Source: a virus (taxonomy: Duplodnaviria > Heunggongvirae > Uroviricota > Caudoviricetes). Taken from it: 64,000 nucleotides of DNA. Both the position numbers and the translations under genes were made by a program. The stretch spans positions 14,318 through 78,317 of IMG/VR virus record IMGVR_UViG_3300011339_000564; one strand, given 5' to 3'. The notes under the pieces are model-generated. The model had not been told where the DNA came from. It saw nothing but the letters and a program-made list of their open reading frames with translations, and searched no databases. Below are positions 1 through 64,000 of this stretch, one piece after another; the stretch's first letter is position 1, and each line of letters opens with the position of its first letter.

Positions 1-378
1 TTTGGAGCGTCAACGTCTGTCTTTGGAAGCGCACAAAACATTAACCAATCAACCGGAAATCAATCAGTACTCACGGGAGCCGCACCAACAAATGCCGCCA
101 GCGGAGCAGACGTATTAGTAGCAAATGATAACACAGATTGGATTAACAAAAAATGGCGTCCAGTTATGGGTTGGGTGTATATGTTAACTTGCACTATGGA
201 CTTTGTTGTATTCCCTATATTATGGAGTTTACTGCAAGCATTGAGTAAAGGTAGCGTTACTATGCAATGGCAACCATTAACATTACAAGGTGCTGGTCTT
301 TACCATATTGCTATGGGTGCAGTTCTTGGTATTGCGGCTTATGGGCGTACTAAAGAAAAGATTGAAGGTAAATCATAA
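1..378 (+). CDS. Partial CDS (5' end outside window) with a membrane-anchored C-terminus
   Basis: Frame 1 is open from nt 1 to the stop at 376-378; the track lists only the part from the internal ATG at 166. The C-terminus (WINKKWRPVMGWVYMLTCTMDFVVFPILW...) has two hydrophobic helices. Confidence 0.5.
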   Translation, partial: FGASTSVFGSAQNINQSTGNQSVLTGAAPTNAASGADVLVANDNTDWINKKWRPVMGWVYMLTCTMDFVVFPILWSLLQALSKGSVTMQWQPLTLQGAGLYHIAMGAVLGIAAYGRTKEKIEGKS

Positions 379-444
379 GTAACACTATGATAATAGATGA
401 AGTTGACCATTTGCGGTAATGGAACAATTAACTAGAAAACTAGT

Positions 445-473
445 TTGACAATTTTAATTGTATAGTATATAAT
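445..473 (+). promoter_or_regulatory. sigma70-type promoter TTGACA-17-TATAAT; leaderless transcript predicted
   Basis: TTGACA at 445-450 and TATAAT at 468-473. The ATG at 481 lies only 7 nt after the -10 element. Confidence 0.6.
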
Positions 474-480
474 ATATGTT

Positions 481-849
481 ATGCATATTTTGTCAACTCA
501 ATTAAAATTCACCAAAGAACAAATACTTGAATTTGGTAAAATAACCGGAGACTCGGGGCCTATACATAGCATTGATTTAATAGTACAAGGCGGATTAATT
601 ATAAGTTGTTTACCAAAAATTCTAAATGATATTATGACTAGAGATAATATTGATGAAGGTTATACTCATAGTGTTAGTATGATTTTAGAAGCAAAATTTA
701 GAAACAAATTGCCAGCCGATACATTAGTTACTGTTGATTTTATCCGCGAAGATACTACCAAATTAATTTCCAGATTTAGTTGGCGTGTATATAGTGTAGA
801 TACTGAATATTGTTTTGGTAAATGGGTAATTTACAAAGCTAAACGTTGA
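481..849 (+). CDS. MaoC-like hot-dog fold dehydratase/thioesterase domain protein
   Basis: FGKITGDSGPIHS...IVQGGLI matches the MaoC dehydratase pattern (F..sGD.nPiH....ivhG). 122 aa. Confidence 0.5.
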   Translation: MHILSTQLKFTKEQILEFGKITGDSGPIHSIDLIVQGGLIISCLPKILNDIMTRDNIDEGYTHSVSMILEAKFRNKLPADTLVTVDFIREDTTKLISRFSWRVYSVDTEYCFGKWVIYKAKR

Positions 850-857
850 CTTGATTA

Positions 858-1661
858 ATGGATCATTATGTAACTTTAGGGGTAAACAAAAATGCTACCC
901 CGGACGATATTAAAAAAGCATATCGCAAACTGGCAAGTAAACATCATCCCGATAAAGGGGGCGATACCGCAACGTTTCAACAAATTGAAGAAGCATATCG
1001 TATTCTCAGTGATCCACAACAACGTCAACAATATGACAATCCAATGCCACAAGGCTTTGGGCAGAATTTTAATTTTAACGGTGGACCTGATATCTTCCAA
1101 GACTTTATGAGTCAGGTGTTTAGGCAACAACATCAGCAACATCAACACCGCCAGAGACAAAAACCAGTATTTAGAACCACAGTAACTGTAACACTTGAAC
1201 AGTCATACAAAGGTGAAGAGCAAGTTATCAGACTACAAACACCTACACTTACACATGCGGCAAATATTCAAACTCCGAAAGGGGTTCATAATGGTGACCA
1301 AGTTAAATTTGATAATATCATACAAGAGGCAAGTCTTATTGTAGAGTTTAAAATTATACCACATTTAAAATATGATAGAAATGGAAATGACTTGTTATCA
1401 AATCACCCGATATCAATATTAGATTTAATTACAGGGACATCGTTTGAGTTTACTACTATTTCAGGTAAAACATTTGAAGTTACAGTTAAACCTAAAACGC
1501 AACCATTTATACAATTAAAAATTACAGGACAAGGTATGCCCATACATGGAACCAATCAGTTTGGCGACCAAATAATCTTGTTAAAACCCTATATACCTGA
1601 TATAATTGACGAATCAATTATTAACAGCATTCTACAATCTAAAAATAAGGAATCAATATGA
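858..1661 (+). CDS. J-domain co-chaperone (DnaJ/CbpA-like, no zinc finger)
   Basis: J-domain with HPD motif ([15 protein letters not shown]...QQRQQYD) and a DnaJ C-terminal beta-sandwich region. There is no Cys-rich zinc finger. Confidence 0.9.
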
Positions 1662-3919
1662 CAAATTCTCCGGAAATAGAAAACATTATCGAACAATCGA
1701 TTGAGTATGCCAAACAACGTAAACATCAATATGTTACAGTTGAACACTTACTTCTTGCATTAATTAATCATCCATCTTTTACTAAATGCGTAGTTGGCTT
1801 TGGCATAGATGTTGAGTCAATGTCACACGAAATCACTGGTTATTTAGATAGCTTACACGCTATTGTTTATACTGAAACTGAAGTAGTTCCACGCAAAACA
1901 AGTAGTTTAGAACGGGTTATGAATCGTTCTGTCACTCAGGTTCTATTCACCGGACGTAGACAAGTTACTACTATTGATTTGTATCTAAGTATTGCAAGTG
2001 AAGGTAACAGTCACGCACATTATTTCATGCTCAAATACGGTATGCAAAAGAATGAGTTTGTTGCGTACTGGCAAAAACACTATAAGAATGAAGGCGCCGG
2101 CAATCTTACTGAAAATCAAGCAGATGAAATTCTTGAAGAATATACTATTAACCTAAGTGAACTTGCTAGTCAAGGTAAACTTGAACCATTGATTGGTCGT
2201 GCAAAAGAACTTGATGATATTATCAATGTGCTTGCTAAACGATTTAAATCAAATGTATTGATGGTGGGTGATCCGGGTGTAGGTAAAACTGCTATTGCCG
2301 AAGGTCTTGCACAAATGATGCACGACAAACAAGTGCCTGAATTTTTAGAAGGTCATCAACTATATTCATTAGAAGTTGGTTCATTACTTGCCGGCAGCAA
2401 ATATCGCGGGGACTTTGAAGAAAAAGTCAAAGCCATTATCGATGCATTGAATACTAAAAAGAAAGCTATTTTATTCATTGACGAAGCACATACTATGCAA
2501 GGTGCAGGTTCAAGCTCCAATGGTAGTGTTGACTTTGCTAATATGATTAAACCAGCAATTACTAAAGGCACATTGAAAGTTATTGCTAGTACTACTTGGG
2601 AAGAATACTACGAAAGTTTTGAGAAGGATCGTGCATTAATGCGTAGATTCTATCGTGTCTCAATTGATGAACCAAGCAACGAATCTACTGTTCGAATTCT
2701 TTCTGGACTAAGCACACGATTGAATGACTTTCATAGTGTTGAAATTCAAGAAGATGCAATTAAAGCATCAGTTGAAATGTCAACACGATACATTCACGAC
2801 CGAAAAAATCCTGATAAAAGTATTGACTTATTGGATGCGGCTTGTGCTAAACAACGTGTTGCAGGTAATAAAGGTGCACATATTACTAAAGACTTAGTGT
2901 TTGACCAAGTAGAGAAGTTTACGGGAGTTCCTGCAGATAAGATGAAGGGTGATAATTTTGACCTTATCAATAACCTTGAGATTAATATCAAAGGTAAATT
3001 ATATGGTCAAGATGAAACCGTTCAGCAAGTGTTAGAACGTATCTATGTTAACTTTGCTGGTATCGGTAATGATACTAAACCAACAGGTAGTTTCTTGTTT
3101 TTAGGCCCAACAGGTACAGGTAAAACAGAATTGGCTAAGTTGTTAAGTAAGAACCTTGACATGCCATTGCTCAAATATGATATGAGTGAATACGGAGAAA
3201 AACATTCAGTATCTAGTTTGATCGGTCCGCCCCCTGGTTATGTTGGCTTCGGTGACAGTCAAGTCGGTGGTGGCCGTTTAATCAACGACTTAAGTAAGAA
3301 CCCACATGCTATCATGTTGTTTGATGAAGTTGAAAAAGCACACCCTGATATATTTAACATCTTCTTACAGATGTTAGACGAAGGTACTATTACAGGAAGT
3401 AATGGTAAGAAGGTTAACTGTAAGAATGCTATTATCATTATGACTAGTAACTTAGGTAGTGCCGATGGTGAGCGCAATAACATTGGTTTTGGATCACAAG
3501 ACAAGCAAGGAGAAGATGATAAAGCATTGAAAGAATTCTTTAAGCCAGAATTCAGAAATCGTGTTGATTTGATTTGCAAGTTTAACAAACTTGATAGCTT
3601 GGCTATTAAGAAAATTGTTATTAAGTTTACTGAAGATTTGAAAAAATCATTAATTGAAAAACACAATATCAATTTAGTATTGACAGAACCAGTAGTTGAG
3701 TATCTAGCTGAACAAGGGTATGACAAGAAAATGGGTGCTAGACCACTAGCACGTAAGATTGACGAATTGATTCGTGTACCACTGAGTAAAAAAGTATTGT
3801 TTGAACGCATTAAAAATGCTACTATTACTGCCAACATTGTTGGTGACACTATTGATTTTGCAGTGACACACAAATTAACAGCTAAGGTGAATGACGATGG
3901 CATTATTGAGGTCAGTTGA
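1658..3919 (+). CDS. clpA: ClpA-like AAA+ unfoldase
   Basis: Clp N-domain and two AAA+ modules (Walker A GDPGVGKT and GPTGTGKT). 753 aa with no ClpB middle domain. [11 protein letters not shown] aligns with the ClpA IGL ClpP-docking loop. ATGA overlap with the upstream J-domain gene. Confidence 0.85.
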
Positions 3920-4631
3920 AAATATACCCGGTGTTAATTTTTATGAACATCGGGATCAGCTTTATTATAACAAATATGAATATAGAGCTAGATTTTATCT
4001 AGTGGGAGTTCGGTATACATGGTATATCAAAGATAATATTCAGGAACTAGTTGACAAATTAAATGGCCCTGCAATAGGCTACAGCTACAGTTACATAAAT
4101 GGAGAAACCAATAGAGATGAGATTAAAGAAAATATTCCTAAATTAAAGAAATTTTTACACTGGCGTAACGAAATTAAAAAGAAGAAAAATTCTACTATAA
4201 GAGTTGAGCATAATACTGTTGCGGTGTTCAGTAATGATTTACAAGAATTACACGACATTACAAATATTATTCCTGATATTGAAATAGATATCACACAAGC
4301 ACAAACATCTAATTTTGTTGGGGTTAGGTATTTTGTGCGTAAACCAAAACATAGTTATAGAGTTTATTTAAAATCTAGGCGTATTGAGGGTTCATTTGCT
4401 AAGGATTTACATGAATTGTTTAAAAAGAACAAAAAGTTGTATCCATGCAATTCGCTTAAACATTGGGCTAAGGGTAGTGCAAGCAATACTAATATGTGGA
4501 GGTATCGTTTTAGTAGTGCTACTCACTTTATTGACTATGATGATGAGAGCACCTTAAGCTATCTAGCAATATTGCACGGAGATATGCTTGGAAAACGCTA
4601 TAAATTAGAAAAACGTCCTGATCCTATCTAA
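3891..4631 (+). CDS. Hypothetical protein
   Basis: 246-aa ORF in the same-strand operon, overlapping the clpA-like 3' end. No motif recognised. Confidence 0.55.
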   Translation: MTMALLRSVENIPGVNFYEHRDQLYYNKYEYRARFYLVGVRYTWYIKDNIQELVDKLNGPAIGYSYSYINGETNRDEIKENIPKLKKFLHWRNEIKKKKNSTIRVEHNTVAVFSNDLQELHDITNIIPDIEIDITQAQTSNFVGVRYFVRKPKHSYRVYLKSRRIEGSFAKDLHELFKKNKKLYPCNSLKHWAKGSASNTNMWRYRFSSATHFIDYDDESTLSYLAILHGDMLGKRYKLEKRPDPI

Positions 4632-4633
4632 AA

Positions 4634-4642
4634 TGATAAATA
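4634..4642 (+). promoter_or_regulatory. TGATAAATA motif (candidate T4-late-type promoter element)
   Basis: Exact 9-mer in the intergenic region 25 nt upstream of the ATG at 4667. T4 late promoters have the consensus TATAAATA. Confidence 0.3.
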
Positions 4643-4666
4643 CTCTAATAAAATGGAGTATTTACC

Positions 4667-4831
4667 ATGGCAAAGATTGTCGAAGATGTATTAGTCATCA
4701 AATTCAGTAAAATCGTTAAGGACAGCGAAGAAGGTTCTCCTATCGCTGGTTCTGATGTTCAAGCCGCATTAGAGCAAGTAGCACAGGAACTAGTTGGTTC
4801 GGGTGTTGTTGTTGAGGTTGTTCAAGCATGA
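4667..4831 (+). CDS. Small hypothetical protein (54 aa, below the track cutoff)
   Basis: ATG at 4667 preceded by GGAG. Translation MAKIVEDVLVIKFSKIV...VVEVVQA. The stop overlaps the ATG at 4828 (ATGA). Confidence 0.45.
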   Translation: MAKIVEDVLVIKFSKIVKDSEEGSPIAGSDVQAALEQVAQELVGSGVVVEVVQA

Positions 4832-5202
4832 GCCAAACTACAACATTAATACTGTTGCCGCAAACTACATACCAGAATCCAGGTAACGGAGCACCTTACA
4901 CAGTTGTAGGGAACGCTCAACCAGCCGCTGCCTACTATCTAGGTAACAGAGACTTGCAAACAGTTAATCTTAGTTTAACTAACATGACAGGTAATATTGT
5001 AATTCAAGCTACACTATCAAATCCAGCAACACTTGATAGTCAATGGTTTGATGTATATGAATTAGATGCAAATGCTAATTCATCCGGCGATAACTCAAAC
5101 GCACAAACATATACAAATATAACAGGTAACTTTGTTTATATGAGAGCAAAGATTGTAGACTTCCAAGCTGGAGGCGTTAATTTTGTTAAGCTAAGTTATT
5201 AA
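4828..5202 (+). CDS. Hypothetical protein (possible virion protein)
   Basis: 124-aa ORF, translationally coupled. Rich in Asn/Thr/Gln with a beta-rich appearance. Confidence 0.55.
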   Translation: MSQTTTLILLPQTTYQNPGNGAPYTVVGNAQPAAAYYLGNRDLQTVNLSLTNMTGNIVIQATLSNPATLDSQWFDVYELDANANSSGDNSNAQTYTNITGNFVYMRAKIVDFQAGGVNFVKLSY

Positions 5203-5203
5203 T

Positions 5204-6487
5204 ATGAAACAAATTGTCATTATGCCGGGAGGCTTTCATCCATTTCATGCAGGGCACGCCGCACTATATCAAAGTGCAGTGAAAGCATTTCCGAGTGCAG
5301 AAGTATATGTTGCCGCTACCAATGACACAAAAACAAGACCTTTCCCCTTTAATATCAAAGAAAAACTAGCAAAACTTGCTGGCGTAGCTCCTGGACATTT
5401 TGTACAAGTTAAAAGTCCTTTTAAAGCAGAAGAAATCACAAGTCAATATAATCCAGAAGAAGATGTATTAATTTTTGTGCGTAGTGAAAAAGATAGAACA
5501 GAACAACCTAAACCAGGTGGCACAAAGAAAGATGGTACACCTGCTTACTTTCAACCATGGACCGGTAAGAATTTACAGCCATTCAGTAAACATGCTTACA
5601 TTGCTTACTTACCAACTGTAGAGTTTGGACCTGGAATTCAGAGTGCGACTGAGATTCGCAACATGTGGCCTAAACTAAACGATAAGCGCAAGACTGCATT
5701 GGTTATGAGTTTATATCCGATAACACAGACAAATCCTAAACTTGCCGCTAACGTTGTTAAGATGTTAGATATAGGCATGGGTGAACGACAAGGTGTGGCG
5801 GAGGATAAAGAATCCGATCCAGTCACAAGTGCTGTATTAAATTTCTATAAGCCAGTAATAAATGATATCCACAAAGAAAAACTACCAGACTATGTTGACC
5901 AAGCTCGTGGATTGTTACAGAAAACAAATGATCCTGATATTCGTAGTAAATTAGTTGATATCTTTAAAAAGGGTAAAGAAAATCCATATATTCAAGGTGG
6001 CATTGTTACTACCGTTGGTGCAGTATTAGCCGGTGGTATATTAACTACAGCACAGAAGATGGGACTAAGCCCTGCACAAACTAACTTAGCATTACAAGCA
6101 ATATTGAATACAGTTATTCCTACAGTTGTTTCACGTATCAATGGTAAAAACTGGAGTGATACAATTAAGTATACATTAGCAAGTGCAGGTATAGGTACAG
6201 GTATTGCCGGCGCAAGTTTAGTAGAAAACGATCCTTGGGGAGATCAAGGTAACTTTGCAGGTGATCGACACGTTGATATTGGTGGAATTTTTACTAGACC
6301 TAAATTAGGTGTAGGTGATATGGTTAAAGTAAATGCAGGTCATTTCAAAGGCATCGGAGAGATATCAGAAATTAAAGGTGACCGTGCAGAAGTTTGGATG
6401 GACAGCTATGCTAAATCCTTCATGTTTGATTTATCTGACCTAGTAAAGTATATACCCGAATCCATAGATTACTTAGAAGAAAAATAA
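5204..6487 (+). CDS. HxGH nucleotidyltransferase domain fused to a Gly/Ala-rich hydrophobic region and a KOW-like C-terminus
   Basis: N-terminal MPGGFHPFHAGH (cytidylyl/adenylyltransferase HxGH signature), a central QGVAED motif, hydrophobic G/A-rich segments, and C-terminal VGDMVKVNAGHFKGIGEISEIKGDRAEV. Confidence 0.6.
   Translation: MKQIVIMPGGFHPFHAGHAALYQSAVKAFPSAEVYVAATNDTKTRPFPFNIKEKLAKLAGVAPGHFVQVKSPFKAEEITSQYNPEEDVLIFVRSEKDRTEQPKPGGTKKDGTPAYFQPWTGKNLQPFSKHAYIAYLPTVEFGPGIQSATEIRNMWPKLNDKRKTALVMSLYPITQTNPKLAANVVKMLDIGMGERQGVAEDKESDPVTSAVLNFYKPVINDIHKEKLPDYVDQARGLLQKTNDPDIRSKLVDIFKKGKENPYIQGGIVTTVGAVLAGGILTTAQKMGLSPAQTNLALQAILNTVIPTVVSRINGKNWSDTIKYTLASAGIGTGIAGASLVENDPWGDQGNFAGDRHVDIGGIFTRPKLGVGDMVKVNAGHFKGIGEISEIKGDRAEVWMDSYAKSFMFDLSDLVKYIPESIDYLEEK
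5789..5805 (+). repeat. Copy of the dispersed GC-rich motif CAAGGTGTGGCGGA(G/A)G (encodes QGVAE)
   Basis: CAAGGTGTGGCGGAGGA; one of six copies in the window. Confidence 0.8.
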
Positions 6488-6538
6488 TTTGACCCCCTCG
6501 ATAGAGTGTAAATATCTTTATCTTAACAAGAGGACCAA

Positions 6539-7435
6539 ATGGCAACTAAGAAAACCAAAAAAACTGAAGAAAAAACTGTACCCGTAGAAAAGGTACAGGA
6601 AATCGCTGAACAAGCGGCACAAGAACAGCAACAAGCCCCGCAACAGGGTCAAGTTCAAGTTAATGTTGACTTTCTAAAAACTACCCGTGTGCACATTGCT
6701 ATGCCATGTTACGGTGGTATGTTGACAGAATCAACATTTATGTCATTCATCAAGTGGGCTAACACAGCCCGTCAACTTGGTATTGACTGGACATTAGAAA
6801 CAATGGTTAACGAATCATTGATTAGCCGAGCACGTAATACACTAACTGCAAAGTTCTTGGACATGCCAGACGCTACTCACTTGTTCTTTGTTGACGCTGA
6901 CATTGGCTGGGAACCCTGGCATCTATTAGTTCTATTGAACCGTGATGTTGATGTTATTGGTGGACTATATCCAATGAAGACTATGCCTATTAAATGGGTA
7001 GTTAATGGTTTTGAAGGTGCAGAAGAAGGCACTGATGGCCTACAGGAAGTATCTAAAGCAGGTACCGGTTTCTTACTAATGAAGAAGCATGTATTTGACA
7101 AATTGAAGTCTCATCCTGCAGTTAAGCAGTATAAGAACGACATTGGTTTAGATCCAAGATTTGACCAACACTTAAAGACTTACTTTGATACAGCAGTTCG
7201 TCAGAATCGTTACTACAGTGAAGACTGGACATTCTGTGAAAACTGGCGTGATATAGGTGGTAAGATTTGGGTTGACAAGCGTGTACTATTACGTCACAGC
7301 GGCTCATATGTTTTCTGCCAAGAGAACCAAGAACACTTGATGAAGACTATTGGACCCATGTACGTAGACCAATTGACTCAACAAGGTATTAAGCTAGTTG
7401 ACAAAGACGGCAACGAAGCTAAAATCAACAAATAA
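6539..7435 (+). CDS. GT-A fold (GT2-like) glycosyltransferase, putative
   Basis: IAMPCYGG..., SRARN, a FFVDADIGW DxD-like motif, and YSEDWTFCENW...HSG. Confidence 0.5.
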   Translation: MATKKTKKTEEKTVPVEKVQEIAEQAAQEQQQAPQQGQVQVNVDFLKTTRVHIAMPCYGGMLTESTFMSFIKWANTARQLGIDWTLETMVNESLISRARNTLTAKFLDMPDATHLFFVDADIGWEPWHLLVLLNRDVDVIGGLYPMKTMPIKWVVNGFEGAEEGTDGLQEVSKAGTGFLLMKKHVFDKLKSHPAVKQYKNDIGLDPRFDQHLKTYFDTAVRQNRYYSEDWTFCENWRDIGGKIWVDKRVLLRHSGSYVFCQENQEHLMKTIGPMYVDQLTQQGIKLVDKDGNEAKINK

Positions 7436-7438
7436 AAC

Positions 7439-7466
7439 AAAGCCCCGAAAGGGGCTTTTGTTTGAT
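7439..7466 (+). terminator. Rho-independent terminator
   Basis: AAAGCCCC-GAAA-GGGGCTTT hairpin followed by TTTTGTTT, 4 nt after the stop at 7433-7435. Confidence 0.8.
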
Positions 7467-7471
7467 AAATA
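7463..7471 (+). promoter_or_regulatory. TGATAAATA motif (candidate late promoter element)
   Basis: Exact 9-mer just upstream of the ATG at 7476. Confidence 0.3.
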
Positions 7472-7475
7472 CACT

Positions 7476-8792
7476 ATGAATTTAAAAGAACTTGATTCCT
7501 TTCGCATCTCTGACGCTATTAGTTTCCATGACAAATTGAACCCTAAGTTATGGAATAATACACGGTTGCGTCCTGAAGTAAAACAACAACTATTAATAAT
7601 AGCAGAAGATTTTTTAGAAGAATTAGGTATTAGTGGATTAGATGTAATAGACATGACTGTATCTGGTTCTAATGCCGCATTTAGTTATACACCCAACAGC
7701 GACCTAGACTTACACATATTAGTTGATATGAGTAAGTTGCCAAATGATGAAGTTTACAGAGAATTATTTACAGCAAAAAAATCATTATACAATGACAGCC
7801 ACGACATAAAAATACACGGGATACCAGTAGAGTTATATGTACAAGACGCCAGAGAACCAGTCGTAAGTCTAGGTGAGTACAGTCTCACAAATGATAACTG
7901 GCTTAAAATCCCATCAAAACGCAGAGCCAATTTTGACCAAACCGCCACCAAGACGAAATATGAAAAGTTATTAACATTAATAGAGCTAGCCCTCAAATCT
8001 AGAAAATACAGTAAAGTAAGTAACATAGCTAAAACAATTAAAAGATATAGACAATCAGGATTAGATAAGGGTGGCGAGTTTGGTCCTGAAAATCTAGCAT
8101 ACAAAGCATTAAGAGCACAGGGTTACATTACTAAGTTATACGATTTGCGTGACAAGTTACATAGTGAGAAGTTAACTATTGAAACGATGTACCAGCCCAT
8201 AAACGATGACTATGATCCAAATGGTCCTCCTCCAGGTCCCGAGTTTAAACCAACTATGCCTAAAGGTACTGTTAAAGTAGACGTAAGTGATGTATATGAT
8301 TGGTATAAGTTAGGACAACATATTAGTAATCTTAAGGGTCTAGGTAAGCACGACTTTGGTAGTGGACCTCCTAGTACTATTTTTTCATTTGGTGATGAAG
8401 ATACAGAACACCAGTACATTAAAGATTTAGAGAAGACCGGATTAACGACAACTGATATTGATCCAGTTGATCCCAAGCAACCCAAGGGTATGAAGCGTCA
8501 GAAAGTTGATCCTACATATAACGTCAATGAATACAACACTATGCAATTTGCGGCTGAAAAAACACCAGCAACAAACCCATATGGTGGTCTTAAAGATAAT
8601 CAATTTCGAGGAAGTATGTCAGAAGCAAGTGGATATATACCTTCAGAAAAACAAAAAAATGATCCTCGTTTTAGTACAGCATTGACAGTGGATGTTCATC
8701 CTGATTCAATCAAAAAGAACGCAAAAGCATTTGGATGGCTCACTAGCAGAGCCGGAATCCCTCCTACAGCGAAAGCAAACGGCAAAATCTGA
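7476..8792 (+). CDS. Pol-beta superfamily nucleotidyltransferase domain protein with a CTS-like N-terminus and a disordered C-terminal half
   Basis: The start was moved from 7398 to the ATG at 7476 because the longer ORF runs through the terminator. VSGSNAAFSYTPNSDLDLHILVD matches the GS...DxD NTase signature. N-terminus is MNLKELDSF. Confidence 0.55.
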   Translation: MNLKELDSFRISDAISFHDKLNPKLWNNTRLRPEVKQQLLIIAEDFLEELGISGLDVIDMTVSGSNAAFSYTPNSDLDLHILVDMSKLPNDEVYRELFTAKKSLYNDSHDIKIHGIPVELYVQDAREPVVSLGEYSLTNDNWLKIPSKRRANFDQTATKTKYEKLLTLIELALKSRKYSKVSNIAKTIKRYRQSGLDKGGEFGPENLAYKALRAQGYITKLYDLRDKLHSEKLTIETMYQPINDDYDPNGPPPGPEFKPTMPKGTVKVDVSDVYDWYKLGQHISNLKGLGKHDFGSGPPSTIFSFGDEDTEHQYIKDLEKTGLTTTDIDPVDPKQPKGMKRQKVDPTYNVNEYNTMQFAAEKTPATNPYGGLKDNQFRGSMSEASGYIPSEKQKNDPRFSTALTVDVHPDSIKKNAKAFGWLTSRAGIPPTAKANGKI

Positions 8793-8841
8793 TGGTAAAA
8801 AATTCTCTTTTGACTAAATATAAGTATCAAGGGAATTTTCT

Positions 8842-9087
8842 ATGCCAATTGCGAATAGCTATAATAATACACCAAACGTAGTTTTAGGTCCTCCAACTAG
8901 TTCTCCACCTACAGTTGATCCGGGCGCGGCTACAGGAACTAACCCAATAGTTAGAAGACCAACTCCTACAATATCATCTAATACTGAAGTAGCAAGTAAT
9001 GCTATTCCTGAAGCAGTTCCTACTCCGACTGTTAATCTTCCCACCGCAACTAACACAACAATATTGAAGTTGTGGAAAACAGCATAA
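8842..9087 (+). CDS. Hypothetical Pro/Thr-rich protein
   Basis: 81-aa ORF on the + strand with AAGGGA upstream. An antisense ORF (8859-9233) shares the same wobble positions, so the strand is not certain. Confidence 0.35.
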   Translation: MPIANSYNNTPNVVLGPPTSSPPTVDPGAATGTNPIVRRPTPTISSNTEVASNAIPEAVPTPTVNLPTATNTTILKLWKTA

Positions 9088-9130
9088 TAAACTAACAAGT
9101 TTGGTGGAATTCCTTGTCTATATAGATTTT

Positions 9131-9139
9131 TGATAAATA
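9131..9139 (+). promoter_or_regulatory. TGATAAATA motif (candidate late promoter element)
   Basis: Exact 9-mer 23 nt upstream of the ATG at 9163, flanked by two GGAATTCC palindromes (9105-9112 and 9152-9159). Confidence 0.3.
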
Positions 9140-9162
9140 CTATATAATATTGGAATTCCATC

Positions 9163-9942
9163 ATGCGTTTTACAGAAATATCAGAATCTACAACATCAGG
9201 CTCAGTATCTACTGTAGCAATGCCACTAGGCAAAACTCAAACACGTACTCAAGTATCTGGTTTAGAACCCGTGAAAAAAGTAATGGGCGGCACTGCTAAG
9301 AAAAAAGGTCCATATGGAAATAGTCTTACTGAAGGTGCTATGAAGCAACTTTCAATGGATCTTAAAGAGTTAAAAGACGAAGAATTCAAAAAGAAATATA
9401 ATATGACTAAGCAGGAAGCCCGTACTGAATTATCTGCAAAGCCTGAACCCATCAAAGAAGCAGAACTATCTGAAGATGATATCATATTAGTTCCAGGACA
9501 GGGACGCAAAATGAAAACTGGATTTGTACCGCATGGTCAAAGTCGTGTAGACCATGAAGTAGAAATGGCACGTAGTGATTTATTCAGTGCGGCAAAGAAC
9601 GCTAAACAAGTATATGAAATGATTCATAGTGTATCTGAAGATGAGGGTCTTGAGGGCTGGGTACAAGAAAAGATTATCAAAGCCAACGACTACCTAAATA
9701 CAGTACGTGAATACTTAGAAGGTAAACAAATTCAACAAGAAGCTAGTAGTCTTACATATGAAGGTAAGATTGACTTTGCCAAAAAGATACAAAAGAATGT
9801 AGATAAGAGTAACAAAGCAGTAGTAAAGACTAGAAAAGAAGTTGGTGCAAGAATTGCTGATATTGGTGCAGGCGGCAAAGAACACAATGTTAAAACTGAC
9901 AAAGCGTGGGACGATGCACAAAAAGCAAAGAAAGCAAAATAA
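9163..9942 (+). CDS. Hypothetical protein with a CTS-like N-terminus (candidate capsid-internal protein)
   Basis: N-terminus MRFTEISES. Charged and low in complexity. 259 aa. Confidence 0.55.
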   Translation: MRFTEISESTTSGSVSTVAMPLGKTQTRTQVSGLEPVKKVMGGTAKKKGPYGNSLTEGAMKQLSMDLKELKDEEFKKKYNMTKQEARTELSAKPEPIKEAELSEDDIILVPGQGRKMKTGFVPHGQSRVDHEVEMARSDLFSAAKNAKQVYEMIHSVSEDEGLEGWVQEKIIKANDYLNTVREYLEGKQIQQEASSLTYEGKIDFAKKIQKNVDKSNKAVVKTRKEVGARIADIGAGGKEHNVKTDKAWDDAQKAKKAK

Positions 9943-9943
9943 A

Positions 9944-12900
9944 ATGAGCAATATTCTACAAGGCTTAAACGAAACACAAAAACATGACGGTGTATTCTTG
10001 TTAACAGAATCTCGTACATACAAGTTATGGGAGAGTGCTGGACAAAAGATTAGTGAAGCACAACTAACTGCCGATCAGATTAATCAAATCTTTAAACAAG
10101 TTGAACAAGGTGCTACTGCCGCAGGTGGTAATCGTACAATGCTCGGTAAAGGTAAAGACGCAGCCGGCGCAGTAAAGCAAGCATATGATGATTTGGTGAG
10201 TAAAGCACAGAACTCAGGACCTATTAAAGGTGTTGATGCGATGTACGACAAAGCCGCCGAAAAATTAAAACAAGCAACTGGTGGCGATCAGGGTGTAATG
10301 AAATATGTACAGAAATATCGTGACTTTGCTAAAGAACACCCAGTAGCACAAGGTTTAATATATTCAGCATTAATTGCAGCCGCTGGTATCAGTGGTGCAG
10401 GTATTGGTGGTGCAGCCGCACTAGGTTTGTTTAAGATGGTAGACAAATTGTTACAGGGTGAGAAGTTTAGTACTGCTGTAGGTAAAGGCGTAACTACTGG
10501 TGCAATGGCTTATGGTGCAAGTAAAGTTGGTGATCTTTTCAAAGGTTCACCGCAAGGCGCACCTACTACTGCTGGATCAGACGCTACCGCAGGTGCGGCA
10601 CAAGATACATTGTCTGCGACTAGACAAGCAGTGGAAAAAGAAGCTATGGATGCCATTAAGTCTAGAATTGCCAATGGAGAAATAGCACCCGGCGATCAAG
10701 GTGCCATACGATATTTGGCATACAAAATGCTAGCTGGATCATGTATGCCGCCGCCGTCTATAGAAACTTCTGTAGAAAAATTAATAACACGATCTATGGG
10801 TGATGTAGGAACTAGCGCAACTAATACAGTGTCCGGCACATTGTCAGGTGTTACCGGAGAACAGATGGCTAGTCATCCTGCATACCAAGCAATGATTCAA
10901 AAGTTTGGCAATACACCCGGCGCTCGTCAGGCGGCTATGGCTGCTGCCAAGTCAGCAATTCTTAAGGGACAAGTCAATGAAAGTATCAATTTATCAGAAT
11001 CTCAAATCTTTCTATTGATAGGTAAGATTGTTGAACGTCAACGTAAACTTGACGAAGGCATCATGGATACACTTAAAGGCGCCGCAGGTAAAGCCGCCGA
11101 TTGGGCACAAACTAAAGGAACTAATTTAACAACTAAAGTTACTGCTGACAAATTATTACAAGCGTGGAAGAAAGCTGGTAGTCCAACAGATAGTTTAGAT
11201 GTTGCAAGCATTATTCAAAAAGCTGGTGTACCATCTGATTCAATCAAACAAGTATACACTACAATGCAAATACCTTTTGCAGGTGAAAAAGGTGCAGGTG
11301 CGAGTACAAAACGTAATATAGATGTTGATCCATCAAGTGTTGCACCAGCCGCTCCAACAAGTACACCCACTGCTTCTGCACCGTCAGCTACAGCAAATGC
11401 GCCGGCGGCAGATGCATCACAGCCTGCTACGGCCGCAACTGGCTCTTTAGCACAAGCACAAGAACTCATTGCAAAATTAGATCCAGAAACTAAAACAAAA
11501 CTTATATCAACATTGAAACAAGAGTTGAGTGTAGCTGAAAGTCGAATCAATGAATTATCTAATGAAAAATTAGGACAATACAAAAAAGCCGCAAGTGCTG
11601 ACGCTACTGCCGCTGACAAAGCAGGTGACTATAAGCGTGGTGATAAACGTTTCAGTGGTATTGTTCGTGCAACTAACAAACAGTTTGCTAATGATACTAA
11701 AAAACATGGTCAGCAAGGTGTGGCGGAAGGCTTAGAGCAATCATTATCGTCAATGGTAAGACAAGATCAGACTGAGCGGAATGAGTATGCAACCTTTGTA
11801 AAATCACAAGCAGGTGGTGATTGGTCCAAAGGGGCTAAAATGTATGCTCAACTCAAAAAAAGACCCATCGATGATATATTTGGTGATGCAATAAGATTAA
11901 ACCAGTTTATGAAAATGAAGTTTGATTTTGATAAATTTACCAATGAAGATTGGGACAATTATTGGTTGTTAGCACAGCATTGTGATAATAATCGTGACTT
12001 TCAAAAGAATGCTTTATCAATAATTAAAAAATATCAAGGTACAGATCATTCGCACTACAAATATCTATACGATAGAATCAGTATGGGTCTAACTGGTAAA
12101 CAGAAATACGGAACACAGAATATTAAAGAGCAAGGCGTGGCAGAAGGCTTCCCTCATGATGTTGACCATATGCCGGGTCCTGTGATTCGCAATGCTGATA
12201 TGACTACAGATAATGTCAAGACCAAAGACAAAGCAGAATGGGACAGAGCCACTGATAGCATCAACGCACGGGTGTTTGATGATATGAGTGAATTTCGCAC
12301 TGACAACAACGGTGAAACAGTTGTCGGTGATAGCGCAGTTTGGGCCAAGTGGGACAATGCTACACAAACAGGTTGGTTCAATGCCAAAGGTCGCCCATTA
12401 AAGCCTTGGCCTGTTAAAGAGCAAGGTGTGGCGGAAGGTGATGGGCCAAGATATATTGATAACATAATGAACCAGTATAAGGCAGGCTTGCCTGGCCAAA
12501 ACCCGGCGGCCTTATCTAAACCAACTAGAGCAGTTGATGCCAGAGGTCGCACACAAGAACAATGGGCACAATTAGTTAGGAGCAAGTTTCCGGGTGCTAA
12601 AATTACACAGGCTAAAATGATTGACGGGCCTATGCAAGCAACCTTACCTGATGGTAGAAAACTTGGATGGAAAAAAGTTGAACAAATTGATGAAATTATT
12701 GATCCTAGCACAAAGATGGCATGGGCATTACGCCACATCGCCGGGTTCCTTACTAGATTATTTCCTTACGCAGTGGGCGCCGGAACTTTGTGGGCAGCCA
12801 GTGGACTGTTGGCCCCACTAGTGGCTGCATCCGGTGGAGTGGCCGCGGCAATTTCTGCATTAGGCGGTTCAATGGGATCAGCTACAGGCGCGGCTGCAGG

Positions 12901-13795
12901 AGCAGTTGGCGGTGCCAGTATAATGCAAATTATTAAAAACTTATTTGCCGCAGACGAGAATAGTATACAAGCAGGAATTAAAAAGTGGGTAGAAAGACAA
13001 GTAGGTGACGAAGCCGATGTACAAGAATTTTTACTAACTCATGCCAAAGCCGCATATGACGGTAAACCTGGTTTCCGTTGGAGGGCTAAAGAGTGGCCTG
13101 TTAAATTAAGTAAAGATCAAGCAGAAGCATATTTAGAAAAGAAAGATAAATCTTGGCTTGATTATGAAAAGCAAAAAATAATCGATGCTGAAAAAGCGAA
13201 GGCTGAAAAAGATAAAGAAGGTATGATGGAAGAACAACTTGATGAACTAAATTGCTGGTCAGGTTACCATAGAGTTGCCGGCACTAAAGCAGGCTTTCCA
13301 GGTAGTTGTGCTAAAAATAAAACAAATGAATCAGAACATAAATGCCCACATTGCGGTGGCGAGATGGTTAGTGAAGAACTAATGAATGAAAAGAAAGATG
13401 CTTGCTACTATAAAGTAAAGAGCCGTTATAAAGTATGGCCAAGTGCTTATGCTAGTGGTGCGTTAGTTAAGTGCCGTAAGAGTGGTGCTGATAGCTGGGG
13501 CAACGGTGGAAAGAAGAATGAAGGTTCTATACTAGAAGGTATTAACCGAGCAGACGAAAGTTTGCATGATTGGTTTAATAAAGAAAAGTGGGTTCGCATG
13601 GATACTAAAGGAAAGATTAAAGGTCCGTGTGCTAGAGAACCAGGAGAAGGTAAACCTAAATGTTTACCTCAAGCAAAGGCACATAGTTTAGGCAAAAAAG
13701 GTCGTGCAAGCGCGGCTGCTAGAAAACGCAGAGAAGATCCCAATCCAGAACGTAGTGGTAAAGCCATCAATGTTAATACTAAAAAGAAAGACTAA
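9944..13795 (+). CDS. Giant modular protein (1283 aa), candidate virion-internal or ejection polyprotein
   Basis: Start set at the ATG at 9944, 1 nt after the upstream stop (the track start at 9842 overlaps the upstream gene). It has three QGVAEG motifs, an EGMMEEQLDELN motif, G/A-rich hydrophobic segments, an Ala/Pro/Thr low-complexity linker, and a Cys-rich basic C-terminus (CPHCGG...). Confidence 0.7.
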   Translation: MSNILQGLNETQKHDGVFLLTESRTYKLWESAGQKISEAQLTADQINQIFKQVEQGATAAGGNRTMLGKGKDAAGAVKQAYDDLVSKAQNSGPIKGVDAMYDKAAEKLKQATGGDQGVMKYVQKYRDFAKEHPVAQGLIYSALIAAAGISGAGIGGAAALGLFKMVDKLLQGEKFSTAVGKGVTTGAMAYGASKVGDLFKGSPQGAPTTAGSDATAGAAQDTLSATRQAVEKEAMDAIKSRIANGEIAPGDQGAIRYLAYKMLAGSCMPPPSIETSVEKLITRSMGDVGTSATNTVSGTLSGVTGEQMASHPAYQAMIQKFGNTPGARQAAMAAAKSAILKGQVNESINLSESQIFLLIGKIVERQRKLDEGIMDTLKGAAGKAADWAQTKGTNLTTKVTADKLLQAWKKAGSPTDSLDVASIIQKAGVPSDSIKQVYTTMQIPFAGEKGAGASTKRNIDVDPSSVAPAAPTSTPTASAPSATANAPAADASQPATAATGSLAQAQELIAKLDPETKTKLISTLKQELSVAESRINELSNEKLGQYKKAASADATAADKAGDYKRGDKRFSGIVRATNKQFANDTKKHGQQGVAEGLEQSLSSMVRQDQTERNEYATFVKSQAGGDWSKGAKMYAQLKKRPIDDIFGDAIRLNQFMKMKFDFDKFTNEDWDNYWLLAQHCDNNRDFQKNALSIIKKYQGTDHSHYKYLYDRISMGLTGKQKYGTQNIKEQGVAEGFPHDVDHMPGPVIRNADMTTDNVKTKDKAEWDRATDSINARVFDDMSEFRTDNNGETVVGDSAVWAKWDNATQTGWFNAKGRPLKPWPVKEQGVAEGDGPRYIDNIMNQYKAGLPGQNPAALSKPTRAVDARGRTQEQWAQLVRSKFPGAKITQAKMIDGPMQATLPDGRKLGWKKVEQIDEIIDPSTKMAWALRHIAGFLTRLFPYAVGAGTLWAASGLLAPLVAASGGVAAAISALGGSMGSATGAAAGAVGGASIMQIIKNLFAADENSIQAGIKKWVERQVGDEADVQEFLLTHAKAAYDGKPGFRWRAKEWPVKLSKDQAEAYLEKKDKSWLDYEKQKIIDAEKAKAEKDKEGMMEEQLDELNCWSGYHRVAGTKAGFPGSCAKNKTNESEHKCPHCGGEMVSEELMNEKKDACYYKVKSRYKVWPSAYASGALVKCRKSGADSWGNGGKKNEGSILEGINRADESLHDWFNKEKWVRMDTKGKIKGPCAREPGEGKPKCLPQAKAHSLGKKGRASAAARKRREDPNPERSGKAINVNTKKKD
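11714..11731 (+). repeat. Copy of the dispersed motif CAAGGTGTGGCGGAAGGC (QGVAEG)
   Basis: Contains the exact 16-mer core AAGGTGTGGCGGAAGG. Confidence 0.85.
12131..12148 (+). repeat. Copy of the dispersed motif (CAAGGCGTGGCAGAAGGC, QGVAEG)
   Basis: Two synonymous mismatches to the core. Shares the extended TTAAAGAGCAAGG context with the copy at 12422. Confidence 0.8.
12422..12439 (+). repeat. Copy of the dispersed motif CAAGGTGTGGCGGAAGGT (QGVAEG)
   Basis: Contains the exact 16-mer core. Confidence 0.85.
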
Positions 13796-13804
13796 AGGAC
13801 AATA

Positions 13805-14245
13805 ATGTTATCAGATAATCTAAAAGTACTTTTAGCTAGTACACAAAGTTTTGCTATTAAAACACAAAACTTTCATTGGAATGTTGAGGGGAGTAATTTT
13901 CCACAGTATCATGCATTTTTTGATACGTTATACGGTGATGTAAGTGCTACTATCGATCCTATCGCTGAATATATCAGAATATTAGGTGCTTACACACCCG
14001 GCAGTTTACAACGTTATGCTGAACTAAGTATCATTCAAGACCAAATCAAAATCCCACGTGCTCAACTAATGTTTGCTGAATCACTACAAGATTGTGAAAA
14101 AATGAGTGAATTAGTCGTTGCTATGTTTGACGAAGCAACAAACGAACGTCAGCAAGGCATTGCTAATTACATGGCTGAACTACAAGACCTATACGGTAAG
14201 AAAGCATGGTTCATTCGTTCTACATTGAAAACAGAACGTGAGTAA
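13805..14245 (+). CDS. dps: Dps-family ferritin-like DNA-protection protein
   Basis: KTQNFHWNVEGSNFPQYHAFFDTLY...IDPIAEYIRILG matches the Dps signature (fHWnv.G..F...H..f...y...D.iAEri..lG). Confidence 0.8.
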   Translation: MLSDNLKVLLASTQSFAIKTQNFHWNVEGSNFPQYHAFFDTLYGDVSATIDPIAEYIRILGAYTPGSLQRYAELSIIQDQIKIPRAQLMFAESLQDCEKMSELVVAMFDEATNERQQGIANYMAELQDLYGKKAWFIRSTLKTERE

Positions 14246-15515
14246 ATTAGAATTTACCCAGAAAGAATGGGAAAAGATAGAAAATAACGGGACTTATTGT
14301 CCCGGTTTATTTAACAGCAAATACATAGAAACTGACGGTGGACTGAGAGCATGTTGTGTTCAAGATTTAAAAGGTGAACATTATACAAATACAGAATCCT
14401 ATAACACCACTTCGTTAAAACAAGCCAGACAAAATTCATTATCAGGGATTAAAGATTCCAGTTGCGCTAGATGTTGGGAAAATGAATCATTAAACACCAG
14501 ATCATATAGACAAGGTCTAGTAGAGTCTGCTATTCACTGGAAAAGTAAAATCAAAGATAATATAAATGTTGACTATTCCATCACAGAACCCACCATAGAC
14601 TACTTAGACATTAGATTTGATAATATCTGTAATTTAAGATGTAGATATTGCAGTACTATTTTTAGTTCTAGTTGGAGACACGAAACTGAGTTACTAGAAA
14701 AAGAATTACCAATATTTAAATATATAAAAAGAAGATCAGTAGATACAAAAATATTGAATAGTGTAACCGATATTGACACGATATTAGCTGACCTTAGAAC
14801 AGTTAAAAAAATATTTTTTGCGGGTGGCGAGCCATTAGTAAACGATAAACATTATGAAGTGTTAGAATATCTAATAGATAATAATAGAACCAACATTGAA
14901 ATAACGTATAATACTAATTTTACAAACATTAAAAAAGTTATTCCTTATTGGAAAAAGTTTTCAAACATACACGTGGGTGCAAGTTTAGATGCAAATTATA
15001 AAAGAGGAGAATACATTCGTAAAAATCTCGTATGGGACCAGATTGTAGAAAATAGAAAATTAATGATTGCCGAAGTTCCTCATGTTCAATTTGAAATAAA
15101 TGCGTCAATGAGTATATTGAATGCGTATAATGTAGTAGATTTTCATAAAGAATGGATTAATGATAAATTAATTGGACCTTTTGATTTAACTGCATGGAAT
15201 TTTGTATCTAAACCTGAACATTATGATATTAGGAATTTACCTGACCATCATAAGATTAAATTAAAAGAAATATATCAAACTCATATTGATTGGTTAAACT
15301 CCCTCACATCAGGCAATGATATTAAGTTTAAAAGTAAAAATGATTCTAGTTTTGCTATTCAATCATATCAAGGTATAATTAATAGGTTAAATTTAAGTAG
15401 AAATTCATCTTTTGACAAATTTTGGGAATTTGACAAATGGTTAGATAATAATAGAGATGAAAACTTTTTTGATGTGTTTCCTGAGTATGAGGACTTTGCT
15501 AGATATTTTAGCTAA
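14238..15515 (+). CDS. Radical SAM enzyme with an N-terminal Cys-rich (SPASM/twitch-like) segment
   Basis: CNLRCRYC is a CxxxCxxC motif. An N-terminal YCPGLFNSKYIETDGGLRACC...SCARCW resembles a SPASM-type auxiliary cluster motif. GTG start overlapping the dps stop. Confidence 0.7.
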   Translation: MSKLEFTQKEWEKIENNGTYCPGLFNSKYIETDGGLRACCVQDLKGEHYTNTESYNTTSLKQARQNSLSGIKDSSCARCWENESLNTRSYRQGLVESAIHWKSKIKDNINVDYSITEPTIDYLDIRFDNICNLRCRYCSTIFSSSWRHETELLEKELPIFKYIKRRSVDTKILNSVTDIDTILADLRTVKKIFFAGGEPLVNDKHYEVLEYLIDNNRTNIEITYNTNFTNIKKVIPYWKKFSNIHVGASLDANYKRGEYIRKNLVWDQIVENRKLMIAEVPHVQFEINASMSILNAYNVVDFHKEWINDKLIGPFDLTAWNFVSKPEHYDIRNLPDHHKIKLKEIYQTHIDWLNSLTSGNDIKFKSKNDSSFAIQSYQGIINRLNLSRNSSFDKFWEFDKWLDNNRDENFFDVFPEYEDFARYFS

Positions 15516-15544
15516 ATATTATTATAAGAACAATAGAGAGTAAC

Positions 15545-15982
15545 ATGAAAAAAATTATAACAACAATACTATTGGCATTAGCCACTGTAACATATGCACA
15601 GAAAACACCTCAAGGTGTTACATACGATGCAAACATCATTAAAGTAAGTGACGGTGACACTATTGTTATTGCCGCACCTTTTTTACCAGCTCCATTAAAG
15701 CCACAGTTAGCAGTTAGAATATTTGGTGTTGACACCCCTGAAAAAGGATTCAGAGCTAAATGTGAATCAGAAAATCAACGTGGTTTAGCCGCTAGCGAGT
15801 TTACTAAGAAACTCGTAGGTGCTAGTCAGAAGCGTCAAGTGATATTATATGATTGGGATAAGTTTGGCGGCCGTGTCTTGGGTGACATTATATTAGACGG
15901 CAAAAGCCTACGACAACAATTGATTGCTAATGGCTTTGCCCGTGAGTATTTTGGTGAAGCCAAGCAATCTTGGTGTAATTAA
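15545..15982 (+). CDS. Secreted thermonuclease (SNase-like)
   Basis: Signal peptide MKKIITTILLALATVTYAQ. VSDGDTIVI and RIFGVDTPE are staphylococcal-nuclease motifs. Confidence 0.8.
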   Translation: MKKIITTILLALATVTYAQKTPQGVTYDANIIKVSDGDTIVIAAPFLPAPLKPQLAVRIFGVDTPEKGFRAKCESENQRGLAASEFTKKLVGASQKRQVILYDWDKFGGRVLGDIILDGKSLRQQLIANGFAREYFGEAKQSWCN

Positions 15983-16707
15983 TTCTTAGTATAAACAAAG
16001 TATAATCTATCGTTATTGTCTTTCTTAAAGGTATCTAACTTTAGATTGTATTTCTCAGCAAACTCATTTACAACTTCAAAGCTCCAAGGGAAGATTTCTA
16101 CATAAGGTCCATTTTTGTGAGGAATTCCTGGATTGGCTCGTAGATAAAATTTTCCACCTACCTTTAGCAAACTAACACAGTGTTCAAATCGTGTTTCAAT
16201 CTCATCTTTGCTATTGAAGTTAATTGAACCAAGAGCCAGAATTACATCGTGTGATTCTGGTTTTACTTTGTACTCTAATATATCAACTTCATAATCAGCT
16301 TGATTATTGTATGGATCAATGCCAATCAGATTCTGAATGCGACCCTTGAATGGGTGATATCCGCAACCAACATCAAGTACTTTTTCTGGGTTTAGTTTGT
16401 TAACTTCATCAGCTAGTTCCCAACCAGTGTGTTCATAGTCACCTGTGCGTGGTTTCCAAATCTCACTAAAAAAACGTAAGATATAACGTTCACTTAAGTC
16501 ATGTACAATTTCTTTTAATGTACCCACATAGTCGCAGGGTAGACTTAATTCAGCTTCCACCGCGTTTTTAAACTTGCTATATCGTGCAGGAGTCCAGGGT
16601 AAGTCTTGGACAATAGTGTTTTCATCAATAGAAATTTTGGAATACTTAGGTAAATTAAACGCAAGTTCTAAATTTTCCTTGACTAACTTAAAAATTTTTG
16701 TGTTCAT
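15979..16707 (-). CDS. Class I SAM-dependent methyltransferase
   Basis: VLDVGCGYHPF is motif I. Isolated minus-strand gene, convergent with the nuclease gene by a 4-nt overlap. Confidence 0.7.
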   Translation of the reverse strand: MNTKIFKLVKENLELAFNLPKYSKISIDENTIVQDLPWTPARYSKFKNAVEAELSLPCDYVGTLKEIVHDLSERYILRFFSEIWKPRTGDYEHTGWELADEVNKLNPEKVLDVGCGYHPFKGRIQNLIGIDPYNNQADYEVDILEYKVKPESHDVILALGSINFNSKDEIETRFEHCVSLLKVGGKFYLRANPGIPHKNGPYVEIFPWSFEVVNEFAEKYNLKLDTFKKDNNDRLYFVYTKN

Positions 16708-16787
16708 AGTAATTTTTTCTATATTTTGTAAATTTTTATGCCAAATGGAATAAATATATGTTCATCATATTTATTATCGGAGGACAG

Positions 16788-17747
16788 ATGAGAAAACTTT
16801 TAGTATTATTAGCATTTATACCGTTAGTTGCTTTTGCTTGGCAACCAACAAAACCTGTAACAGTTATATTCCCAAATGGCCCGGGAGCAGGAAATGAAAT
16901 ATCATTTCGTATTGTAGCAGAGATTGTAGAAAAACAAACTGGTGCAAAATTTGTACCTGAATATAGGCCGGGAGCTGATGGCAATATAGCTATCAATCAC
17001 TTTGTAACAGTTCCTACTGATGGGCACACTATCAGTGTTCCGGCATGTCAGTCAAATTGGGTCACCCCTGAAGTGTGGTATCCAAAGGTAATCAAGTATA
17101 ACCCAATGGATTTAGAACCCATTGCTAATATTGCACGTAGTCCATTAGCATTCTGGGCGCATCCTAGCAGTAAGATTAATACTCCCGAAGAACTAGTAGC
17201 CGCTATTCGCAAAAAAGAGCGCCCTATTACAATAGCAATAGGTGGCGGCGGTCATAAGTTAGCAGTTGAATATCTTGCTGCCAAACTAAATGTACCGGGC
17301 GGTGATCGAATAGAAACAGCTATGTATAAAGGTCCAGCACAAGCGTTATTAGATGTAATGGGAGGTCACGTTGAATTTGGAGTGACCCCGGTTGCTGTTG
17401 GATACCCTCACGTACAAACAGGAAAACTAAAGTTAATTGGTATTGCTGATACTAGACCATTGCCTGGATTAGAAACAGCACCATTGATGAATAAGGCAGC
17501 ACCTGGATTAAGCATACATGGTTGCTGGAATATAGTTCTACCTCCCAATACCCCGCAGGATATACAAAAATGGTATGCTGAACACTTTGTTCCTGCAATA
17601 CGTAGCGCGGAAGCAGGCGCTAAATTCAAAGAAAACATGATGTACATTACACCCGAAGAACATAGCCCAGCAGGTGTTCGTGCTAGTATGTCGAGACTAC
17701 AGCAAGTTTGGCAACCGATTGCTAGAAGAATAGATCCTAATAAATGA
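16788..17747 (+). CDS. Bug/TctC-family periplasmic solute-binding protein
   Basis: Start set at the ATG at 16788 behind GGAGGA. Signal peptide MRKLLVLLAFIPLVAFA. PTKPVTVIFPNGPGAGNEISFRIVAE...YRPGADGNIA...PTDGHTI matches the tripartite tricarboxylate receptor family pattern. Confidence 0.75.
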   Translation: MRKLLVLLAFIPLVAFAWQPTKPVTVIFPNGPGAGNEISFRIVAEIVEKQTGAKFVPEYRPGADGNIAINHFVTVPTDGHTISVPACQSNWVTPEVWYPKVIKYNPMDLEPIANIARSPLAFWAHPSSKINTPEELVAAIRKKERPITIAIGGGGHKLAVEYLAAKLNVPGGDRIETAMYKGPAQALLDVMGGHVEFGVTPVAVGYPHVQTGKLKLIGIADTRPLPGLETAPLMNKAAPGLSIHGCWNIVLPPNTPQDIQKWYAEHFVPAIRSAEAGAKFKENMMYITPEEHSPAGVRASMSRLQQVWQPIARRIDPNK

Positions 17748-18319
17748 AAATAGGTTTATCAATGGAGATGACCCGCAAGTTGCGTGATACGTGGCATGCG
17801 GCTATCAATTACGAATGGTATGACTTTTTATCAGAGCATGATACTGTTCCTTTATCCTGTCATGGAAAAGTTCCGCAGACAGATGAGTTTGACTTAATCA
17901 TATTGGCAGGTGGTAATGACATGCACGGCATTAAAACATGGCGTGACAATCATTATCCAATACGTGACCACTATGAGCATAGTTTGATTCAACAATGTTT
18001 GTTAACTAACACCCCTGTTGCTGGCATATGCAGAGGAGCTCATTTTATCAATCATGTTATGGGTGGCACACATAAGTTAATGGATCACCCATACGACAAT
18101 GTTAAAGTTCAATTGCCTCAGTTTGAAGTAACTTGCCATCACACAATTCAACTTGATACATTAGCTCCTGGCTTTGAAGTGTTACAACAAGATAAAAATG
18201 GTATTGTTGAATTAGCAGTAAATAAATCACAACGTATGTTAGGTATTGGTTGGCATCCAGAACGTGAAGTTAACAAACATACTAGACAATACATTTTAGA
18301 TTTGATTAAGGACTTATGA
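17744..18319 (+). CDS. Class I glutamine amidotransferase / peptidase C26-like
   Basis: GICRGAHFIN is the nucleophile elbow (GxCxG). GIGWHPE holds the catalytic His. Confidence 0.7.
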   Translation: MKIGLSMEMTRKLRDTWHAAINYEWYDFLSEHDTVPLSCHGKVPQTDEFDLIILAGGNDMHGIKTWRDNHYPIRDHYEHSLIQQCLLTNTPVAGICRGAHFINHVMGGTHKLMDHPYDNVKVQLPQFEVTCHHTIQLDTLAPGFEVLQQDKNGIVELAVNKSQRMLGIGWHPEREVNKHTRQYILDLIKDL

Positions 18320-18936
18320 AATACATATTTGTAGCAGGTGCACCGGGCAGTAAGTGGAGTAGTGTGGTAAAGAACATTTACTATAGCCCTAGTGTTGACC
18401 AATCAGACTATAGTGATGATAGAACATATTATCACGATGCCAGTGGTAAGTTGGAGTTGATGCATCTAGGTGCATACTATGATCCTGGTATGGAGTTTGG
18501 TAAATTGTTTCACAGACTACCTATGTATGACAAAGAAACATTAGAACGTGACTTTGATGAAGCATTTACTGGTGAAGGTGTTCGTATTATTAAGTCACAC
18601 GTGTTTAGTAATCACATTGACTATATCAAAGAAACATGGCCTGAATGTCCATTAGTTCTGGTGCATCGTCCCGATGACGCATGTTTAGGATGGTGGGTGA
18701 AGTGCGGGCATTTCAACATCACATACCCTGACTATAGTGAATATTATCAGAACTTGAAAGTAATGGCTGAAAAGATTAAAGAACAGAATCAGGGTATTAT
18801 CAAAGCAACATATAAGTATCCAGGTCGAGCACCATTAACTAATCACATGCTGTGTAAGATGCTAAATATAGAACTACCACCGAGTGAGTATGAACAAAAT
18901 TACGGTGTATCAAACATAAGGGTAACAGTAATATGA
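18316..18936 (+). CDS. Sulfotransferase-like P-loop protein (tentative)
   Basis: GAPGSKWSS (like the 5'-PSB loop), IIKSHVF (like K-[ST]-H) and LVHRPDDACLGWW (like the 3'-PB RxxxD) resemble sulfotransferase motifs. Confidence 0.35.
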   Translation: MKYIFVAGAPGSKWSSVVKNIYYSPSVDQSDYSDDRTYYHDASGKLELMHLGAYYDPGMEFGKLFHRLPMYDKETLERDFDEAFTGEGVRIIKSHVFSNHIDYIKETWPECPLVLVHRPDDACLGWWVKCGHFNITYPDYSEYYQNLKVMAEKIKEQNQGIIKATYKYPGRAPLTNHMLCKMLNIELPPSEYEQNYGVSNIRVTVI

Positions 18937-19619
18937 TAAGCAGTTGGGAACAAAGTAAGAAAAAAAGTAATTATCATTTTGATAATTTCAAAAATGATTT
19001 ACAAGTTGACAAAGTAACTAAGTTGGGTAAGATAGTTGCAGACTACAGTGAGGATGTTAAACATGCAATAGAATCTTCAAAGCCAGCAACATGGCGTACA
19101 CGTGGTGCAGTGGGTAAAACAAGACCTGAAGAAGAATTAGCCGCAGAAGACTATGATTTGGAACAATTTGGTTATGGTAAAGATTATCAAATCACTCACT
19201 TAAATTGGGAAATAACTCCTAACTTGAAAAAGATTAGTGATTTGTTCGGTCTATCAGATTGCATGGAACGTATACATGTTCAAAAGCCCGGTGAAGTTTG
19301 GAATCTGCATTTAGATAAATTAGAGAAGTGGGCACCCGATTCACCTTGGACAGTCATGCGTGTGCAAGTAGCATTGACTGATTGGGAGCAAGGTCATTTC
19401 TGGAGTTATGGTAATTACAATCATCAGCAATGGCATGCAGGCGATGTGACAACATTTGACTGGCATAATTTACCACATTGTACTGCAAATGCAGGACATA
19501 ACCCTAGAGTCACGTTTCAATTAACTGGTGTTATTACTGAAAAAACTAAAGAGTTTTTAAGTAGATTAAAGAGATTTGATAATTATACCTTGAATTTGTC
19601 AGAGAATTCTTGGTTCTGA
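18933..19619 (+). CDS. Cupin-type Fe(II)/2OG dioxygenase, Asp/Asn beta-hydroxylase (LpxO/AspH)-like (tentative)
   Basis: KPGEVWNLHLD (HxD), W.AGDVTTFDW..LPHCTANAGHNPRVTFQL matches the AspH family pattern. Confidence 0.45.
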   Translation: MISSWEQSKKKSNYHFDNFKNDLQVDKVTKLGKIVADYSEDVKHAIESSKPATWRTRGAVGKTRPEEELAAEDYDLEQFGYGKDYQITHLNWEITPNLKKISDLFGLSDCMERIHVQKPGEVWNLHLDKLEKWAPDSPWTVMRVQVALTDWEQGHFWSYGNYNHQQWHAGDVTTFDWHNLPHCTANAGHNPRVTFQLTGVITEKTKEFLSRLKRFDNYTLNLSENSWF

Positions 19620-19712
19620 ACACACCTTAGGACCGGTACTTGTTACCGCGGTGTAGCCGGCTGCTGGCTTGACGTATGAATTCGCTACTCAGAAGTCTAA
19701 AGTGAGCTTTAA

Positions 19713-19721
19713 TGATAAATA
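19713..19721 (+). promoter_or_regulatory. TGATAAATA motif (candidate late promoter element)
   Basis: Exact 9-mer 20 nt upstream of the ATG at 19742. Confidence 0.3.
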
Positions 19722-19741
19722 GTATACAAAGGACATTTATT

Positions 19742-19981
19742 ATGAAAGAACATATCTACACATCATCCAAAGGAGAGAGTTTTTTATCATGGGATGATTG
19801 GGCACTCCAAACACTAAACGAAAGTGATTTGAGTGTTTATCTTAGCCCCCAAGTAGAAGGTTCAACATTATCTGCTGATAAATTGGCTTTATATGCACGT
19901 TGGGTAGACGAAGAACAAATATTAACACACGTTGTTAAAGAAGATGATGTTATAATACAACAATCAAATGCACTCAAGTAA
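19742..19981 (+). CDS. Hypothetical protein
   Basis: ORF MKEHIYTSSKGESF... The alternative ATG at 19712 lies inside the TGATAAATA motif, so the downstream start is preferred. Confidence 0.5.
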   Translation: MKEHIYTSSKGESFLSWDDWALQTLNESDLSVYLSPQVEGSTLSADKLALYARWVDEEQILTHVVKEDDVIIQQSNALK

Positions 19982-20540
19982 TTTTATTACAGAATCTGCC
20001 GTAGATGAGTTAGCAAAAAAACTACCCTCATTGACTAAACACGACTATGATACCATTGATACATTAATGAGAAGTATTGCCAGTAGACATAGCATGAGTG
20101 GTAATGCATTACATGATTTGTTTGTAAAAAAATATAAAAGAACACCCGATAACTGGATTAAACATAAATTAGACGAAGGTGATGATTCAGATTTGCAACA
20201 AGAAGTTGATAAATTCTGCGATTGGGCATGTAAACGATTGCATATAAAATCTAAACCTGAAATTGAACTCAGTATGGATACTGAAGAAGCACAAAATAAT
20301 CATCATACAGGTGGTCATCAAATGGGCGCTGATAGTATTTGGGTATATGTAAATAATCGTAACCTAGTTGATATACTACGCACAGTATTTCATGAATTGG
20401 TTCATGTGCGCCAAGGTGAATTAGATATGATTAAGCCGGGTGATAGTTACCCAGGTAGCCCAATTGAAGCAATGGCAGATATGCTTGCGGGCAAATACAT
20501 CAAAATTTATGGTGAACAGAACCATCATATCTTTCAATAA
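19968..20540 (+). CDS. HExxH metallopeptidase-like protein with a CTS-like N-terminus
   Basis: The FHELVHVRQ HExxH motif and the N-terminus MHSSNFITES (compare MRAKEFITEG at 41773). Confidence 0.5.
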   Translation: MHSSNFITESAVDELAKKLPSLTKHDYDTIDTLMRSIASRHSMSGNALHDLFVKKYKRTPDNWIKHKLDEGDDSDLQQEVDKFCDWACKRLHIKSKPEIELSMDTEEAQNNHHTGGHQMGADSIWVYVNNRNLVDILRTVFHELVHVRQGELDMIKPGDSYPGSPIEAMADMLAGKYIKIYGEQNHHIFQ

Positions 20541-20560
20541 TTGATTATTTGTGCTATAAT
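20532..20560 (+). promoter_or_regulatory. Extended -10 promoter (TGcTATAAT); leaderless transcript predicted
   Basis: TGCTATAAT at 20552-20560, a weak -35 TTTCAA at 20532-20537, and the ATG at 20567 six nt after the -10. Confidence 0.45.
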
Positions 20561-20566
20561 GCACAG

Positions 20567-21163
20567 ATGATTAAGATTACAGTTCCATTACCCAAACAAA
20601 TTACTGTTGCATGTAGCGGCGGTGTTGATAGTATGGCTGTAGTTGACTTTCTAAGTCGCAAACACGATGTAACTATTGCCCATTTTAATCATAGAACACA
20701 AAACGGTGAACGTGCCGCCCAATTTGTTTCTGGGTATTGTGGTGATAATAATATTCCTATGCTATACGGATCACCTCGCAGTGAACGCGGAACAAAAGAA
20801 TCAATGGAAGAATATTGGCGCAGAGAACGATATGAATTCCTAAGCGAATTAGGACCGGTCATCACTTGTCATCATCTGGATGACTGTGTTGAGACATATG
20901 TTTGGTCTAGTTTACATGGTACAGCCAAAGTTATCCCACTCACTCGCAAAAATGTATTGCGCCCATTTTTAACTACACGTAAGAGTGAATTTGTTCGATG
21001 GTGTGAACAACATAAAGTTCCTTGGATTGAGGACGAATCAAACAAAGATACCAAATACACAAGAAATTACATTCGCAACGAAATGATGCCACATATATTG
21101 AAAGTCAATCCGGGCATTCATACTTTGGTCAAGAAGATTGTAGAAGGTAAGCAAAATACTTGA
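20567..21163 (+). CDS. tilS: TilS-like PP-loop ATPase, catalytic domain only
   Basis: ACSGGVDSMAVV PP-loop, HFNH, RRERYEF, CHHLDDCVETYVW, LRPFL, WIEDESN..TKYTRNYIRNEMMP. Together these match the N-terminal domain of tRNA(Ile)-lysidine synthase. At 198 aa it lacks the C-terminal tRNA-binding domains. Confidence 0.7.
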   Translation: MIKITVPLPKQITVACSGGVDSMAVVDFLSRKHDVTIAHFNHRTQNGERAAQFVSGYCGDNNIPMLYGSPRSERGTKESMEEYWRRERYEFLSELGPVITCHHLDDCVETYVWSSLHGTAKVIPLTRKNVLRPFLTTRKSEFVRWCEQHKVPWIEDESNKDTKYTRNYIRNEMMPHILKVNPGIHTLVKKIVEGKQNT

Positions 21164-21188
21164 CTTCTCTACGCAAGCCAAGTACAAT
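21160..21188 (+). promoter_or_regulatory. sigma70-type promoter TTGACT-17-TACAAT
   Basis: The -35 at 21160-21165 contains the tilS-like stop TGA (21161-21163). The -10 is at 21183-21188. AAGGAG RBS precedes the ATG at 21212. Confidence 0.55.
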
Positions 21189-21211
21189 AACTAATTATTT
21201 AAGGAGAAACT

Positions 21212-21478
21212 ATGTCAGATTATAACAGAACCTTTAACGGTGAGGCAAAAATTAAACTAACTCAACTAGTAAATGAGGGCATGACAGTCCTACATGAGAT
21301 TGATACATTGAATGGTGGATTGAATGACACTATTAAAGCAGTCGCAGAAGAACTTGAAATCAAGGCTTCTACTTTGAAGAAAGCAATTAAAATTGCTCAC
21401 AAAGCAAGTCTCGGTCAGACTAACAAAGACCACGATGAACTCAACACTATCTTGGAAACTGTGGGCAAAACACTTTGA
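21212..21478 (+). CDS. Hypothetical protein
   Basis: 88-aa ORF with a strong AAGGAG RBS, immediately upstream of the polymerase gene. Confidence 0.6.
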   Translation: MSDYNRTFNGEAKIKLTQLVNEGMTVLHEIDTLNGGLNDTIKAVAEELEIKASTLKKAIKIAHKASLGQTNKDHDELNTILETVGKTL

Positions 21479-24183
21479 GTTACGTTGACGCTATTCATAG
21501 TAGGGATGAAGACCGTATCTACGTGGTAGAACGTGATAAGAATGGCGTACGCCAGTATAAAGAATATCCTACTAACTATGTGTTGTATTACCCTGACCAC
21601 AAGGGTAAACATCGTAGTATCTATGGCAATCCAGTTAGTCGTTTCAGTACACGCAAACGCACCGAGTTTGAAAAAGAAAAGCGCATCCACTCAGGTAAAA
21701 CATTGTTTGAATCTGATATCAATGTAGTCTTTCGTTGTCTAAGCGAAAACTATCTTAAAGTTGATGCACCTAACCTTCATACTTGCTTCTTTGACATTGA
21801 AGTGGACTTTGATCCAGTCAAAGGATTCAGTCCTACAAGTGATCCATTCAATCCCGTAACTGCTATCAGTTGTTACTTAGATTGGCTTGACCAATGTATT
21901 ACATTAGTTATTGCTCCTAAGCACATGACCACTGAGACTGCGTGGGAAATAGTTAGAGAGTTTCCTAATTGTTTTCTTTGCAATAACGAAAAGGAAATGT
22001 TTGATACATTCTTTGAATTAATTGAAGATGCTGATGTATTAACTGGCTGGAACTCAGAAGGATACGATATTCCATATATGGTCAATCGTGTTACTAGAGT
22101 AATGAGTAAAGATGATACACGCAAGTTTTGCTTGATGGGTCAGCTTCCTAAACCTCGTGAGTACGAACGATTTGGTAAGAAAGAAATGACTTACGATTTA
22201 GTCGGTAGAATTCACCTTGACTATTTACAACTTTACAAAAAGTATAACTATGAATCTCGACATTCATATAAGTTAGATGCTATCGGTGAGATGGAAGTTG
22301 GTGAAAACAAAACACAATATGAAGGTACTCTTGACCAGTTGTATAACAAAGACTTTAAAAAGTTCATTGAATACAATAGGCAAGATACAATGTTGTTGGT
22401 GAAGATTCACAACAAACTTAAGTTTTTAGAATTAGCTAATCAACTTGCACACGAAAATACAGTACTGCTTCCAACAGTAATGGGTTCAGTGGCAATGATT
22501 GAGATGGCAATTTTTAATGAGGCCCACGAACGTGGGTTAGTTGTCCCAGATAAAAAACGAAAGGTTGAAAATGCAGAAGAAATCCAGCAGGCAGCAGGTG
22601 CCTATGTTGCTACGCCCAAAAGAGGTATGCACGAATGGGTCGGCGCCGTCGACATTAACTCGCTCTATCCCTCGGTTATTCGTGCCGTCAACATGGGAGG
22701 AGAAACGATTGTCGCACAAGTCAGACAAACATTAACCGATCACTACATAAAAGAAAAGGGTCGTAATCTTGCTGAAGGAAAGAAATATTTCAAAGAAGGT
22801 GATGAAGATGTGACTGGTGCTATATTATGGGAGAACTTGTTCGGCTCATTAGAATATACTGCTATTATGAACCAAGAGCGTGGCACAATGCTTACTGTAG
22901 ATTACGAAGATGGTCGTAGTGAAGAAATGAGTGCGGCAGAAGTATGGAAGATGATTTTTGATAGTCACAAACCCTGGATGCTCTCTGCAAACGGAACAAT
23001 CTTCACATATGAAAAAGAAGGTGTTGTTCCTGGTCTACTCACACGCTGGTATACAGAACGTAAAGTAATTCAAAAACAAGCAAAAGAAGCATATGGCACA
23101 GATATGTATGATTATTACGACAAGCGACAACTAGTTCGTAAGATTTTATTGAACTCCGCGTATGGTGCATTGTTGAACGAACATTGTCGTTTCTATGATA
23201 AGCGCATTGGTCAAAGTGTTACATTGAGTGGGCGTCAAATCGTGCGACACATGATGAGTACAATCAATGAATCAGTAACTGGTGATTATAATCACGAAGG
23301 TCCTGCAATTGTTTATGGTGATACTGACTCATGTTATTTCACAGCATATCCTATTCTTAAACAGCAAATTGAGAGTGGCGAACTAACTTGGGATAAAGAA
23401 ACTTGTATCGGATTGTATGATGGCATCGCTGACCAAGCTAATGAATCGTTCCCTGCATTTATGGAACGTGCATTTCATGCACCTCGCAAGAATGGTGAGA
23501 TTATTAAAGCTGGTCGTGAACTGATCGGTGATCGTAGTATCTTTATCACTAAGAAACGTTATGCTATTAACATCTTTGACAAAGAGGGCAAGCGTAAAGA
23601 TAAAGACGGTGCTCTTGGTGATATCAAAGCTATGGGTCTTGACTTGAAACGTGCTGATACACCTAAGTATGTACAAGAATTCTTAATGGATGTGCTTGAG
23701 ATGGTTCTTCAACGAGGTAAAAATCGTGAGGATGTAATTGAACGTGTTAAGGAATTTAAACGTGTTATGGTAGCACAGGACAGCTGGACTAAAGGTTCTC
23801 CTAAATCAGTTAATAATTTAACTAAGCATACACAAATATTTGACAAAACAGGTAAGTGTGGTGTTGGTCACGCACGTGCCGCAATCAATTGGAACTATCT
23901 ACGCAGAATGAATGGGGACAACTACAGTCAACAAATTGTTGATGGTATGAAAATTATTGTATGTAAACTTAAATCTAACCCATTAGGCTTTAATAGTATT
24001 GCTTATCCGGTTGATGAATTACGATTGCCTACATGGTTCAAAGAATTACCATTTGACGATAGTGCAATGGAATCAACATTGGTTGATGAAAAGATTGACA
24101 ACTTGCTTGGTGTTCTTAATTGGGACATTAAGAGTAACATTGATGTTAAATCTACGTTTGATGACTTATTCAGTTTCGGTTAA
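21475..24183 (+). CDS. Family B DNA polymerase (T4 gp43-like)
   Basis: Exo I FFDIEVD. Pol motif A DINSLYPSVI, motif B KILLNSAYGAL, motif C YGDTDS. TTG start overlapping the upstream stop. Confidence 0.95.
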   Translation: MSYVDAIHSRDEDRIYVVERDKNGVRQYKEYPTNYVLYYPDHKGKHRSIYGNPVSRFSTRKRTEFEKEKRIHSGKTLFESDINVVFRCLSENYLKVDAPNLHTCFFDIEVDFDPVKGFSPTSDPFNPVTAISCYLDWLDQCITLVIAPKHMTTETAWEIVREFPNCFLCNNEKEMFDTFFELIEDADVLTGWNSEGYDIPYMVNRVTRVMSKDDTRKFCLMGQLPKPREYERFGKKEMTYDLVGRIHLDYLQLYKKYNYESRHSYKLDAIGEMEVGENKTQYEGTLDQLYNKDFKKFIEYNRQDTMLLVKIHNKLKFLELANQLAHENTVLLPTVMGSVAMIEMAIFNEAHERGLVVPDKKRKVENAEEIQQAAGAYVATPKRGMHEWVGAVDINSLYPSVIRAVNMGGETIVAQVRQTLTDHYIKEKGRNLAEGKKYFKEGDEDVTGAILWENLFGSLEYTAIMNQERGTMLTVDYEDGRSEEMSAAEVWKMIFDSHKPWMLSANGTIFTYEKEGVVPGLLTRWYTERKVIQKQAKEAYGTDMYDYYDKRQLVRKILLNSAYGALLNEHCRFYDKRIGQSVTLSGRQIVRHMMSTINESVTGDYNHEGPAIVYGDTDSCYFTAYPILKQQIESGELTWDKETCIGLYDGIADQANESFPAFMERAFHAPRKNGEIIKAGRELIGDRSIFITKKRYAINIFDKEGKRKDKDGALGDIKAMGLDLKRADTPKYVQEFLMDVLEMVLQRGKNREDVIERVKEFKRVMVAQDSWTKGSPKSVNNLTKHTQIFDKTGKCGVGHARAAINWNYLRRMNGDNYSQQIVDGMKIIVCKLKSNPLGFNSIAYPVDELRLPTWFKELPFDDSAMESTLVDEKIDNLLGVLNWDIKSNIDVKSTFDDLFSFG

Positions 24184-24191
24184 ATTGCTCA

Positions 24192-24220
24192 TTGACATTT
24201 GCAATAAATGCCATTATAAT
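24192..24220 (+). promoter_or_regulatory. sigma70-type promoter TTGACA-17-TATAAT
   Basis: TTGACA at 24192-24197 and TATAAT at 24215-24220, upstream of the ATG at 24265. Confidence 0.6.
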
Positions 24221-24264
24221 ACACAACATAACTACCTAAATAGTACTATACATAAAGGAAAAAC

Positions 24265-24993
24265 ATGAAAGACTATCTTAAAGACTTAATCGACCATACA
24301 CATGGTCTTGGTATTGATTTGATTAAAATCACAGGTACCGACACAGAAACACAATTCAATGCTATTGCAGAAGATAAAAGTGTTATTGTTAGTGGAACAT
24401 TTAAAAACCCAATTCACGATTTCATCGGTGTATTTGGTATGCCTAACTTAAGCAAACTAAAAACAATCGTTGGCTTTGATGAGTATGATGAACATGCTAA
24501 AATCAATGTGTCTAAAACACAACGTGACGGTGAAGATGTTCCCGGAGCAATTCACTTTGAAACAAAGGCAGGTGACTTCATTAATGACTATCGTTTGATG
24601 TATAGAACAGTTGTTGAAGAAAAGATTAAATCTGTTGGCTTTAAAACTCCACCATGGAACGTTAGCTTTGAGCCTACTATTGCTGGCATTCAACGTTTGA
24701 AAAAACAAGCAAGTGCTAATAGCGAAGAAGAACATTTTGTTGCAAAAACTGACGGTGATGACTTGAAATACTATTTTGGTGACCCATCAACACACAGTGG
24801 TAGTTTTGTGTTTCATCCACAAGTAGGTGGTACATTATCTAAGAGTTGGTACTGGCCTGTTAAACAGGTTATTGGCATCATGGATCTAGTCGGTGATAAA
24901 ATTGTTCGTATCAGTGATGCTGGTGCAACAGAAATTATTGTTGATAGTGGTTTAGCTACATATTGCTATAGACTCCCAGCACAAGCAAAATGA
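24265..24993 (+). CDS. Possible sliding clamp (gp45-like); otherwise hypothetical
   Basis: 242 aa, directly downstream of the polymerase gene. Size and beta-rich pattern fit a T4-type clamp, but no decisive motif was seen. Confidence 0.35.
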   Translation: MKDYLKDLIDHTHGLGIDLIKITGTDTETQFNAIAEDKSVIVSGTFKNPIHDFIGVFGMPNLSKLKTIVGFDEYDEHAKINVSKTQRDGEDVPGAIHFETKAGDFINDYRLMYRTVVEEKIKSVGFKTPPWNVSFEPTIAGIQRLKKQASANSEEEHFVAKTDGDDLKYYFGDPSTHSGSFVFHPQVGGTLSKSWYWPVKQVIGIMDLVGDKIVRISDAGATEIIVDSGLATYCYRLPAQAK

Positions 24994-25382
24994 TAGACTA
25001 TATACATGGTGGCGAGTATCTTAATGTTGTTAGTAACAAAGGTGCTCAGCCTTATATCAATATGAGTAGTACTCAGCCCATGATTGGTGCATTGTCTTAT
25101 GACCATAGTAGTCAACATATGAAAGTATATGATGGTAATGGGTGGATGACTATTGGCGGTGGCAGTGCTACTGTCAATCTAGCACCAAATGCTATCAATA
25201 TTTTAAAGTGGGCTGAACAGAAAATGCTAGAAGAAGCCGAGCGCAACAAATTAGCAGAAACAACCCCCGCTATTAGAGATTTGATGGACCAGATAAAAGA
25301 AAAAGAAGAACAGATAAAAATGGTCATGACTTTAATTAAAAGTACTGGTAATGATGCAATTAAACCCTCAATGGTACCCTAA
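24990..25382 (+). CDS. Hypothetical protein
   Basis: 130-aa ORF with ATGA/TAATG coupling on both sides. Confidence 0.55.
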   Translation: MIDYIHGGEYLNVVSNKGAQPYINMSSTQPMIGALSYDHSSQHMKVYDGNGWMTIGGGSATVNLAPNAINILKWAEQKMLEEAERNKLAETTPAIRDLMDQIKEKEEQIKMVMTLIKSTGNDAIKPSMVP

Positions 25383-26935
25383 TGGAACAAGATAATCTAT
25401 CAGCAAAACAAAACCCAGAGTGGGCATTGTTCTTACCCGCAGTTAGTAGTTTTTATATTAGTGGTTTGGGTAAGCAACGTAAAGGTGAGGAGTACTTTGA
25501 TAAGGCTCGTATCCCTACTCAGTTCAACGGTGATGTTGAGAAATTAAATTTCTTAAACAGTAGTGAAGGTCTCTATTATTATAAATGGGGCTTGTACAGT
25601 GCTGGTCACGCTAACTTAGATACTACTAAAGACGATGCTAGTGAATCAATCATTAGAGAACGTGAAGAAGGTACATTTATGTTGGGTGACAGTGGTGGAT
25701 TTCAGATTCTTAAAGGTCAATGGCCAGCAGACTGGAAAGATCCTAACTGCCCACGTGCTATGATTAAGCGTAAAGCTGTGTTGAATTGGATGGATACATA
25801 TATGGATTATGGTATGTGTTTAGATATCCCAAGTCAATCACTAACAACGTTTGGCATGAAAGATAAGAATGGTAATAGTCTGCATGGTATCAGTACTATT
25901 GAAGAAGCTATTACTGCCACTCACATTAACAACGAATACTTTATTAAGAATCGTAATGGGAAATGTAAGTTCTTAAATGTACTTCAAGGTCGTAATCATG
26001 GTCAGTCGGAAGACTGGTACAATGAAATGAAGAAGTACTGTGATCCAAACGTATATCCGGACAATCATTTCAATGGCTGGGCATTCGGTGGTCAGAACAA
26101 GATTGATGTACACTTGATGTTAACACGTATGGTTGATATTATCCATGATGGATTGTTGGTAGAAGGTAAACATGATTTGATTCATTGTTTGGGTACAAGT
26201 ATCTTAGAGTATGCGGTATTGTTTACTGATATTCAAAAAGCTATACGTAAATATCATAACTCAAAACTTCAGATTACATTTGACTGTGCTAGTCCATTTT
26301 ATAGTGCGGCTAAAGGATTAGCATATTTCAATACTAACATTGAGCATAATAAAAAATGGTCATACAGTATGGAAAAGACTGCTGAAAAGAAAAGTTATGC
26401 TAATGATACACGTAAATACCGTGATGCTGTGTTAGCAGAAGGCATCCATAAACTCTTTACAGATAGTCCAGTTACTGATAAACTACTACTTAAGGACATG
26501 TGTTATCGTGGTCAAGGGTTCATAGGACAACATGGTAAAGAAACTAAAACTAGTTGGGATACATTAAGTTACACATTGATTCAAAGTCATAATGTTTGGA
26601 TGCATATGAATGCAGTTCAAGAGGCTAATCGTCAATATGAAACAGGTATTACTCCTAAAATGCTTATTCATAAATTTGAAGGTAGTAAGTTTTTTGGTGA
26701 AATAGTTGATGAAATTTTCTCAAAGAAAACTAAACAAGAAGCTATTGACTTGATTGATTATCATCGTAGTTATTGGATGCAATTTCAATCAGGTAGTCAG
26801 GGTATTAGTGGTAAGCGTACAGTTAATGCTATGACAATGTTTGACCAATTATTTGAAGTAAATACAGATGAACCGGAAGTTGATGAAGTCATTGAGGACA
26901 GTGATGATGAAATTTTCAAAGTACTAGGAGAATAA
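25382..26935 (+). CDS. dpdA: TGT-superfamily transglycosylase, DpdA-like (DNA 7-deazaguanine insertion)
   Basis: GDSGGFQILKG and ITFDCASPF correspond to the two catalytic Asp motifs of tRNA-guanine transglycosylases (DSGGFQ, FDC). No CxCxxC zinc site was seen. 517 aa. Confidence 0.7.
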   Translation: MEQDNLSAKQNPEWALFLPAVSSFYISGLGKQRKGEEYFDKARIPTQFNGDVEKLNFLNSSEGLYYYKWGLYSAGHANLDTTKDDASESIIREREEGTFMLGDSGGFQILKGQWPADWKDPNCPRAMIKRKAVLNWMDTYMDYGMCLDIPSQSLTTFGMKDKNGNSLHGISTIEEAITATHINNEYFIKNRNGKCKFLNVLQGRNHGQSEDWYNEMKKYCDPNVYPDNHFNGWAFGGQNKIDVHLMLTRMVDIIHDGLLVEGKHDLIHCLGTSILEYAVLFTDIQKAIRKYHNSKLQITFDCASPFYSAAKGLAYFNTNIEHNKKWSYSMEKTAEKKSYANDTRKYRDAVLAEGIHKLFTDSPVTDKLLLKDMCYRGQGFIGQHGKETKTSWDTLSYTLIQSHNVWMHMNAVQEANRQYETGITPKMLIHKFEGSKFFGEIVDEIFSKKTKQEAIDLIDYHRSYWMQFQSGSQGISGKRTVNAMTMFDQLFEVNTDEPEVDEVIEDSDDEIFKVLGE

Positions 26936-26936
26936 T

Positions 26937-27146
26937 ATGCCATATAAAAGCCGTATTAAAACATTAGAAGAATCACATAGATTAGTAGAAAATCAACTTT
27001 TTCAATTAGAAAAATCAAATGGTGATCCTGAAAAAATTAAAAAGTTGAGAGAGGCTAAGGAAAAGTATTTCACTGAATTACGTGCAATGAATCGGGCTCA
27101 ATGGGATCATGACCATGAAACTGTAGATTTGAACGATGACCGATGA
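26937..27146 (+). CDS. Small coiled-coil protein (DUF465/YdcH-like, tentative)
   Basis: IKTLEESHRLVENQLFQLEK...IKKLREAKEKYFTELRAM. Confidence 0.4.
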   Translation: MPYKSRIKTLEESHRLVENQLFQLEKSNGDPEKIKKLREAKEKYFTELRAMNRAQWDHDHETVDLNDDR

Positions 27147-27711
27147 TATTAAATTAATTCCCAATATACTAAAACCAGAGGTAGAGTGGGATATTAATAA
27201 ACGAGTTATTGTTATTGATAACGCAATTAGCCCGGATATGTGTGATAGTATTATTAATTTTGCAACTGATAGAGTAGCAAAAGGAGTAAACAAATATCCA
27301 CATGTATTTGGTATTAGTTTTCATTCATGTCTACTTCAGTTAGAACATGAAGTTCATCAATTGTTGCAACCAATATGGCAACAATCAATTAATCAATTGG
27401 GATTTGATATTGATTTCGTTGAACCATATGAAGTTAAAAAGTATACTTCTAAAGATTTCTTTGGTAAACACGTAGATAATTACTACAGTTTGACCAAAGA
27501 CATAGACAGAAAGATAACAATGAGTGTACAATTGACTGACAAATCAGAATATACTGGTGGTGAGCTATTAGTGTTAGGTAGAGACATGGGTGCTAAGTCT
27601 AAAGGTAGCGTCACTGTGTTTCCTAGCATTTTTTCACATGAAGTAAAACCCATTACTTTTGGTACACGATGGTCATTAATAAGTTGGGCTTGGGGCCCTT
27701 ATTGGAAATAA
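27136..27711 (+). CDS. Fe(II)/2-oxoglutarate dioxygenase (prolyl 4-hydroxylase-like)
   Basis: GKHVDNY (HxD), FPSIFSHEV (distal His) and GTRWSLISW (Arg-x-Ser). Confidence 0.65.
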   Translation: MTDDIKLIPNILKPEVEWDINKRVIVIDNAISPDMCDSIINFATDRVAKGVNKYPHVFGISFHSCLLQLEHEVHQLLQPIWQQSINQLGFDIDFVEPYEVKKYTSKDFFGKHVDNYYSLTKDIDRKITMSVQLTDKSEYTGGELLVLGRDMGAKSKGSVTVFPSIFSHEVKPITFGTRWSLISWAWGPYWK

Positions 27712-27712
27712 C

Positions 27713-28165
27713 ATGGAACAACATATTCAAGCAGAAACAGAAAAACGAGTACGCATTAAGCATCATGCAAAGCGTATGATTTTCGTAACATTTCAAAAAG
27801 AGGGTATTCATATGTACCCGGCGGCGGCAACAGATCCAGCACTCGCAACGGGTGATGAATATGATGTTCGCTTTTTAGGAACTCCACATCGTCACATCTT
27901 TCACTTTAACGTGGCGATTGAAGTATTTCACAACGACAGGGATATTGAATTCATTCAATTTAAACGCTGGTTAGAGAATCTCTATAAAGGCGGTACACTT
28001 GAATTGAATTACAAGAGTTGTGAAATGATTAGTGATGACCTCTATGAAGTTATTGCTACTCGCTATCCCGATCGTAACATTGAGATTACCGTCAGTGAAG
28101 ATGGTGAGAACGGTGCTACGATTTATTACAACACAATTAGACCTTATCTTTCAACCGCTATTTAA
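27713..28165 (+). CDS. Hypothetical protein (weak resemblance to the PTPS/QueD T-fold)
   Basis: GTPHRHIFHFNVAIEV...DIEFIQFKRWLENL...LELNYKSCE is loosely reminiscent of the HGH..v.v.v / Df..lk / LdH..LN pattern. Not decisive. Confidence 0.3.
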   Translation: MEQHIQAETEKRVRIKHHAKRMIFVTFQKEGIHMYPAAATDPALATGDEYDVRFLGTPHRHIFHFNVAIEVFHNDRDIEFIQFKRWLENLYKGGTLELNYKSCEMISDDLYEVIATRYPDRNIEITVSEDGENGATIYYNTIRPYLSTAI

Positions 28166-28177
28166 AGGATTATCAAA

Positions 28178-28384
28178 ATGGCAAAACCAACATTTCAAAC
28201 TAACCCACGTGTTCATCAAATATTTGAGGACTTGGAAAAGTATCTTGAATTCTGTCAAGAGTATGGATATAAGTATAATGAGGCAGACCTCTATGACCAA
28301 CGCAGTTATGTGTTTCGTCAGTTTGCAAAATGCATGACAGGTAAGCCTGCAAAAAATCAATGGACAGAACACTCACGTCCATGA
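28178..28384 (+). CDS. Hypothetical protein
   Basis: 68-aa ORF with ATGA overlap to the next gene. Confidence 0.5.
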   Translation: MAKPTFQTNPRVHQIFEDLEKYLEFCQEYGYKYNEADLYDQRSYVFRQFAKCMTGKPAKNQWTEHSRP

Positions 28385-29133
28385 AGATAGTATTAGTAAC
28401 TGGTGGATTTGATCCATTACACAGCGGTCATATTGAATATTTCAAAGCCGCAAAACAACTCGGTGTCAAGTTAGTTGTCGGGGTAAACAGTGATGCATGG
28501 TTGGCTCGTAAAAAGGGCCAACCTTTTATGCCTAGCATTGAGCGTATGTCAATAATTGAAAATTTAAAAATGGTAGATCATTGTGTTATCTTTAATGATG
28601 ATGATGGTTCTAGTATTGAAGCTATCAATAATGTAAAGATGATGTATCCTGATTCTGAAATCATCTTTGCTAATGGAGGGGATAGAACATCAGCCAACAT
28701 TCCAGAAATGATCTTTGATGATGTAGAATTTGTTTTTGGTGTAGGTGGCGAGAATAAAATGAACAGTAGTTCATGGATACTACGTGAATGGAAACAACCT
28801 AAAACATTGCGGCAATGGGGTTATTATCGTATACTACATGATGTGCCCGGGACTAAAGTAAAAGAACTAACAGTAGAATCTGGAAAGAGTTTGAGTTTAC
28901 AACGACACAAACATAGAGCAGAATACTGGCATGTATCAGAGGGAAGATGTGCAGTAGAACAAAGAATGCCTAATGGCTATCAACTACCTACTCTAGAATT
29001 AGATACACTAAGTCAAATAGTTATTCCTATGAATGATTGGCATAGGCTATACAATCCGTTTGATGTCCCATGTAGAATTATTGAAGTTCAATATGGTACT
29101 ATGTGCGAAGAAGAAGATATAGAACGCAAATGA
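28381..29133 (+). CDS. Bifunctional-looking HxGH nucleotidyl(cytidylyl/adenylyl)transferase with a C-terminal cupin (type II mannose-6-P isomerase-like)
   Basis: Start at the ATG at 28381 (ATGA overlap). VTGGFDPLHSGHIEYF. C-terminal WGYYRIL...VKELTVESGKSLSLQRHKHRAEYWHVSEG. Confidence 0.7.
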   Translation: MKIVLVTGGFDPLHSGHIEYFKAAKQLGVKLVVGVNSDAWLARKKGQPFMPSIERMSIIENLKMVDHCVIFNDDDGSSIEAINNVKMMYPDSEIIFANGGDRTSANIPEMIFDDVEFVFGVGGENKMNSSSWILREWKQPKTLRQWGYYRILHDVPGTKVKELTVESGKSLSLQRHKHRAEYWHVSEGRCAVEQRMPNGYQLPTLELDTLSQIVIPMNDWHRLYNPFDVPCRIIEVQYGTMCEEEDIERK

Positions 29134-29858
29134 ATCGTGCTATCTGTGCCCCGTGCGGTGGTTTAATGAATCATGTCAGATGGTTAACATTAATGTCATC
29201 TGAATTTAAACTTCCTTTTAAAGGTAAGTTAGAATTTATGAAGGGTGTTTACGCTACCAACAGATCGCCATTTGTATGGTTAAAAAATGAATATTTTTAT
29301 AGGGAACGACCTTTTATAAAGGATTTGGTATTTGGAACTCATCACATTGAAGACTGCCTAACATTAGAAAGTCCTAGAAAAATTTTAATATTGGTTCCTT
29401 CCCCTGAATTAAGTTTCACCCATTATTTAAAGTTTAATCCATCATTGAATGGATTATTAAAACTACGAATCAATCAGCCCTACCTTACAGTAGAAGATAT
29501 AAAAAATCTGTATTTGCTTGGCATTTCGGATCACAATTACCGTAATAAGTTGCATGATACCTCAACTAATGATATAATTACTTCAAATATTGATAAATTA
29601 TATACTAATAGAGAATTAGATGTGGACACGTATCGTACTATAACTGATTTTTTTGAGATATCAAATGAATACAACTTAGCAAATGAAGTTCACAATATGT
29701 GGTTTGATTTACAAGAACATGGTAAAAAATTAATGCTAACACTCTCAGAAAACGCAAAAGATGTAGAGAATTATTGGAGATTGAATCATATTGAAGCAAT
29801 CAACCAATCTGATTATAATATTGCACTTAAACTTATTAAAGAGACATACGGAGAATAA
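29130..29858 (+). CDS. Hypothetical protein
   Basis: Start at the ATG at 29130 (ATGA overlap). 242 aa with no motif recognised. Confidence 0.5.
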   Translation: MNRAICAPCGGLMNHVRWLTLMSSEFKLPFKGKLEFMKGVYATNRSPFVWLKNEYFYRERPFIKDLVFGTHHIEDCLTLESPRKILILVPSPELSFTHYLKFNPSLNGLLKLRINQPYLTVEDIKNLYLLGISDHNYRNKLHDTSTNDIITSNIDKLYTNRELDVDTYRTITDFFEISNEYNLANEVHNMWFDLQEHGKKLMLTLSENAKDVENYWRLNHIEAINQSDYNIALKLIKETYGE

Positions 29859-31058
29859 ATGAAAACATTATATTATATGGGACTAGAACCCTACAAAGCA
29901 CGTTACACTCTACAGTTACAAGAGTGGAATGAACGGGTCTTTAAACAACGTGGTATTAACTATGTCATTGTACCCGGTGAAACACTAACTAATGACCAAG
30001 CTATTGTAACTGGTCAAGTACTAGATGCACATGGTCGTACATACTTTGGTATGAGTCAACTTATGAATCTAGTTAAGATGATGAAGCAAGGTGAAGTAGG
30101 TGCAGGTGATATCGTATACTTTGAAGATATGTTTCAGCCGGGCATTGAGTCATTGCCATACATTATGAAACAGATTCCGATCACAAGTCGTCCTAAGATT
30201 TTTGTTCGCTGTTTAGCACAAAGTATTGACCCAGATGACTTTGTTCATGTCTGGGGTATGAGTGAATTCATGGGTCACTATGAGAAGATGGTTGATTCGT
30301 TTGTTGATGGTGTGCTTGCTAGTAACGAAGAAATGGTAATGCACATGAAGATTGCGGGTTGGAAAGCTCCTATCTATAATATATCAGGTCTAGCATTTGG
30401 TAAAGATGAAGTTCGTAGTCGTATTAATAATAATATTAAACCCTTTGATGAACGTAAAATGCGTATTGCTTTTAGTGCAAGATGGGACCAAGAGAAACAA
30501 CCTGACTTCTACATGGATGTGATTGAAGAATTCTTTAATCGGTATGGTGAGAAGGATCGTCACGGTATATATCGTGGTGTAGAATTTTGTGTATTCAGTG
30601 GTAGCAAATTAAAAAGCAATAACGATAGTTATATGAAACGCACACACGACTTTCAAGGTCGTGGATTGTTGACAGTTTATGAAGACTTGGACAAGAATGC
30701 ATATTATGAATTATTAAATGATACCAGAGTATTGTTTAATTGTGCATTACAAGATTGGGTAAGTAATACAGTTAGTGAAGCAGATAGTTTGGGTTGTAAT
30801 GTGTTGTATCCAGCATATCGCAGTTTTCCAGAAACGTTTGCAAACGACTATACAAGAATGTATGCGCCCTGGTCAGTTGAAGATGCGGCAATAAAGTTGT
30901 ATAATATGTTACATCAGCCACATATAAATCAAGGAAAGATTAGTGATTGGACTGATGGTACTATTGATAGAATCTGTGATATCTTAGAAGGTAAGGGACA
31001 ACAATGGTTGCGTATGGACAAAGATTATCGCAAACATACTAGAGAAAATAAATACTAA
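29859..31058 (+). CDS. Putative GT-B fold glycosyltransferase (tentative)
   Basis: 399 aa. C-terminal half RIAFSARWDQEKQPDFYMDV...SEADSLGCNVLYP is GT-B-like. Length and the N-terminal pattern (MKTLYYMGLE...) recall T4 alpha-glucosyltransferase, but this is unverified. Confidence 0.35.
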   Translation: MKTLYYMGLEPYKARYTLQLQEWNERVFKQRGINYVIVPGETLTNDQAIVTGQVLDAHGRTYFGMSQLMNLVKMMKQGEVGAGDIVYFEDMFQPGIESLPYIMKQIPITSRPKIFVRCLAQSIDPDDFVHVWGMSEFMGHYEKMVDSFVDGVLASNEEMVMHMKIAGWKAPIYNISGLAFGKDEVRSRINNNIKPFDERKMRIAFSARWDQEKQPDFYMDVIEEFFNRYGEKDRHGIYRGVEFCVFSGSKLKSNNDSYMKRTHDFQGRGLLTVYEDLDKNAYYELLNDTRVLFNCALQDWVSNTVSEADSLGCNVLYPAYRSFPETFANDYTRMYAPWSVEDAAIKLYNMLHQPHINQGKISDWTDGTIDRICDILEGKGQQWLRMDKDYRKHTRENKY

Positions 31059-31070
31059 AAGGAGAAAATT

Positions 31071-31760
31071 ATGTTTGAAACAACTTATACAGATAATGTA
31101 AATTACCGTTCTGCTAGCGAAATTAACTCAGCAATGGGCCGTGTTTATGGTCACATGAGTCTAGCTGTCATTGTATCAATGTTAGTTAGCTATTTTGTAG
31201 GCTCTAGTCCAGAGTTACTACAATTCTTTTTTACAGGTGTATTGAAATGGATTGTGATCTTTGCCCCATTAGCGGCAATATTTGGTGTTGCTATGGTCCT
31301 AGGTAACAACCCTAGTAAGGGCGTAGCACAACTATGTTTACATGGATTTGCCGCACTAATGGGATTAAGTTTTGCTACAATCTTTGCTGTATTCAACATG
31401 GGTAGTATTGTAAGCTCATTTATGGGAGCAGCCATATTGTTTGGCGTTATGAGTGGCTATGGTTATTTTACTAAACAAAGTTTAGACAGTCTTGGCAAGT
31501 TTATGTTTGTTGGATTGATTGCAATAGTTATTGCCAGCATTGTCAATATCTTTATCGGCAGTACCGTAATGCAAATGGTTATCAGTGCGTTGGCTATCAT
31601 TATCTTTTTAGGATTGACTGCTTACGACACACAAAAGATTCGTGAAGAATTAAGTCTAGAAACCAGTGATAGTGCAGAAGTACGCGGTGCATTAACATTG
31701 TACATGGACTTCATTAATTTGTTTATTAACCTCTTACAACTATTTGGTGATAGGAAATAA
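31071..31760 (+). CDS. BAX inhibitor-1/YccA family membrane protein
   Basis: MGRVYGHMSLAVIVSML N-terminal pattern, about 7 hydrophobic helices, and C-terminal LTLYMDFINLFINLLQLFG. Confidence 0.8.
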   Translation: MFETTYTDNVNYRSASEINSAMGRVYGHMSLAVIVSMLVSYFVGSSPELLQFFFTGVLKWIVIFAPLAAIFGVAMVLGNNPSKGVAQLCLHGFAALMGLSFATIFAVFNMGSIVSSFMGAAILFGVMSGYGYFTKQSLDSLGKFMFVGLIAIVIASIVNIFIGSTVMQMVISALAIIIFLGLTAYDTQKIREELSLETSDSAEVRGALTLYMDFINLFINLLQLFGDRK

Positions 31761-31762
31761 TC

Positions 31763-32179
31763 ATGGCAACATGGATATTAAAAACACTGCACAAAAAGAG
31801 TGCATATGAAAGACAGCATTGGTACAAAGATGGTAAAGAAATCATCCGTGAAGAAGGTTACCGTTGGGGCACATTTTACTGTGAAAGTGATGAGAAACCT
31901 GATATTGACCTAACTAATGATGATGGTTATGAAATTGGTCAAGATGAGTATGAGTGGGAGCTTGATAGCCTCGATGACGGTTGTTGGGCTGATTGGGAAT
32001 TCCCCGATGACATGAGTGAAGAAGAACAAGAAGAAATTCAAAATGCTTGGGATGAAAATTATTTTGAAGGCATGGAAGAATTAGGTTGGAGTTGCGATGA
32101 TACAGATTATATCTTGCAAGGTCCGTTAGAATTATCAGATGAAGATGGTAATGTAGTAGGTTCTGGTGATACAGAATAA
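31763..32179 (+). CDS. Highly acidic hypothetical protein (paralog of 32575-33060)
   Basis: Shared blocks with the paralog: L.KKS, YRWG, DWEF.DD..E.EQ.EI, and a Trp/Asp-rich C-terminus. Confidence 0.6.
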   Translation: MATWILKTLHKKSAYERQHWYKDGKEIIREEGYRWGTFYCESDEKPDIDLTNDDGYEIGQDEYEWELDSLDDGCWADWEFPDDMSEEEQEEIQNAWDENYFEGMEELGWSCDDTDYILQGPLELSDEDGNVVGSGDTE

Positions 32180-32202
32180 GTTCATTTCAAATAGGAGAAA
32201 AC

Positions 32203-32397
32203 ATGAGCGCACAAAATGATATCGAAACAAGTTTGGCAGCATACAACGCTGAAAACGATAAGTTTAACAAAGGAAATGCAGCCGCAGGTACACGTGCCCG
32301 CAAAGCATTAGCAGAACTAGCTAAAGCAGTTAAGGCTCGCCGTAACGAAATTACAGCAGAAAAAGCCGCACGTGCTGAAGCAAAGGTAAAGGCTTAA
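32203..32397 (+). CDS. Hc1-like histone H1-type DNA-binding protein
   Basis: KGNAAAGTRARKALAELAKAVKARRNEI parallels the chlamydial Hc1 N-terminal domain (KGNKAAAQRVRTESIKLEKIAKVYRKES). Basic Ala/Lys tail. Confidence 0.55.
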   Translation: MSAQNDIETSLAAYNAENDKFNKGNAAAGTRARKALAELAKAVKARRNEITAEKAARAEAKVKA

Positions 32398-32398
32398 T

Positions 32399-32572
32399 AT
32401 GACCTGCAGAGGCTATGATAGCAGGGCAATTAAATTGCCAAAAGAGATAAAATGCAGAGCGGCAACTATTTTAGATAATCATCAGCGAGGTGAATTTATA
32501 CGTAGTTGGGTAGCAATATATAAAGAGGCCGCACATTCAAGGGGCTCCAATAAAAAACATTCTAAGGATTAA
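32399..32572 (+). CDS. Small hypothetical protein (57 aa, below the track cutoff)
   Basis: The ATG at 32399 is 1 nt after the upstream stop. Translation MTCRGYDSRAIKLPKEIKCRAATILDNHQRGEF... The stop lies 2 nt before the next ATG. Confidence 0.4.
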   Translation: MTCRGYDSRAIKLPKEIKCRAATILDNHQRGEFIRSWVAIYKEAAHSRGSNKKHSKD

Positions 32573-32574
32573 TA

Positions 32575-33060
32575 ATGGCTAATGTCTACTGTATTAAACC
32601 ACTAGAGAAGAAAAGTATTAGCTGGCGGGTAGAAATGTACCGTGAGAATAGTGACGGATCTTTCAGTTGGTTTAATATGGAAGAATTATATCGTTGGGGT
32701 CAGGGTTTTATTGAAGAAGACCTTGATTGCAACCTGCCTTGGAAAGGTTCTAACTCTGCACATTGCAAAACAGATGCAGGTTGGGGATGTGAGTTTGAAG
32801 ATTCTATCAGTATTGACTGGGAATTTTCAGACGATATCACAGAATTGGAACAACAAGAAATTAAAGAATCATACTATGATGGTGGCGCGGCTTGGTTGTT
32901 TGACGGTGAACATGATTGGCAAACTGAAGATGATTATGTCATAGTCTTGGCGCCCTTTAGTGTTGACTATGCTAGTGACAACGGTGATATAATCACTGAG
33001 AACGTAGAATTAAAAGAACGTCCACCATTAGACCCAAATGCGGCATGGCCTTTTTCTTAA
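32575..33060 (+). CDS. Highly acidic hypothetical protein (paralog of 31763-32179)
   Basis: See 31763-32179. ISIDWEFSDDITELEQQEIKESYYDGG. Confidence 0.6.
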   Translation: MANVYCIKPLEKKSISWRVEMYRENSDGSFSWFNMEELYRWGQGFIEEDLDCNLPWKGSNSAHCKTDAGWGCEFEDSISIDWEFSDDITELEQQEIKESYYDGGAAWLFDGEHDWQTEDDYVIVLAPFSVDYASDNGDIITENVELKERPPLDPNAAWPFS

Positions 33061-33144
33061 ACAAACACACACTAAGATAAATAAAGATGTAACACAAAGG
33101 TTACAAAATTTCAAAACAAAAACCATCACAAAGGAAGGTTATCT

Positions 33145-33825
33145 ATGAGTTATAATAAAACAAAAACAGATCCAGAGTTGGGTCAACGAGTACACGAACA
33201 TCTAGTTAAGATGGGTGTTGAAACTCCCACTAATCCAAACAACTATGACCGTAAAGAAAAGATAGATCATATTGAAGCGCATTTTACACACATTATGCGT
33301 ATCTTGGGTCTTGACTTAACAGACGATAGTTTGATTGAAACCCCTAAGCGTGTTGCCAAGATGTATGTCAACGAAATCTTTTGGGGACTTGACTATGACG
33401 CATTCCCTAAATGTACAACAGTTGACAACAAGATGCAATACAACGAAATGGTTGTAGAGCGTAATGTTAACGTTCAATCTAACTGCGAACATCATTTTGT
33501 AGTCATCGATGGACTAGCTACTGTAGCTTATGTCCCTAAACAAAAAGTTCTAGGGCTTAGTAAGATAAACCGTATCGTAGAATATTTTAGCAAAAGGCCT
33601 CAAATCCAAGAGAGGTTAACAGAGCAAATTTTTCACACCTTACAGTTCATCCTTGAAACAGAAGATGTTGCAGTTATGATTGATGCACAACACTATTGTG
33701 TAAAATCACGTGGTGTAGAAGATACGGGATCTAGTACTGTTACTTGTCGTTTAGGTGGCGGTTTCAAATCAGATCCTGCGGCAAGACAAGAGTTTTTACA
33801 GATTGCTAACAAAGGTTGCAAATGA
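33145..33825 (+). CDS. folE: GTP cyclohydrolase I (FolE type 1)
   Basis: SNCEHHFVVIDG and RPQIQERLTEQI match the FolE active-site motifs. 226 aa. Confidence 0.9.
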   Translation: MSYNKTKTDPELGQRVHEHLVKMGVETPTNPNNYDRKEKIDHIEAHFTHIMRILGLDLTDDSLIETPKRVAKMYVNEIFWGLDYDAFPKCTTVDNKMQYNEMVVERNVNVQSNCEHHFVVIDGLATVAYVPKQKVLGLSKINRIVEYFSKRPQIQERLTEQIFHTLQFILETEDVAVMIDAQHYCVKSRGVEDTGSSTVTCRLGGGFKSDPAARQEFLQIANKGCK

Positions 33826-33953
33826 TTATTACAATATTAGTTACAATAGCAGTAATAATAGCTATTGTTATAATGATTGCTACGATGCCAAATGCTAGTA
33901 GATGTAACGGAGACTGCAATCAAGGTCGTAACTGTACTTGTAGGGAGCAATAA
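33822..33953 (+). CDS. Small membrane peptide with a Cys-rich tail (43 aa)
   Basis: ATGA overlap with the folE stop. Translation MIITILVTIAVIIAIVIMIATMPNASRCNGDCNQGRNCTCREQ. Confidence 0.4.
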   Translation: MIITILVTIAVIIAIVIMIATMPNASRCNGDCNQGRNCTCREQ

Positions 33954-34171
33954 TGGCACTGATATATAAAGAAGTAGAAGTTGATATTGATCTGAGCGAT
34001 TTTGATACTGACGAATTAGTTGAAGAATTGGAAAACCGTGGCTCAGGTGTTATGGACTACGATGACGGCAAGGAAGTACTACAGTCGATTTACGAAAAAC
34101 GTAGACTTGGACAAGACTATCAGCAAGAACTAGACCAATTAATTTGGTTAGGATTAGGGAGAGTTGTATGA
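33953..34171 (+). CDS. Hypothetical acidic protein
   Basis: 72-aa ORF, translationally coupled. Confidence 0.5.
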
Positions 34172-34362
34172 TGAAATTTAAATTAGGTGACATGGTTAAA
34201 AAAGTGTCTGGTTCACAATGGCATGGAAAAGTAGTTGGTACATACTCAACTGAGTTAACGCCTGAAGGATATGCAGTTGAGAGTCATACAGAAAAAGGTT
34301 CTGTACAAATATACCCTGCAAAGGCTCTTGAGTTATGGGAGTTGAATAATGGGATTTCGTAA
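34168..34362 (+). CDS. dfrB: Type II (R67/DfrB-like) dihydrofolate reductase
   Basis: Start at the ATG at 34168 (ATGA overlap). [52 protein letters not shown] aligns along its length with R67 DHFR ([52 protein letters not shown]), including the VQIY pore motif. Confidence 0.8.
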
Positions 34363-34585
34363 ACAAATGGACTACAATGCAGTACATCATCAAATCTATA
34401 TGAGTGGTGTAGAATTACATAGTAATTACAATGATGGTTACAATCAGTTTGAAATCAAAAAAGATTTACATCGTATCAAGTGGTTGTTAGATGAGATTAT
34501 GGCTGACAGCCCTACATTTGCAGGGGAAGACGAATTCTTAAAAGAACATGAACAAACTAAGATGTGGAGAACTCTTTCAAAATGA
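34349..34585 (+). CDS. Hypothetical protein
   Basis: 78-aa ORF, overlap-coupled on both sides. Confidence 0.5.
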
Positions 34586-35055
34586 TTTTCAATCACATTA
34601 AAAAACTCAAACAAGATGGAAAGAAGATAGGTATTACTTTTAGTACATTCGACCTACTTCACGCAGGTCATATTGCTATGTTAAGTGAAGCAAAAAATCA
34701 TTGTGATTATCTTATTTGTGGATTACAAACTGACCCCACGATTGATCGACCTGAAACAAAGAATAAACCCATTCAAAGTATCGTAGAACGACAGATTCAA
34801 CTTGCGGCTTGCCGCTATGTCGATGAAGTTGTTGTTTATCAAACTGAACAGGACCTTATTGACTTGTTACTTATTCTACCACTAGATGTTCGCATTTTGG
34901 GTGTAGAGTATGCAGATAAAGACTTTACCGGAAGATATGAAGGTAGTGAGCGTGGCATTGAAATTGTATTCAATGGTCGTGACCACAGTTTCAGCAGTAG
35001 TAGTTTACGAAAACGGGTAGCTGATGCCCAGATTATTAACGTTCTTAATAAATAA
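34582..35055 (+). CDS. HxGH cytidylyltransferase-family protein (TagD/RfaE-domain II-like)
   Basis: Start at the ATG at 34582 (ATGA overlap). GITFSTFDLLHAGHIAMLSEAK...YVDEVVVY. Confidence 0.7.
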   Translation: MIFNHIKKLKQDGKKIGITFSTFDLLHAGHIAMLSEAKNHCDYLICGLQTDPTIDRPETKNKPIQSIVERQIQLAACRYVDEVVVYQTEQDLIDLLLILPLDVRILGVEYADKDFTGRYEGSERGIEIVFNGRDHSFSSSSLRKRVADAQIINVLNK

Positions 35056-35083
35056 CTATAGCGGTCTTTGGACATCATCCCGC

Positions 35084-35112
35084 TTTACAAATTCTGCTGC
35101 CTATGCTATAAT
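35084..35112 (+). promoter_or_regulatory. sigma70-type promoter TTTACA-17-TGcTATAAT
   Basis: TTTACA at 35084-35089 and TATAAT at 35107-35112 with an extended TG. AGGAG RBS before the ATG at 35130. Confidence 0.55.
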
Positions 35113-35129
35113 CAACATAGGAGAAATTC

Positions 35130-35612
35130 ATGGCAAACAAAAAATTCTTTTCAACAAAGACATACAGACAAATAGGTCCTGTCGCTTATCGTCAATGGCG
35201 TGCTGACAGTCATTGTAACTTAATTCATGGCTATGCTATGAGTTTTCACTTTGAGTTTGAGGCTGATACGTTAGACGCACGTAACTGGGTAACTGACTTC
35301 GGTGGATTACGACCTCTCAAAGATAAACTAGAAGAATGGTTTGACCATACATTACTAGTTGCACAAGATGACCCAATGCGTGAACATCTATTAGAACTAG
35401 GTCGTTTAAAGCTAGCTAAAATTACAGAAGTAGAACGTACTGGGTGTGAAGGTATTTCTGACTTTTTATATGAATACATTAACACAATTTTTTTGCCTAA
35501 CTGCGGTAGTGAAGAAGCTAAACGTGTATGGTGCTGTAGAGTAGAAGTCCGCGAGACTGATAGTAACATGGCAGGACGTAGTGGTCATAGGGAAGATAGA
35601 GAGTTTGAATAA
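35130..35612 (+). CDS. queD: 6-carboxy-5,6,7,8-tetrahydropterin synthase (QueD/PTPS family)
   Basis: HCNLIHGYAMSFHFEFE, DFGGLRPLKDKLEEWFDHTLL and the small T-fold size (160 aa). Confidence 0.7.
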   Translation: MANKKFFSTKTYRQIGPVAYRQWRADSHCNLIHGYAMSFHFEFEADTLDARNWVTDFGGLRPLKDKLEEWFDHTLLVAQDDPMREHLLELGRLKLAKITEVERTGCEGISDFLYEYINTIFLPNCGSEEAKRVWCCRVEVRETDSNMAGRSGHREDREFE

Positions 35613-36235
35613 TGTTAGAAACAATTTGCGATACATTAGTTGAAGCATATAAACGCAACTGGATTACCAGTCGTGATGGCAATGTAAGTATTCGTCATCA
35701 TGATCGGGATCATTTTTACATCACACCCAGTGGTGTGCGTAAGCAGACAATGCAACCGGATCAGTTTAAGAAGATTCGTATTGTTGGTAGTATGTTATGG
35801 GAAGAGCAACCATACACTGATATCAGTGCTAATCTTAAACCGTCAGGTGAGCTACCACTACACCTCGGACTACAGCGAAAAATGGGACAGCACAATAATG
35901 ATGTTAGAGTAGTAGTACATTTACATCCCACATACTGTGTTGCCGCTATGCACCGCGGCATTGAGTTGAGTAGTCTGGCTAATGACTTTCCTGAACTCAG
36001 TCGCTATACTAGCGTGGCACCCAATGTGGGTGATGTGCCTCCTATTAGCCAGGAACTTGCAGACCGCTGTCATGAAAATTTGGGACTAGATAAGAATGGT
36101 ACTATTGCTTATGACATTGTAGGTATCAAAGGTCACGGTGTGGTCGCTATAGATACTAGCCCATGGAGGGCTTTTGAACATATTGAACGATTAGAACATA
36201 TTTGTCAAATCGTATTAGCATCAGGGAAATATTAA
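35612..36235 (+). CDS. Class II aldolase/adducin-domain protein (epimerase/aldolase/dehydratase family)
   Basis: SRDGNVSIRH, YITPSGV, and VVVHLHPTY metal-binding His motifs. Confidence 0.7.
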   Translation: MLETICDTLVEAYKRNWITSRDGNVSIRHHDRDHFYITPSGVRKQTMQPDQFKKIRIVGSMLWEEQPYTDISANLKPSGELPLHLGLQRKMGQHNNDVRVVVHLHPTYCVAAMHRGIELSSLANDFPELSRYTSVAPNVGDVPPISQELADRCHENLGLDKNGTIAYDIVGIKGHGVVAIDTSPWRAFEHIERLEHICQIVLASGKY

Positions 36236-36236
36236 A

Positions 36237-36650
36237 ATGTTAGACTGTATAATTATAGGTGATAGCATTGCAGTTGGTACAGCTATGGCTCGTCCAGAGT
36301 GTGTAAGTTATTCAAAAGGCGGCTGGAACAGTTGGCAATGGAACAAGGATTACTTAGCCAAAGCCTCTGCTCAACCTGCTCAAACTATAATCATTAGTCT
36401 TGGAGCCAACGACCACAAGGGTGTTAAGACTGAGCTTGAGTTACGTAAAATGCGAGAAGCAGTTAAGGGCCAGCGTGTGTTTTGGATCGATCCAGGTCAA
36501 GACCGTAAACCTATTCCACACGATGCAATTATTCGCATTGCTAAAGAATATGGTGATACAGTATTGCCTAGGCCAAAGAATCATATGAGTGCTGACGGAG
36601 TACATCCAACTGGTCGAGGTTATAAGATTTTAGGAGAGATGGCAAAATGA
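36237..36650 (+). CDS. SGNH/GDSL-family hydrolase
   Basis: IIIGDSIAVG (block I, GDS), SLGANDH (block III) and DGVHP (block V). Confidence 0.6.
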   Translation: MLDCIIIGDSIAVGTAMARPECVSYSKGGWNSWQWNKDYLAKASAQPAQTIIISLGANDHKGVKTELELRKMREAVKGQRVFWIDPGQDRKPIPHDAIIRIAKEYGDTVLPRPKNHMSADGVHPTGRGYKILGEMAK

Positions 36651-37282
36651 GTTATATTGTAGGATCATTACCTCCTATTAAGTGTTGGATAAAACGTGAA
36701 TTTCTTTACAACTTTGAAAAAGGTCACGGAGAATTAGAACCTGCCATATGGGTAAGTCTTAAAGCATTACGTGGACAAGTGTTTCGTATTGAATCATTAT
36801 TACCCAATTACGGAGCACTCTACGATAAACTGCCCATTCATGCCTATGTATGGCAAGACAACTACACAGGCAATCTACCTATAGATACTTTACAACTCTG
36901 GGACTGCATGGGTTATCGCTTTACTATCATTGAAAAAATAGGTTTACGTAATCTAGGTGTTAAGTTCTTGGGCAAAGATAAAGAATGGCATCACGGAACT
37001 TATTTATTTACAGTAGATTTTTGTGCTGATGGAATGGATGTAGATACAGGTTTTACTGAAGTAGCAGAAGAACACAAGTCGTTTAATTTTATTAGATTAG
37101 AAAATGGACAGTTTGCTTGTCAACCCAATAATCGATGTTTGTGGTACGACCAAAGTTTGATTTCAGGTACAGTGAAATTTCCAGACTTTAAAGCCGCACA
37201 GACCATATTTACAGTAGATGGTACTCGCAAGTGGAGTGCAGGAGATGATTGGTTTTATTCTATTGAGGAAAAAAATGAATAG
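36647..37282 (+). CDS. Hypothetical protein
   Basis: 211-aa ORF with ATGA coupling. Confidence 0.55.
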   Translation: MSYIVGSLPPIKCWIKREFLYNFEKGHGELEPAIWVSLKALRGQVFRIESLLPNYGALYDKLPIHAYVWQDNYTGNLPIDTLQLWDCMGYRFTIIEKIGLRNLGVKFLGKDKEWHHGTYLFTVDFCADGMDVDTGFTEVAEEHKSFNFIRLENGQFACQPNNRCLWYDQSLISGTVKFPDFKAAQTIFTVDGTRKWSAGDDWFYSIEEKNE

Positions 37283-37466
37283 TTTAGAAAAAATATGGGC
37301 TAGAGCAACTGGTCATTTAATGGGTAACACTGATGATGATAGACCCGATGTACCTATTCTTACTTTACGAGAAGCAAGAATTGCATTGTTCCTAAAAACT
37401 TTCTGGATTATACTACATGTGATAACATGTTGTTTCATCATAGCAAATACATTACGTCATTGGTAA
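37275..37466 (+). CDS. Small membrane protein
   Basis: Start at the ATG at 37275. C-terminal TM segment FLKTFWIILHVITCCFIIANTL. Confidence 0.45.
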   Translation: MNSLEKIWARATGHLMGNTDDDRPDVPILTLREARIALFLKTFWIILHVITCCFIIANTLRHW

Positions 37467-37469
37467 AAT

Positions 37470-37667
37470 ATGAACAAAAAAATTACAGAACTATGGGAAC
37501 AGGCCGCTCAACGAGATGACTTACTAGACGAAAAACGGTATGAGCATTTTGCTGAATTATTAATTAGAGATTGTGCAAAACAAGTTAATCATCTGGCTAA
37601 ACAAGGTGGCGGAACTTGGGGCGAAGTCATTCTAGAAAACTACAATATAAGTGTATATAAAAAATGA
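37470..37667 (+). CDS. Member of the small 'FAELIVREC' paralog family
   Basis: MNKKITELWEQAA...HFAELLIRDCAKQV. Divergent C-terminus. Confidence 0.55.
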   Translation: MNKKITELWEQAAQRDDLLDEKRYEHFAELLIRDCAKQVNHLAKQGGGTWGEVILENYNISVYKK

Positions 37668-38512
37668 GTCATTTAAAAGTATCAGAATTATTTTACAGTA
37701 TCCAGGGAGAAGGTCGCTATATGGGAGTGCCAAGTATTTTCCTAAGAACATATGGATGCAATTTTACATGCGGTGGCTTCGGTATGCCTAAGGGAGAAAT
37801 GAGTAATGAGAGAGATGTTATCGCAATTAAAGCAGAAGATTATACAGATTATAAATCCTTACCACTTGTCAGTACTGGATGTGATAGTTACGCATCTTGG
37901 GACCCTCGCTTTAAACATCTTAGTCCTGTTATCTCTACCGATTCTATTGCTGACAGTATTATGGATATACTTCCTCACAAGCGTTGGATGGATGAACATC
38001 TTGTTATTACAGGTGGTGAACCTTTGCTTGGATGGCAAAGAGCGTATCCAGACTTACTTTCAAACGAGAAAATGAGAGCATTGAAAGAGATTACATTTGA
38101 AACTAATGGCACACAAGAACTAAGTAAAGACCTTACTAACTATCTTCATCAATGGAAGATCAGCCGTGAAAATAACGCACTTACATTCAGTGTGAGTCCT
38201 AAACTTAGTATCAGCGGTGAGAAGTGGGAAGAAGCAATATGTCCACAAGTTGTTCGTCAATATGAAAGTGTTGGCTTTGTATATCTTAAATTTGTTATTG
38301 CTACTAAAGAAGATGCGATTGAGGCAGATAAAGCAGTTAAAGAATTTCGTACAGCTGGATTCAGAGGTCCAATATACTTCATGCCATGCGGTGGTGTAGA
38401 AAGTATCTATAATTTAAATGCTAGAAATGTTGCTATTGAAGCAATGAATCGTGGCTATCGCTATAGTGATAGATTACAGGTGCCTCTATTTAAAAATGAA
38501 TGGGGGACATAA
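37664..38512 (+). CDS. queE: 7-carboxy-7-deazaguanine synthase (QueE, radical SAM) with atypical Cys spacing
   Basis: ELFYSIQGEGRYMGVPSIFLRTYGCNFTC is the QueE N-terminal signature. The third Cys of CxxxCxxC is missing locally, and the next Cys (GCDSYASWDP) lies 36 residues later. VITGGEPLL. Confidence 0.75.
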   Translation: MSHLKVSELFYSIQGEGRYMGVPSIFLRTYGCNFTCGGFGMPKGEMSNERDVIAIKAEDYTDYKSLPLVSTGCDSYASWDPRFKHLSPVISTDSIADSIMDILPHKRWMDEHLVITGGEPLLGWQRAYPDLLSNEKMRALKEITFETNGTQELSKDLTNYLHQWKISRENNALTFSVSPKLSISGEKWEEAICPQVVRQYESVGFVYLKFVIATKEDAIEADKAVKEFRTAGFRGPIYFMPCGGVESIYNLNARNVAIEAMNRGYRYSDRLQVPLFKNEWGT

Positions 38513-38715
38513 TGACAGAAACAAAAAAACGCACAGTGGTAAGGATGCTTACCTATAGATTGACAGCATGGTTATTCACAATCTTTTGGACTTATCTGTT
38601 TACAGGTAATCTAGGTAACTCAGCCGGCTTTGCTACTGCATTACATATATTATTAAGTATAGACTATTACATTCACGAACGCATTTGGTTGAGAATCAAA
38701 TGGGGTAAGGAATAA
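38512..38715 (+). CDS. DUF2061-like small membrane protein
   Basis: Start at the ATG at 38512 (TAATG). MLTYRLTAW...TG...DYYIHERIW pattern. Confidence 0.45.
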   Translation: MTETKKRTVVRMLTYRLTAWLFTIFWTYLFTGNLGNSAGFATALHILLSIDYYIHERIWLRIKWGKE

Positions 38716-38716
38716 T

Positions 38717-38941
38717 ATGCCATTAGATCAAGTCCAATCATATGATTACTTTTATGACAAATTGATAGGTACTGAACTTAAGTTTACTTGGCTACCCCAA
38801 ACTTGTGACATATCAGGTAAGCGTATTTGGTTAAAGTATGGGTATAGGATGACTAGGATGATTACTGGACCGGGCACACCTGTCTTTGAGTATAGATGGC
38901 ACGATAAGAATACCCATATTATATGGAAACTAAAAAGGTGA
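38717..38941 (+). CDS. Hypothetical protein
   Basis: 74-aa ORF. Confidence 0.5.
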   Translation: MPLDQVQSYDYFYDKLIGTELKFTWLPQTCDISGKRIWLKYGYRMTRMITGPGTPVFEYRWHDKNTHIIWKLKR

Positions 38942-38945
38942 ATAT

Positions 38946-39125
38946 ATGTATGAATTAAGATATCTTGTCCGAAACGGTTGGGATGGACCTGAACAAGTGT
39001 TACAATATAGAACTCAACATGAAGTAACAGACTATAGTGGCACAGATCCTAAAACAGGTGGATTCATTAGAAAAATAGAATGGACTGAATGGAAGTATGT
39101 CCCCACCGTAGATGAAACAAAATGA
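38946..39125 (+). CDS. Small hypothetical protein (59 aa, below the track cutoff)
   Basis: MYELRYLVRNGWDGPEQVLQYRTQHE... The stop overlaps the ATG at 39122 (ATGA). Confidence 0.45.
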   Translation: MYELRYLVRNGWDGPEQVLQYRTQHEVTDYSGTDPKTGGFIRKIEWTEWKYVPTVDETK

Positions 39126-40471
39126 AATTATACGATAAACGAATTGCTTTTTTGATTAGTGACCAACATTTTATACCGCATGGTGGTATAGGTAGTTTTG
39201 CTAAAGGCTTTACTGAGATGTGTGGTCGTATCGGGTGGAAGGTTGATATTATATTAGACAAAGCACCTACTAATTTATTCAGTGATTTAATTATTAGTCT
39301 AGGTGCTAACATTGTTTACCCTGATGAACCACTACGATACAGTGACCATACTGCTACGTTTGCATTTAGCGATACTATCAACTTTGAAAAGATTATCAAC
39401 TTCCGTAAAGCAATATTAAAAGCATTTGAAACAAATGTATACGACATGATTGTGTGTAATACACAAGAGGCAATGACTGCTAGTTATGCCATGACGGTTA
39501 ACAAGTATATACCTGTTGTATTCTATACTCATTTGCACAGTATGATTTTTCGTGAAAGTCAAGGTAGTGATGTATTTTTAGACAGCTATCACAATTTCTA
39601 TAACAAACATATGGAGTTTACTGATATCATTATAGGCACACAAAGTCAAAAGAACATTGACGAACTAACTAAGTTTGGTGCAACTAACTGTCAGTTATTG
39701 CGTATGCCAATGAGTGAACGTGGTCTATTAGAACGATACAATGGATCTAAGAAGGGTGTACTATTCATTGGACGATGGGAAGAAGGTAAGAACCCTGAAG
39801 CATATATTCGTGTAATGAAAGAATGTAAATTACCATGTAAGGTAATGACAAATAGTAACGGTGCAAAAAAGTTTGAGAAGGCATTCAGTGACGCAGGTAT
39901 TACTGATTATGAAATCAAAGCCGGTATTACTGGACAAGAGAAAGTAGATTTTGTTCGTGGTGCTAATGTATTCTTTATGCCCAGCCTTCGTGAAAACTAT
40001 CCATTTGCATTTTTAGAATGTCTTGGTCATATGCCTTGTGTTGTGCTTGATAATCAAGATTGGTCAGACAACTTTGAGCGAGAATACTATCATCAAGTTT
40101 CAATTGGTTCAGCAGCCGACATGATTAAAACATTGTATGGCACAAATCAATTATCTTCAGTATTAGACTATGTGAAACAATTAGATGATGAGGTAGCTCA
40201 AGGTTGGATTACATTCTTAGATAATTTTGCAGGCAAGCGTAGCAACACAAATGCCGCAAAGATTAATACATATGATACAGTTAAGTATAGTGATTATATC
40301 AAGGATTTAAATCGTACACATTTAGCACGTGAGGACTTTGAAAGCGTACTCGCAAACAAATATAAGTTTTTAAATGTCTGCTACACAGATAGTGACACTT
40401 ACCTAAGCAAAGACCCAACATATAAACCAGTCGAGGAAGAAACAGCATTAAGTCTGTTTGAAGGATTATGA
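39122..40471 (+). CDS. GT-B (GT4-like) glycosyltransferase
   Basis: HGGIGSFAKG N-terminal motif, FIGRWEEGKNP, and RENYPFAFLECLGHMPCVV (the E-x7-E region). Confidence 0.7.
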   Translation: MKLYDKRIAFLISDQHFIPHGGIGSFAKGFTEMCGRIGWKVDIILDKAPTNLFSDLIISLGANIVYPDEPLRYSDHTATFAFSDTINFEKIINFRKAILKAFETNVYDMIVCNTQEAMTASYAMTVNKYIPVVFYTHLHSMIFRESQGSDVFLDSYHNFYNKHMEFTDIIIGTQSQKNIDELTKFGATNCQLLRMPMSERGLLERYNGSKKGVLFIGRWEEGKNPEAYIRVMKECKLPCKVMTNSNGAKKFEKAFSDAGITDYEIKAGITGQEKVDFVRGANVFFMPSLRENYPFAFLECLGHMPCVVLDNQDWSDNFEREYYHQVSIGSAADMIKTLYGTNQLSSVLDYVKQLDDEVAQGWITFLDNFAGKRSNTNAAKINTYDTVKYSDYIKDLNRTHLAREDFESVLANKYKFLNVCYTDSDTYLSKDPTYKPVEEETALSLFEGL

Positions 40472-41298
40472 AAAAAGTTTTAATTACAGGTAACTCAGGT
40501 TACATTGGCAGTCATCTAAGTAAGATGTTAATGGATACAATGAAATATGAAGTTCATGGATTAGATATCCGTGACCCGCAATATGCATTGAATAGATTTT
40601 ATCGTCAAGATATCAATAGACAATTTTCATTAGATGAAGAATTTGATGCAGTCATTCACTTAGCCGCATTAGTTAATGTAGGTGAAAGTGAACAGATACC
40701 CATTCAATATTATATCACTAACTTAAATGGCACAATGAATGTCATTAACAAAGTAAAGACTAAAAACTTTATATTTGCAAGTACGGGTGCCGCAGTTGGT
40801 TGCGAAAGTGCTTATGGTATCAGTAAACGTGCCGCAGAAGATGTAGTCAAAGAATACTGCACACATCACAATAAAAAAGATTATACTATCTTTAGATTTT
40901 ATAATGTGATTGGTACTACCGTTGTTCCACCTACAAATCCAGATGGATTAATGTATAACTTAATGAAAGCACGTGAAACAGGTGAGTTTACTATCTTCGG
41001 TAATGACTATGACGTTAGTGATGACGGTACATGTGTGCGTGATTATGTACATGTGAATGAAATTTGTGACTCATTAGCACAGGCTATCGAAAAGCCTAGT
41101 AACCAAATTGAATCATTGGGTCACGGAGTGGGATGGACAGTTAAAGAGATTGTCGATGAGTTTCAAAAAGTCAATCACGTTGACTTTGAAGTAAAATACG
41201 GCCCAAGAAGAAAGGGTGATCTTGCTAGTTCTGTACTAGAAGATGTTTCACCCTATATGCGTAATCTATATACTATGGATGAGTTGCTTAAGGTTTAA
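40468..41298 (+). CDS. NAD-dependent sugar epimerase/dehydratase (GalE-like SDR)
   Basis: VLITGNSGYIGSHL Rossmann motif and the YGISKRAAE catalytic YxxxK. Confidence 0.8.
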   Translation: MKKVLITGNSGYIGSHLSKMLMDTMKYEVHGLDIRDPQYALNRFYRQDINRQFSLDEEFDAVIHLAALVNVGESEQIPIQYYITNLNGTMNVINKVKTKNFIFASTGAAVGCESAYGISKRAAEDVVKEYCTHHNKKDYTIFRFYNVIGTTVVPPTNPDGLMYNLMKARETGEFTIFGNDYDVSDDGTCVRDYVHVNEICDSLAQAIEKPSNQIESLGHGVGWTVKEIVDEFQKVNHVDFEVKYGPRRKGDLASSVLEDVSPYMRNLYTMDELLKV

Positions 41299-41299
41299 T

Positions 41300-41773
41300 T
41301 TATAGACCAATCTTGGGTGGATACATTGGGCCAGACTTTATTCGTTCACCACCGTCAAAGTAACTAATTTCTACTGGTAATTCTTTCCAGCCTAATCTAT
41401 GTGCAGCCATGATACGATGATTACCTTCGTTTACCCAGGCACTGCCATCATAGGCCACATTGATAAAAGGTTTGTATTCTTCACTAGAGTGTGAATGTAA
41501 TGGTAGCTTGCCGGTGTCCTTCATTATTTTCATAATTGCAATAAGATCACCTTGACGCACATTTTGTTGTTCGTTTCGCATACCGGGTATTTGTCTTAGT
41601 AAGTTAACAGGAATTTCAACTTTTCTGACAGTAGCAGTTGTCTTTCCCATGTAGGGCAAACCATTACGATCAGGACTTTTTTGCTTGGCATACGCAATAG
41701 CATCGTTTAGCCATTCCTCATTAGGCACATCAACACTAAGTGTTCCTTCAGTTATAAATTCTTTTGCTCTCAC
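41300..41773 (-). CDS. ParB/sulfiredoxin-fold domain protein with a CTS-like N-terminus
   Basis: N-terminus MRAKEFITEG. VEIPVNLLRQIPGMR...DGSAWVNEGNHRIMAAHRLGWKELPV matches the ParB N-terminal domain pattern (DG....eGnHR..Aa..lG). Confidence 0.5.
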   Translation of the reverse strand: MRAKEFITEGTLSVDVPNEEWLNDAIAYAKQKSPDRNGLPYMGKTTATVRKVEIPVNLLRQIPGMRNEQQNVRQGDLIAIMKIMKDTGKLPLHSHSSEEYKPFINVAYDGSAWVNEGNHRIMAAHRLGWKELPVEISYFDGGERIKSGPMYPPKIGL

Positions 41774-42444
41774 ATTGATCCTTTAGAATTAACAAACCAG
41801 GGGTCAACTATAACTAATTCTCCATTACTACGTTGCATGACATTTTCGGTGTGCAAGTCCCAACCAAATTTGTTTATTCTACCCGATTGATATAATAGTT
41901 TCATTACACTAAACAAGGTAGCATACGTCTTATAAAAAGTAACACCTTGCTGTGTCATTGCATTATCTATAAGTTTAGCCATTTTAGATGATATTGGGCT
42001 AGAGAAGAATTTCCAAGTTTCAGGATCAGTTAGTGAAGGTAAGATTTGTTGCCAAGTCTCACCTGTAACAGCATAGTCACTTAATATCCAGACCATTGCT
42101 TCTTCAACACTGTTCTTTTTAATAGGCTGAAGATGTTCCATGTCAATTTGTATGTAATCCTCACCGGCAATATCGATTGTATTCATTTCATTAAATATAG
42201 GTAAACAAGAAATCTCAGGATGATTTTCACAGAATTCGTAAAACTTTTTAAATACTTTTTCAGCGTGACCACTAGGATCATCTGGCATTAATATTTTAAT
42301 CACATGACTAGTATCTTTAGCCCATACTCTTGCATCAGCTCCGCTACCAATATGTTTGTAACCTAGTGATTTTAAATGCGCGGCAATTTCTTTGAAGGCT
42401 GGTCCTGTTGCAGCCTCATCTACTGCAAATTCATTGGCTCTCAT
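41770..42444 (-). CDS. Protein kinase-like (APH/choline kinase-like) fold protein with a CTS-like N-terminus
   Basis: N-terminus MRANEFAVDEA. IGSGADARVW (Gly loop), HVIKIL (Lys), DLHTENVM (catalytic loop) and LVIVDPW. Confidence 0.5.
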   Translation of the reverse strand: MRANEFAVDEAATGPAFKEIAAHLKSLGYKHIGSGADARVWAKDTSHVIKILMPDDPSGHAEKVFKKFYEFCENHPEISCLPIFNEMNTIDIAGEDYIQIDMEHLQPIKKNSVEEAMVWILSDYAVTGETWQQILPSLTDPETWKFFSSPISSKMAKLIDNAMTQQGVTFYKTYATLFSVMKLLYQSGRINKFGWDLHTENVMQRSNGELVIVDPWFVNSKGSM

Positions 42445-42623
42445 TTCTTGCGACCCCTAAACCCTACTGGCATCTGCAAATCATTAACGGGAAACATTGC
42501 TTTGAACCACTCATCAGTACCAGGCTTAGCAGTAATTTTGCTACGGTCTATAGGCACAGAAGATGTAGGTTTTCCTCTATGGTCGGTAACTCCTGCAAGT
42601 CTTTTAAGTTGATCTATGTTCAT
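42441..42623 (-). CDS. Small hypothetical protein
   Basis: 60 aa, MNIDQLKRLAGV..., overlap-coupled within the minus-strand operon. Confidence 0.5.
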   Translation of the reverse strand: MNIDQLKRLAGVTDHRGKPTSSVPIDRSKITAKPGTDEWFKAMFPVNDLQMPVGFRGRKK

Positions 42624-43174
42624 AGACTCTTACCCCAGCGTGTGTTAATCACATTCCAGTTGATAATCTTCCACTGTTCAGCCAAATACTTTTTCTTATC
42701 AGCACCGTAGTCTAATATCCACGCATGTTCCCACCAATCAACTAATAACAATATATCATTGCGTACTTCATGGTTCTTAATTGTTTTAATTTTACCATCA
42801 GTTGCTAAATATACCCACCCACTACCTTGTATCTTCATTGCTTCAGTTTCAAACTGTGACTTCATATTATCGTATGAGCCAAAATGTTTGTTAATAAAGC
42901 CCATCATGGGGCCGTTTGGATTGTTTTTATTTCTTACTTCACGGAACTGAGGGAACAATGTATTATGTAAGAATGCACCTGCATAGTTAAATTCTTTATC
43001 TCCGATATCTTTGTTATATCTTTCAGCATAGCCATGTGCTAACTTGCCATAGTGTAAGTCTATAGTGTCTACCGACAAAACCGGACTTAGTTCTTTTGGC
43101 TCAAAATTAAGCTGAATGATTTCTATATCTTGAGGTTTTGACTTATCCTCAAGTAACTGAATTAAATCACGCAT
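42620..43174 (-). CDS. sodB: Fe/Mn superoxide dismutase
   Basis: DTIDLHYGKLAHGY, FLHNTLF, FGSYDNMKSQF, GSGWVYL, LLLVDWWEHAWILDY and INWNVI align with SodB blocks. All four metal ligands are present. Confidence 0.8.
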   Translation of the reverse strand: MRDLIQLLEDKSKPQDIEIIQLNFEPKELSPVLSVDTIDLHYGKLAHGYAERYNKDIGDKEFNYAGAFLHNTLFPQFREVRNKNNPNGPMMGFINKHFGSYDNMKSQFETEAMKIQGSGWVYLATDGKIKTIKNHEVRNDILLLVDWWEHAWILDYGADKKKYLAEQWKIINWNVINTRWGKSL

Positions 43175-44955
43175 CAGTGTTTCAATAATAATGTAGAAAT
43201 GATGTTAGGATCGTTAGCACTGATATCACCTTCACCGGGTGCAACGATAACATTGTACTTCATACCGGCTGGTATTGATTTACGTTTAGCCATGTACTGA
43301 TTATAGTCTAATATAGAGTTGGCACTTAATCCATACTCTTTTGCAAGACGATTCTTTAGTTCAGGTAACTTATCAGGTTGTACTTGCCATTGGCCTTCTG
43401 ACCCCTTAACTAAGTTTTTCTTTTCGTCCTTAACTAATAAATCTTGGAACAAGTCATCTGGAACAATACGACTATTCTTAGTTTTATCTAAGTTAGCATC
43501 ACTTGCCTTAACTTGTTTCTCTTGTGATGTATGAGCACCTTCACTCCAATTGATAATAAAGTTAGGTGGCTTCTGACCTAATGCGGCACCAGCCATCTTT
43601 GTGTAAGCATAGAACTTAGTATCAGGATGCTTTGCAGCCATCTTTAATGCCAAGTCTAAATATTCTGGGCTGAAGAAGTCACCAGCATCATGCCAACGAA
43701 TAGTAGTTTGCCAACCTTTAGGGAATTTCTTATCACCCTTTTGACCAGCTTGTTCTTCTTTGCTAATCTCACTACTTAATTGATTGAAGAACCCGTCTGG
43801 ATCATTCAATAGATATGTTAATATTCTTCCGTCACTTTGCCATGCGTTCTTAAACTGAATTTTTCCGCCCTTCATAGCAAAACAATCTATTTTACATGAG
43901 CCTGCGCCCGGGCATGTATTAACAATGATTAGTTTATTTGTTTGTTCGTCTAGTGCAATACCAGTCAATGCCGCAAAGCCAACGTTGAAGAATTGTTCAA
44001 ACTCTCCGTTACTATGCTTCATCTTTTCGTTTTGCTTTAGTAATGATTTAGGGCGTTGTGACAATGTTTTCTTAACTGCATCCTCATCATATGTTGCACC
44101 ATCTGGACCTAAGTATTCAACTACACTACTACGGTGGATATAAGGCATTTTGTATCTATCTGTTTTTGTTTTACCAGATACATATTTTTCATTACCCTTT
44201 TTATCTACCTTAACATTACCTGCTTTGTCTGTATCAGGAGTACCAACAATACGTTTCATGTAATCTTGGAACTCATCGCCACCAAACTCACGGCTACTTG
44301 CTGGCAGTTTAGTTGCTTCTTCTAAGCCAGATAGTTTGCGAATTCTATCTAAGCCTTCCGCCACACCTTCATTTGCACTTTGACTAGCCAATTTATAAAT
44401 ATACGCAGTACCGTTGGGTAATAGATACGTAGTATAATTTCCTATACCCCTCTCACCCATTTGAGCCTGTTGAATTGTTATCATTTTTGCGCCGCGCGGC
44501 GTTGGGCCATCATTAGGTACCAGCATACCTTTATATTCTTTGCCTCCATGGTGCACAACTATACCAGTGTCGCTTCGTTCTACTTTTTCTGCTGTATCAA
44601 CATTTTGATTTGGCATCTGACCACCAGATTTTTCTGCACTGGCTTGAAATCCTTGTTGAGCCATTTGTTGTGCGGCACTAGGTGACATTTGGCCATCAGC
44701 ACCAAGACTAACTCTTGCGTGTGCAGAGCCAGCTGACCCTAACGCACCCATTGCACCTAATGCCATTGCACCTGTTGCGGCTGCTTTTTTCCAATTAATT
44801 TCGTCAAGTTGCTCTTCCGTCATACCTTCTTCTGATTCTTCATCGGGCATATCACCCGCTTTAGTAACGAATTGCTGAGGTGTCATAATTTGGATGCCAC
44901 TAGGTGCTCCAGGCATTTTTGGCTCTACGCCTTCGAATAGTTCTTTGAAATTCAT
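43174..44955 (-). CDS. Large modular protein with a CTS-like N-terminus, an internal signal-peptide-like segment and a Cys-rich C-terminal domain
   Basis: N-terminus MNFKELFEG. EGMTEEQLDEINWKKAAATGAMALGAMGALGSAGSAHA. One NEGVAEG motif. The C-terminal TCPGAGSCKIDCFAMKG...IRWHDAGDF...YAYTK recalls the phage GP88-type domain (from memory, unverified). Confidence 0.6.
   Translation of the reverse strand: MNFKELFEGVEPKMPGAPSGIQIMTPQQFVTKAGDMPDEESEEGMTEEQLDEINWKKAAATGAMALGAMGALGSAGSAHARVSLGADGQMSPSAAQQMAQQGFQASAEKSGGQMPNQNVDTAEKVERSDTGIVVHHGGKEYKGMLVPNDGPTPRGAKMITIQQAQMGERGIGNYTTYLLPNGTAYIYKLASQSANEGVAEGLDRIRKLSGLEEATKLPASSREFGGDEFQDYMKRIVGTPDTDKAGNVKVDKKGNEKYVSGKTKTDRYKMPYIHRSSVVEYLGPDGATYDEDAVKKTLSQRPKSLLKQNEKMKHSNGEFEQFFNVGFAALTGIALDEQTNKLIIVNTCPGAGSCKIDCFAMKGGKIQFKNAWQSDGRILTYLLNDPDGFFNQLSSEISKEEQAGQKGDKKFPKGWQTTIRWHDAGDFFSPEYLDLALKMAAKHPDTKFYAYTKMAGAALGQKPPNFIINWSEGAHTSQEKQVKASDANLDKTKNSRIVPDDLFQDLLVKDEKKNLVKGSEGQWQVQPDKLPELKNRLAKEYGLSANSILDYNQYMAKRKSIPAGMKYNVIVAPGEGDISANDPNIISTLLLKH
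44353..44370 (-). repeat. Copy of the dispersed motif (reverse complement GAAGGTGTGGCGGAAGGC, EGVAEG)
   Basis: Contains the exact 16-mer core on the minus strand. Confidence 0.85.
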
Positions 44956-45644
44956 TTCTTGTGGTTCCTAATAAATTGTTCTGCTAGCATTACTAATTCT
45001 TGCATTTGCTCAATAGATTCACAATGCCATCTACGTAAACTCTTATTAATATTGCTGTTTGGATCACGTGCTGTTTTAGCACTTGTACGATGTTTCTTCA
45101 TACCGCGCATTCTAGCGCAAAAACTAGCACGGCGCTTTGCGTCCTTGCTACCCTTTTTAATCTTGCTTGGCTTTTTAGTAACTGCTGTTTGAATCTTGCT
45201 ACCAGGATGACTACGGCGATAACTACTTACAGATTTTTTACTCATCCCACCTACACGTTTGTTATTGTGCTTTGACCAATTCTCGCCTTCCGCCACACCT
45301 TGACTTAATAATTTTTTAACAGATATTGGACCTGATTGATTTTCTGCACCGGTTAAAAATTCATTTCCCCATGGGGTTATCCAACCATCAAATTCAATAT
45401 CATTGCCTTGAACCATAATATCATTATTACCATCAAGGTTTTGATATCCATTCAACTCTTTGTACCATTTTCTTAATGATTGTAACTTGTATGGACCTTT
45501 GTAGCCTTGTTTTTTCAAAATAGAAATAATTTCCGGAGTAAATCCAACTGGTTGACCCTCAGATACTTTCTCTTTTTTGCTAATAGCAATAGCGGCTTGT
45601 TGTGCTGGATTTGCGGCTTCTGTTAAAATTTCTGTTATTCTCAT
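44952..45644 (-). CDS. Hypothetical protein with a CTS-like N-terminus and a basic C-terminal domain
   Basis: N-terminus MRITEILTEAA, one SQGVAEG motif, and a basic C-terminus RRASFCARMRGMKKHR...RRWHC. Confidence 0.6.
   Translation of the reverse strand: MRITEILTEAANPAQQAAIAISKKEKVSEGQPVGFTPEIISILKKQGYKGPYKLQSLRKWYKELNGYQNLDGNNDIMVQGNDIEFDGWITPWGNEFLTGAENQSGPISVKKLLSQGVAEGENWSKHNNKRVGGMSKKSVSSYRRSHPGSKIQTAVTKKPSKIKKGSKDAKRRASFCARMRGMKKHRTSAKTARDPNSNINKSLRRWHCESIEQMQELVMLAEQFIRNHKK
45285..45302 (-). repeat. Copy of the dispersed motif (reverse complement CAAGGTGTGGCGGAAGGC, QGVAEG)
   Basis: Contains the exact 16-mer core on the minus strand. Confidence 0.85.
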
Positions 45645-45662
45645 AATGGTATCCGTAAATAG

Positions 45663-45691
45663 TTGACTTTATTGCGTAGTTGTGCTACACT
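45663..45691 (+). promoter_or_regulatory. sigma70-type promoter TTGACT-17-TGcTACACT
   Basis: TTGACT at 45663-45668 and TACACT at 45686-45691 with an extended TG. This argues that the uvdE-like gene starts at the ATG at 45721 rather than at 45682. Confidence 0.5.
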
Positions 45692-45699
45692 GTATATAT

Positions 45700-45708
45700 T
45701 ATTTATCA
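45700..45708 (-). promoter_or_regulatory. TGATAAATA motif on the minus strand (candidate late promoter for the 45644-41300 operon)
   Basis: TATTTATCA on the + strand, 56 nt upstream of the minus-strand ATG at 45644. Confidence 0.3.
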
Positions 45709-45720
45709 CTTTGGGCTTTT

Positions 45721-46749
45721 ATGTACACAAATCAATCAGTCAAACGTATCGGCTTTGCTTGCAAATGGGCAGAAATCAACAAGAAAGGTGAAATTGCTTC
45801 AGCCGAAGGTCTTAACACTGGCGGCACAACTCATGCTTGGGCAAAGCGTAATAGTCGTAATGTAGTAGAAGAAAAGATTATGGATGTTGCAAAACGCAAT
45901 ATTATGAATACACATGCACTAGTTAAACGTGTCGCTACACTAGAACCACAATTACGTATGTTGCGTCTTACTAGCGATATGCTGAGTTTTTACACACTAG
46001 ATGAATATAAAGGCTTTTGGCAAAGTAGTGATGTACAAAACAGCTTGGCTCGATGGTTTGCCCCGATCGGGGAAACAGCACGTGCCAATGATGTTCGTCT
46101 TAGTTTTCACCCTGACCAGTTTGTAGTTTTAGCAAGCGACCGTGAAGAAGTAGTAAATAAGAGTATTGAAGAATTTGAATATCATTGTGACATGGTTCGT
46201 TGGATGGGCTATGGCAAAGAGTTTCAAGACTTCAAAGTAAATGTACATATCTCGGGACGTAAAGGCCCACAAGGCATCAGGGATGTGTACAACAGATTGT
46301 CGCCAGAAGCGAGAAACACACTAACACTAGAGAATGAGGAATACACACATGGACTTACTGACTGCTTATCATTATCTGACCTCGTACCTACGGTCATGGA
46401 CATACATCACAATTGGATTCGTGAGGGAGAATATATTTCCCCCAATGATGACAACGTTAAAAAGGTTATTGATAGTTGGCGCGGTATTAGGCCTACTTTA
46501 CATTACTCCGTCAGCCGTGAAGATGTACTTGTCGGGCATTCCGGATCACAGTTACCCGATCATGGTGCGTTGATTGAATCTGGATACAGTAAGCAAAAAC
46601 TTCGGGCACATAGTGATTACTATTGGAACGAAGCTGTGAACGATTGGGCATTGACATTCATTGATAAATTTGATATGATGTGTGAATCGAAGGCAAAGAA
46701 TCTTGCCAGCTTTAAATTATTAGAGAGATATAAATGTTTGACAAAATAA
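45721..46749 (+). CDS. uvdE: UV damage endonuclease (UvdE family)
   Basis: RIGFACKW, LRLTSDMLSFYT, RLSFHPDQFVVLAS, TLENEE, MDIHHNW and LHYSVSRE match the UvdE TIM-barrel motif series. Confidence 0.7.
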   Translation: MYTNQSVKRIGFACKWAEINKKGEIASAEGLNTGGTTHAWAKRNSRNVVEEKIMDVAKRNIMNTHALVKRVATLEPQLRMLRLTSDMLSFYTLDEYKGFWQSSDVQNSLARWFAPIGETARANDVRLSFHPDQFVVLASDREEVVNKSIEEFEYHCDMVRWMGYGKEFQDFKVNVHISGRKGPQGIRDVYNRLSPEARNTLTLENEEYTHGLTDCLSLSDLVPTVMDIHHNWIREGEYISPNDDNVKKVIDSWRGIRPTLHYSVSREDVLVGHSGSQLPDHGALIESGYSKQKLRAHSDYYWNEAVNDWALTFIDKFDMMCESKAKNLASFKLLERYKCLTK

Positions 46750-47165
46750 AAAACTTATTTAAAAAGCCAGAACCTGTAAAGCCTGTACAGCAAAAGAAAC
46801 CACGACAGCCTAAAAAGAAGAAGGAAGATACACCTCTTTCAGAAAAAGAAAAAGCTACAATGGAAGGCATGCCCTATGTTAATATTCTTAAAATGGAACT
46901 AGATCCATACGATATTAATACAGGTGCATTTGAATTAGATTGGAACGATAAGTTTGTATTGAACTTAATCAAATCTGGATTTAAGATTCGTGAGGATGAT
47001 ACTGATACAATGATTGTTGAACGTTGGTTTCAAACAGTATGCCGCAATGTCGCACTAGAACTCTATGAACAGCAACAAGCTGATCCAGAGAATCGTACAA
47101 TGGCTAGTGAAATGCGTGTGGTCCGTGCTAAAGATTTGGGCGATGGCCGTACTGAGGTAAGCTAA
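46734..47165 (+). CDS. Hypothetical protein with a Lys/Pro-rich N-terminus
   Basis: 143-aa ORF overlapping the uvdE-like 3' end. Confidence 0.5.
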   Translation: MFDKIKNLFKKPEPVKPVQQKKPRQPKKKKEDTPLSEKEKATMEGMPYVNILKMELDPYDINTGAFELDWNDKFVLNLIKSGFKIREDDTDTMIVERWFQTVCRNVALELYEQQQADPENRTMASEMRVVRAKDLGDGRTEVS

Positions 47166-47191
47166 TTTACCCAAAATCTTAACGAATAAAG

Positions 47192-47220
47192 TTGACATAT
47201 ATTCCATTTAACTGTATAAT
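47192..47220 (+). promoter_or_regulatory. sigma70-type promoter TTGACA-17-TGtTATAAT
   Basis: TTGACA at 47192-47197 and TATAAT at 47215-47220. Confidence 0.6.
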
Positions 47221-47255
47221 ACTATTTCTTTCAACAACTCTTAAGGGGTAAACAA

Positions 47256-48440
47256 ATGGCTTATTTCTATAAATGGAAAAACAATAGTCAAAAACGCAAA
47301 CTTGTCCCAATCGACAATAAACTCAAACGTGAGAAGAATACCTTTAAGGTTAAGGATGTTGTTGGATTAGCAAAAGAATTGAATGATCCTTCCAATACAG
47401 GATGGCATGACAACATTGCACACTATACTGCAAACAATATTTATTTTGAACTTAACAAGCGTCCTAAGCATGACCAAATTGAATTGCGTCTGTTACTTAG
47501 TGACGAGGACATTCAACGGTTGTTAGATGGTGGACACTGTGCTGACATTTCGGCCCCGGGAGTATTTGATGAGCGCAGACTTAATCCCATTTTTGCTGTA
47601 AAATTACCTAACGAAGATTATTTTCACGTTACTGATGGCCAACACACTCTTGCAGTTATTGCTGGATTAGCACTAGCAGGTAGATTGAAACTTAATGGTA
47701 AAATCATTGAGTCAAAAGATTGGTTGAGCGTTAAGGTTGATGTGATGTATGTAGAAAGTGATAGCCTAAGTTTTGCACGTAAACACTTCCTATATATCAA
47801 TGGTGAAGGTAAGAAACCAATTGAAGAATATGATACTCATGCAGTTAATACATTATGTGTTCGTTTAGATAGTGATACTGATCCAGATTCTCTCAAAGCA
47901 GAAGAATTGCAGGCTATTGCAGAAGAATATGGTATTACTACATTACCTAAAAATCATTCTCAATCAGAAGAACCAAACGCAGTAACTCACATTAGTGGTA
48001 TGAATAAGATGACTGCTGAGGCATGGCGCTTCTTATGTGCAAATCACGCAAAATATTGGTCAAGCGAGAAAGTTGACAATGCTGAATTTGGTTTGTTTGG
48101 TGGACTGTATGAACATTGTACTAAAACTAAATCTGGAATACGTACTGATACTAAAGCATTCACTGAATTTCTCCGTGATTTTAATGCTACAGTAAAAGAA
48201 GTTTTTGTAAATCCAAATGGATTAAAGGAAGCTACTACTGAAGCATATAAAAAGTATTCACTGCAAACAGTTAAGTATGAAAAAAGTCCTGATAAAACAG
48301 TTGCATTGGCAATCGTACTAAAGATTTACAAAAAAGCAGGTGGCACACATATTGTTCCCGGAGTTATTATGGCTCACGCACAAGATGGGTACGATGTTAC
48401 TGATTTTCTTTCTGATGAAATTAAGGCAAAGTTACCATGA
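47256..48440 (+). CDS. DGQH(R)-motif ParB-like domain protein (DndB/DpdB/DUF262-like)
   Basis: YFHVTDGQHTLAVIAGLALAG resembles the DGQHR (DndB, DpdB) and DGQQR (DUF262) motifs. 394 aa. Confidence 0.45.
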   Translation: MAYFYKWKNNSQKRKLVPIDNKLKREKNTFKVKDVVGLAKELNDPSNTGWHDNIAHYTANNIYFELNKRPKHDQIELRLLLSDEDIQRLLDGGHCADISAPGVFDERRLNPIFAVKLPNEDYFHVTDGQHTLAVIAGLALAGRLKLNGKIIESKDWLSVKVDVMYVESDSLSFARKHFLYINGEGKKPIEEYDTHAVNTLCVRLDSDTDPDSLKAEELQAIAEEYGITTLPKNHSQSEEPNAVTHISGMNKMTAEAWRFLCANHAKYWSSEKVDNAEFGLFGGLYEHCTKTKSGIRTDTKAFTEFLRDFNATVKEVFVNPNGLKEATTEAYKKYSLQTVKYEKSPDKTVALAIVLKIYKKAGGTHIVPGVIMAHAQDGYDVTDFLSDEIKAKLP

Positions 48441-48859
48441 AATGGTTCTATGTTATTAAAACAAGTCACAATGACACACTAGGATTTGGAATTACTATTC
48501 ATTTGTCTAAACGATTAGTTGATGGTTATTGTAATCCTAGTGCGGCAAAACAACAATTTTCAAAATTGTATTATGGAGAAAATCTCCATATCAATCAATT
48601 AGAAAAATATATCAAACAGGTATATAGTAATAAACGATTAAACTTTACTAACACACGTACCCGTAAATTAGAATGGATAGATCCAAAATATGACATTTCA
48701 ATTGAGGATTTGATTGATACTGTTGAGGATCGTATTTTGGGCTACCCATTACCTATCAAACGTATCAGGGATAAATTCTTACCATACACCCTTGATAATC
48801 CGGATATCTTTAAAACAATCAATGAGAATCCTGATTTGTTTTTGGAACAACTCGGTTGA
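48437..48859 (+). CDS. Hypothetical protein (weak GIY-YIG-like N-terminus)
   Basis: WFYVIKTSHNDTLGFGITIHLSKRL is loosely similar to GIY...YIGxT...R. Not decisive. Confidence 0.3.
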   Translation: MKWFYVIKTSHNDTLGFGITIHLSKRLVDGYCNPSAAKQQFSKLYYGENLHINQLEKYIKQVYSNKRLNFTNTRTRKLEWIDPKYDISIEDLIDTVEDRILGYPLPIKRIRDKFLPYTLDNPDIFKTINENPDLFLEQLG

Positions 48860-48884
48860 CAACATCTAAATAGTAGTATATAAT
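48856..48884 (+). promoter_or_regulatory. sigma70-type promoter TTGACA-17-TATAAT; leaderless transcript predicted
   Basis: The -35 at 48856-48861 contains the upstream stop TGA (48857-48859). The -10 is at 48879-48884 and the ATG at 48891 follows 6 nt later. Confidence 0.6.
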
Positions 48885-48890
48885 AGACAC

Positions 48891-49889
48891 ATGAAATACG
48901 CACTCATTGACACAGCAAATACATTCTTCCGTGCCCGTCACATTGCATCACGTAATAGTGATACATGGGAAAAGATCGGCATGGCCCTACACTTGACATT
49001 GGCAAGTACTAATCAAATTGTTCGCAAGTTTGGTGTGGATCACGTTGTGTTTTGTTTAGAGGGTCGTAGCTGGCGCAAAAGTTTCTACGAGCCATACAAG
49101 AAAAATCGCATTGTTGATACACTATCACAAACAGAAGCCGAGATTGAAGAAAATAAAATGTTCTGGGAGACGTATGAAGTATTTACAAATTTTTTACGTG
49201 AGAAAACTAATGTTAGTGTCCTTCGTCATGCTGAGGCTGAGGCTGATGACTTAATTGCACGTTTCATTCACTTGCATCCCGATGATGAACATTTTATTAT
49301 CAGTAGCGATAGCGACTATGTGCAATTGATTACCGAAAATGTAAAACAATATAATGGGGTAGCTAATCAACTGATTACGTTAGATGGTTACTTTGATGAC
49401 AAGGGTAAGATTGTCAAAGATAAGAAAACTAAAGAACCCAAGCTACTAGAAGATCCACAATATTTGCTATTTAAAAAATGTATGCGGGGTGATGGTACTG
49501 ACAATGTGTTTAGTGCTTATCCTGGTGTGCGTGAGAAAGGTAGCAAGAATAAAGTTGGCTTGATGGAAGCATATGCTGATAGAGAAAAACAGGGCTACCA
49601 GTGGAACAATCTACTACTTCAACGCTGGCTAGACCATAATGGAGTAGAACATCGTGTACGTGAGGATTATGAACGTAATCGTATACTAATTGATTTGACT
49701 GCACAACCTCAGGATATCAAAGACAAGGTTGATGCTAGTATCATTGAGGGTGTTCGTACAACTACTACCCCTCAAGTTGGTATTCACTTTATGCGATTCT
49801 GTGGCAAATATGAGTTGACTAAGATTAGTGAACAAGCAGAAACATATGCGAAATGGTTGAATAGTCCTTACATGGGAAGTTTAGTATGA
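48891..49889 (+). CDS. 5'-3' exonuclease / flap endonuclease (T4 RNase H-like)
   Basis: LIDTANTFFRARH, AEAEADDLIA, ISSDSDYVQL, and an H3TH-like GDGTDNV. Confidence 0.8.
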   Translation: MKYALIDTANTFFRARHIASRNSDTWEKIGMALHLTLASTNQIVRKFGVDHVVFCLEGRSWRKSFYEPYKKNRIVDTLSQTEAEIEENKMFWETYEVFTNFLREKTNVSVLRHAEAEADDLIARFIHLHPDDEHFIISSDSDYVQLITENVKQYNGVANQLITLDGYFDDKGKIVKDKKTKEPKLLEDPQYLLFKKCMRGDGTDNVFSAYPGVREKGSKNKVGLMEAYADREKQGYQWNNLLLQRWLDHNGVEHRVREDYERNRILIDLTAQPQDIKDKVDASIIEGVRTTTTPQVGIHFMRFCGKYELTKISEQAETYAKWLNSPYMGSLV

Positions 49890-50092
49890 ATGAAATAATT
49901 AAAGAACTAATGAAACATGCCGGTACTGATACTAGTGGTAAATGGATGGGTGTAGAACACGCTGAAAAGTTCACCGAATTGATTGTGCAGGAATGTGCTG
50001 ATGTTCTATTAAAGTGGAAGGGTGAACCCTTTCCATTTGATGAAGACCTTGCGGCAAGTCTAATTAAAGAACATTTCGGAGTTGGATCGTGA
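49886..50092 (+). CDS. Member of the small 'FAELIVREC...HFGVEE' paralog family
   Basis: MNEIIKELMKHAG...KFTELIVQECADV...KEHFGVGS. Confidence 0.6.
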   Translation: MNEIIKELMKHAGTDTSGKWMGVEHAEKFTELIVQECADVLLKWKGEPFPFDEDLAASLIKEHFGVGS

Positions 50093-50292
50093 ACGAACGA
50101 ATTAAACAGATTGCAGATGACTGCGGATTGTATATTGCCTACGACAATAGAGAAGTGACTAACAAAGAGTTATCATTTTTTGCCGAGACAATCGTGCGAG
50201 AATGTATGGATGTTGTTAGTAAAGCCACTGCCAGTCCAAACGGATATCAGGCTCTTATGAAACATTTCGGAGTTGATAATGTGGGCACGTGA
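50089..50292 (+). CDS. Member of the small 'FAELIVREC...HFGVEE' paralog family
   Basis: GTG start. MNERIKQIADDCG...FFAETIVRECMDV...MKHFGVDN. Confidence 0.6.
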   Translation: MNERIKQIADDCGLYIAYDNREVTNKELSFFAETIVRECMDVVSKATASPNGYQALMKHFGVDNVGT

Positions 50293-50479
50293 ACAAAGTA
50301 TACACTATCTCAAACAGTATATTCATGCCAGGAAAACAACACCATGGGTTGTGAGTATGTGTCCCAATAGTGAAGAACGTGCTAGATGTGCTATACAATA
50401 CTTAGGTGGCATGGCCGGAGATTGGTATGGTAACCGAAATGACTGTCACTACTATTATTCTCAACAGGTAAAAGAATGA
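50279..50479 (+). CDS. Hypothetical protein
   Basis: The ATG at 50279 is preferred over the TTG at 50273. 66 aa. Confidence 0.45.
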   Translation: MWAREQSIHYLKQYIHARKTTPWVVSMCPNSEERARCAIQYLGGMAGDWYGNRNDCHYYYSQQVKE

Positions 50480-50619
50480 AACTATACAAACACAGCAACG
50501 GTAAGTCAAGTCTCTTCCCCGAGCATATCCCTAAGGGTTGGGAAGTTATGTTGAAGCCAACTACATTCGAAATTGTATGGCGTAGAATTAAATCAGGCCT
50601 ACTGCATATCAAGCGTTAA
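50476..50619 (+). CDS. Small hypothetical protein (47 aa, below the track cutoff)
   Basis: ATGA overlap with the upstream stop. Translation MKLYKHSNGKSSLFPEHIPKGWEVMLKPTTFEIVWRRIKSGLLHIKR. Confidence 0.4.
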   Translation: MKLYKHSNGKSSLFPEHIPKGWEVMLKPTTFEIVWRRIKSGLLHIKR

Positions 50620-50645
50620 TGGAACATTGGAGTATTGAAGAATGA
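50619..50645 (+). pseudogene. 8-codon mini-ORF MEHWSIEE resembling the conserved family 3' end (...HFGVEE-ATGA); possible decayed remnant
   Basis: GGAACATTGGAGTATTGAAGAATGAAC versus the family consensus GAACATTTCGGAGTTGAAGAATGAA, with the same ATGA junction to the next gene (50642). Confidence 0.3.
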
Positions 50646-50869
50646 ACTACTCATTCCCTGACAAAATTATCAAAACGATTAGGAAAGATGATCCAGACTT
50701 TCATATTGTTAATGGCATCACTATGGCACCACGTGCAGGGTTTGAGATTAGTAACAAATGTCCGAGTCAATATAAATTTATGATTATAGAAGCTATTAAC
50801 AATGGTTGGCTCAAACCCATAGCATACATGAAAGATTCTGAATATATGTGGGAAAAACTAGGAGAATAA
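50642..50869 (+). CDS. Hypothetical protein
   Basis: 75-aa ORF in the coupled operon. Confidence 0.55.
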   Translation: MNYSFPDKIIKTIRKDDPDFHIVNGITMAPRAGFEISNKCPSQYKFMIIEAINNGWLKPIAYMKDSEYMWEKLGE

Positions 50870-50870
50870 T

Positions 50871-51113
50871 ATGAATGATGAAGGACGAGAATACATTATC
50901 AATGGATTAACCCCAGCAGAAGTTAAAATGCTTGAAATAATGTGGAATATCCAATCGTCTGACGATATGGAAGATTGGTTAATGAGCCTTAGTCGTAAAA
51001 AACGTGTAATGGCGCATCGTCTTAAAATGTTGTTGCTCATTGAAATGATTGATTATGATGCAATAAAAGATTTGTCTATAGCCAAAACTTACTTGAAAAA
51101 GTTTCAATTATGA
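50871..51113 (+). CDS. Hypothetical protein
   Basis: 80-aa ORF starting 1 nt after the upstream stop. Confidence 0.55.
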   Translation: MNDEGREYIINGLTPAEVKMLEIMWNIQSSDDMEDWLMSLSRKKRVMAHRLKMLLLIEMIDYDAIKDLSIAKTYLKKFQL

Positions 51114-51574
51114 AAAAAATATTTTATGAAAAGGTAGGTCGTAGATACGTACCAGTGTACGAATACGACCAAACCATGATGGATGCTTTTCCCAAAGGTA
51201 ATCACATTGTGATGTGCTACCCAGGGGGACAAAGCCGTCGGTACAATATTGATCCCAACTATGCGGCTATGATTGCCGCAGGGCGTGTAGCTGAGGATGC
51301 TATTAGCAGTGCTATTCACAAAGCAAGCGAACTAAGTCCACAACGAACACCACTAACTAAGAGTCAACTTAAGGCTTGGCAGAACTTGGCTAAAGAGTTT
51401 GGTGAAGAGCTTTGCACCTTGCAAGGGGCAAGCACCCGAGACATTGCGGAAGCAGGCGTAAAGGCTATGATGGAAGAGGCTAATAAATTGATGTCAAATC
51501 CAGCCGCTAAAAAAGCATTCGAACATTTTCTTTTAGTGTGTGAATTAACTAAAGAACAACATGAACCTAGCTGA
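51110..51574 (+). CDS. Hypothetical protein
   Basis: 154-aa ORF with ATGA overlap. Confidence 0.55.
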   Translation: MKKIFYEKVGRRYVPVYEYDQTMMDAFPKGNHIVMCYPGGQSRRYNIDPNYAAMIAAGRVAEDAISSAIHKASELSPQRTPLTKSQLKAWQNLAKEFGEELCTLQGASTRDIAEAGVKAMMEEANKLMSNPAAKKAFEHFLLVCELTKEQHEPS

Positions 51575-51839
51575 TTACTTTGATAAACATCGGTACAAGC
51601 CCAAATATGAGTTTATGGCTAGGGTAACCGGAATGCACGGAAAAATCAGATGGATTGGTAGTGTGGGTAATGACACTGTTATAAGTGAACAGCGTGGACC
51701 CGAATTACATATCCATCTAGATTTACCATTAAAGATTGACAATAGATACACAAATGTGTTAGTATGTACACATAAGGGCGTAACAAGATTAACTAATTTT
51801 GATGACGAGCCTTCAACAAAGAAAAGAAAAAAATTATGA
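51561..51839 (+). CDS. Hypothetical protein
   Basis: 92-aa ORF, overlap-coupled. Confidence 0.55.
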   Translation: MNLADYFDKHRYKPKYEFMARVTGMHGKIRWIGSVGNDTVISEQRGPELHIHLDLPLKIDNRYTNVLVCTHKGVTRLTNFDDEPSTKKRKKL

Positions 51840-52297
51840 CTAATAAAATACTAATTGCAAAACCAGTAGTACAGAACCAGTTCTGGATAGTAACAGACGG
51901 AAACGAAAAAGTCGGTAACGTATTAGCTGATGGTTCCGGGTTTGAAGTTAAACTGAATGGTAACAAAACTCATTTTAAAAATACAAATGCTATTGAGAAG
52001 CAAACTAAAATTGAATTCCAGAAGGTTAAGAAAGAAAAAGTTAAAAAAGATATTCCTTTCAGTGAATACCCAACAACTAAAAAGGTATATAATTCTATCT
52101 TAGATATCAAACGTAAGATTCACTTGTTTACAAAGACACCAAAAAGTAAGTGTTATTATGCCGCAGGATGGTATATTGTTAGTCAGGGTAGTGAACCTAC
52201 TATAGAATTTTGCCCTAAATATATCTTTATTCAGCGTTATGACTACGTTGGTCCATTTAAAACAGAAGATGAAGCAAAAGACTTGATAAATATCTAA
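51836..52297 (+). CDS. Hypothetical protein
   Basis: 153-aa ORF with ATGA overlap. Confidence 0.55.
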   Translation: MTNKILIAKPVVQNQFWIVTDGNEKVGNVLADGSGFEVKLNGNKTHFKNTNAIEKQTKIEFQKVKKEKVKKDIPFSEYPTTKKVYNSILDIKRKIHLFTKTPKSKCYYAAGWYIVSQGSEPTIEFCPKYIFIQRYDYVGPFKTEDEAKDLINI

Positions 52298-52494
52298 TGA
52301 TTCAAATTAAGCGGTTTATTGAGAGAGTATCGTTAATTGAGGGGCGCCAAGGTAAGGATGTGGTTATTCCAGTATCTGACGCTAGAGGCCTACGTGATGA
52401 ATTATCTAAGCTATTAGCAGACCACTATGAAATGAAAAAGGATTCCCCGAATGAGGTAATTCAAGTTCAAGTAACCGGGGGAACATTTAAATGA
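52297..52494 (+). CDS. Hypothetical protein
   Basis: 65-aa ORF with TAATG overlap. Confidence 0.5.
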   Translation: MIQIKRFIERVSLIEGRQGKDVVIPVSDARGLRDELSKLLADHYEMKKDSPNEVIQVQVTGGTFK

Positions 52495-52784
52495 GTAGAA
52501 CACAACCAAAAGTCTTACTAGAATTAGTAGATAAAGTAACATACAAGTGCGATCAGATTGTTGAAGCAAGTGGCATCTGGGCTGTATTCTATGATGGACA
52601 ACCAATTAATCTAAAATCACAACATTACTTAGATAACGAGGCTACACCCAAGTATAAGAAGACAAGTTTTAGTAATCCCGGTCACGCAAGAAACTTATGT
52701 AGAAAATTAAACGCACAATTTAAATCTGATAAATTTACTGTCGTGTTTATGAATAATGGTACTATTGTGTACCCCAATGAGTGA
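52491..52784 (+). CDS. Hypothetical protein
   Basis: 97-aa ORF with ATGA overlap. Confidence 0.55.
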   Translation: MSRTQPKVLLELVDKVTYKCDQIVEASGIWAVFYDGQPINLKSQHYLDNEATPKYKKTSFSNPGHARNLCRKLNAQFKSDKFTVVFMNNGTIVYPNE

Positions 52785-53169
52785 TAGCAAATCAAATAAG
52801 CAACGTATCACTGAGGCTGTACTTAAACAGTTGCCGCCCACAGATCAACCTATAGATAAAATAATTAACGAATGGTGGTTCACTAGATCCAGTGAGGGAC
52901 TACGATTATCTGCCATTGGTGATTTAAGTTTTCGTCACGCACAAATAGAATTCTTTAATCTCCCATTAAAAATTACTCAGGACAATTGGCATAAGTTTAT
53001 AGTTGATTGTAGTAAGAAGATTAAATGTCCATATTACTTTGGTGTCAATAAAAATGAATTAAAAGAAAAAGAGGCATACATAAGATTGTATGACAGTAAA
53101 ATTGCTATGATGATACAATTATATGGGGATATACACAGTTATTTAGAATCAGTAAAGGCAAGAAAATGA
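52777..53169 (+). CDS. Hypothetical protein
   Basis: The ATG at 52777 (MSDSKSNKQ...) is preferred over the upstream non-ATG start at 52756. Confidence 0.5.
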   Translation: MSDSKSNKQRITEAVLKQLPPTDQPIDKIINEWWFTRSSEGLRLSAIGDLSFRHAQIEFFNLPLKITQDNWHKFIVDCSKKIKCPYYFGVNKNELKEKEAYIRLYDSKIAMMIQLYGDIHSYLESVKARK

Positions 53170-53333
53170 CAGAAGAAAAGAAAAGTAAAAATCCGTTTAT
53201 TAATTTAGCTAATGCCGCTAAGAAAGATAGTAAGCATCCTGGATTAGGTAAAGCTCCTAAATCACAAGGACCTAAACCAACTAAGGGTAACGGTGGTGCA
53301 ACGGTTGTTCGTAGAAGCGGTCGCGGTGGTTAA
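53166..53333 (+). CDS. Small basic Gly/Lys-rich protein (55 aa, below the track cutoff)
   Basis: ATGA overlap. Translation MTEEKKSKNPFINLANAAKKDSKHPGLGKAPKSQGPKPTKGNGGATVVRRSGRGG. Confidence 0.45.
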   Translation: MTEEKKSKNPFINLANAAKKDSKHPGLGKAPKSQGPKPTKGNGGATVVRRSGRGG

Positions 53334-53818
53334 TACCATCTACCTTCATTACGCATACGTTTAATGAGAGTTAGATAAGTGCTACATACACCATAGCATT
53401 TTAATTGCACAGTACTAAACAAACTACGGTCATCTATTTCGGGAAGAAAGATAATACTAGTATTGTTTATAGCAACAGTACCCGGAGTGATTAGTTTCCC
53501 ACTACTTGTAGTAACTGGGGTACTCTCAGTAGCATCGGGAAACCAAAAGTAATTAGGATATAATTTACTCGGTTGAGTAGTTAACCAAGTTTGCATGTCT
53601 GTATTTCTAGCGTTGATCCAAAAACGTACACCTTGTAGATATTTTTCGGTCACTTCAGTAGTTGGTTCAAAACTACCCAAATATAGTTTTCCATCTACTC
53701 TCCAAACATCTACCATGCAGGAATATCCGGCGTTGAATGCTTTTCCTATTTGTGCTGGGGTATTAGCATCTTCAAAATTTTGGCTATCAAAGATACCCTG
53801 GTAAGATATATATAACAT
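53330..53818 (-). CDS. Hypothetical protein (weak GDPD/PLC-like pattern)
   Basis: 162-aa isolated minus-strand ORF. ANTPAQIGKAFNAGYSCMVDVWRVDGKLYLG loosely recalls ENT..af..A...G...iE.Dv....dg, but the catalytic residues are not evident. Confidence 0.45.
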   Translation of the reverse strand: MLYISYQGIFDSQNFEDANTPAQIGKAFNAGYSCMVDVWRVDGKLYLGSFEPTTEVTEKYLQGVRFWINARNTDMQTWLTTQPSKLYPNYFWFPDATESTPVTTSSGKLITPGTVAINNTSIIFLPEIDDRSLFSTVQLKCYGVCSTYLTLIKRMRNEGRWY

Positions 53819-53916
53819 AATATGTATTTATGTCAACGGAATACATAGCTGCCGCGTTATATATATGTAGACACAAAAAATGTTGTTCTACTTTCATTAA
53901 CATAAAGGAAATCAAA

Positions 53917-54237
53917 ATGAAACAACTTATCGCTCTATTTGCCGCTGTTGCAGTTGGCACCGCTTTTGCTCAAGCTCCTGCTAAAAAGGAAGAAGCCAAG
54001 CCAGCCGCGGCTGCTCCTGCTAAAAAGGAAGAAGCCAAGCCAGCCGCGGCTGCTCCTGCTCCAGCTAAAGCAACAGCGCCGGCTGCACCTGCTAAAGCAG
54101 AAGCACCAAAAGAAGAAATGAAATTAGCTAAGAAGAAAGAAGACAAAAAAGCTGATGCCACTAAAAGTGAAGCAAAGCCTGCTAGTCCAGCGCCAGCAAA
54201 AGCTGACGATAAAAAAGCCGAAGCTCCTAAGAAGTAA
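53917..54237 (+). CDS. Secreted Lys/Ala/Pro-rich repeat protein
   Basis: Start set at the ATG at 53917 behind AAGGAA. Signal peptide MKQLIALFAAVAVGTAFAQ followed by APAKKEEAKPAAA repeats. Confidence 0.6.
   Translation: MKQLIALFAAVAVGTAFAQAPAKKEEAKPAAAAPAKKEEAKPAAAAPAPAKATAPAAPAKAEAPKEEMKLAKKKEDKKADATKSEAKPASPAPAKADDKKAEAPKK
53974..54060 (+). repeat. 39-bp perfect tandem repeat (2 full copies plus a 9-nt partial third) inside the CDS
   Basis: GCTCCTGCTAAAAAGGAAGAAGCCAAGCCAGCCGCGGCT at 53974-54012 and again at 54013-54051. Confidence 0.9.
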
Positions 54238-54520
54238 TCCATATAGGCTCACTGCAATTAGAATCTGGGGTTTCGATCCCAATAAGGTTCTAGTTGATGA
54301 TGAGGATATATTAGTTAATTCCCGTCGTATCATATTAAAGATTAAAACTTCTTTAGATAATGATGTGGAATTAACTGATTATGTCAAGTTAAGATTGTTT
54401 CTGGCCAGAGAAATGGCTATGTCAAAATATAGAGAAATCTATCAGACGGCATAAATATACATGAAGTTATGAGTTCTTCATAAAAACTCAATTTTTAAAC
54501 ACACACATAGGAGATATAAA

Positions 54521-54796
54521 ATGTTTAACACAGCAACTTACGCCTTTATTGACGGCGTTTCAGACTTCAAAAAGAAATTCGTAGAACAAACAGTTCAACA
54601 CGATGGCATCAAAACAGCATTAAACGGTTTTGTTGATGCACAATCAAAATACACAAAAGCAGCCGCAGATGCAGGAATGCAATCTATGATGGCTATGGGT
54701 ATGATTTTTAGTAGCAAAGAATTCTACACACAATTAGCTGACCAGTATAAAGCAATGGTTCCTGCTTTCAACGCTAAAAAAGCTAAGGCTAAGTAA
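54521..54796 (+). CDS. Hypothetical protein
   Basis: 91-aa ORF with a GGAG RBS and an Ala/Lys tail. Confidence 0.55.
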   Translation: MFNTATYAFIDGVSDFKKKFVEQTVQHDGIKTALNGFVDAQSKYTKAAADAGMQSMMAMGMIFSSKEFYTQLADQYKAMVPAFNAKKAKAK

Positions 54797-54798
54797 TT

Positions 54799-54963
54799 AT
54801 GAAACTTTTAGGAATGCTAATAGCGTTCCTAGGTTTCTCTACAGACACCTACGGAACTGAGTTGGAAAAATATATAGTCGGCCGAAATCCACAAGATGTA
54901 GGTGACATTGAACGATTAACATACGAGTTCCATCGCAAACAATCTGATTGGAGATTTCTATGA
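54799..54963 (+). CDS. Small hypothetical protein (54 aa, below the track cutoff)
   Basis: Translation MKLLGMLIAFLGFSTDTYGTELEKYIVGRNPQ..., starting 2 nt after the upstream stop. Confidence 0.35.
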   Translation: MKLLGMLIAFLGFSTDTYGTELEKYIVGRNPQDVGDIERLTYEFHRKQSDWRFL

Positions 54964-55169
54964 ACACACTTAAACAACTTTTTAACAGCCTACTAGAGGC
55001 AATACAATCTATCAAAGACTACAAAGCGAGTAAAATGAAATGAATCAATGGCAACCTATGACTGACGAAGATTGGGAATGGGTTAATCATGGTACATTAC
55101 CAAAACCGGTTGACATCCCAGTCAAAACAAACTATAATTAACACACATACACTTTTTTAAGGAAATAAA

Positions 55170-55445
55170 ATGACAGACTTTACACCAAAATTGCCAGAAG
55201 TTAAATTTAACAAAAATGGCTACGAACTACGTACAGATATTTTAGCTATGGCTAAAGATGTTGTTCAACAAGAATATCAAATGAAATTTCAAGGTTGGGA
55301 ACTAACAGCAAAACGTGATGAGAAAACAGGTCAACTAGTAACAACAGTTGGTATGCCTGAGTTTCCAGGTCTAGATAAGGTCCTTGAAACTGCTGAAAAA
55401 ATGTACGGCTTTGTAAATCAAGGTCAAACACAATCTAAGAAGTAA
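55170..55445 (+). CDS. Hypothetical protein
   Basis: 91-aa ORF with an AAGGAAA RBS. Confidence 0.6.
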   Translation: MTDFTPKLPEVKFNKNGYELRTDILAMAKDVVQQEYQMKFQGWELTAKRDEKTGQLVTTVGMPEFPGLDKVLETAEKMYGFVNQGQTQSKK

Positions 55446-55455
55446 TTCTTAACAT

Positions 55456-55480
55456 GAAGGCTCTTTGTGAGCCTTCCTTT
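55456..55480 (+). terminator. Hairpin terminator candidate
   Basis: GAAGGCTC-TTTGT-GAGCCTTC (8-bp stem) followed by CTTT. The ATG at 55454 used by the track lies inside this stem. Confidence 0.45.
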
Positions 55481-55485
55481 ACGGC

Positions 55486-55493
55486 TATAAATA
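55486..55493 (+). promoter_or_regulatory. TATAAATA (exact T4 late promoter consensus octamer)
   Basis: Located 5 nt upstream of the ATG at 55499. Confidence 0.3.
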
Positions 55494-55498
55494 ATTTT

Positions 55499-56122
55499 AT
55501 GAAATATCATATTTTAGGAAGACCGGGCGGAAGCAGACCACTAGTATCAACTATTTTTAATATGATGGGATACAATTCGTATTACGGCTCTTTAGATAAA
55601 CCCAATGACAATGATACAGCAATATTAATAACATATCAATACGATATGTTCGCATGGGTAATGACCTCTAGATACGTTGAAGATATATTATACAATTATA
55701 ATTTAGGTAATAAAGAAAACTTTAATCATTGGCTTACTCACTATGTGGGTCCAGGCACACCGTCAACCCCAGATGATATCAGCATGAGTGATTGGGCGGC
55801 GCACGTAGTGAACAGTTATAAACACATAGGAATGTTTGCTCCTTTAAACGGTATCTATGAAGATTTAGAATTATATTGTAAAGATTCAAAATGTATGCGA
55901 CACGAATTGCCGTTAGAATTAATTGTAGATAGTCCAAATCAGGCTATAATTAGGATAGAAGAAATTACAGAAAAAGTTATGGATCAACAAATTAAGAATT
56001 TTTTCTTAAAAGAAGTTGAGAAACAAAAAATATTACTTTCTCCATGGATGGATGATTACTATAAAGCAAAAGAAAAATCCACAGACAGTTATCTGTGGCT
56101 TAAAAAGCAATCCTCAATTTGA
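55499..56122 (+). CDS. Hypothetical protein
   Basis: Start moved to the ATG at 55499 (MKYHILGRPGGS...), downstream of the hairpin. Confidence 0.5.
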   Translation: MKYHILGRPGGSRPLVSTIFNMMGYNSYYGSLDKPNDNDTAILITYQYDMFAWVMTSRYVEDILYNYNLGNKENFNHWLTHYVGPGTPSTPDDISMSDWAAHVVNSYKHIGMFAPLNGIYEDLELYCKDSKCMRHELPLELIVDSPNQAIIRIEEITEKVMDQQIKNFFLKEVEKQKILLSPWMDDYYKAKEKSTDSYLWLKKQSSI

Positions 56123-56147
56123 CATAAATTCCAAATAGTGTTACAAT
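56119..56147 (+). promoter_or_regulatory. sigma70-type promoter TTGACA-17-TGtTACAAT; leaderless transcript predicted
   Basis: The -35 at 56119-56124 contains the upstream stop TGA (56120-56122). The -10 is at 56142-56147 and the ATG at 56154 follows 6 nt later. Confidence 0.55.
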
Positions 56148-56153
56148 AAGGGT

Positions 56154-57455
56154 ATGAAAAAATTTATACTCATACTATCTATTGTTCTATCCGGTTGTGG
56201 GGGCGGTGGTGGCACCAGTACTGGCGATAGTTCGCAGGCAGTATCAGTAAAATCAACGTGTACCCTTGCTGTAAATTCAAATACAGTTCCACAATCATAT
56301 TATGGCACTAATTCAATACCCACACCATTATCAAAATTTGATAATACTATTCTAAGAGGTATTGGTCTTAAAGATTATCATCCTAGATTTAATCTGGCAA
56401 ATACAAATTGCACTCAAGATGAACATTCCAGATTACTATATCAAAAAACACTAGACAGATTAAAACTATTAAACGTAGATTATGTTGAAGTATATCAATA
56501 TGGCCCGGTAGTTGATTTTAATGCTACTACTTGGGTAGTAGATAAATCTACATGGCAAATACCAGAAAGTGAATTGATCTGGTTTATTAAAGAGGCTAAT
56601 AGTAGAAACATTAAAGTAAATATTATTTGGCAATTATGGCCAACTGATAGTAAAGGTAATACTATAAATTCAAGTTATGATATGTCAGAAGCGGAAATGT
56701 TAAAAGTATTGCGGGGATGGCATAATATTATTGTAGATTTAGCTAAGTTTGGTGGTAGTAATGGTTTGAATATATTAACCGTACATTGGAATGCATTTCA
56801 TTTTCCAGTAACTAACAAATATAAAGAATCTGCCACCTTAGAATTTTTATCAATCATTAATGATGTGCGACAACATTTTAATGGTAAATTATTTATGGGA
56901 GCATCGCCTGTATTTTTTGATAAGAGAATTGTTGAAAAGGTCGATGGTATTATTATTCCATTAACTCCTAGTAATTGGTCTAGAAATGATGATATTAATA
57001 TATCTGTCAGTTTGTTAAAAAGCCGATATTTAGATAATATATTAGGAAAAGCATTAGAACTTTCTATGGCTACTGGATTAGATTTAAAAAGTATTCCGGT
57101 TATCTGGGATTTTAATATTCAGAGCAGAGATAAAGCATTGAGTGAAGGTTGGGTAGAAGATGGATTTTGTATTAAAGAAGGTGGCGATGGTGCCCCTGTA
57201 AGTTGGGGTAATCCTGAATGTGCCAAACAAATGAATTATATAACCGATTTTAGTATTCAAGCATTAGCTATTGAAGGTGCATTTCAGGCTATTAAAGAAC
57301 AAACATTAATTAAAACATATGGTATTAACTTTAGTACTAGTTATTGGCATACTGATACGTTAGTACCCGGGCAAGAAGGCTTTCCCAACTTGTCGCAATC
57401 TATTCGAGGAAAACCTGCTGAGAATGTAGTCAAACATTGGTTCTCCAAAAATTGA
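56154..57455 (+). CDS. Lipoprotein, possible TIM-barrel glycoside hydrolase-like
   Basis: Lipobox LSGC followed by a GGGGG linker. 433 aa. The enzymatic assignment is not supported by a clear motif. Confidence 0.6.
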   Translation: MKKFILILSIVLSGCGGGGGTSTGDSSQAVSVKSTCTLAVNSNTVPQSYYGTNSIPTPLSKFDNTILRGIGLKDYHPRFNLANTNCTQDEHSRLLYQKTLDRLKLLNVDYVEVYQYGPVVDFNATTWVVDKSTWQIPESELIWFIKEANSRNIKVNIIWQLWPTDSKGNTINSSYDMSEAEMLKVLRGWHNIIVDLAKFGGSNGLNILTVHWNAFHFPVTNKYKESATLEFLSIINDVRQHFNGKLFMGASPVFFDKRIVEKVDGIIIPLTPSNWSRNDDINISVSLLKSRYLDNILGKALELSMATGLDLKSIPVIWDFNIQSRDKALSEGWVEDGFCIKEGGDGAPVSWGNPECAKQMNYITDFSIQALAIEGAFQAIKEQTLIKTYGINFSTSYWHTDTLVPGQEGFPNLSQSIRGKPAENVVKHWFSKN

Positions 57456-57480
57456 CAATAAATGGGTATTGTGCTATAAT
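57452..57480 (+). promoter_or_regulatory. sigma70-type promoter TTGACA-17-TGcTATAAT
   Basis: The -35 at 57452-57457 contains the upstream stop TGA (57453-57455). The -10 is at 57475-57480. Confidence 0.6.
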
Positions 57481-57512
57481 AGAATCTTAAACAGTAAAGA
57501 AAAGGAAACGAA

Positions 57513-57785
57513 ATGTCAGCACTCACAGAATACACATTGGAAATTTACAAAACTGACAAGCGTACCAAAGAAGGTAAGCGTTTGGTTTCAAAGCAAGATT
57601 TTGCACCAGTAACAGTAGACTACATTAATGCCGTTGCAGACGGTAAGCGTAGGTTGGGTTTTGTTGTTGAAGTGTTCGAAACCTTTGTTACCCGCAAAAA
57701 CTTGATGGCAGGTAAGTCATTCCAAGAACGTTATGACACCCCTTACTTTTGTTCACCAAGTTCCGAATCTTACTGGTCAATGTAA
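57513..57785 (+). CDS. Hypothetical small protein (early-gene cassette 1)
   Basis: 90-aa ORF with an AAGGAAA RBS. Confidence 0.6.
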   Translation: MSALTEYTLEIYKTDKRTKEGKRLVSKQDFAPVTVDYINAVADGKRRLGFVVEVFETFVTRKNLMAGKSFQERYDTPYFCSPSSESYWSM

Positions 57786-57788
57786 AGG

Positions 57789-57817
57789 TTGACAGTAATT
57801 GGATTTGGGTATATAAT
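57789..57817 (+). promoter_or_regulatory. sigma70-type promoter TTGACA-17-TATAAT
   Basis: TTGACA at 57789-57794 and TATAAT at 57812-57817. Confidence 0.6.
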
Positions 57818-57848
57818 ACTTGTATTGACTTGATTAAAGGACTACAAA

Positions 57849-58115
57849 ATGGCTAAGAAAATCTCTATCAAAGTGTTTGCAGACCCCGGACATGCTTGGG
57901 CACGTTTTCCCAAAGCAAAATTGGTCAGTCTCGGTATTGCTGACAAAATTAGTACTTATAGTTACATGAATGGTTCCAATGCATTCTTGGAAGAGGACTG
58001 TGATTTGTCTGTATTGCTGGTTGCTCTCCGTAATCGTGGCTATGAGATTAAATTTAACGAAAGTCACACAAACCGTCAAAGCAAAATCCGCAATTATTTT
58101 ACCTACAAGGCTTGA
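57849..58115 (+). CDS. Hypothetical small protein (early-gene cassette 2)
   Basis: 88-aa ORF. Confidence 0.6.
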   Translation: MAKKISIKVFADPGHAWARFPKAKLVSLGIADKISTYSYMNGSNAFLEEDCDLSVLLVALRNRGYEIKFNESHTNRQSKIRNYFTYKA

Positions 58116-58140
58116 CAATAAATCACTTTGGGTATATAAT
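58112..58140 (+). promoter_or_regulatory. sigma70-type promoter TTGACA-17-TATAAT
   Basis: The -35 at 58112-58117 contains the upstream stop TGA (58113-58115). The -10 is at 58135-58140. Confidence 0.6.
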
Positions 58141-58174
58141 AGAGTCTTATTCAGTCAAACAACAGGAGTTAAAA

Positions 58175-58378
58175 ATGGGTCTCGAAAAAGACGTTCTCGC
58201 TAAGGTTGCTAGTGTTATCGGTGATGACAAATCTGCCGCGTTTGAATATGGTACTTTGTTTGTTATGTGTGAAGAAAGTCAGGCCCGTTCAGTGTTTCAC
58301 AAACTGAGCAAAGACTACGGTTTTGGTAAAGTACGTGTTTCTAAAACCCCCTTTGAATATGCTTTTGATTTTGTTTAA
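58175..58378 (+). CDS. Hypothetical small protein (early-gene cassette 3)
   Basis: Start at the ATG at 58175 behind AGGAG. The track start at 58112 lies inside the promoter. Confidence 0.55.
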   Translation: MGLEKDVLAKVASVIGDDKSAAFEYGTLFVMCEESQARSVFHKLSKDYGFGKVRVSKTPFEYAFDFV

Positions 58379-58387
58379 GGAGTAATC

Positions 58388-59041
58388 ATGGCTCGCTATC
58401 AAAAACCCGTTCTCAATATCCCTGCTGAAAACGTCTGGGGTGCGGCATGTCAGGCACAACGCATTAACGGTGCCTATGTTAAACTGAGTGTGTTGACAGA
58501 GGCTGACAAGACAGAGAACAAATTGTCCAATCGTCAACTGGTCGAAAGTTTCATGGTTGACCCTAGCTTGATTACCGAAGAAGATATGGAGCAAGGTAAA
58601 AAAGTTCGTGCATTTTATCAGGCATTCACTTTCAAAATCTTGCAAGGCAAACGATTGAATGAATTTGACAACACCGCAATGTTGCTTGCCAATCGTGATG
58701 TTATTACTGGTAGTTATGATGTTGCGGTTATTGCTAGTTTGCCAAGTTGCTATGAGCGTGGTATGAAACGTCAAACAGCAGACCAACGTGTTAATTTTGC
58801 TAGCGGTGGATTTGTGGGTTCAGTTGGTGATAAAGTTTCAACTACTATTGAAGTATTGAAATCTGTATTCTCAATGAAATGGGGCACACACTATGTTACC
58901 GGCATCACTAGTGATGACCAAGTAGTGTTCTTTGCTTACAAAAGTGAATTACCAATTGGTAAGATATATGATATTTATGGTACTGTTAAAGCACACCGAG
59001 ATAACACTACCCAACTTAATCGTGTAAAGGTTATTGTATGA
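58388..59041 (+). CDS. Hypothetical protein
   Basis: 217-aa ORF with a GGAG RBS. Confidence 0.6.
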   Translation: MARYQKPVLNIPAENVWGAACQAQRINGAYVKLSVLTEADKTENKLSNRQLVESFMVDPSLITEEDMEQGKKVRAFYQAFTFKILQGKRLNEFDNTAMLLANRDVITGSYDVAVIASLPSCYERGMKRQTADQRVNFASGGFVGSVGDKVSTTIEVLKSVFSMKWGTHYVTGITSDDQVVFFAYKSELPIGKIYDIYGTVKAHRDNTTQLNRVKVIV

Positions 59042-59325
59042 ACGAACGAATTCGACAACTGGCTCTACAGGCTGATGAATATGCTGAACAAACTGTTCAT
59101 TATTATATGGGTCAGTTTGATGGATTGACTTGGGAAGGCAAAATCAAACAAACAAGAGATACAAAGTTCGCCGAGTTGATTGTTAGGGAATGTATTGACA
59201 AGATTACAACTTATGATTTGGTTCCAGGTCATTCAGCCAAATGGGAAGATATCTACGATATCCATACTAGGCTGCTACAAGACTTAGGTGAAGAATTGAA
59301 AGAACATTTCGGAGTTGAAGAATGA
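59038..59325 (+). CDS. Member of the small 'FAELIVREC...HFGVEE' paralog family
   Basis: MNERIRQLALQADEY...KFAELIVRECIDK...KEHFGVEE. Confidence 0.65.
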   Translation: MNERIRQLALQADEYAEQTVHYYMGQFDGLTWEGKIKQTRDTKFAELIVRECIDKITTYDLVPGHSAKWEDIYDIHTRLLQDLGEELKEHFGVEE

Positions 59326-59549
59326 ATACAGAATTGATTCAGAAATTGAAGTCACAATGTATCTTCCGTGAAATGCGTGGTACTACTGCGTTTAACAGTT
59401 ATATGGTAGATCGGTTTGATAGTGAAAAGTTTGCAGAACTGATTGTACGAGAGTGTGACCGTTATGCCCGTAGTGTATGGGAACATGGTCCATTGTTAGG
59501 TAAGGATTTGTTAATACATTTTGGAATTGAGGAGATGAGTGATGAGTAA
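59322..59549 (+). CDS. Member of the small 'FAELIVREC...HFGVEE' paralog family
   Basis: MNTELIQKLKSQC...KFAELIVRECDRY...IHFGIEE. Confidence 0.6.
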   Translation: MNTELIQKLKSQCIFREMRGTTAFNSYMVDRFDSEKFAELIVRECDRYARSVWEHGPLLGKDLLIHFGIEEMSDE

Positions 59550-59670
59550 ATTAATTATTGGTTTTATTCTTGGTATTGTTGTATCAACGGTTGGCTTTAG
59601 TGGCATCGCTAGAATGGCTGATAAAGGCGTAGACAAGGTTAAAGAAGTAACCATCGAACAAGCAAAGTGA
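59542..59670 (+). CDS. Small membrane peptide (42 aa)
   Basis: Translation MSKLIIGFILGIVVSTVGFSGIARMADKG..., overlapping the upstream 3' end. Confidence 0.4.
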   Translation: MSKLIIGFILGIVVSTVGFSGIARMADKGVDKVKEVTIEQAK

Positions 59671-59699
59671 AATTTAAACGTAAACAGGTGGAGGATAAA

Positions 59700-60122
59700 A
59701 TGGGACTAGATATGTATGCTTATGTTGCCAGCAGAAAAGGTCAGTATGATGAATTCCATGAAAAGGCTGAATGGGATGAGACTATAAAAGATTTTACCTC
59801 TCCTATCAGTAAGCCATTGGAGATTGCTTATTGGCGTAAGCATCCTAACTTGCATGGTTGGATGGAACAACTATGGGAACGCAAAGGCAAACCCGGTGCA
59901 GGCCCTAAAGAAATATTCAATGGCATTGAATTGGAACTGACATGGGATGATTTGGATGAGCTTGAACGAGCTATTCTCCGTGGTCAACTCCCGGATACTC
60001 AAGGTTTCTTTTTTGGTAAACCAGCAGATAATCGTTATTATGAACAAGACCTAGAGTTTGTAGACAACGCTAAGGCGGAAGTGTTTTTGGGATTGAAAGT
60101 ATTTTACAACAGTAGTTGGTAA
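59700..60122 (+). CDS. Hypothetical protein
   Basis: Start at the ATG at 59700 behind GGTGGAGG (the track GTG at 59667 is less likely). Translation MGLDMYAYVASRKG...YWRKHPNLHGWM. Confidence 0.55.
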   Translation: MGLDMYAYVASRKGQYDEFHEKAEWDETIKDFTSPISKPLEIAYWRKHPNLHGWMEQLWERKGKPGAGPKEIFNGIELELTWDDLDELERAILRGQLPDTQGFFFGKPADNRYYEQDLEFVDNAKAEVFLGLKVFYNSSW

Positions 60123-60229
60123 TGTATATTACAAATAAATATCATTCAATTAAGTTGCCATATAGTGAAGATTTATTAGAATGGCTGATTGAAACATATC
60201 CTAAATCAGAATATAGAGTAGTAAAATGA
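60122..60229 (+). CDS. Very small ORF (35 aa), uncertain
   Basis: TAATG and ATGA overlaps link it to both neighbouring genes. Translation MYITNKYHSIKLPYSEDLLEWLIETYPKSEYRVVK. Confidence 0.3.
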   Translation: MYITNKYHSIKLPYSEDLLEWLIETYPKSEYRVVK

Positions 60230-60564
60230 ACGAAAATATTAAAGCAGGTGGAGACATTCACGCAGGTGATGGTGGTTACTCTATTGGCACCAAAGAAAAA
60301 TATGATGAATTTGTGAAGAATAGGAATCGTATGAACGACCGAATTCGACAACTTATAGAGCAAGCTACGGATACTATAGAAATTGTTAATCCAGATACTG
60401 GAATCACTCATTATCGTGAGTTTTTTGATAAGGAAAAATTTGCCGAGTTGATTGTGTGGGAATGTATGGAACAGGTTTGGTATAGTCGTGAAGATAGTAT
60501 CAACGGCAATGTTTCCGAAGTTATCAAAGACAGGATTAAGAAACATTTCGGAGTTGAAGAATGA
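60226..60564 (+). CDS. Member of the small 'FAELIVREC...HFGVEE' paralog family (N-terminally extended)
   Basis: ...MNDRIRQLIEQATD...KFAELIVWECMEQ...KKHFGVEE. Confidence 0.6.
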   Translation: MNENIKAGGDIHAGDGGYSIGTKEKYDEFVKNRNRMNDRIRQLIEQATDTIEIVNPDTGITHYREFFDKEKFAELIVWECMEQVWYSREDSINGNVSEVIKDRIKKHFGVEE

Positions 60565-60956
60565 ACTTAACAAAATACAGTAAAAACAAAATGTTGCAAA
60601 CATTTGCACGTTGGGAAGTTCCCAAAGAGTTTGTTGAACCTTTCTATAACTATCTAGTCTGGGGATTTAGGCCAGGTAGTTGTTTTGAAGCAATACTGGC
60701 TAATGATTTTGCCAAGGCAATCTCACGTAGTCATCCTAGTAATACTATAGAAGCGTACAAAGCCTTGGTAGGTTGGATTGACAGCACAGTACCGAAAGTA
60801 GCACGTGGCAGTCATAAACAGATTCTGCTTTGGTCTAGTATTGATGAAGAACAACGTAGAAGTATTTTAGAAGAACATCGCTTGATCTTCACCAGCAAGG
60901 AAGAAGTTATGTTGATTCTAAAAGATGAACGTATAGTTGAACCACACTTATATTAA
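60561..60956 (+). CDS. Hypothetical protein
   Basis: 131-aa ORF with ATGA overlap. Confidence 0.55.
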   Translation: MNLTKYSKNKMLQTFARWEVPKEFVEPFYNYLVWGFRPGSCFEAILANDFAKAISRSHPSNTIEAYKALVGWIDSTVPKVARGSHKQILLWSSIDEEQRRSILEEHRLIFTSKEEVMLILKDERIVEPHLY

Positions 60957-60996
60957 GGTAACATAATCACTAACTAAATATGCTACTAGGTGTAGT

Positions 60997-61230
60997 ATGT
61001 TCCACAAATTGTTTAAAGATGTAATTATAATAATATTATCAATATTAGCAATATACTTTTGGTTGGGAAATGAAACAGAATATTATGAATATGATAACTC
61101 CGATGATGTTACCATTGAATATAAATGTAGTGTAATTAAAGAATACCAACATGTTCCAGCCGAAGTTCTTAAGGAATGTAGGAAACGGAAAAACGTACCC
61201 GAAGATATTGACGATAAAACAGCAGTGTGA
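60997..61230 (+). CDS. Small membrane protein
   Basis: N-terminal TM segment VIIIILSILAIYFWLG. 77 aa. Confidence 0.5.
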   Translation: MFHKLFKDVIIIILSILAIYFWLGNETEYYEYDNSDDVTIEYKCSVIKEYQHVPAEVLKECRKRKNVPEDIDDKTAV

Positions 61231-61236
61231 TATAAT
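61208..61236 (+). promoter_or_regulatory. sigma70-type promoter TTGACG-17-TGaTATAAT
   Basis: TTGACG at 61208-61213 and TATAAT at 61231-61236. The upstream stop TGA (61228-61230) sits in the extended -10. Confidence 0.55.
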
Positions 61237-61265
61237 ATAACATATTATTAACTTAAGGAATTTTC

Positions 61266-62603
61266 ATGTCAGCATCGTGGATTCGTAAACTAAATGAATC
61301 AGACAGCCGCCTTCACAAGGAAGACGTAATCAAACAAGCATTAGAGGCAAGTGTCCTTGGTAGCACAAATGCTATTAATTTCCTCTCATTCACTAAAGCC
61401 TGTTATAACCCGTATGTAACATTTGGTGTTCGTCAAATACCAGAACTGGTAGGGATCACTAACGCAGAAAATCCCTGGGAAGAATTTAATGAGTTGATGT
61501 TACAACTTAGTCAACGTAGATTGACTGGTCATGCCGCACGTGATGCTATTCAAAGTATGGCTGAACGTTTTGATAGTGACGAATGGAATACATTCTTAGC
61601 ACCTGTATTGCGTAGAGACTTACGTGCAGGCATTAGCGACAAAACAATCAATAAAATTTGTAAGAAAACAGATTATGAAATTCCAATCTTTGGTTGTCAA
61701 TTAGCGACCAACAGTGAAGGTCGTCCTGAGATGAAAGGCATCAAACGTCTTGAACCTAAGTTAGACGGTGTTCGCATGTTGATGATGGTCATCCCAAGCG
61801 ATTTTGGTGATGTGACTATTATCTGTTTTAGTCGCAATGGCAAACAGTTTGATAACTTCATTGACATTGAAAAACAAGTGCGTGATAATTGGGTCAAGAT
61901 GGTTCGCAAGGCCGCAACGTCAAACTTGAGTATGGGATTTGTACTTGATGGTGAAGTGATTGGTAATAGTTTCCAAGAACTAATGCGACAAGCCCGCCGC
62001 AAGACTGATGTACGAGCAGAAGATAGTGTCTATAATGTGTTTGACATTTTACCTCTAGATGCTTTCCGTGAAGGTCATTGGAATGCTCAACTTGAAAAGC
62101 GCATCAAAATCTTAGATGACATGCGCCCGATCATTGATACTATGCCTAATGTCGAATTGCTTCCGCACATCATGGTTGACCTTGATACGGCCGCAGGTAA
62201 GGATCAACTTGAACGCTATGCCAAAGATAATGTGAACGCAGGGTTTGAGGGCATTATGATTAAAGAATTAGAAGCACCATATATCTGTAAGCGTAGTACA
62301 GATTGGATGAAATGGAAACCTACGATTACAGTAGACTTGGAGGTAGTAGGTGTTGAAGAAGGAACTGGTAGAAATTTGGGAAGACTTGGAGCACTTGTTT
62401 GTCATGGAGTTGACGACGGGAAAGAAATTACAGTCAATGTGGGTAGTGGCTTTAGTGATACTGATAGAGATGACTATTGGACTAACCGTAATTTGGTCAT
62501 TGGTCGTACTGCTGAAGTCCTGTGTGATGTGATTACACAGAACCAAGATGGAACATACAGTTTACGTTTTCCTCGATTTGTTAGATTTAGGGATGACAAA
62601 TGA
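61266..62603 (+). CDS. ATP-dependent DNA ligase
   Basis: Motif I LEPKLDGVRM (KxDG), motif IV FEGIMIK, motif V DWMKWKP, and an OB-domain C-terminus. Confidence 0.85.
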   Translation: MSASWIRKLNESDSRLHKEDVIKQALEASVLGSTNAINFLSFTKACYNPYVTFGVRQIPELVGITNAENPWEEFNELMLQLSQRRLTGHAARDAIQSMAERFDSDEWNTFLAPVLRRDLRAGISDKTINKICKKTDYEIPIFGCQLATNSEGRPEMKGIKRLEPKLDGVRMLMMVIPSDFGDVTIICFSRNGKQFDNFIDIEKQVRDNWVKMVRKAATSNLSMGFVLDGEVIGNSFQELMRQARRKTDVRAEDSVYNVFDILPLDAFREGHWNAQLEKRIKILDDMRPIIDTMPNVELLPHIMVDLDTAAGKDQLERYAKDNVNAGFEGIMIKELEAPYICKRSTDWMKWKPTITVDLEVVGVEEGTGRNLGRLGALVCHGVDDGKEITVNVGSGFSDTDRDDYWTNRNLVIGRTAEVLCDVITQNQDGTYSLRFPRFVRFRDDK

Positions 62604-62776
62604 TTAAAGTAGTATTTGCATTCATTGTTATTTTTGCACTATTCTTTTTGGGCATCAAAACTATCAGAAATATGTCCGGTAAAGATGCATTGGCATTGAC
62701 AAAAATAGTAGGTTATAGTATACTATGTTCACTACTGACGATTGCGATATTAATTTCAATCGTTGTTATTTTTTAA
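62600..62776 (+). CDS. Small two-TM membrane protein (58 aa)
   Basis: ATGA overlap with the ligase stop. Translation MIKVVFAFIVIFALFFLG...ILCSLLTIAILISIVVIF. Confidence 0.45.
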   Translation: MIKVVFAFIVIFALFFLGIKTIRNMSGKDALALTKIVGYSILCSLLTIAILISIVVIF

Positions 62777-62874
62777 GGACTATAATATGTTTCCTGACTT
62801 TCTTATTAGACCTTTGTATTTTATACTTGGGTTTGTTTTTTGTTTTTTTCTTTTTGTAAAAGGTATTATCTAAA

Positions 62875-63672
62875 ATGATTCGCTCTATTAAAATTGGTTT
62901 TGTTCTCACCGCAGTTGCACTGGTTAGTGCATGTACTCGCATTGAGACTGGTGAGGTTGGTGTACGTGTTGGTTTTGATAAACAAGTGCAAAGTGGTGAA
63001 CTCTTACCCGGCTCATTTAATCAAACCTTTATTGGTGACGTTCTTACATTTCCAATCAAAGACGTTAATGTTAAACTGGATGATATGACTCCAGTTGCTA
63101 AAGATAACAGCACCATGAAAGACTTTGATGCTGTGGTTATCTATAACATCAATCAAGCACAGGTTGCTGAATTGTACTCAACTAAGAGTCAAGCATTCCA
63201 CGCTCGGCATAACGGTGATATTTACTTGATGTACAACTATATTGTTCAAGCTACACGTAATGCTATCTACAAAGAAGCACGTAAGTATGAAGCACTGGAT
63301 ATGGCAGACAATCGCCAGGCTATGGAACAGGCAATTAAAGAACAAGTTCAAAAGTCACTAGCTGATGAAAAACTTGACGGTAGTTTAATTATTGGACAGG
63401 TATTGATTCGAAATATTGTACCTGCAGATTCAGTTGTTGCTAGTGCAAATGAGTTGGTTCGTGCTAAGAATGAATTGAAACAAAAAGAAGTTGAAGTTAA
63501 GACAGCAAAGATGGAAGCTGAACGTATGCAAGCATTGAGTAATCAAGGTGCTCAAAGTATTGCTTACATGCAAGCGCAGGCCATGATGAATATTTCTGAA
63601 GGTATTAAGAACGGCAAGGTGCAGACTATTGTTGTTCCAAGTAACTTCAATGCATTGATGATGAGCAGGTAA
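62875..63672 (+). CDS. SPFH/Band 7 (prohibitin/HflKC-like) lipoprotein
   Basis: Lipobox LVSAC, an SPFH-domain pattern, and a C-terminal coiled coil (KNELKQKEVEVKTAKMEAERMQA). Confidence 0.75.
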   Translation: MIRSIKIGFVLTAVALVSACTRIETGEVGVRVGFDKQVQSGELLPGSFNQTFIGDVLTFPIKDVNVKLDDMTPVAKDNSTMKDFDAVVIYNINQAQVAELYSTKSQAFHARHNGDIYLMYNYIVQATRNAIYKEARKYEALDMADNRQAMEQAIKEQVQKSLADEKLDGSLIIGQVLIRNIVPADSVVASANELVRAKNELKQKEVEVKTAKMEAERMQALSNQGAQSIAYMQAQAMMNISEGIKNGKVQTIVVPSNFNALMMSR

Positions 63673-63681
63673 TAAAAATAG

Positions 63682-63716
63682 GGGAGATTCTCTCCCTTAT
63701 TCCTTAATTTTTGAAA
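63682..63716 (+). terminator. Rho-independent terminator candidate
   Basis: GGGAGA-TTC-TCTCCC hairpin followed by a T-rich tract (TTATTCCTTAATTTTT). Confidence 0.55.
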
Positions 63717-63726
63717 GGACCATATT

Positions 63727-64000
63727 ATGGTAACAATCGTTAAACATGAATGGCATCAACATGATAGACAATATGCTATTGAACTTGATGAAGCACTATT
63801 GAGTGAGATTTATCCCGACAAGGAAGAAGATGAGATTAAAGTAATACTAGATGGTATTGCTGATGGCACATATGATTATGAAGATGTTATTAATGATGCC
63901 TATGAGAATGACGTAGAGATTGAATGGGAGTTTCAATATGATGATTGTTGGACTGACCGCAAAGGTGGTTACGATGTTACATACGAACTAGGTGATGAGG
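63727..64000 (+). CDS. Partial CDS (3' end outside window), acidic protein
   Basis: ATG at 63727, open to the window edge. VEIEWEFQYDDCWTD weakly recalls the acidic WEF paralogs at 31763 and 32575. Confidence 0.5.
   Translation, partial: MVTIVKHEWHQHDRQYAIELDEALLSEIYPDKEEDEIKVILDGIADGTYDYEDVINDAYENDVEIEWEFQYDDCWTDRKGGYDVTYELGDE

Follow-up and report, generated by a model that had tools for sequence, protein, structure and literature searches.

The ClpA unfoldase encoded by a jumbo phage could in principle serve the ClpP protease of the host or one encoded by the phage itself, and a dnaJ-clpA locus of a freshwater phage raises the question of which partner is meant. We analyzed this locus in a window (i.e., the whole stretch of DNA under analysis) covering 64 kb of a 77-kb source contig, JGI Ga0153702_1008, which begins ~300 nt before the window, and used the genomes of relatives, from which clpP, clpS, and clpX are known. 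The window derives from an uncultured jumbo phage of a widespread freshwater clade (kin, Phosso, Atu_ph07, PA5oct, and RaK2), and the phage belongs to the T4-like Rak2/Atu_ph07/PA5oct supergroup of jumbo phages. Lake metagenomes are rich in members of the clade (hundreds of ClpA variants, 73 to 99% identity; contigs of up to ~350 kb), and a search of the phage collection revealed no close cultured relative at the DNA level. The "moraphage" lineage, which is also of freshwater origin and has ClpA, PhoH, and DnaJ (PMC12619734), was checked as a possible identity of the clade; the two have no sample identifiers in common. For that lineage, Bacteroidota hosts have been predicted, with which the canonical TTGACA/TATAAT promoters of the clade fit poorly.

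The J-protein and ClpA genes

The first gene of the conserved pair (positions 858 to 1661, + strand) encodes a class-B (CbpA-like) J-domain co-chaperone of 267 aa. The protein matches Pfam DnaJ (PF00226) over residues 2 to 60 (82 bits) and DnaJ_C (PF01556; CTD I/II) over residues 106 to 247 (profile positions 2 to 152 of 152), and carries an HPD motif at residues 30 to 32 (nt 945 to 953) and a short G/F-like stretch followed by a Q/H-rich one. It contains no cysteine and hence no zinc finger. Its alignment with the CbpA model of NCBIfam (residues 2 to 254 against 5 to 283 of 306) reflects a full-length layout. The first-pass annotation had described a CbpA-like J-protein with HPD and without a zinc finger, and these features, which are those of E. 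coli CbpA and other class-B J-proteins (J-domain with HPD, CTD I/II, no zinc finger, and possibly a short G/F-like linker), agree with that description. Compared with E. coli CbpA, however, the J-protein is shorter, is phage encoded, has no cbpM partner, and scores far below the equivalog cut-off (77 bits; cut-off, 403); its scores with the NCBIfam DnaJ models were likewise below their cut-offs. A search of the window and the fetched loci yielded no DnaK, and the J-protein presumably works with the DnaK of the host.

The second gene (1658 to 3919, + strand) encodes a ClpA-type double-ring AAA+ unfoldase of 753 aa with an N-domain (Clp_N, PF02861; residues 16 to 55; 38 bits), D1, and D2. It gave a single continuous alignment with E. 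coli ClpA (residues 5 to 726; E = 3e-179), whereas ClpB, ClpC, and Hsp104 each aligned in two stretches, as is expected of a protein with no M-domain. The protein retains an intact set of motifs, with both Walker A/B pairs, two pore loops, arginine fingers, and sensor-2: D1 carries GDPGVGKT, ILFIDEAH, and KYRG (Walker A, nt 2267 to 2290), D2 carries GPTGTGKT, Walker B, and GYVGF (Walker A, nt 3104 to 3127), and RRF, FRNR, and GARPLAR are present. The motifs are conserved in 103 loci. The family scores were 783.8 bits with TIGR02639 (cut-off, 993), 671 bits with NF008263 (cut-off, 1350), and 782 bits with phrog_4871; on the basis of the scores below the NCBIfam equivalog cut-offs, we regard the protein as a divergent, phage-type ClpA.

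An IGF tripeptide (residues 609 to 611; 3482 to 3490, + strand) occupies the position of the E. coli IGL docking loop. The alignment of the phage protein from residue 605 with E. coli 613-ERKSIGLIHQDN is gapless and places IGF opposite IGL 617 to 619. All variants encountered in the clade loci have IGF at this position, as do Phosso, Atu_ph07, and PA5oct, while RaK2 has IGV. As judged from this alignment, the IGF loop would dock ClpA onto a ClpP, and the earlier description of a full-length ClpA with a ClpP-docking tripeptide is thus confirmed at the level of its motifs. E. coli ClpA of the ClpAPS system (PDB 1ksf and 6w1z) shares the N-domain, D1, D2, the catalytic and pore-loop motifs, the position of the docking tripeptide, and the lack of an M-domain; the phage protein differs in having IGF in place of IGL and a four-residue insertion (SQVG) after the D2 pore loop, and its gene is linked to dnaJ rather than to clpS. 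The statement that ClpA is uncommon in phages holds overall (205 of 50,697 records) but not for Rak2-like jumbo phages, of which ClpA is a known hallmark (PMC6102473); it also has a PHROG family of its own.

The two genes overlap by an ATGA at 1658 to 1661, which had been taken as a sign that their products act together. The overlap is real but lineage specific, since the junction in other clade members is a gap of 10 to 15 nt; the link between the genes is real, as some 100 loci of the clade and the phages Atu_ph07, Phosso, and PA5oct keep them adjacent. The pair has already been annotated in these three phages (gp293/gp292 in Atu_ph07 and gp297/gp298 in PA5oct), and the Clp and DnaJ inventory of Atu_ph07 was previously described (PMC6102473). 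The DnaJ-ClpA pair is therefore known from other jumbo phages, and the module reported here is a further example with a hot-dog gene in front. The three phages share the gene order (i.e., J-protein and then ClpA) and have ClpA proteins that are 39 to 40% identical to that of the window, while their J-proteins are only 25 to 27% identical. PA5oct resembles the freshwater clade in carrying a PhoH gene upstream and on the opposite strand. Unlike the window lineage, none of the three has a hot-dog gene inserted in front of dnaJ-clpA, and Phosso has a peptide deformylase gene between the J-protein and ClpA genes, which directly adjoin in the window.

Conserved genes also flank the pair. The 3' part of a gene for a GTA_holin_3TM-like membrane protein (PF11351; 31 bits, above the cut-off) occupies positions 1 to 378 (+ strand) and runs off the window; this gene precedes dnaJ in all clade loci and marks the end of the preceding unit. 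Downstream, an ORF of 246 aa (3891 to 4631, + strand) overlaps the 3' end of clpA by 29 nt, is conserved in the clade (86 loci; 28 to 100% identity), and is probably part of the same transcript. It has no family match in Pfam, PHROGs, or NCBIfam, and its single-sequence AlphaFold2 model was unusable (pLDDT, 41). Two small ORFs (54 and 124 aa; 4667 to 5202, + strand), which always follow clpA (90 to 91 clade loci), had no Pfam match. The transcription unit likely ends after these ORFs, given a terminator-like site that a terminator scan placed at 5160 to 5174.

The protease partner of ClpA

The first-pass annotation proposed that the phage ClpA docks onto the ClpP of the host and redirects host proteolysis (e.g., toward defence or regulatory proteins), with the J-protein recruiting host DnaK. 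Several observations are in line with this proposal. The IGF loop is intact and conserved. A tblastn search with E. coli and Atu_ph07 queries detected neither ClpP nor ClpS in the window, as had been stated, and neither gene was seen in the 10 kb on either side of clpA at any locus of the clade. Moreover, the promoter of clpA is near perfect, whereas the clpP gene of one relative has a weaker promoter-like site (9/12 matches plus TGn) and a normal leader, so that ClpA could meet host ClpP first.

The genomes of relatives, however, supply ClpA with a protease of phage origin. At least nine IMG/VR contigs carry both a ClpA orthologue (77 to 86% identical) and a true ClpP (302 bits for the clade ClpP against NF001368; cut-off, 249). 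One scaffold of 345,284 bp, which encodes a ClpA of 86% identity, also has ClpX, ribosomal protein S21, Hsp20, ClpS, and ClpP in that order, and the ClpP, ClpS, and IbpA-like proteins of relatives were confirmed by NCBIfam. (Database records of "Acinetobacter phage MD-2021a" and several unannotated "phage" entries that matched ClpA/ClpP were rejected as bacterial DNA, one of them showing the bacterial order tig-clpP-clpX.) Atu_ph07, Phosso, and PA5oct each encode a true ClpP as well, and Atu_ph07 additionally has ClpS, ClpX, ClpB, and Hsp20 (PMC6102473). Given that, in close relatives, ClpP, ClpS, and ClpX are encoded by contigs that also encode ClpA, the phage probably has no need of the host protease, and nothing points to particular host targets. 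The window stops short of the corresponding region, and we infer that its own genome also carries clpP. A self-contained phage ClpAPS system is thus more likely than the use of host ClpP, and we consider the original proposal unlikely in light of the ClpP genes of the relatives; the first-pass annotation had itself named a phage clpP for a self-contained protease as a finding that would speak against it.

We give somewhat less credence to a role of ClpA without any ClpP, i.e., as an unfoldase or chaperone that serves virion morphogenesis or the remodelling of phage proteins together with the J-protein and host DnaK. A parallel exists in E. coli, where P1 RepA can be activated by ClpA as well as by DnaK/DnaJ. 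The genomic setting lends this idea some weight: the clpA gene of RaK2 lies between tail-sheath and virion genes, that of PA5oct is flanked by genes for proteins detected in the virion, and in the freshwater clade the unit is followed by large genes that are probably structural. Translocase or assembly roles were also proposed by Iyer et al. for jumbo-phage ClpA and ClpX (PMC7824862). Nevertheless, the IGF tripeptide is kept throughout the clade, and three distant phages with a ClpP of their own have it as well, which would be unexpected if docking were dispensable, and relatives retain ClpS, a ClpA-specific adaptor. The placement of clpA among virion genes in RaK2 and PA5oct is a counterweight to a partnership with the phage's own ClpP, as it fits assembly as well as proteolysis.

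The promoter and the hot-dog gene

A sigma-70-type promoter (TTGACA-17 nt-TATAAT; 445 to 473, + strand) matches the consensus at 12 of 12 positions. The exact pattern occurs eight times in the window, always on the + (coding) strand, compared with 0.06 times in shuffled sequences, and cannot be due to chance. Its -10 hexamer ends at 473, i.e., 7 nt before the ATG of ORF1 at 481. Since transcription usually starts 7 ± 1 nt from the -10 hexamer, the start site would lie at ~480 to 481, leaving a predicted leader of 0 to 1 nt, and no Shine-Dalgarno sequence precedes 481. Both the consensus promoter and the leaderless layout had been noted at first pass; the promoter is borne out by its match and its enrichment, and the layout is supported by the promoter-ATG geometry, from which the ORF1 mRNA is probably leaderless. 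The J-protein ATG, 8 nt after the ORF1 stop, likewise lacks a Shine-Dalgarno sequence. The promoter type further suggests that the unit is expressed early. PA5oct depends on host RNA polymerase and uses TTGAC/TATAATA promoters (PMC7318152); the temporal class of gp297/gp298 is given neither in the main text of that study nor in the PhageExpressionAtlas preprint.

In ~90 related loci, dnaJ itself is predicted from the spacing to be leaderless behind a consensus promoter. Among the 54 distinct dnaJ promoter sequences of these loci, the -10 hexamer ends 5 to 7 nt before the ATG. Promoter-to-ATG distances fall into two groups (6 to 7 nt or 30 to 39 nt). In about half of the distinct promoters, the region between -35 and -10 holds a covarying inverted repeat. 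Heat-shock operators (CIRCE, HAIR, and the CtsR box, compared by eye) were rejected as an identity for this dyad because neither the spacing nor the sequence fits. The putatively leaderless consensus-promoter dnaJ in ~90 loci and the covarying dyad in the promoter spacer are new here, whereas Atu_ph07, Phosso, and PA5oct have a leader or no such promoter. One example of a leaderless mRNA is that of lambda cI transcribed from PRM. The predicted layout is the same as in phage and bacterial mRNAs of this type, in which transcription from a sigma-70 promoter begins at the start codon itself; the difference is that here it is conserved clade-wide for a chaperone-protease unit and that the promoter spacer contains an inverted repeat.

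A dedicated partnership, in which the J-protein passes clients of host DnaK on to the phage ClpAP or acts as a direct adaptor of ClpA, both being made from a leaderless, Shine-Dalgarno-independent immediate-early unit with a dyad-gated promoter, seems improbable to us. If true, such an Hsp40-ClpA pathway would be phage specific and unmatched in cells, where clpA is paired with clpS and dnaJ with dnaK. Least probable is that the promoter match and leaderless start are without function, with all of the genes read through from the upstream gene and ORF1 translation starting otherwise: a terminator scan found no terminator-like site between the upstream gene and ORF1, and in L023, a locus with a donor-like context, an ORF1 homologue follows the preceding gene at a distance of 21 nt and lacks a strong promoter, but the eight exact sites on the coding strand alone against 0.06 expected, the spacing before dnaJ kept in ~90 loci despite diverged spacer sequences, and the missing Shine-Dalgarno sequence all stand against this.

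ORF1 (481 to 849, + strand) encodes a MaoC-like or (R)-hydratase-like single hot-dog protein of 122 aa. Its identity comes from the structure model, as family searches of the sequence gave nothing significant: no match at E ≤ 0.1 was found in Pfam (including MaoC_dehydratas), PHROGs, or NCBIfam, a profile search of the PDB returned only an HTD2 motif segment at E = 0.54, and a profile search of 1.84 billion representative proteins reached no annotated family. The AlphaFold2 model (31 homologues; mean pLDDT, 90.6) best matched human HTD2 (3ir3), the A. caviae (R)-hydratase PhaJ (1iq6), HadAB/HadBD, and AF1124 in Foldseek (E, 3e-6 to 5e-5; TM, ~0.7; probability, 1.00). The hot-dog assignment made at first pass is thus supported by structure and not by Pfam. 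The family motif is F-x-x-[IVL]-T-G-D-x-G-P-[IV]-H, in which D24 and H29 are invariant (F-G-K-I-T-G-D-S-G-P-I-H in the window). The hydratase-2 motif reads [YF]-x(1,2)-[LVIG]-[STGC]-G-D-x-N-P-[LIV]-H, its Asp and His being catalytic. ORF1 has the single hot-dog fold and the conserved Asp/His of a hydratase-2-like motif in common with PhaJ, HTD2, and HadB; it differs from them in the lack of a Pfam MaoC match, in the replacement of the motif Asn by Gly (in all 31 members), and in belonging to a small family confined to phages (12 representatives at the 50% identity level in the 1.84 billion proteins, all ~120 aa).

Alignments with L012, which has no cassette, and with L023 delimit a lineage-specific cassette (379 to 852, + strand) that replaces the ancestral dnaJ promoter. 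The cassette (~470 bp) contains a 3'-end remnant of a donor gene (~415 to 436), its own promoter, the hot-dog ORF, and the next -35 hexamer of the donor. In L023, the TTGACA of the next promoter encloses the ORF1 stop; in the window, an orphan -35 hexamer (TTGACT; 845 to 850, + strand) overlaps the ORF1 stop, the spacer and -10 hexamer are missing, and the right cassette junction falls here. ORF1 is missing from all 80 IMG/VR loci listed and from ~100 related loci overall, contigs whose ClpA is 96 to 99% identical among them. As judged from these comparisons, the hot-dog gene is a recent cassette insertion. Of the three-gene operon described at first pass, the dnaJ-clpA core stands, but the hot-dog gene is a cassette of the window lineage and not an integral member. 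T4-type phages have promoter-flanked shuffling cassettes (PeSL), in which a small early gene lies between repeated early promoters, and ORF1 likewise appears to have moved as a cassette.

Proposed role of the unit

The explanation that we favor, and consider reasonably probable as a whole, combines a leaderless unit transcribed by host RNA polymerase, a J-protein working with host DnaK, and a ClpA working with the phage's own ClpP. The host polymerase would begin transcription at the ATG at 481 or no more than 1 nt away from it, so that the first cistron would be translated leaderless. This cistron would be a newly inserted cassette for a MaoC-like hot-dog enzyme; in the ancestral and still prevalent layout, the same type of promoter would drive a leaderless dnaJ-clpA, the J-protein and ClpA being the conserved core. 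The J-protein would bind non-native clients and stimulate host DnaK. The ClpA hexamer would act as a two-ring unfoldase whose IGF loops dock onto ClpP, most likely the phage's own, which in relatives is encoded elsewhere in the genome alongside ClpS, ClpX, and an IbpA-like small heat-shock protein. The result would be a self-contained phage Clp and chaperone toolkit, which may serve the folding and quality control of a large phage proteome or the degradation of selected host proteins.

The hijacking of host ClpP, the more striking idea, is not supported, and the module is of an already annotated kind. Phage ClpA, ClpP, ClpS, ClpX, DnaJ, and small heat-shock proteins have been named in jumbo-phage genome papers, and the literature searched yielded no experimental study of them. 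The freshwater clade retains the whole Clp/DnaJ/small heat-shock set. The conserved dnaJ-clpA unit, with its consensus promoter and predicted leaderless start, offers a simple, testable handle on early, Shine-Dalgarno-independent expression. If the set forms a self-contained proteostasis system, it would reveal the means by which very large phages ensure that proteins can be folded and turned over in their hosts.

Proteins of the operon and relatives of the phage

The three genes lie where the first-pass annotation had placed them on the plus strand (ORF1, 481 to 849, 122 aa; ORF2, 858 to 1661, 267 aa; ORF3, 1658 to 3919, 753 aa), and the protein identities proposed there were borne out. ORF1 had no match in Pfam, PHROG, or NCBIfam. 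Its homologs in metagenomes (n = 41) are each about 122 aa long, and an AlphaFold2 model built from 31 homologs was confident (pLDDT, 90.6), with MaoC-type hot-dog enzymes as its best structural matches (i.e., human HTD2, the (R)-hydratase PhaJ, mycobacterial HadAB/HadBD, and AF1124). The family shares the motif F-x-x-[IVL]-T-G-D-x-G-P-[IV]-H with invariant Asp24 and His29, which we take to be the hydratase-2 catalytic dyad with Gly in place of the motif Asn. On the basis of this model, ORF1 is a putative enzyme with a MaoC-type hot-dog fold. ORF2 combines a J-domain (residues 2 to 60; HPD at 30 to 32) with a DnaJ C-terminal domain (residues 106 to 247) and contains no cysteine, and it is therefore a class-B, CbpA-like J-protein.

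ORF3 aligned in a single stretch with residues 5 to 726 of Escherichia coli ClpA (E = 3e-179). It keeps intact both Walker A/B pairs, the pore loops (KYRG and GYVGF), the arginine fingers, and sensor-2, and it has no M-domain. The protein scored below the curated ClpA equivalog cutoff (784 versus 993 bits) and matched phrog_4871, a phage family, along its entire length (782 bits). Its 12-residue stretch starting at residue 605 aligns without gaps with E. coli ClpA 613-ERKSIGLIHQDN, so that IGF stands where the ClpP-docking IGL tripeptide is; this agrees with the predicted docking loop of the first-pass annotation. Compared with E. coli ClpA, ORF3 has four extra residues (SQVG) after the D2 pore loop GYVGF, at about residues 530 to 540 (nucleotides ~3245 to 3275); in the surrounding sequence, GYVGFGDS is the most frequent form among the freshwater relatives of this phage (72 of about 100 loci).

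The DNA polymerase in the window is nearest to those of Sinorhizobium phage Phosso (49%), Agrobacterium phage Atu_ph07 (46%), and RaK2-like phages (44%), and ClpA exhibited the same relationships (37 to 40%). A search of the phage collection turned up no cultured phage closely related in DNA sequence. The window matches JGI contig Ga0153702_1008 (77 kb), of which it leaves out roughly the first 300 nt. Hundreds of metagenomic ClpA variants (73 to 99% identity) occur on contigs of up to 345 to 367 kb, chiefly from lake metagenomes; we refer to these freshwater relatives as the clade. Other genes in the window appear auxiliary, i.e., those for a ferritin-like protein (13805 to 14245), a radical SAM enzyme (14238 to 15515), a TctC/Bug-family solute receptor (16758 to 17747), and a cytidylyltransferase-like protein (5204 to 6487).

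Probable phage-encoded partners of ClpA

No homolog of ClpP, ClpS, or DnaK was detectable in the 64-kb window, as the first-pass annotation had noted for ClpP and ClpS. Related phages carry such genes. The Atu_ph07 genome paper lists ClpX, ClpP, ClpS, ClpA, ClpB, DnaJ, and Hsp20 and reports ClpA as conserved in Rak2-like phages (PMC6102473). We found that gp676 of Atu_ph07 is a true ClpP (NF001368; 314 bits versus a cutoff of 249) and gp708 is ClpS, and that Phosso and PA5oct also encode ClpP. Within the freshwater clade, a ClpA ortholog (77 to 86% identical to that of the window) and ClpP occur together on at least nine IMG/VR contigs. About 32 kb separates clpA from clpP on one 303-kb and one 38-kb contig, a distance at which clpP would fall upstream of the left end of the window. 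The 303-kb contig carries, in order, genes for an IbpA-like small heat-shock protein, ClpS, and, further along, ClpP (all three verified by NCBIfam), and a 345,284-bp scaffold (ClpA, 86% identical) also encodes ClpX, ribosomal protein S21, Hsp20, ClpS, and ClpP. This cluster spans positions 3982 to 9578 of the locus taken from the latter (ERZ19525894 scaffold_1) and 486 to 4588 of a second locus (L261), in which clpP occupies 4001 to 4588. The S21 gene beside the Clp genes may have a bearing on translation initiation with leaderless mRNAs.

The first-pass annotation had proposed that the phage ClpA plugs into the host ClpP and had named a phage clpP as a finding against this. Judged from the genes of its relatives, since the genome in the window is incomplete, the phage probably does not need the host ClpP, and docking of its ClpA onto the host enzyme appears unlikely. 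Somewhat less likely still is a chaperone or assembly role of ClpA that is independent of ClpP; the IGF tripeptide is kept throughout the clade and in three cultured phages with ClpP, with IGV found in RaK2.

A ClpS protein that is 88% identical to that of the clade is labeled in NCBI as belonging to a "Candidatus Nanopelagicus sp." metagenome-assembled genome (MFY8211672.1), which means either that a phage contig was binned with this actinobacterium or that the label weakly hints at the host. IMGVR_UViG_3300027749_002876 (524,565 bp) contains two slightly different copies each of clpA and clpP and probably represents two related phages joined in a chimeric or concatenated assembly. Bacterial DNA is filed as phage in CAKLQH020000005.1, CAKLQF020000005.1, and several unannotated "Listeria," "Escherichia," and "Bacteriophage sp." records, which inflates the counts of phage ClpA and ClpP. 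"Acinetobacter phage MD-2021a" was rejected as a source of phage Clp genes on account of its bacterial gene order (tig-clpP-clpX).

Conserved dnaJ-clpA core and inserted hot-dog cassette

A J-protein gene lies directly 5' of clpA in all of the approximately 100 related loci examined. The dnaJ-clpA part of the three-gene operon recognized in the first-pass annotation is thus conserved, while the hot-dog gene is not part of this core. The ATGA stop/start overlap of dnaJ and clpA is real in the window but confined to the closest lineages, with a gap of 10 to 15 nt elsewhere. Among the cultured phages, the adjacency seen in the window is annotated in Atu_ph07 (gp293/gp292) and PA5oct (gp297/gp298), the latter also resembling the clade in having a PhoH gene upstream on the opposite strand. 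Unlike the window, Phosso has a peptide deformylase gene between dnaJ and clpA (5454 to 5972 of the fetched locus), i.e., another function acting on newly made proteins inside the module, and RaK2 has a clpA without a neighboring J-protein gene. Downstream, a 246-aa ORF that overlaps clpA by 29 nt is followed by two small ORFs. None of the three belongs to a recognizable family; all are kept clade-wide, and the unit therefore runs past position 3919.

The hot-dog gene adjoins dnaJ only in contigs with a 100% identical ORF1. In contigs whose ClpA is 96 to 99% identical to that of the window, a holin-like gene is followed directly by dnaJ after a spacer of 35 to 42 nt, and a hot-dog gene was present within 10 kb of clpA in none of the 80 IMG/VR loci listed. 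A more distant phage (L023) carries an ORF1 homolog (62% identical) about 8 kb downstream of a clpA and beside a UvdE gene. Alignments indicate that the ancestral dnaJ promoter was replaced by positions 379 to 852, a cassette that holds a remnant of the donor's upstream gene (~415 to 436), its own promoter (445 to 473, plus strand; TTGACA-17-TATAAT), and, overlapping the ORF1 stop codon, a -35 hexamer (TTGACT, 845 to 850) from the promoter that comes next in the donor. By these alignments, the hot-dog gene is a recent insertion, and the arrangement suggests that cassettes are shuffled between repeated early promoters, as occurs in T4-type phages. As a result of the insertion, dnaJ, which still has no Shine-Dalgarno sequence, now starts 8 nt after the ORF1 stop codon and is presumably translated by reinitiation.

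Predicted leaderless promoters and proposed mechanism

The consensus promoter that the first-pass annotation had placed ahead of the hot-dog gene (445 to 473) matches at 12 of 12 positions. Exact TTGACA-N17-TATAAT sites number eight in the window (445, 24192, 47192, 48856, 55110, 57452, 57789, and 58112), all on the plus (coding) strand, versus 0.06 expected from dinucleotide shuffles. The phage thus really uses consensus sigma-70-type promoters, and a promoter without function is very improbable. Between the end of the -10 hexamer (473) and the ATG (from 481), there is no Shine-Dalgarno sequence; transcription starting at the usual distance would give the ORF1 mRNA a leader of 0 to 1 nt. A promoter-like site on the opposite strand (496 to 469; TTGACA-16-TATTAT, 11 of 12 positions) overlaps the ORF1 promoter and start and may arise incidentally from the AT-rich sequence there, which is partly palindromic (ACAATT-TT-AATTGT, 448 to 461).

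In cassette-free loci, dnaJ lies behind TTGACA/T, a spacer of 16 to 17 nt, and a TATAAT, often TGn-extended, that ends 5 to 7 nt before the ATG. There are 54 distinct promoter sequences of this leaderless type across about 90 loci, with J-proteins 42 to 97% identical to that of the window, and leaderless dnaJ expression, as predicted from this geometry, is a feature of the clade. In several clade loci, the distance from a strong promoter to the next gene start is bimodal (6 to 7 nt or 30 to 39 nt), and the longer class has a conserved leader (AGAGTCTTAATCAGTTAATTACAGGAG-like) that holds a Shine-Dalgarno sequence. Further genes with the leaderless geometry in the window encode a 5'-3' exonuclease (PF02739; start at 48891, 48856 to 49889 with its promoter) and a 433-aa ORF with no family match (start at 56154; 56119 to 57455); the geometry was not seen in the cultured relatives. 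A perfect inverted repeat (arms of ≥6 bp) lies between the -35 and -10 hexamers in 27 of the 54 dnaJ promoters, compared with 3.4% of spacer-shuffled controls (e.g., L012, 3233 to 3261; L002, 9158 to 9186; L006, 9171 to 9199). The arms covary (e.g., ATAGCAA/TTGCTAT, TAACACA/TGTGTTA, and TAACGCA/TGCGTTA), and the TA of the -10 hexamer forms the end of the right arm. This dyad could act as an operator or form a DNA hairpin; neither CIRCE nor HAIR fits it.

As the most likely mechanism, we propose that host RNA polymerase would start at about 480 to 481 and produce a leaderless mRNA whose translation would yield the hot-dog protein, followed by the J-protein, ClpA, and the products of the ORFs downstream. 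The operon is inferred to be expressed early, given the type of its promoter and the reliance of PA5oct on host RNA polymerase (PMC7318152). ClpA hexamers would dock via IGF onto a phage-encoded ClpP, with the phage ClpS as an N-degron adaptor, and the J-protein would pass nonnative clients to host DnaK. With phage ClpX and the small heat-shock protein added, the phage would have its own means of proteostasis and proteolysis, which could serve phage-proteome quality control, virion assembly, or host-protein destruction.

Previous work has annotated and discussed ClpA in phages, the pairing of ClpA with DnaJ, and phage ClpP, ClpS, and ClpX (PMC6102473, PMC7824862, PHROG 4871), and a freshwater lineage with such genes has been described (PMC12619734); the literature searched contained no functional test of phage ClpA, the ClpA-DnaJ pair, or ClpP, ClpS, and ClpX. 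The new elements are modest, i.e., the cassette origin of the hot-dog gene, the covarying dyad in the dnaJ-clpA promoter, and a leaderless promoter layout for dnaJ-clpA that is conserved across an abundant freshwater clade.

Follow-up and report, generated by a model that had tools for sequence, protein, structure and literature searches.

The 9-mer TGATAAATA is probably the T4-type late promoter of this phage, with the core [A/C]TAAATA, and would be read by a sigma factor of the gp55 family. It was studied in a window of 64,000 nucleotides, which is the whole stretch of DNA analysed and derives from an uncultured metagenomic contig (JGI 3300011337). The motif appears to be a genuine promoter-like signal of T4 late type which is orientation-specific and limited to a -10 region. 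A previous sequence-only reading had called it T4 late-promoter-like, and this was supported by its placement, its avoidance of coding sequence, its conservation in orthologs and the lack of a conserved -35 element. In the proposed mechanism the host RNA polymerase core with a phage gp55-family sigma factor would read a promoter consisting of the -10 region only, with the -35 element absent. The phage sliding clamp would probably assist this late-type transcription, and early genes would be read by host sigma-70 from perfect TTGACA-N17-TATAAT promoters. Transcription would most likely start at the conserved A five (to six) nucleotides downstream of the motif.

Sequence comparison places the window in an uncultured freshwater jumbo phage allied to Atu_ph07 and the RaK2-like phages. 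The DNA polymerase and the ClpA-like protein were nearest to those of Phosso, Atu_ph07 and RaK2-like jumbo phages. A megablast search with 16 kb of sequence matched no cultured phage, and there is therefore no annotated close relative. The clade is large and abundant, with hundreds of IMG/VR contigs and almost no functional annotation. A promoter-like set of TGATAAATA sites is largely expected for RaK2-like or Atu_ph07-type jumbo phages, the exception being the copies which abut a start codon. In this very abundant clade the motif would offer a simple rule by which to mark transcription units and genes that are probably late or virion-internal.

Counts, placement and conservation of the motif

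Six exact copies of TGATAAATA were present in the window. The five positions listed by the earlier reading were correct (4634, 7463, 9131 and 19713 on the plus strand and 45700 on the minus strand), and a sixth copy at 52284-52292 on the plus strand had been overlooked. The two related sites it had listed, TATAAATA at 55486-55493 and GATAAATA at 33076-33083, were also present. The latter was the one further copy of GATAAATA beyond the six of TGATAAATA. The second copy of TATAAATA, at 44394, was antisense within a minus-strand gene.

The raw count of TGATAAATA was modestly above chance, with 6 copies compared to 2.25 expected, and at least 6 copies were reached in 2 of 100 shuffles. An excess of just about 2.7-fold favors the view that an A/T-rich word has clustered by chance in intergenic DNA that is itself A/T-rich. 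Placement argues against it. All six copies were in sense orientation with a start codon 4-55 nt downstream. The zone in sense orientation and no more than 70 nt upstream of a start codon comprises 5.5% of strand-positions in the window and contained 6/6 copies (binomial p = 2.8e-8). In an unbiased k-mer scan for sense-upstream enrichment TGATAAATA ranked first among 83,362 9-mers. The top 8-mer was GATAAATA (7/7, p=1.6e-9) and the top 7-mer was ATAAATA (13/20, p=2.4e-12). Among 15 hexamers of the same composition TAAATA had the highest sense-upstream fraction in the window, in 52 non-redundant related loci (93/339 compared to a zone of 1.9%) and in 80 loci picked solely for a gp55-like gene. 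Its share in the upstream zone was 19-27% compared to 1-6% for the control hexamers. With placement p-values of 1e-8 to 1e-12, the best among all k-mers tested, with this difference from the control hexamers, with the avoidance of coding sequence described below and with positions conserved across divergent orthologous loci, chance clustering is already refuted and its probability is negligible.

The earlier reading had cautioned that an A/T-rich 9-mer is not rare in this genome. The opposite was found, with 2 copies of TATAAATA compared to 8 expected and 20 of ATAAATA compared to 31.7 expected. It had also proposed a check of whether the motif is equally frequent in coding sequence, and in the window the core was avoided there. 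Sense TAAATA occurred 11 times in coding sequence compared to 26.8±4.0 in synonymous-codon shuffles, with 0 of 300 shuffles that low, and sense ATAAATA occurred 0 times. TAAATA was also depleted antisense within genes (27 compared to 40 expected), which points to a signal at the DNA level.

Related sites indicate that [A/C]TAAATA is the functional core and that the leading TG is merely a clade preference. The G of the prefix was present in about 45-60% of related sites and the T in about 40%, all of these sites having been collected with TAAATA as the selection requirement. As the core is [A/C]TAAATA the window contains more sites than had been listed previously. In IMG/VR relatives the flanks diverged, whereas [A/C]TAAATA was kept, as was its spacing from the ATG. 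Across 194 related sites no position between -17 and -4, counted from the core, was conserved, and so no -35 element was found. The sequence upstream of the motif was freely swapped in orthologs between a terminator hairpin, coding sequence and other spacer. An A was the fifth nucleotide downstream of the motif in 6/6 exact copies and in 61-67% of related sites. The sites at 7463, 9131, 19713, 45700 and 55486 were kept in orthologous loci.

Spacing classes and the genes downstream

Two classes of spacing to the ATG were seen, a long class of 16-26 nt with a Shine-Dalgarno (SD) sequence between and a short class of 4-7 nt without one. The long class has the arrangement of T4. In the short class the A of the AUG would be the first nucleotide. 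Both the transcription start site and leaderless translation are features we infer from sequence.

Three exact copies are in the long class. The candidate promoter at 4634-4642 (+) is 24 nt from ATG 4667, and an SD-like TGGAG lies between the two. The copy at 9131-9139 (+) is 23 nt before ATG 9163, where the protein begins MRFTEISES, and is followed by a 259-aa gene and then the giant gene. Its orthologs kept the block tTGATAAATActaYat and diverged upstream of it. The copy at 19713-19721 (+) is 20 nt before ATG 19742 with the SD AAGGA, and orthologous loci had [T/A]GATAAATA at equal spacing in varied contexts. ATAAATA at 31048-31054 (+) is 16 nt before ATG 31071 with the SD AAGGAG between. Variant candidates on the plus strand were GTAAATA at 6508-6514 (24 nt before ATG 6539) and CTAAATA at 8814-8820 (21 nt before ATG 8842), 15512-15518 (26 nt before ATG 15545) and 60974-60980 (16 nt before ATG 60997). 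A further CTAAATA at 24236-24242 (+), a short way past a perfect sigma-70 promoter, is 22 nt before ATG 24265 of the sliding clamp gene.

Three other sites have longer spacings. ATAAATA at 16750-16756 (+) lies upstream of a TctC-like gene, at 31 nt if the gene starts at ATG 16788, which has AGGAGG in front and is probably the true start. A leaderless site at 16748 was rejected, ATG 16788 with its AGGAGG SD being the likelier start. The GATAAATA copy at 33076-33083 (+) is 61 nt before the folE ATG 33145 and is a weaker candidate due to this long spacing. The minus-strand copy of TGATAAATA at 45700-45708 is 55 nt before ATG 45644 of a minus-strand operon (45644-41300). It sits in a 76-bp divergent spacer which also contains a sigma-70-like promoter on the plus strand (45663-45691). 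A plus-strand ORF seemingly covers the site. A reading of its translation indicated a later start, probably ATG 45721, so that the site is intergenic. The family match to the protein of this ORF begins about 22 residues in.

The short class comprises four genes in the window, starting at 7476, 52297, 55499 and 53818 (minus strand), with spacers of 4, 4, 5, and 6 nt, respectively. The TGATAAATA copy at 7463-7471 (+) is separated by 4 nt from ATG 7476, which lacks an SD. A strong intrinsic terminator at 7439-7458 (+), AAAGCCCCGAAAGGGGCTTT followed by a T-run, ends 4 nt before this motif and its hairpin fills the would-be -35 position. A sigma-70-like match at 7398-7425 (11/12), inside a gene and immediately ahead of the terminator, was rejected as not functional. 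In orthologs of gene 7476 (46-95% amino acid identity) [A/C]TAAATA was kept 4 nt from the ATG and the remaining spacer varied. Codon-like variation began at the ATG, supporting this start. The copy at 52284-52292 (+) is 4 nt before ATG 52297 and within the last 14 nt of ORF 51836-52297, the junction being TAATG. The TATAAATA copy at 55486-55493 (+) follows a stem-loop and is 5 nt before ATG 55499, the probable true start of a 207-aa ORF. The sole ortholog found for this site had GTAAATA, 4 nt and ATG in a different upstream context. The last site is ATAAATA at 53825-53831 (-), 6 nt before ATG 53818 of gene 53330-53818. In independent loci the short-class spacing peaked at 5 nt (16 sites). In a few related loci the ATG was just 2 nt beyond the motif, and with T4 geometry a leaderless start is therefore not possible there.

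A motif in the place of a ribosome binding site, as in the short class, could also be an RNA- or protein-binding element and no promoter, for example an A/U-rich enhancer of translation, a site of RNA processing or an operator bound by a DNA-binding regulator. The 9-mer TGATAAATA holds the in-frame stops TGA and TAA and a weakly DsbA-like DNA-binding protein is encoded at 21212-21478, both of which could fit such an element. The long class does not, as the normal SD between motif and ATG leaves no need for the motif as a ribosome binding site. The depletion on the antisense strand of genes, and a non-palindromic form unlike that of typical operators, also argue against it. At 7463 the motif is the sole conserved element between a strong terminator and a gene, so that some promoter must lie there. 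This explanation is very improbable, and a late promoter is preferred at the short-class sites also.

In the short class a -10 element was found near an AUG without an SD, the sequence arrangement of leaderless promoters. These sites are predicted to give leaderless mRNA, since the predicted first nucleotide is the A of the AUG. A clade subclass may exist in which a gp55-type late promoter and the start codon are fused ([A/C]TAAATA, 4-6 nt, ATG), so that a defined set of late proteins, many with T4-like capsid-targeting leaders MR(A/Y)TEF, is made from leaderless messages. This is put forward tentatively, its chances being somewhat short of even. If true, the late switch would gain a layer of control at translation. 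The subclass abutting the start codon is the only non-routine element of the motif set and, if leaderless, would be a novel twist in the late expression of phage genes. A phage ribosomal protein S21 is encoded on the same contig as the window and a tie between leaderless late mRNAs and ribosome remodelling is conceivable.

All five copies of TGATAAATA then listed had been said to precede genes with capsid-targeting sequence (CTS)-like leaders or QGVAEG motifs. Clear M-R/N-x-x-E-I/L/F leaders followed the copies at 7463, 9131 and 45700, but the first genes after 4634 and 19713, and also after 52284, had neither CTS nor QGVAEG motifs. The giant protein contains QGVAEG or EGVAEG, as do two proteins encoded by the minus-strand operon. 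Some genes after the motif encode T4-CTS-like N-termini and DUF6321 or GP88 domains. The 4634 operon includes a cytidylyltransferase-like enzyme, and this enzyme, folE and the TctC-like protein are not obviously virion genes. For the genes that follow the motif, Pfam and PHROGs searches yielded no families beyond DUF6321, GP88, DUF-type or unknown ones and did not confirm virion membership. tblastn against phages gave hypothetical proteins, unrelated enzymes or unannotated records, apart from a single match labelled "structural protein".

Sigma factors, clamp and sigma-70 promoters

A gp55-like HMM, made from 18 such proteins, detected no gp55-like ORF at E<=10 in the window plus 8.6 kb of contig (72.6 kb, about 20% of a genome of roughly 350 kb), and no gp55-like gene in about 1 Mb of related loci. 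PHROGs scans of all window ORFs, with small ORFs concatenated, gave no gp55. Two IMG/VR scans gave more than 580 gp55-like matches each, and among the best 80 of each none was on a contig known as a clade member. The family was present in many contigs of the same sample series. As none was found in the sequence searched, a gp55-like sigma factor of this phage is postulated from its relatives. The sigma family of Atu_ph07 type matched T4 gp55 at 95.7% probability in a profile comparison and had full-length homologs in PA5oct-like, RaK2-like and 121Q-like phages. By analogy we infer recognition by a gp55-like sigma of this phage and late timing.

ORF 24265-24993 (+) was predicted to be a sliding clamp with the two-domain fold of PCNA/gp45 type (pLDDT 73.7, pTM 0.74). 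Foldseek matched it to PCNA-type clamps with probability 1.0 and TM-scores of 0.6-0.69. BLASTP against T4 gp45 showed no similarity and a PDB sequence search was empty, so that the clamp was recognised by fold search alone. It is of the kind that serves as mobile enhancer in T4 late transcription and its role here is putative. A gp45/PCNA-type clamp, missed in related phages by earlier sequence searches, is thus present in this phage. When the ORFs of the window were scanned with PHROGs and Pfam, gp33 gave no match. A single small ORF looked regulator-like, at 21212-21478, and it had a weak resemblance to T4 DsbA (E=0.048) and not to gp33.

The failure to find a gp55-like gene in the 72.6 kb would fit a different phage-directed system, such as another phage sigma, a middle-class activator or a phage RNA polymerase. 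The likeness to T4 would then be convergent and the class not necessarily late. Some of the downstream genes are metabolic and not structural, which also fits, and CBB-type phages are described as also having a second phage sigma of the sigma-70 family and a third promoter class (PMC5259590). However, the core sequence, the absent -35 element and the SD/ATG distance all agree with T4, and the motif was enriched upstream of genes in contigs chosen only for their gp55-like gene. A gp55-like sigma is present in all cultured relatives, and the window showed no gene for a phage RNA polymerase. Such a system is unlikely, and reading by a gp55-family sigma remains the preferred explanation.

Sigma70-type promoters had been proposed to precede the other genes. 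Eight perfect 12/12 TTGACA-N17-TATAAT sites were found, all on the plus strand: 445-473, heading an operon with DnaJ and ClpA-like genes; 24192-24220, preceding the clamp gene; and 47192-47220, 48856-48884, 55110-55138, 57452-57480, 57789-57817 and 58112-58140. Seven of the eight lay within or overlapped an intergenic spacer and the eighth (58112) was at the called start of ORF 58112-58378. An 11/12 site with TG at 35084-35112 (+) precedes queD. A clean early/late partition of the window had also been suggested. The sigma-70 promoters do serve other genes, but the late-type sites 52284, 53825, 55486 and 60974 lie inside a block of small ORFs rich in sigma-70 promoters, and the clamp gene carries a perfect sigma-70 promoter plus CTAAATA. 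The latter may be a dual early/late arrangement.

As canonical sigma-70 promoters are clearly in use in this phage, the motif sites could be extended -10 promoters (TG plus a -10-like hexamer) read by the unmodified host sigma-70 holoenzyme, and thus constitutive or early. TG is directly ahead of the A/T-rich hexamer in 6/6 exact copies. The T at -7 is the most conserved base of the sigma-70 -10 element and the A at -11 is essential. In the TG-n-hexamer register, however, the hexamer is TAAATA with A at -7, and in the alternative register, ATAAAT, there is no A at -11 and no spacer base after TG. The TG is about 40-60% conserved in related sites and is lacking from the CTAAATA variants. The sigma-70 promoters of the phage itself are near-perfect and wholly different in appearance. 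Extended -10 promoters are quite improbable, little more probable than a binding element and less so than another phage-directed system. The late-promoter reading is compared with known systems below.

Comparison with known promoter systems

T4 late promoters have TATAAATA at -13 to -6, and the RNA polymerase core reads them together with gp55, gp33 and the sliding clamp gp45. The ATAAATA core is common to T4 and the window phage and neither has a -35 element. The distance to the SD/ATG is also alike, TATAAATA being 12-28 nt from the ATG across 50 kb of T4 late genes and the long class 16-26 nt. The sites precede genes of candidate virion-internal proteins, and a clamp of PCNA/gp45 fold is encoded beside the DNA polymerase in the window. 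The window phage has G at -13, where T4 has T, and shows a preference for T at -14. To judge from the conserved A, transcription would start at the fifth nucleotide downstream, compared to the sixth in T4. The 4-7 nt class was not seen in the 50 kb of T4 late genes, and the 72.6 kb of the window phage gave neither a gp55 nor a gp33 gene. The gp55-like family of its relatives is about 285 aa compared to 185 aa in T4. On the preferred reading T4-style late promoters would reach, with G at -13, jumbo phages far from Straboviridae.

CBB and GAP32 share the broad lineage of the window phage (DNA polymerase, ClpA-like protein and gp55-like sigma family). For both phages late promoters ATAAATA/CTAAATA have been predicted, at 35 sites which precede structural genes, and a gp55-like sigma is described (PMC5259590). 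The 7-bp core is identical including the C variant, and a sigma-70-like early class coexists with it. The CBB sites, like those of the window, are bioinformatic predictions only. No ATG lay within 7 nt after the motif among the 19 of 35 Table S7 sites covered. The CBB authors found no gp45 homolog, and gp33 was not detectable in CBB either (PMC5259590). In the window phage, in contrast, a clamp is detectable by fold, and the TG prefix is specific to its clade.

T4-like phages tolerate variation at -13, which is poorly conserved in RB49, KVP40, and the cyanophage S-PM2, and Aeh1 uses CTAAATA (PMC1524935). The window resembles these variants in the relaxed first base and the C allowed at -12. 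The variants accompany diverged gp55 proteins (PMC1524935). They belong to Straboviridae of 160-250 kb, whereas the window belongs to an uncultured jumbo-phage clade. The PA5oct omics paper reported only TATAATA/TTGAC promoters and no late motif. A literature search for the literal string GATAAATA returned just irrelevant primer matches.

The lambda cI gene is expressed from PRM as a leaderless mRNA and the -10 element of that promoter abuts the AUG. The short class is similar in that a -10-type element lies a few bp from an ATG without an SD, with the AUG predicted at or next to +1. It differs from PRM in that, at the level of sequence, the arrangement recurs as a class and goes with a type of promoter specific to the phage.

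Placement and conservation of the motif

The 9-mer TGATAAATA had been proposed, in a sequence-only reading, as a T4 late-promoter-like motif preceding candidate virion genes and genes with leaders like the T4 capsid-targeting sequence (CTS). The five copies then listed (4634, 7463, 9131, 19713 and 45700 on the minus strand) were all found in place, as were the T4 late-promoter 8-mer TATAAATA at 55486 and GATAAATA, an 8-mer inside TGATAAATA, at 33076. A sixth copy was found at 52284-52292. The count was mildly unusual (6 compared to 2.25 expected, with 2 of 100 shuffles reaching 6) and the significance of TGATAAATA rests on placement, not count. Intergenic DNA is about 4% of the window and held five of the six copies; the sixth lay within the last 14 nt of a gene with the next ATG 4 nt away. 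All six faced the downstream gene. Every k-mer was counted in a sense-strand zone reaching 70 nt back from each start codon (5.5% of positions). The best 7-mer, 8-mer and 9-mer of the window were ATAAATA (13/20, p = 2.4e-12), GATAAATA (7/7, p = 1.6e-9) and TGATAAATA (6/6, p = 2.8e-8), respectively. TAAATA had the highest sense-upstream fraction of the 15 hexamers of its composition (19%). The others ranged from 2 to 12.5%, with ATATAA and ATAAAT at the top, both of which share sequence with sigma-70 -10 boxes or with the motif. The motif is genuine and far from random. The second 9-mer in the scan was AACATTTCGGAG, a repeated word located just upstream of the next start codon. It derives from the C-termini (...EHFGV(E/G)...) of a small paralogous ORF family at 49886-50292, 59038-59549 and an ORF ending at about 60564.

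Equal frequency within coding sequence had been named as counting against the proposal. The opposite was found, with the motif avoided in genes. Compared to synonymous-codon shuffles of every gene (n = 300), sense TAAATA occurred 11 times in coding sequence (26.8 ± 4.0 expected; 0/300 shuffles this low) and antisense TAAATA 27 times (40.0 ± 4.8 expected; about 1% of shuffles this low). Sense ATAAATA was absent from approximately 59 kb of coding sequence, and in the whole window both ATAAATA and TATAAATA were rarer than expected. Stray copies are selected against on both strands, as expected if the signal acts in DNA, as a promoter does.

The box was kept in relatives. Among approximately 50 distinct orthologs of gene 7476, most loci with an intergenic spacer had 4 nt between [A/C]TAAATA and the ATG, and some had 7-8 nt. 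The two bases preceding the core varied (TG, AG, CG, TC, AA), some loci had CTAAATA, and everything upstream of the box differed by locus (a GC-rich terminator hairpin, other spacer or the end of another gene). In the window nothing but the 7463 box is conserved from the strong intrinsic terminator (7439-7458) to the start codon, so a promoter must be there, and there is no space for a -35 box. Orthologs of gene 9163 kept both tTGATAAATActaYat and its spacing to the ATG (about 23 nt), with diverged upstream sequence. For the pair 19742/19968, many loci of varied context carried [T/A]GATAAATA upstream of a small ORF that has a Shine-Dalgarno sequence, at a spacing of about 20 nt. The single ortholog found for gene 55499 had GTAAATA, 4 nt and ATG behind a different upstream gene. 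Site 45700(-) was also kept and is less informative because the entire divergent spacer was kept with it. The sense-upstream zone, 1.9% of positions in 52 non-redundant related loci, held 93 of their 339 TAAATA copies. A consensus was drawn from 194 distinct sites of the window and related loci, collected for having TAAATA upstream of a gene. The preceding base was A or C, the base before that was G in 44-59%, C and T followed just downstream, and the fifth downstream base was A in 61-67%. No -35-like element was apparent across these 194 sites.

Genes and promoters around the motif sites

CTS-like N-termini, resembling the T4 capsid-targeting sequence, were encoded downstream of 7463 (MNLKELDSF), 9131 (MRFTEISES) and 45700 (MRITEILTEA). 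The rest of the minus-strand operon 45644-41300 had the same leader pattern (MNFKELFEG, MRDLIQLLED, MRANEFAVDE and, from a GTG start codon, VRAKEFITEG). Three copies of QGVAEG or EGVAEG were present in the giant protein, with a single copy in each of ORFs 43174-44955 and 44952-45644. The three QGVAEG repeats of the giant protein are possibly protease sites. CTS-like leaders were absent from the first genes after 4634, 19713 and 52284, and the 4634 operon contains a cytidylyltransferase-like enzyme. The proposed association of the motif with CTS-like or QGVAEG genes is real but partial. It is strengthened by relatives, in which many motif-preceded genes start with MRATEF, MRYTEF or MRSTDL. Just outside the window TGATAAATA precedes a gene starting with MRA. 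Domain searches did not establish virion membership of motif-preceded genes, returning only DUF6321, GP88 and unknown PHROGs; one cyanophage homolog among the matches was labelled 'structural protein'. An overlapping set of PHROGs of unknown function (phrog_727, 3477, 10346) was matched by the giant protein (9887-13795), 19968-20540 and 44952-45644(-). The match covered a basic C-terminal part in the giant protein and 44952-45644 (Pfam DUF6321 in the latter) and an N-terminal stretch only in 19968-20540. The domain of 44952-45644 was widespread in cyanomyoviruses and pelagiphages by tblastn.

Eight perfect (12/12) TTGACA-N17-TATAAT sites were located at 445, 24192, 47192, 48856, 55110, 57452, 57789 and 58112, and 11/12 sites at 35084, 46651 and 56119, all on the plus strand. 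Seven of the eight perfect sites were in or overlapped an intergenic spacer. The eighth, 58112, is at the start called for ORF 58112-58378; the 11/12 site 46651 is within a gene 3' end just before ATG 46734. Eight perfect promoters in 64 kb, at or near gene starts, form an unusually idealised early set. The clean early/late partition proposed for the window was broadly right, in that sigma-70 sites were concentrated in a small-ORF block at 45-60 kb and late-type sites at 4.6-20 kb and before the operon 45644-41300. It was not clean, as late-type sites at 52284, 53825(-), 55486 and 60974 fall within the block that looks early. At the clamp gene a perfect sigma-70 promoter is followed by CTAAATA. 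The CTAAATA at 48866 falls within a sigma-70 spacer and may be coincidental. The 76 bp divergent control region 45645-45720 has two opposed elements: a sigma-70-like promoter (TTGACT-17-TACACT) directed rightward to an endonuclease gene, and a late-type motif directed leftward to the operon of CTS-like proteins. They are no more than 10 bp apart and are kept together in relatives.

Lineage and late transcription genes

The window has a GC content of 37% and corresponds to positions 295-64294 of the 77 kb JGI metagenome contig 3300011337 Ga0153702_1008. No near-identical cultured relative was found by megablast of 16 kb against cultured phages. The family-B DNA polymerase (21475-24183) and ClpA-like ATPase (1658-3919) had 37-49% identity to counterparts in jumbo phages, namely Sinorhizobium phage Phosso, Agrobacterium phage Atu_ph07, the RaK2/K64-1 and 121Q-like groups and PA5oct-like phages. 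Orthologs were present in hundreds of IMG/VR contigs (46-97% amino acid identity), which places the window in an abundant uncultured clade. Besides folE, queD and queE of the 7-deazaguanine pathway, the window encodes a DnaJ-like protein, a DNA ligase and numerous short ORFs to which no function could be given. The 7-deazaguanine-type genes (folE, queD, queE, a PP-loop ATPase and one further radical-SAM gene) and a 517-aa ORF with a DSGGFQ motif were scattered over 14238-15515, 20549-21163, 25382-26935, 33145-33825, 35130-35612 and 37664-38512, and the set suggests modified DNA. By eye, the DSGGFQ motif was reminiscent of tRNA-guanine transglycosylase or DpdA. Proteostasis and translation genes at 858-3919 and at 17365-19713 of L271, a locus on the same contig extending beyond the window, encode a DnaJ-like protein, ClpA/B-like ATPase, ClpX, ClpS, HSP20 and ribosomal protein S21. 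Phage S21 could be relevant to translating late mRNAs without Shine-Dalgarno sequences. Just upstream of the DNA polymerase an 88-aa ORF (21212-21478, plus strand) matched phrog_639 'transcriptional regulator' and weakly, below the cutoff (E = 0.048), Pfam Phage_DsbA, the family of the T4 double-stranded-DNA-binding protein.

An Atu_ph07 gene annotated 'sigma factor for late transcription' had more than 3000 metagenomic homologs, and their profile matched residues 21-116 of the T4 late sigma gp55 (95.7% probability). Full-length homologs were found in PA5oct-like, RaK2-like and 121Q-like phages. In 80 IMG/VR loci chosen only for this sigma gene, TAAATA once more showed the strongest enrichment of any hexamer in front of genes. 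No gp55-like gene was found in the window and the next 8.6 kb (about one fifth of a genome of about 350 kb) or in the related loci examined. Among the best 80 of more than 580 matches in each of two gp55-family scans of IMG/VR none was on a contig assignable to the clade. No gp33-like co-activator was recognised among the window ORFs using PHROGs and Pfam. Homologs of the cytidylyltransferase-like gene 5204-6487 (plus strand), downstream of the 4634 motif, divergently adjoin a gp55-like sigma gene in Atu_ph07 (gp695) and several IMG/VR contigs (L235, L229, L175); the window gene does not adjoin a sigma gene.

Just after the DNA polymerase, ORF 24265-24993 (plus strand) was predicted by fold to be a two-domain sliding clamp of the PCNA/gp45 type (pTM 0.74; Foldseek probability 1.0; TM-score up to 0.69). 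BLASTP found no sequence similarity to T4 gp45 and a PDB sequence search was also empty. Its family is phrog_12062 ('unknown function' in PHROGs), with about 3800 metagenomic members. By this predicted fold, the counterpart of T4's mobile enhancer is present in the window. No gp45 homolog was found in phage CBB by its authors (PMC5259590).

Short-spaced boxes and comparison with known late promoters

TAAATA-N(0-9)-ATG occurred 13 times in the window and five copies opened real ORFs. The likelier start for the copy at 16748 is an ATG further on, preceded by the Shine-Dalgarno sequence AGGAGG. The remaining genes, 7476, 52297, 55499 and 53818(-), had spacers of 4, 4, 5 and 6 nt and no Shine-Dalgarno sequence. 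The same layout ([A/C]TAAATA, 4-7 nt, ATG) was seen at L271 14061 and in many IMG/VR loci. The first codons of 7476 orthologs varied in a codon-like manner (AAT/GAC/AAC, then TTA/CTA/ATT), showing that ATG 7476 is the start codon. ATG 52297 overlaps the upstream stop codon, and translational coupling is an alternative there. Box-ATG spacing was bimodal in related loci. In the sigma-bearing loci the spacing peaked sharply at exactly 5 nt (16 sites), with a broad group at 15-26 nt; these loci were chosen independently of the window genes, though some were picked for carrying a close relative of one sigma gene, and orthologous sites may be shared among those. Short spacings were 4-7 nt in loci related to gene 19968, and in a few related loci the ATG came only 2 nt after the box. 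The fifth downstream base was A in all six exact TGATAAATA copies. With T4 geometry, in which the box ends at -6, a 5-nt spacer would place the A of the ATG at +1, as would a start at the conserved fifth-base A with a 4-nt spacer. From this predicted +1 we infer that the mRNAs of short-class genes would have no leader or almost none; the 2-nt spacings and the possible coupling at 52297 are caveats.

In T4 itself the late promoter reads TATAAATA and spans -13 to -6. Other T4-like phages conserve the -13 T poorly, and CTAAATA is used in Aeh1 (PMC1524935). In the RaK2-like jumbo phages CBB and GAP32 an ATAAATA consensus with C variants, at 35 sites before structural genes, was earlier predicted as the late promoter, and a gp55-like sigma was found (PMC5259590). 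The motif is best explained as a T4 late (gp55)-type promoter in a form adapted to the clade, which stands beside textbook sigma-70 early promoters. Its start site and late timing are predicted from sequence. A literature search returned nothing relevant on leaderless T4-like late promoters, and the short class was not seen in 50 kb of T4 late genes or in 19 of the 35 sites of the CBB promoter table (PMC5259590). A T4-type late promoter is expected in a T4-related jumbo phage and has already been predicted in relatives; the interest for follow-up lies in the class of start-codon-fused promoters and in how it relates to proteins carrying CTS-like leaders. In the T4 late genes the annotated ATG followed [N]ATAAATA after 12-28 nt, and a Shine-Dalgarno sequence stood between the two at every site; the long class of the window, at 16-26 nt, has the same layout.
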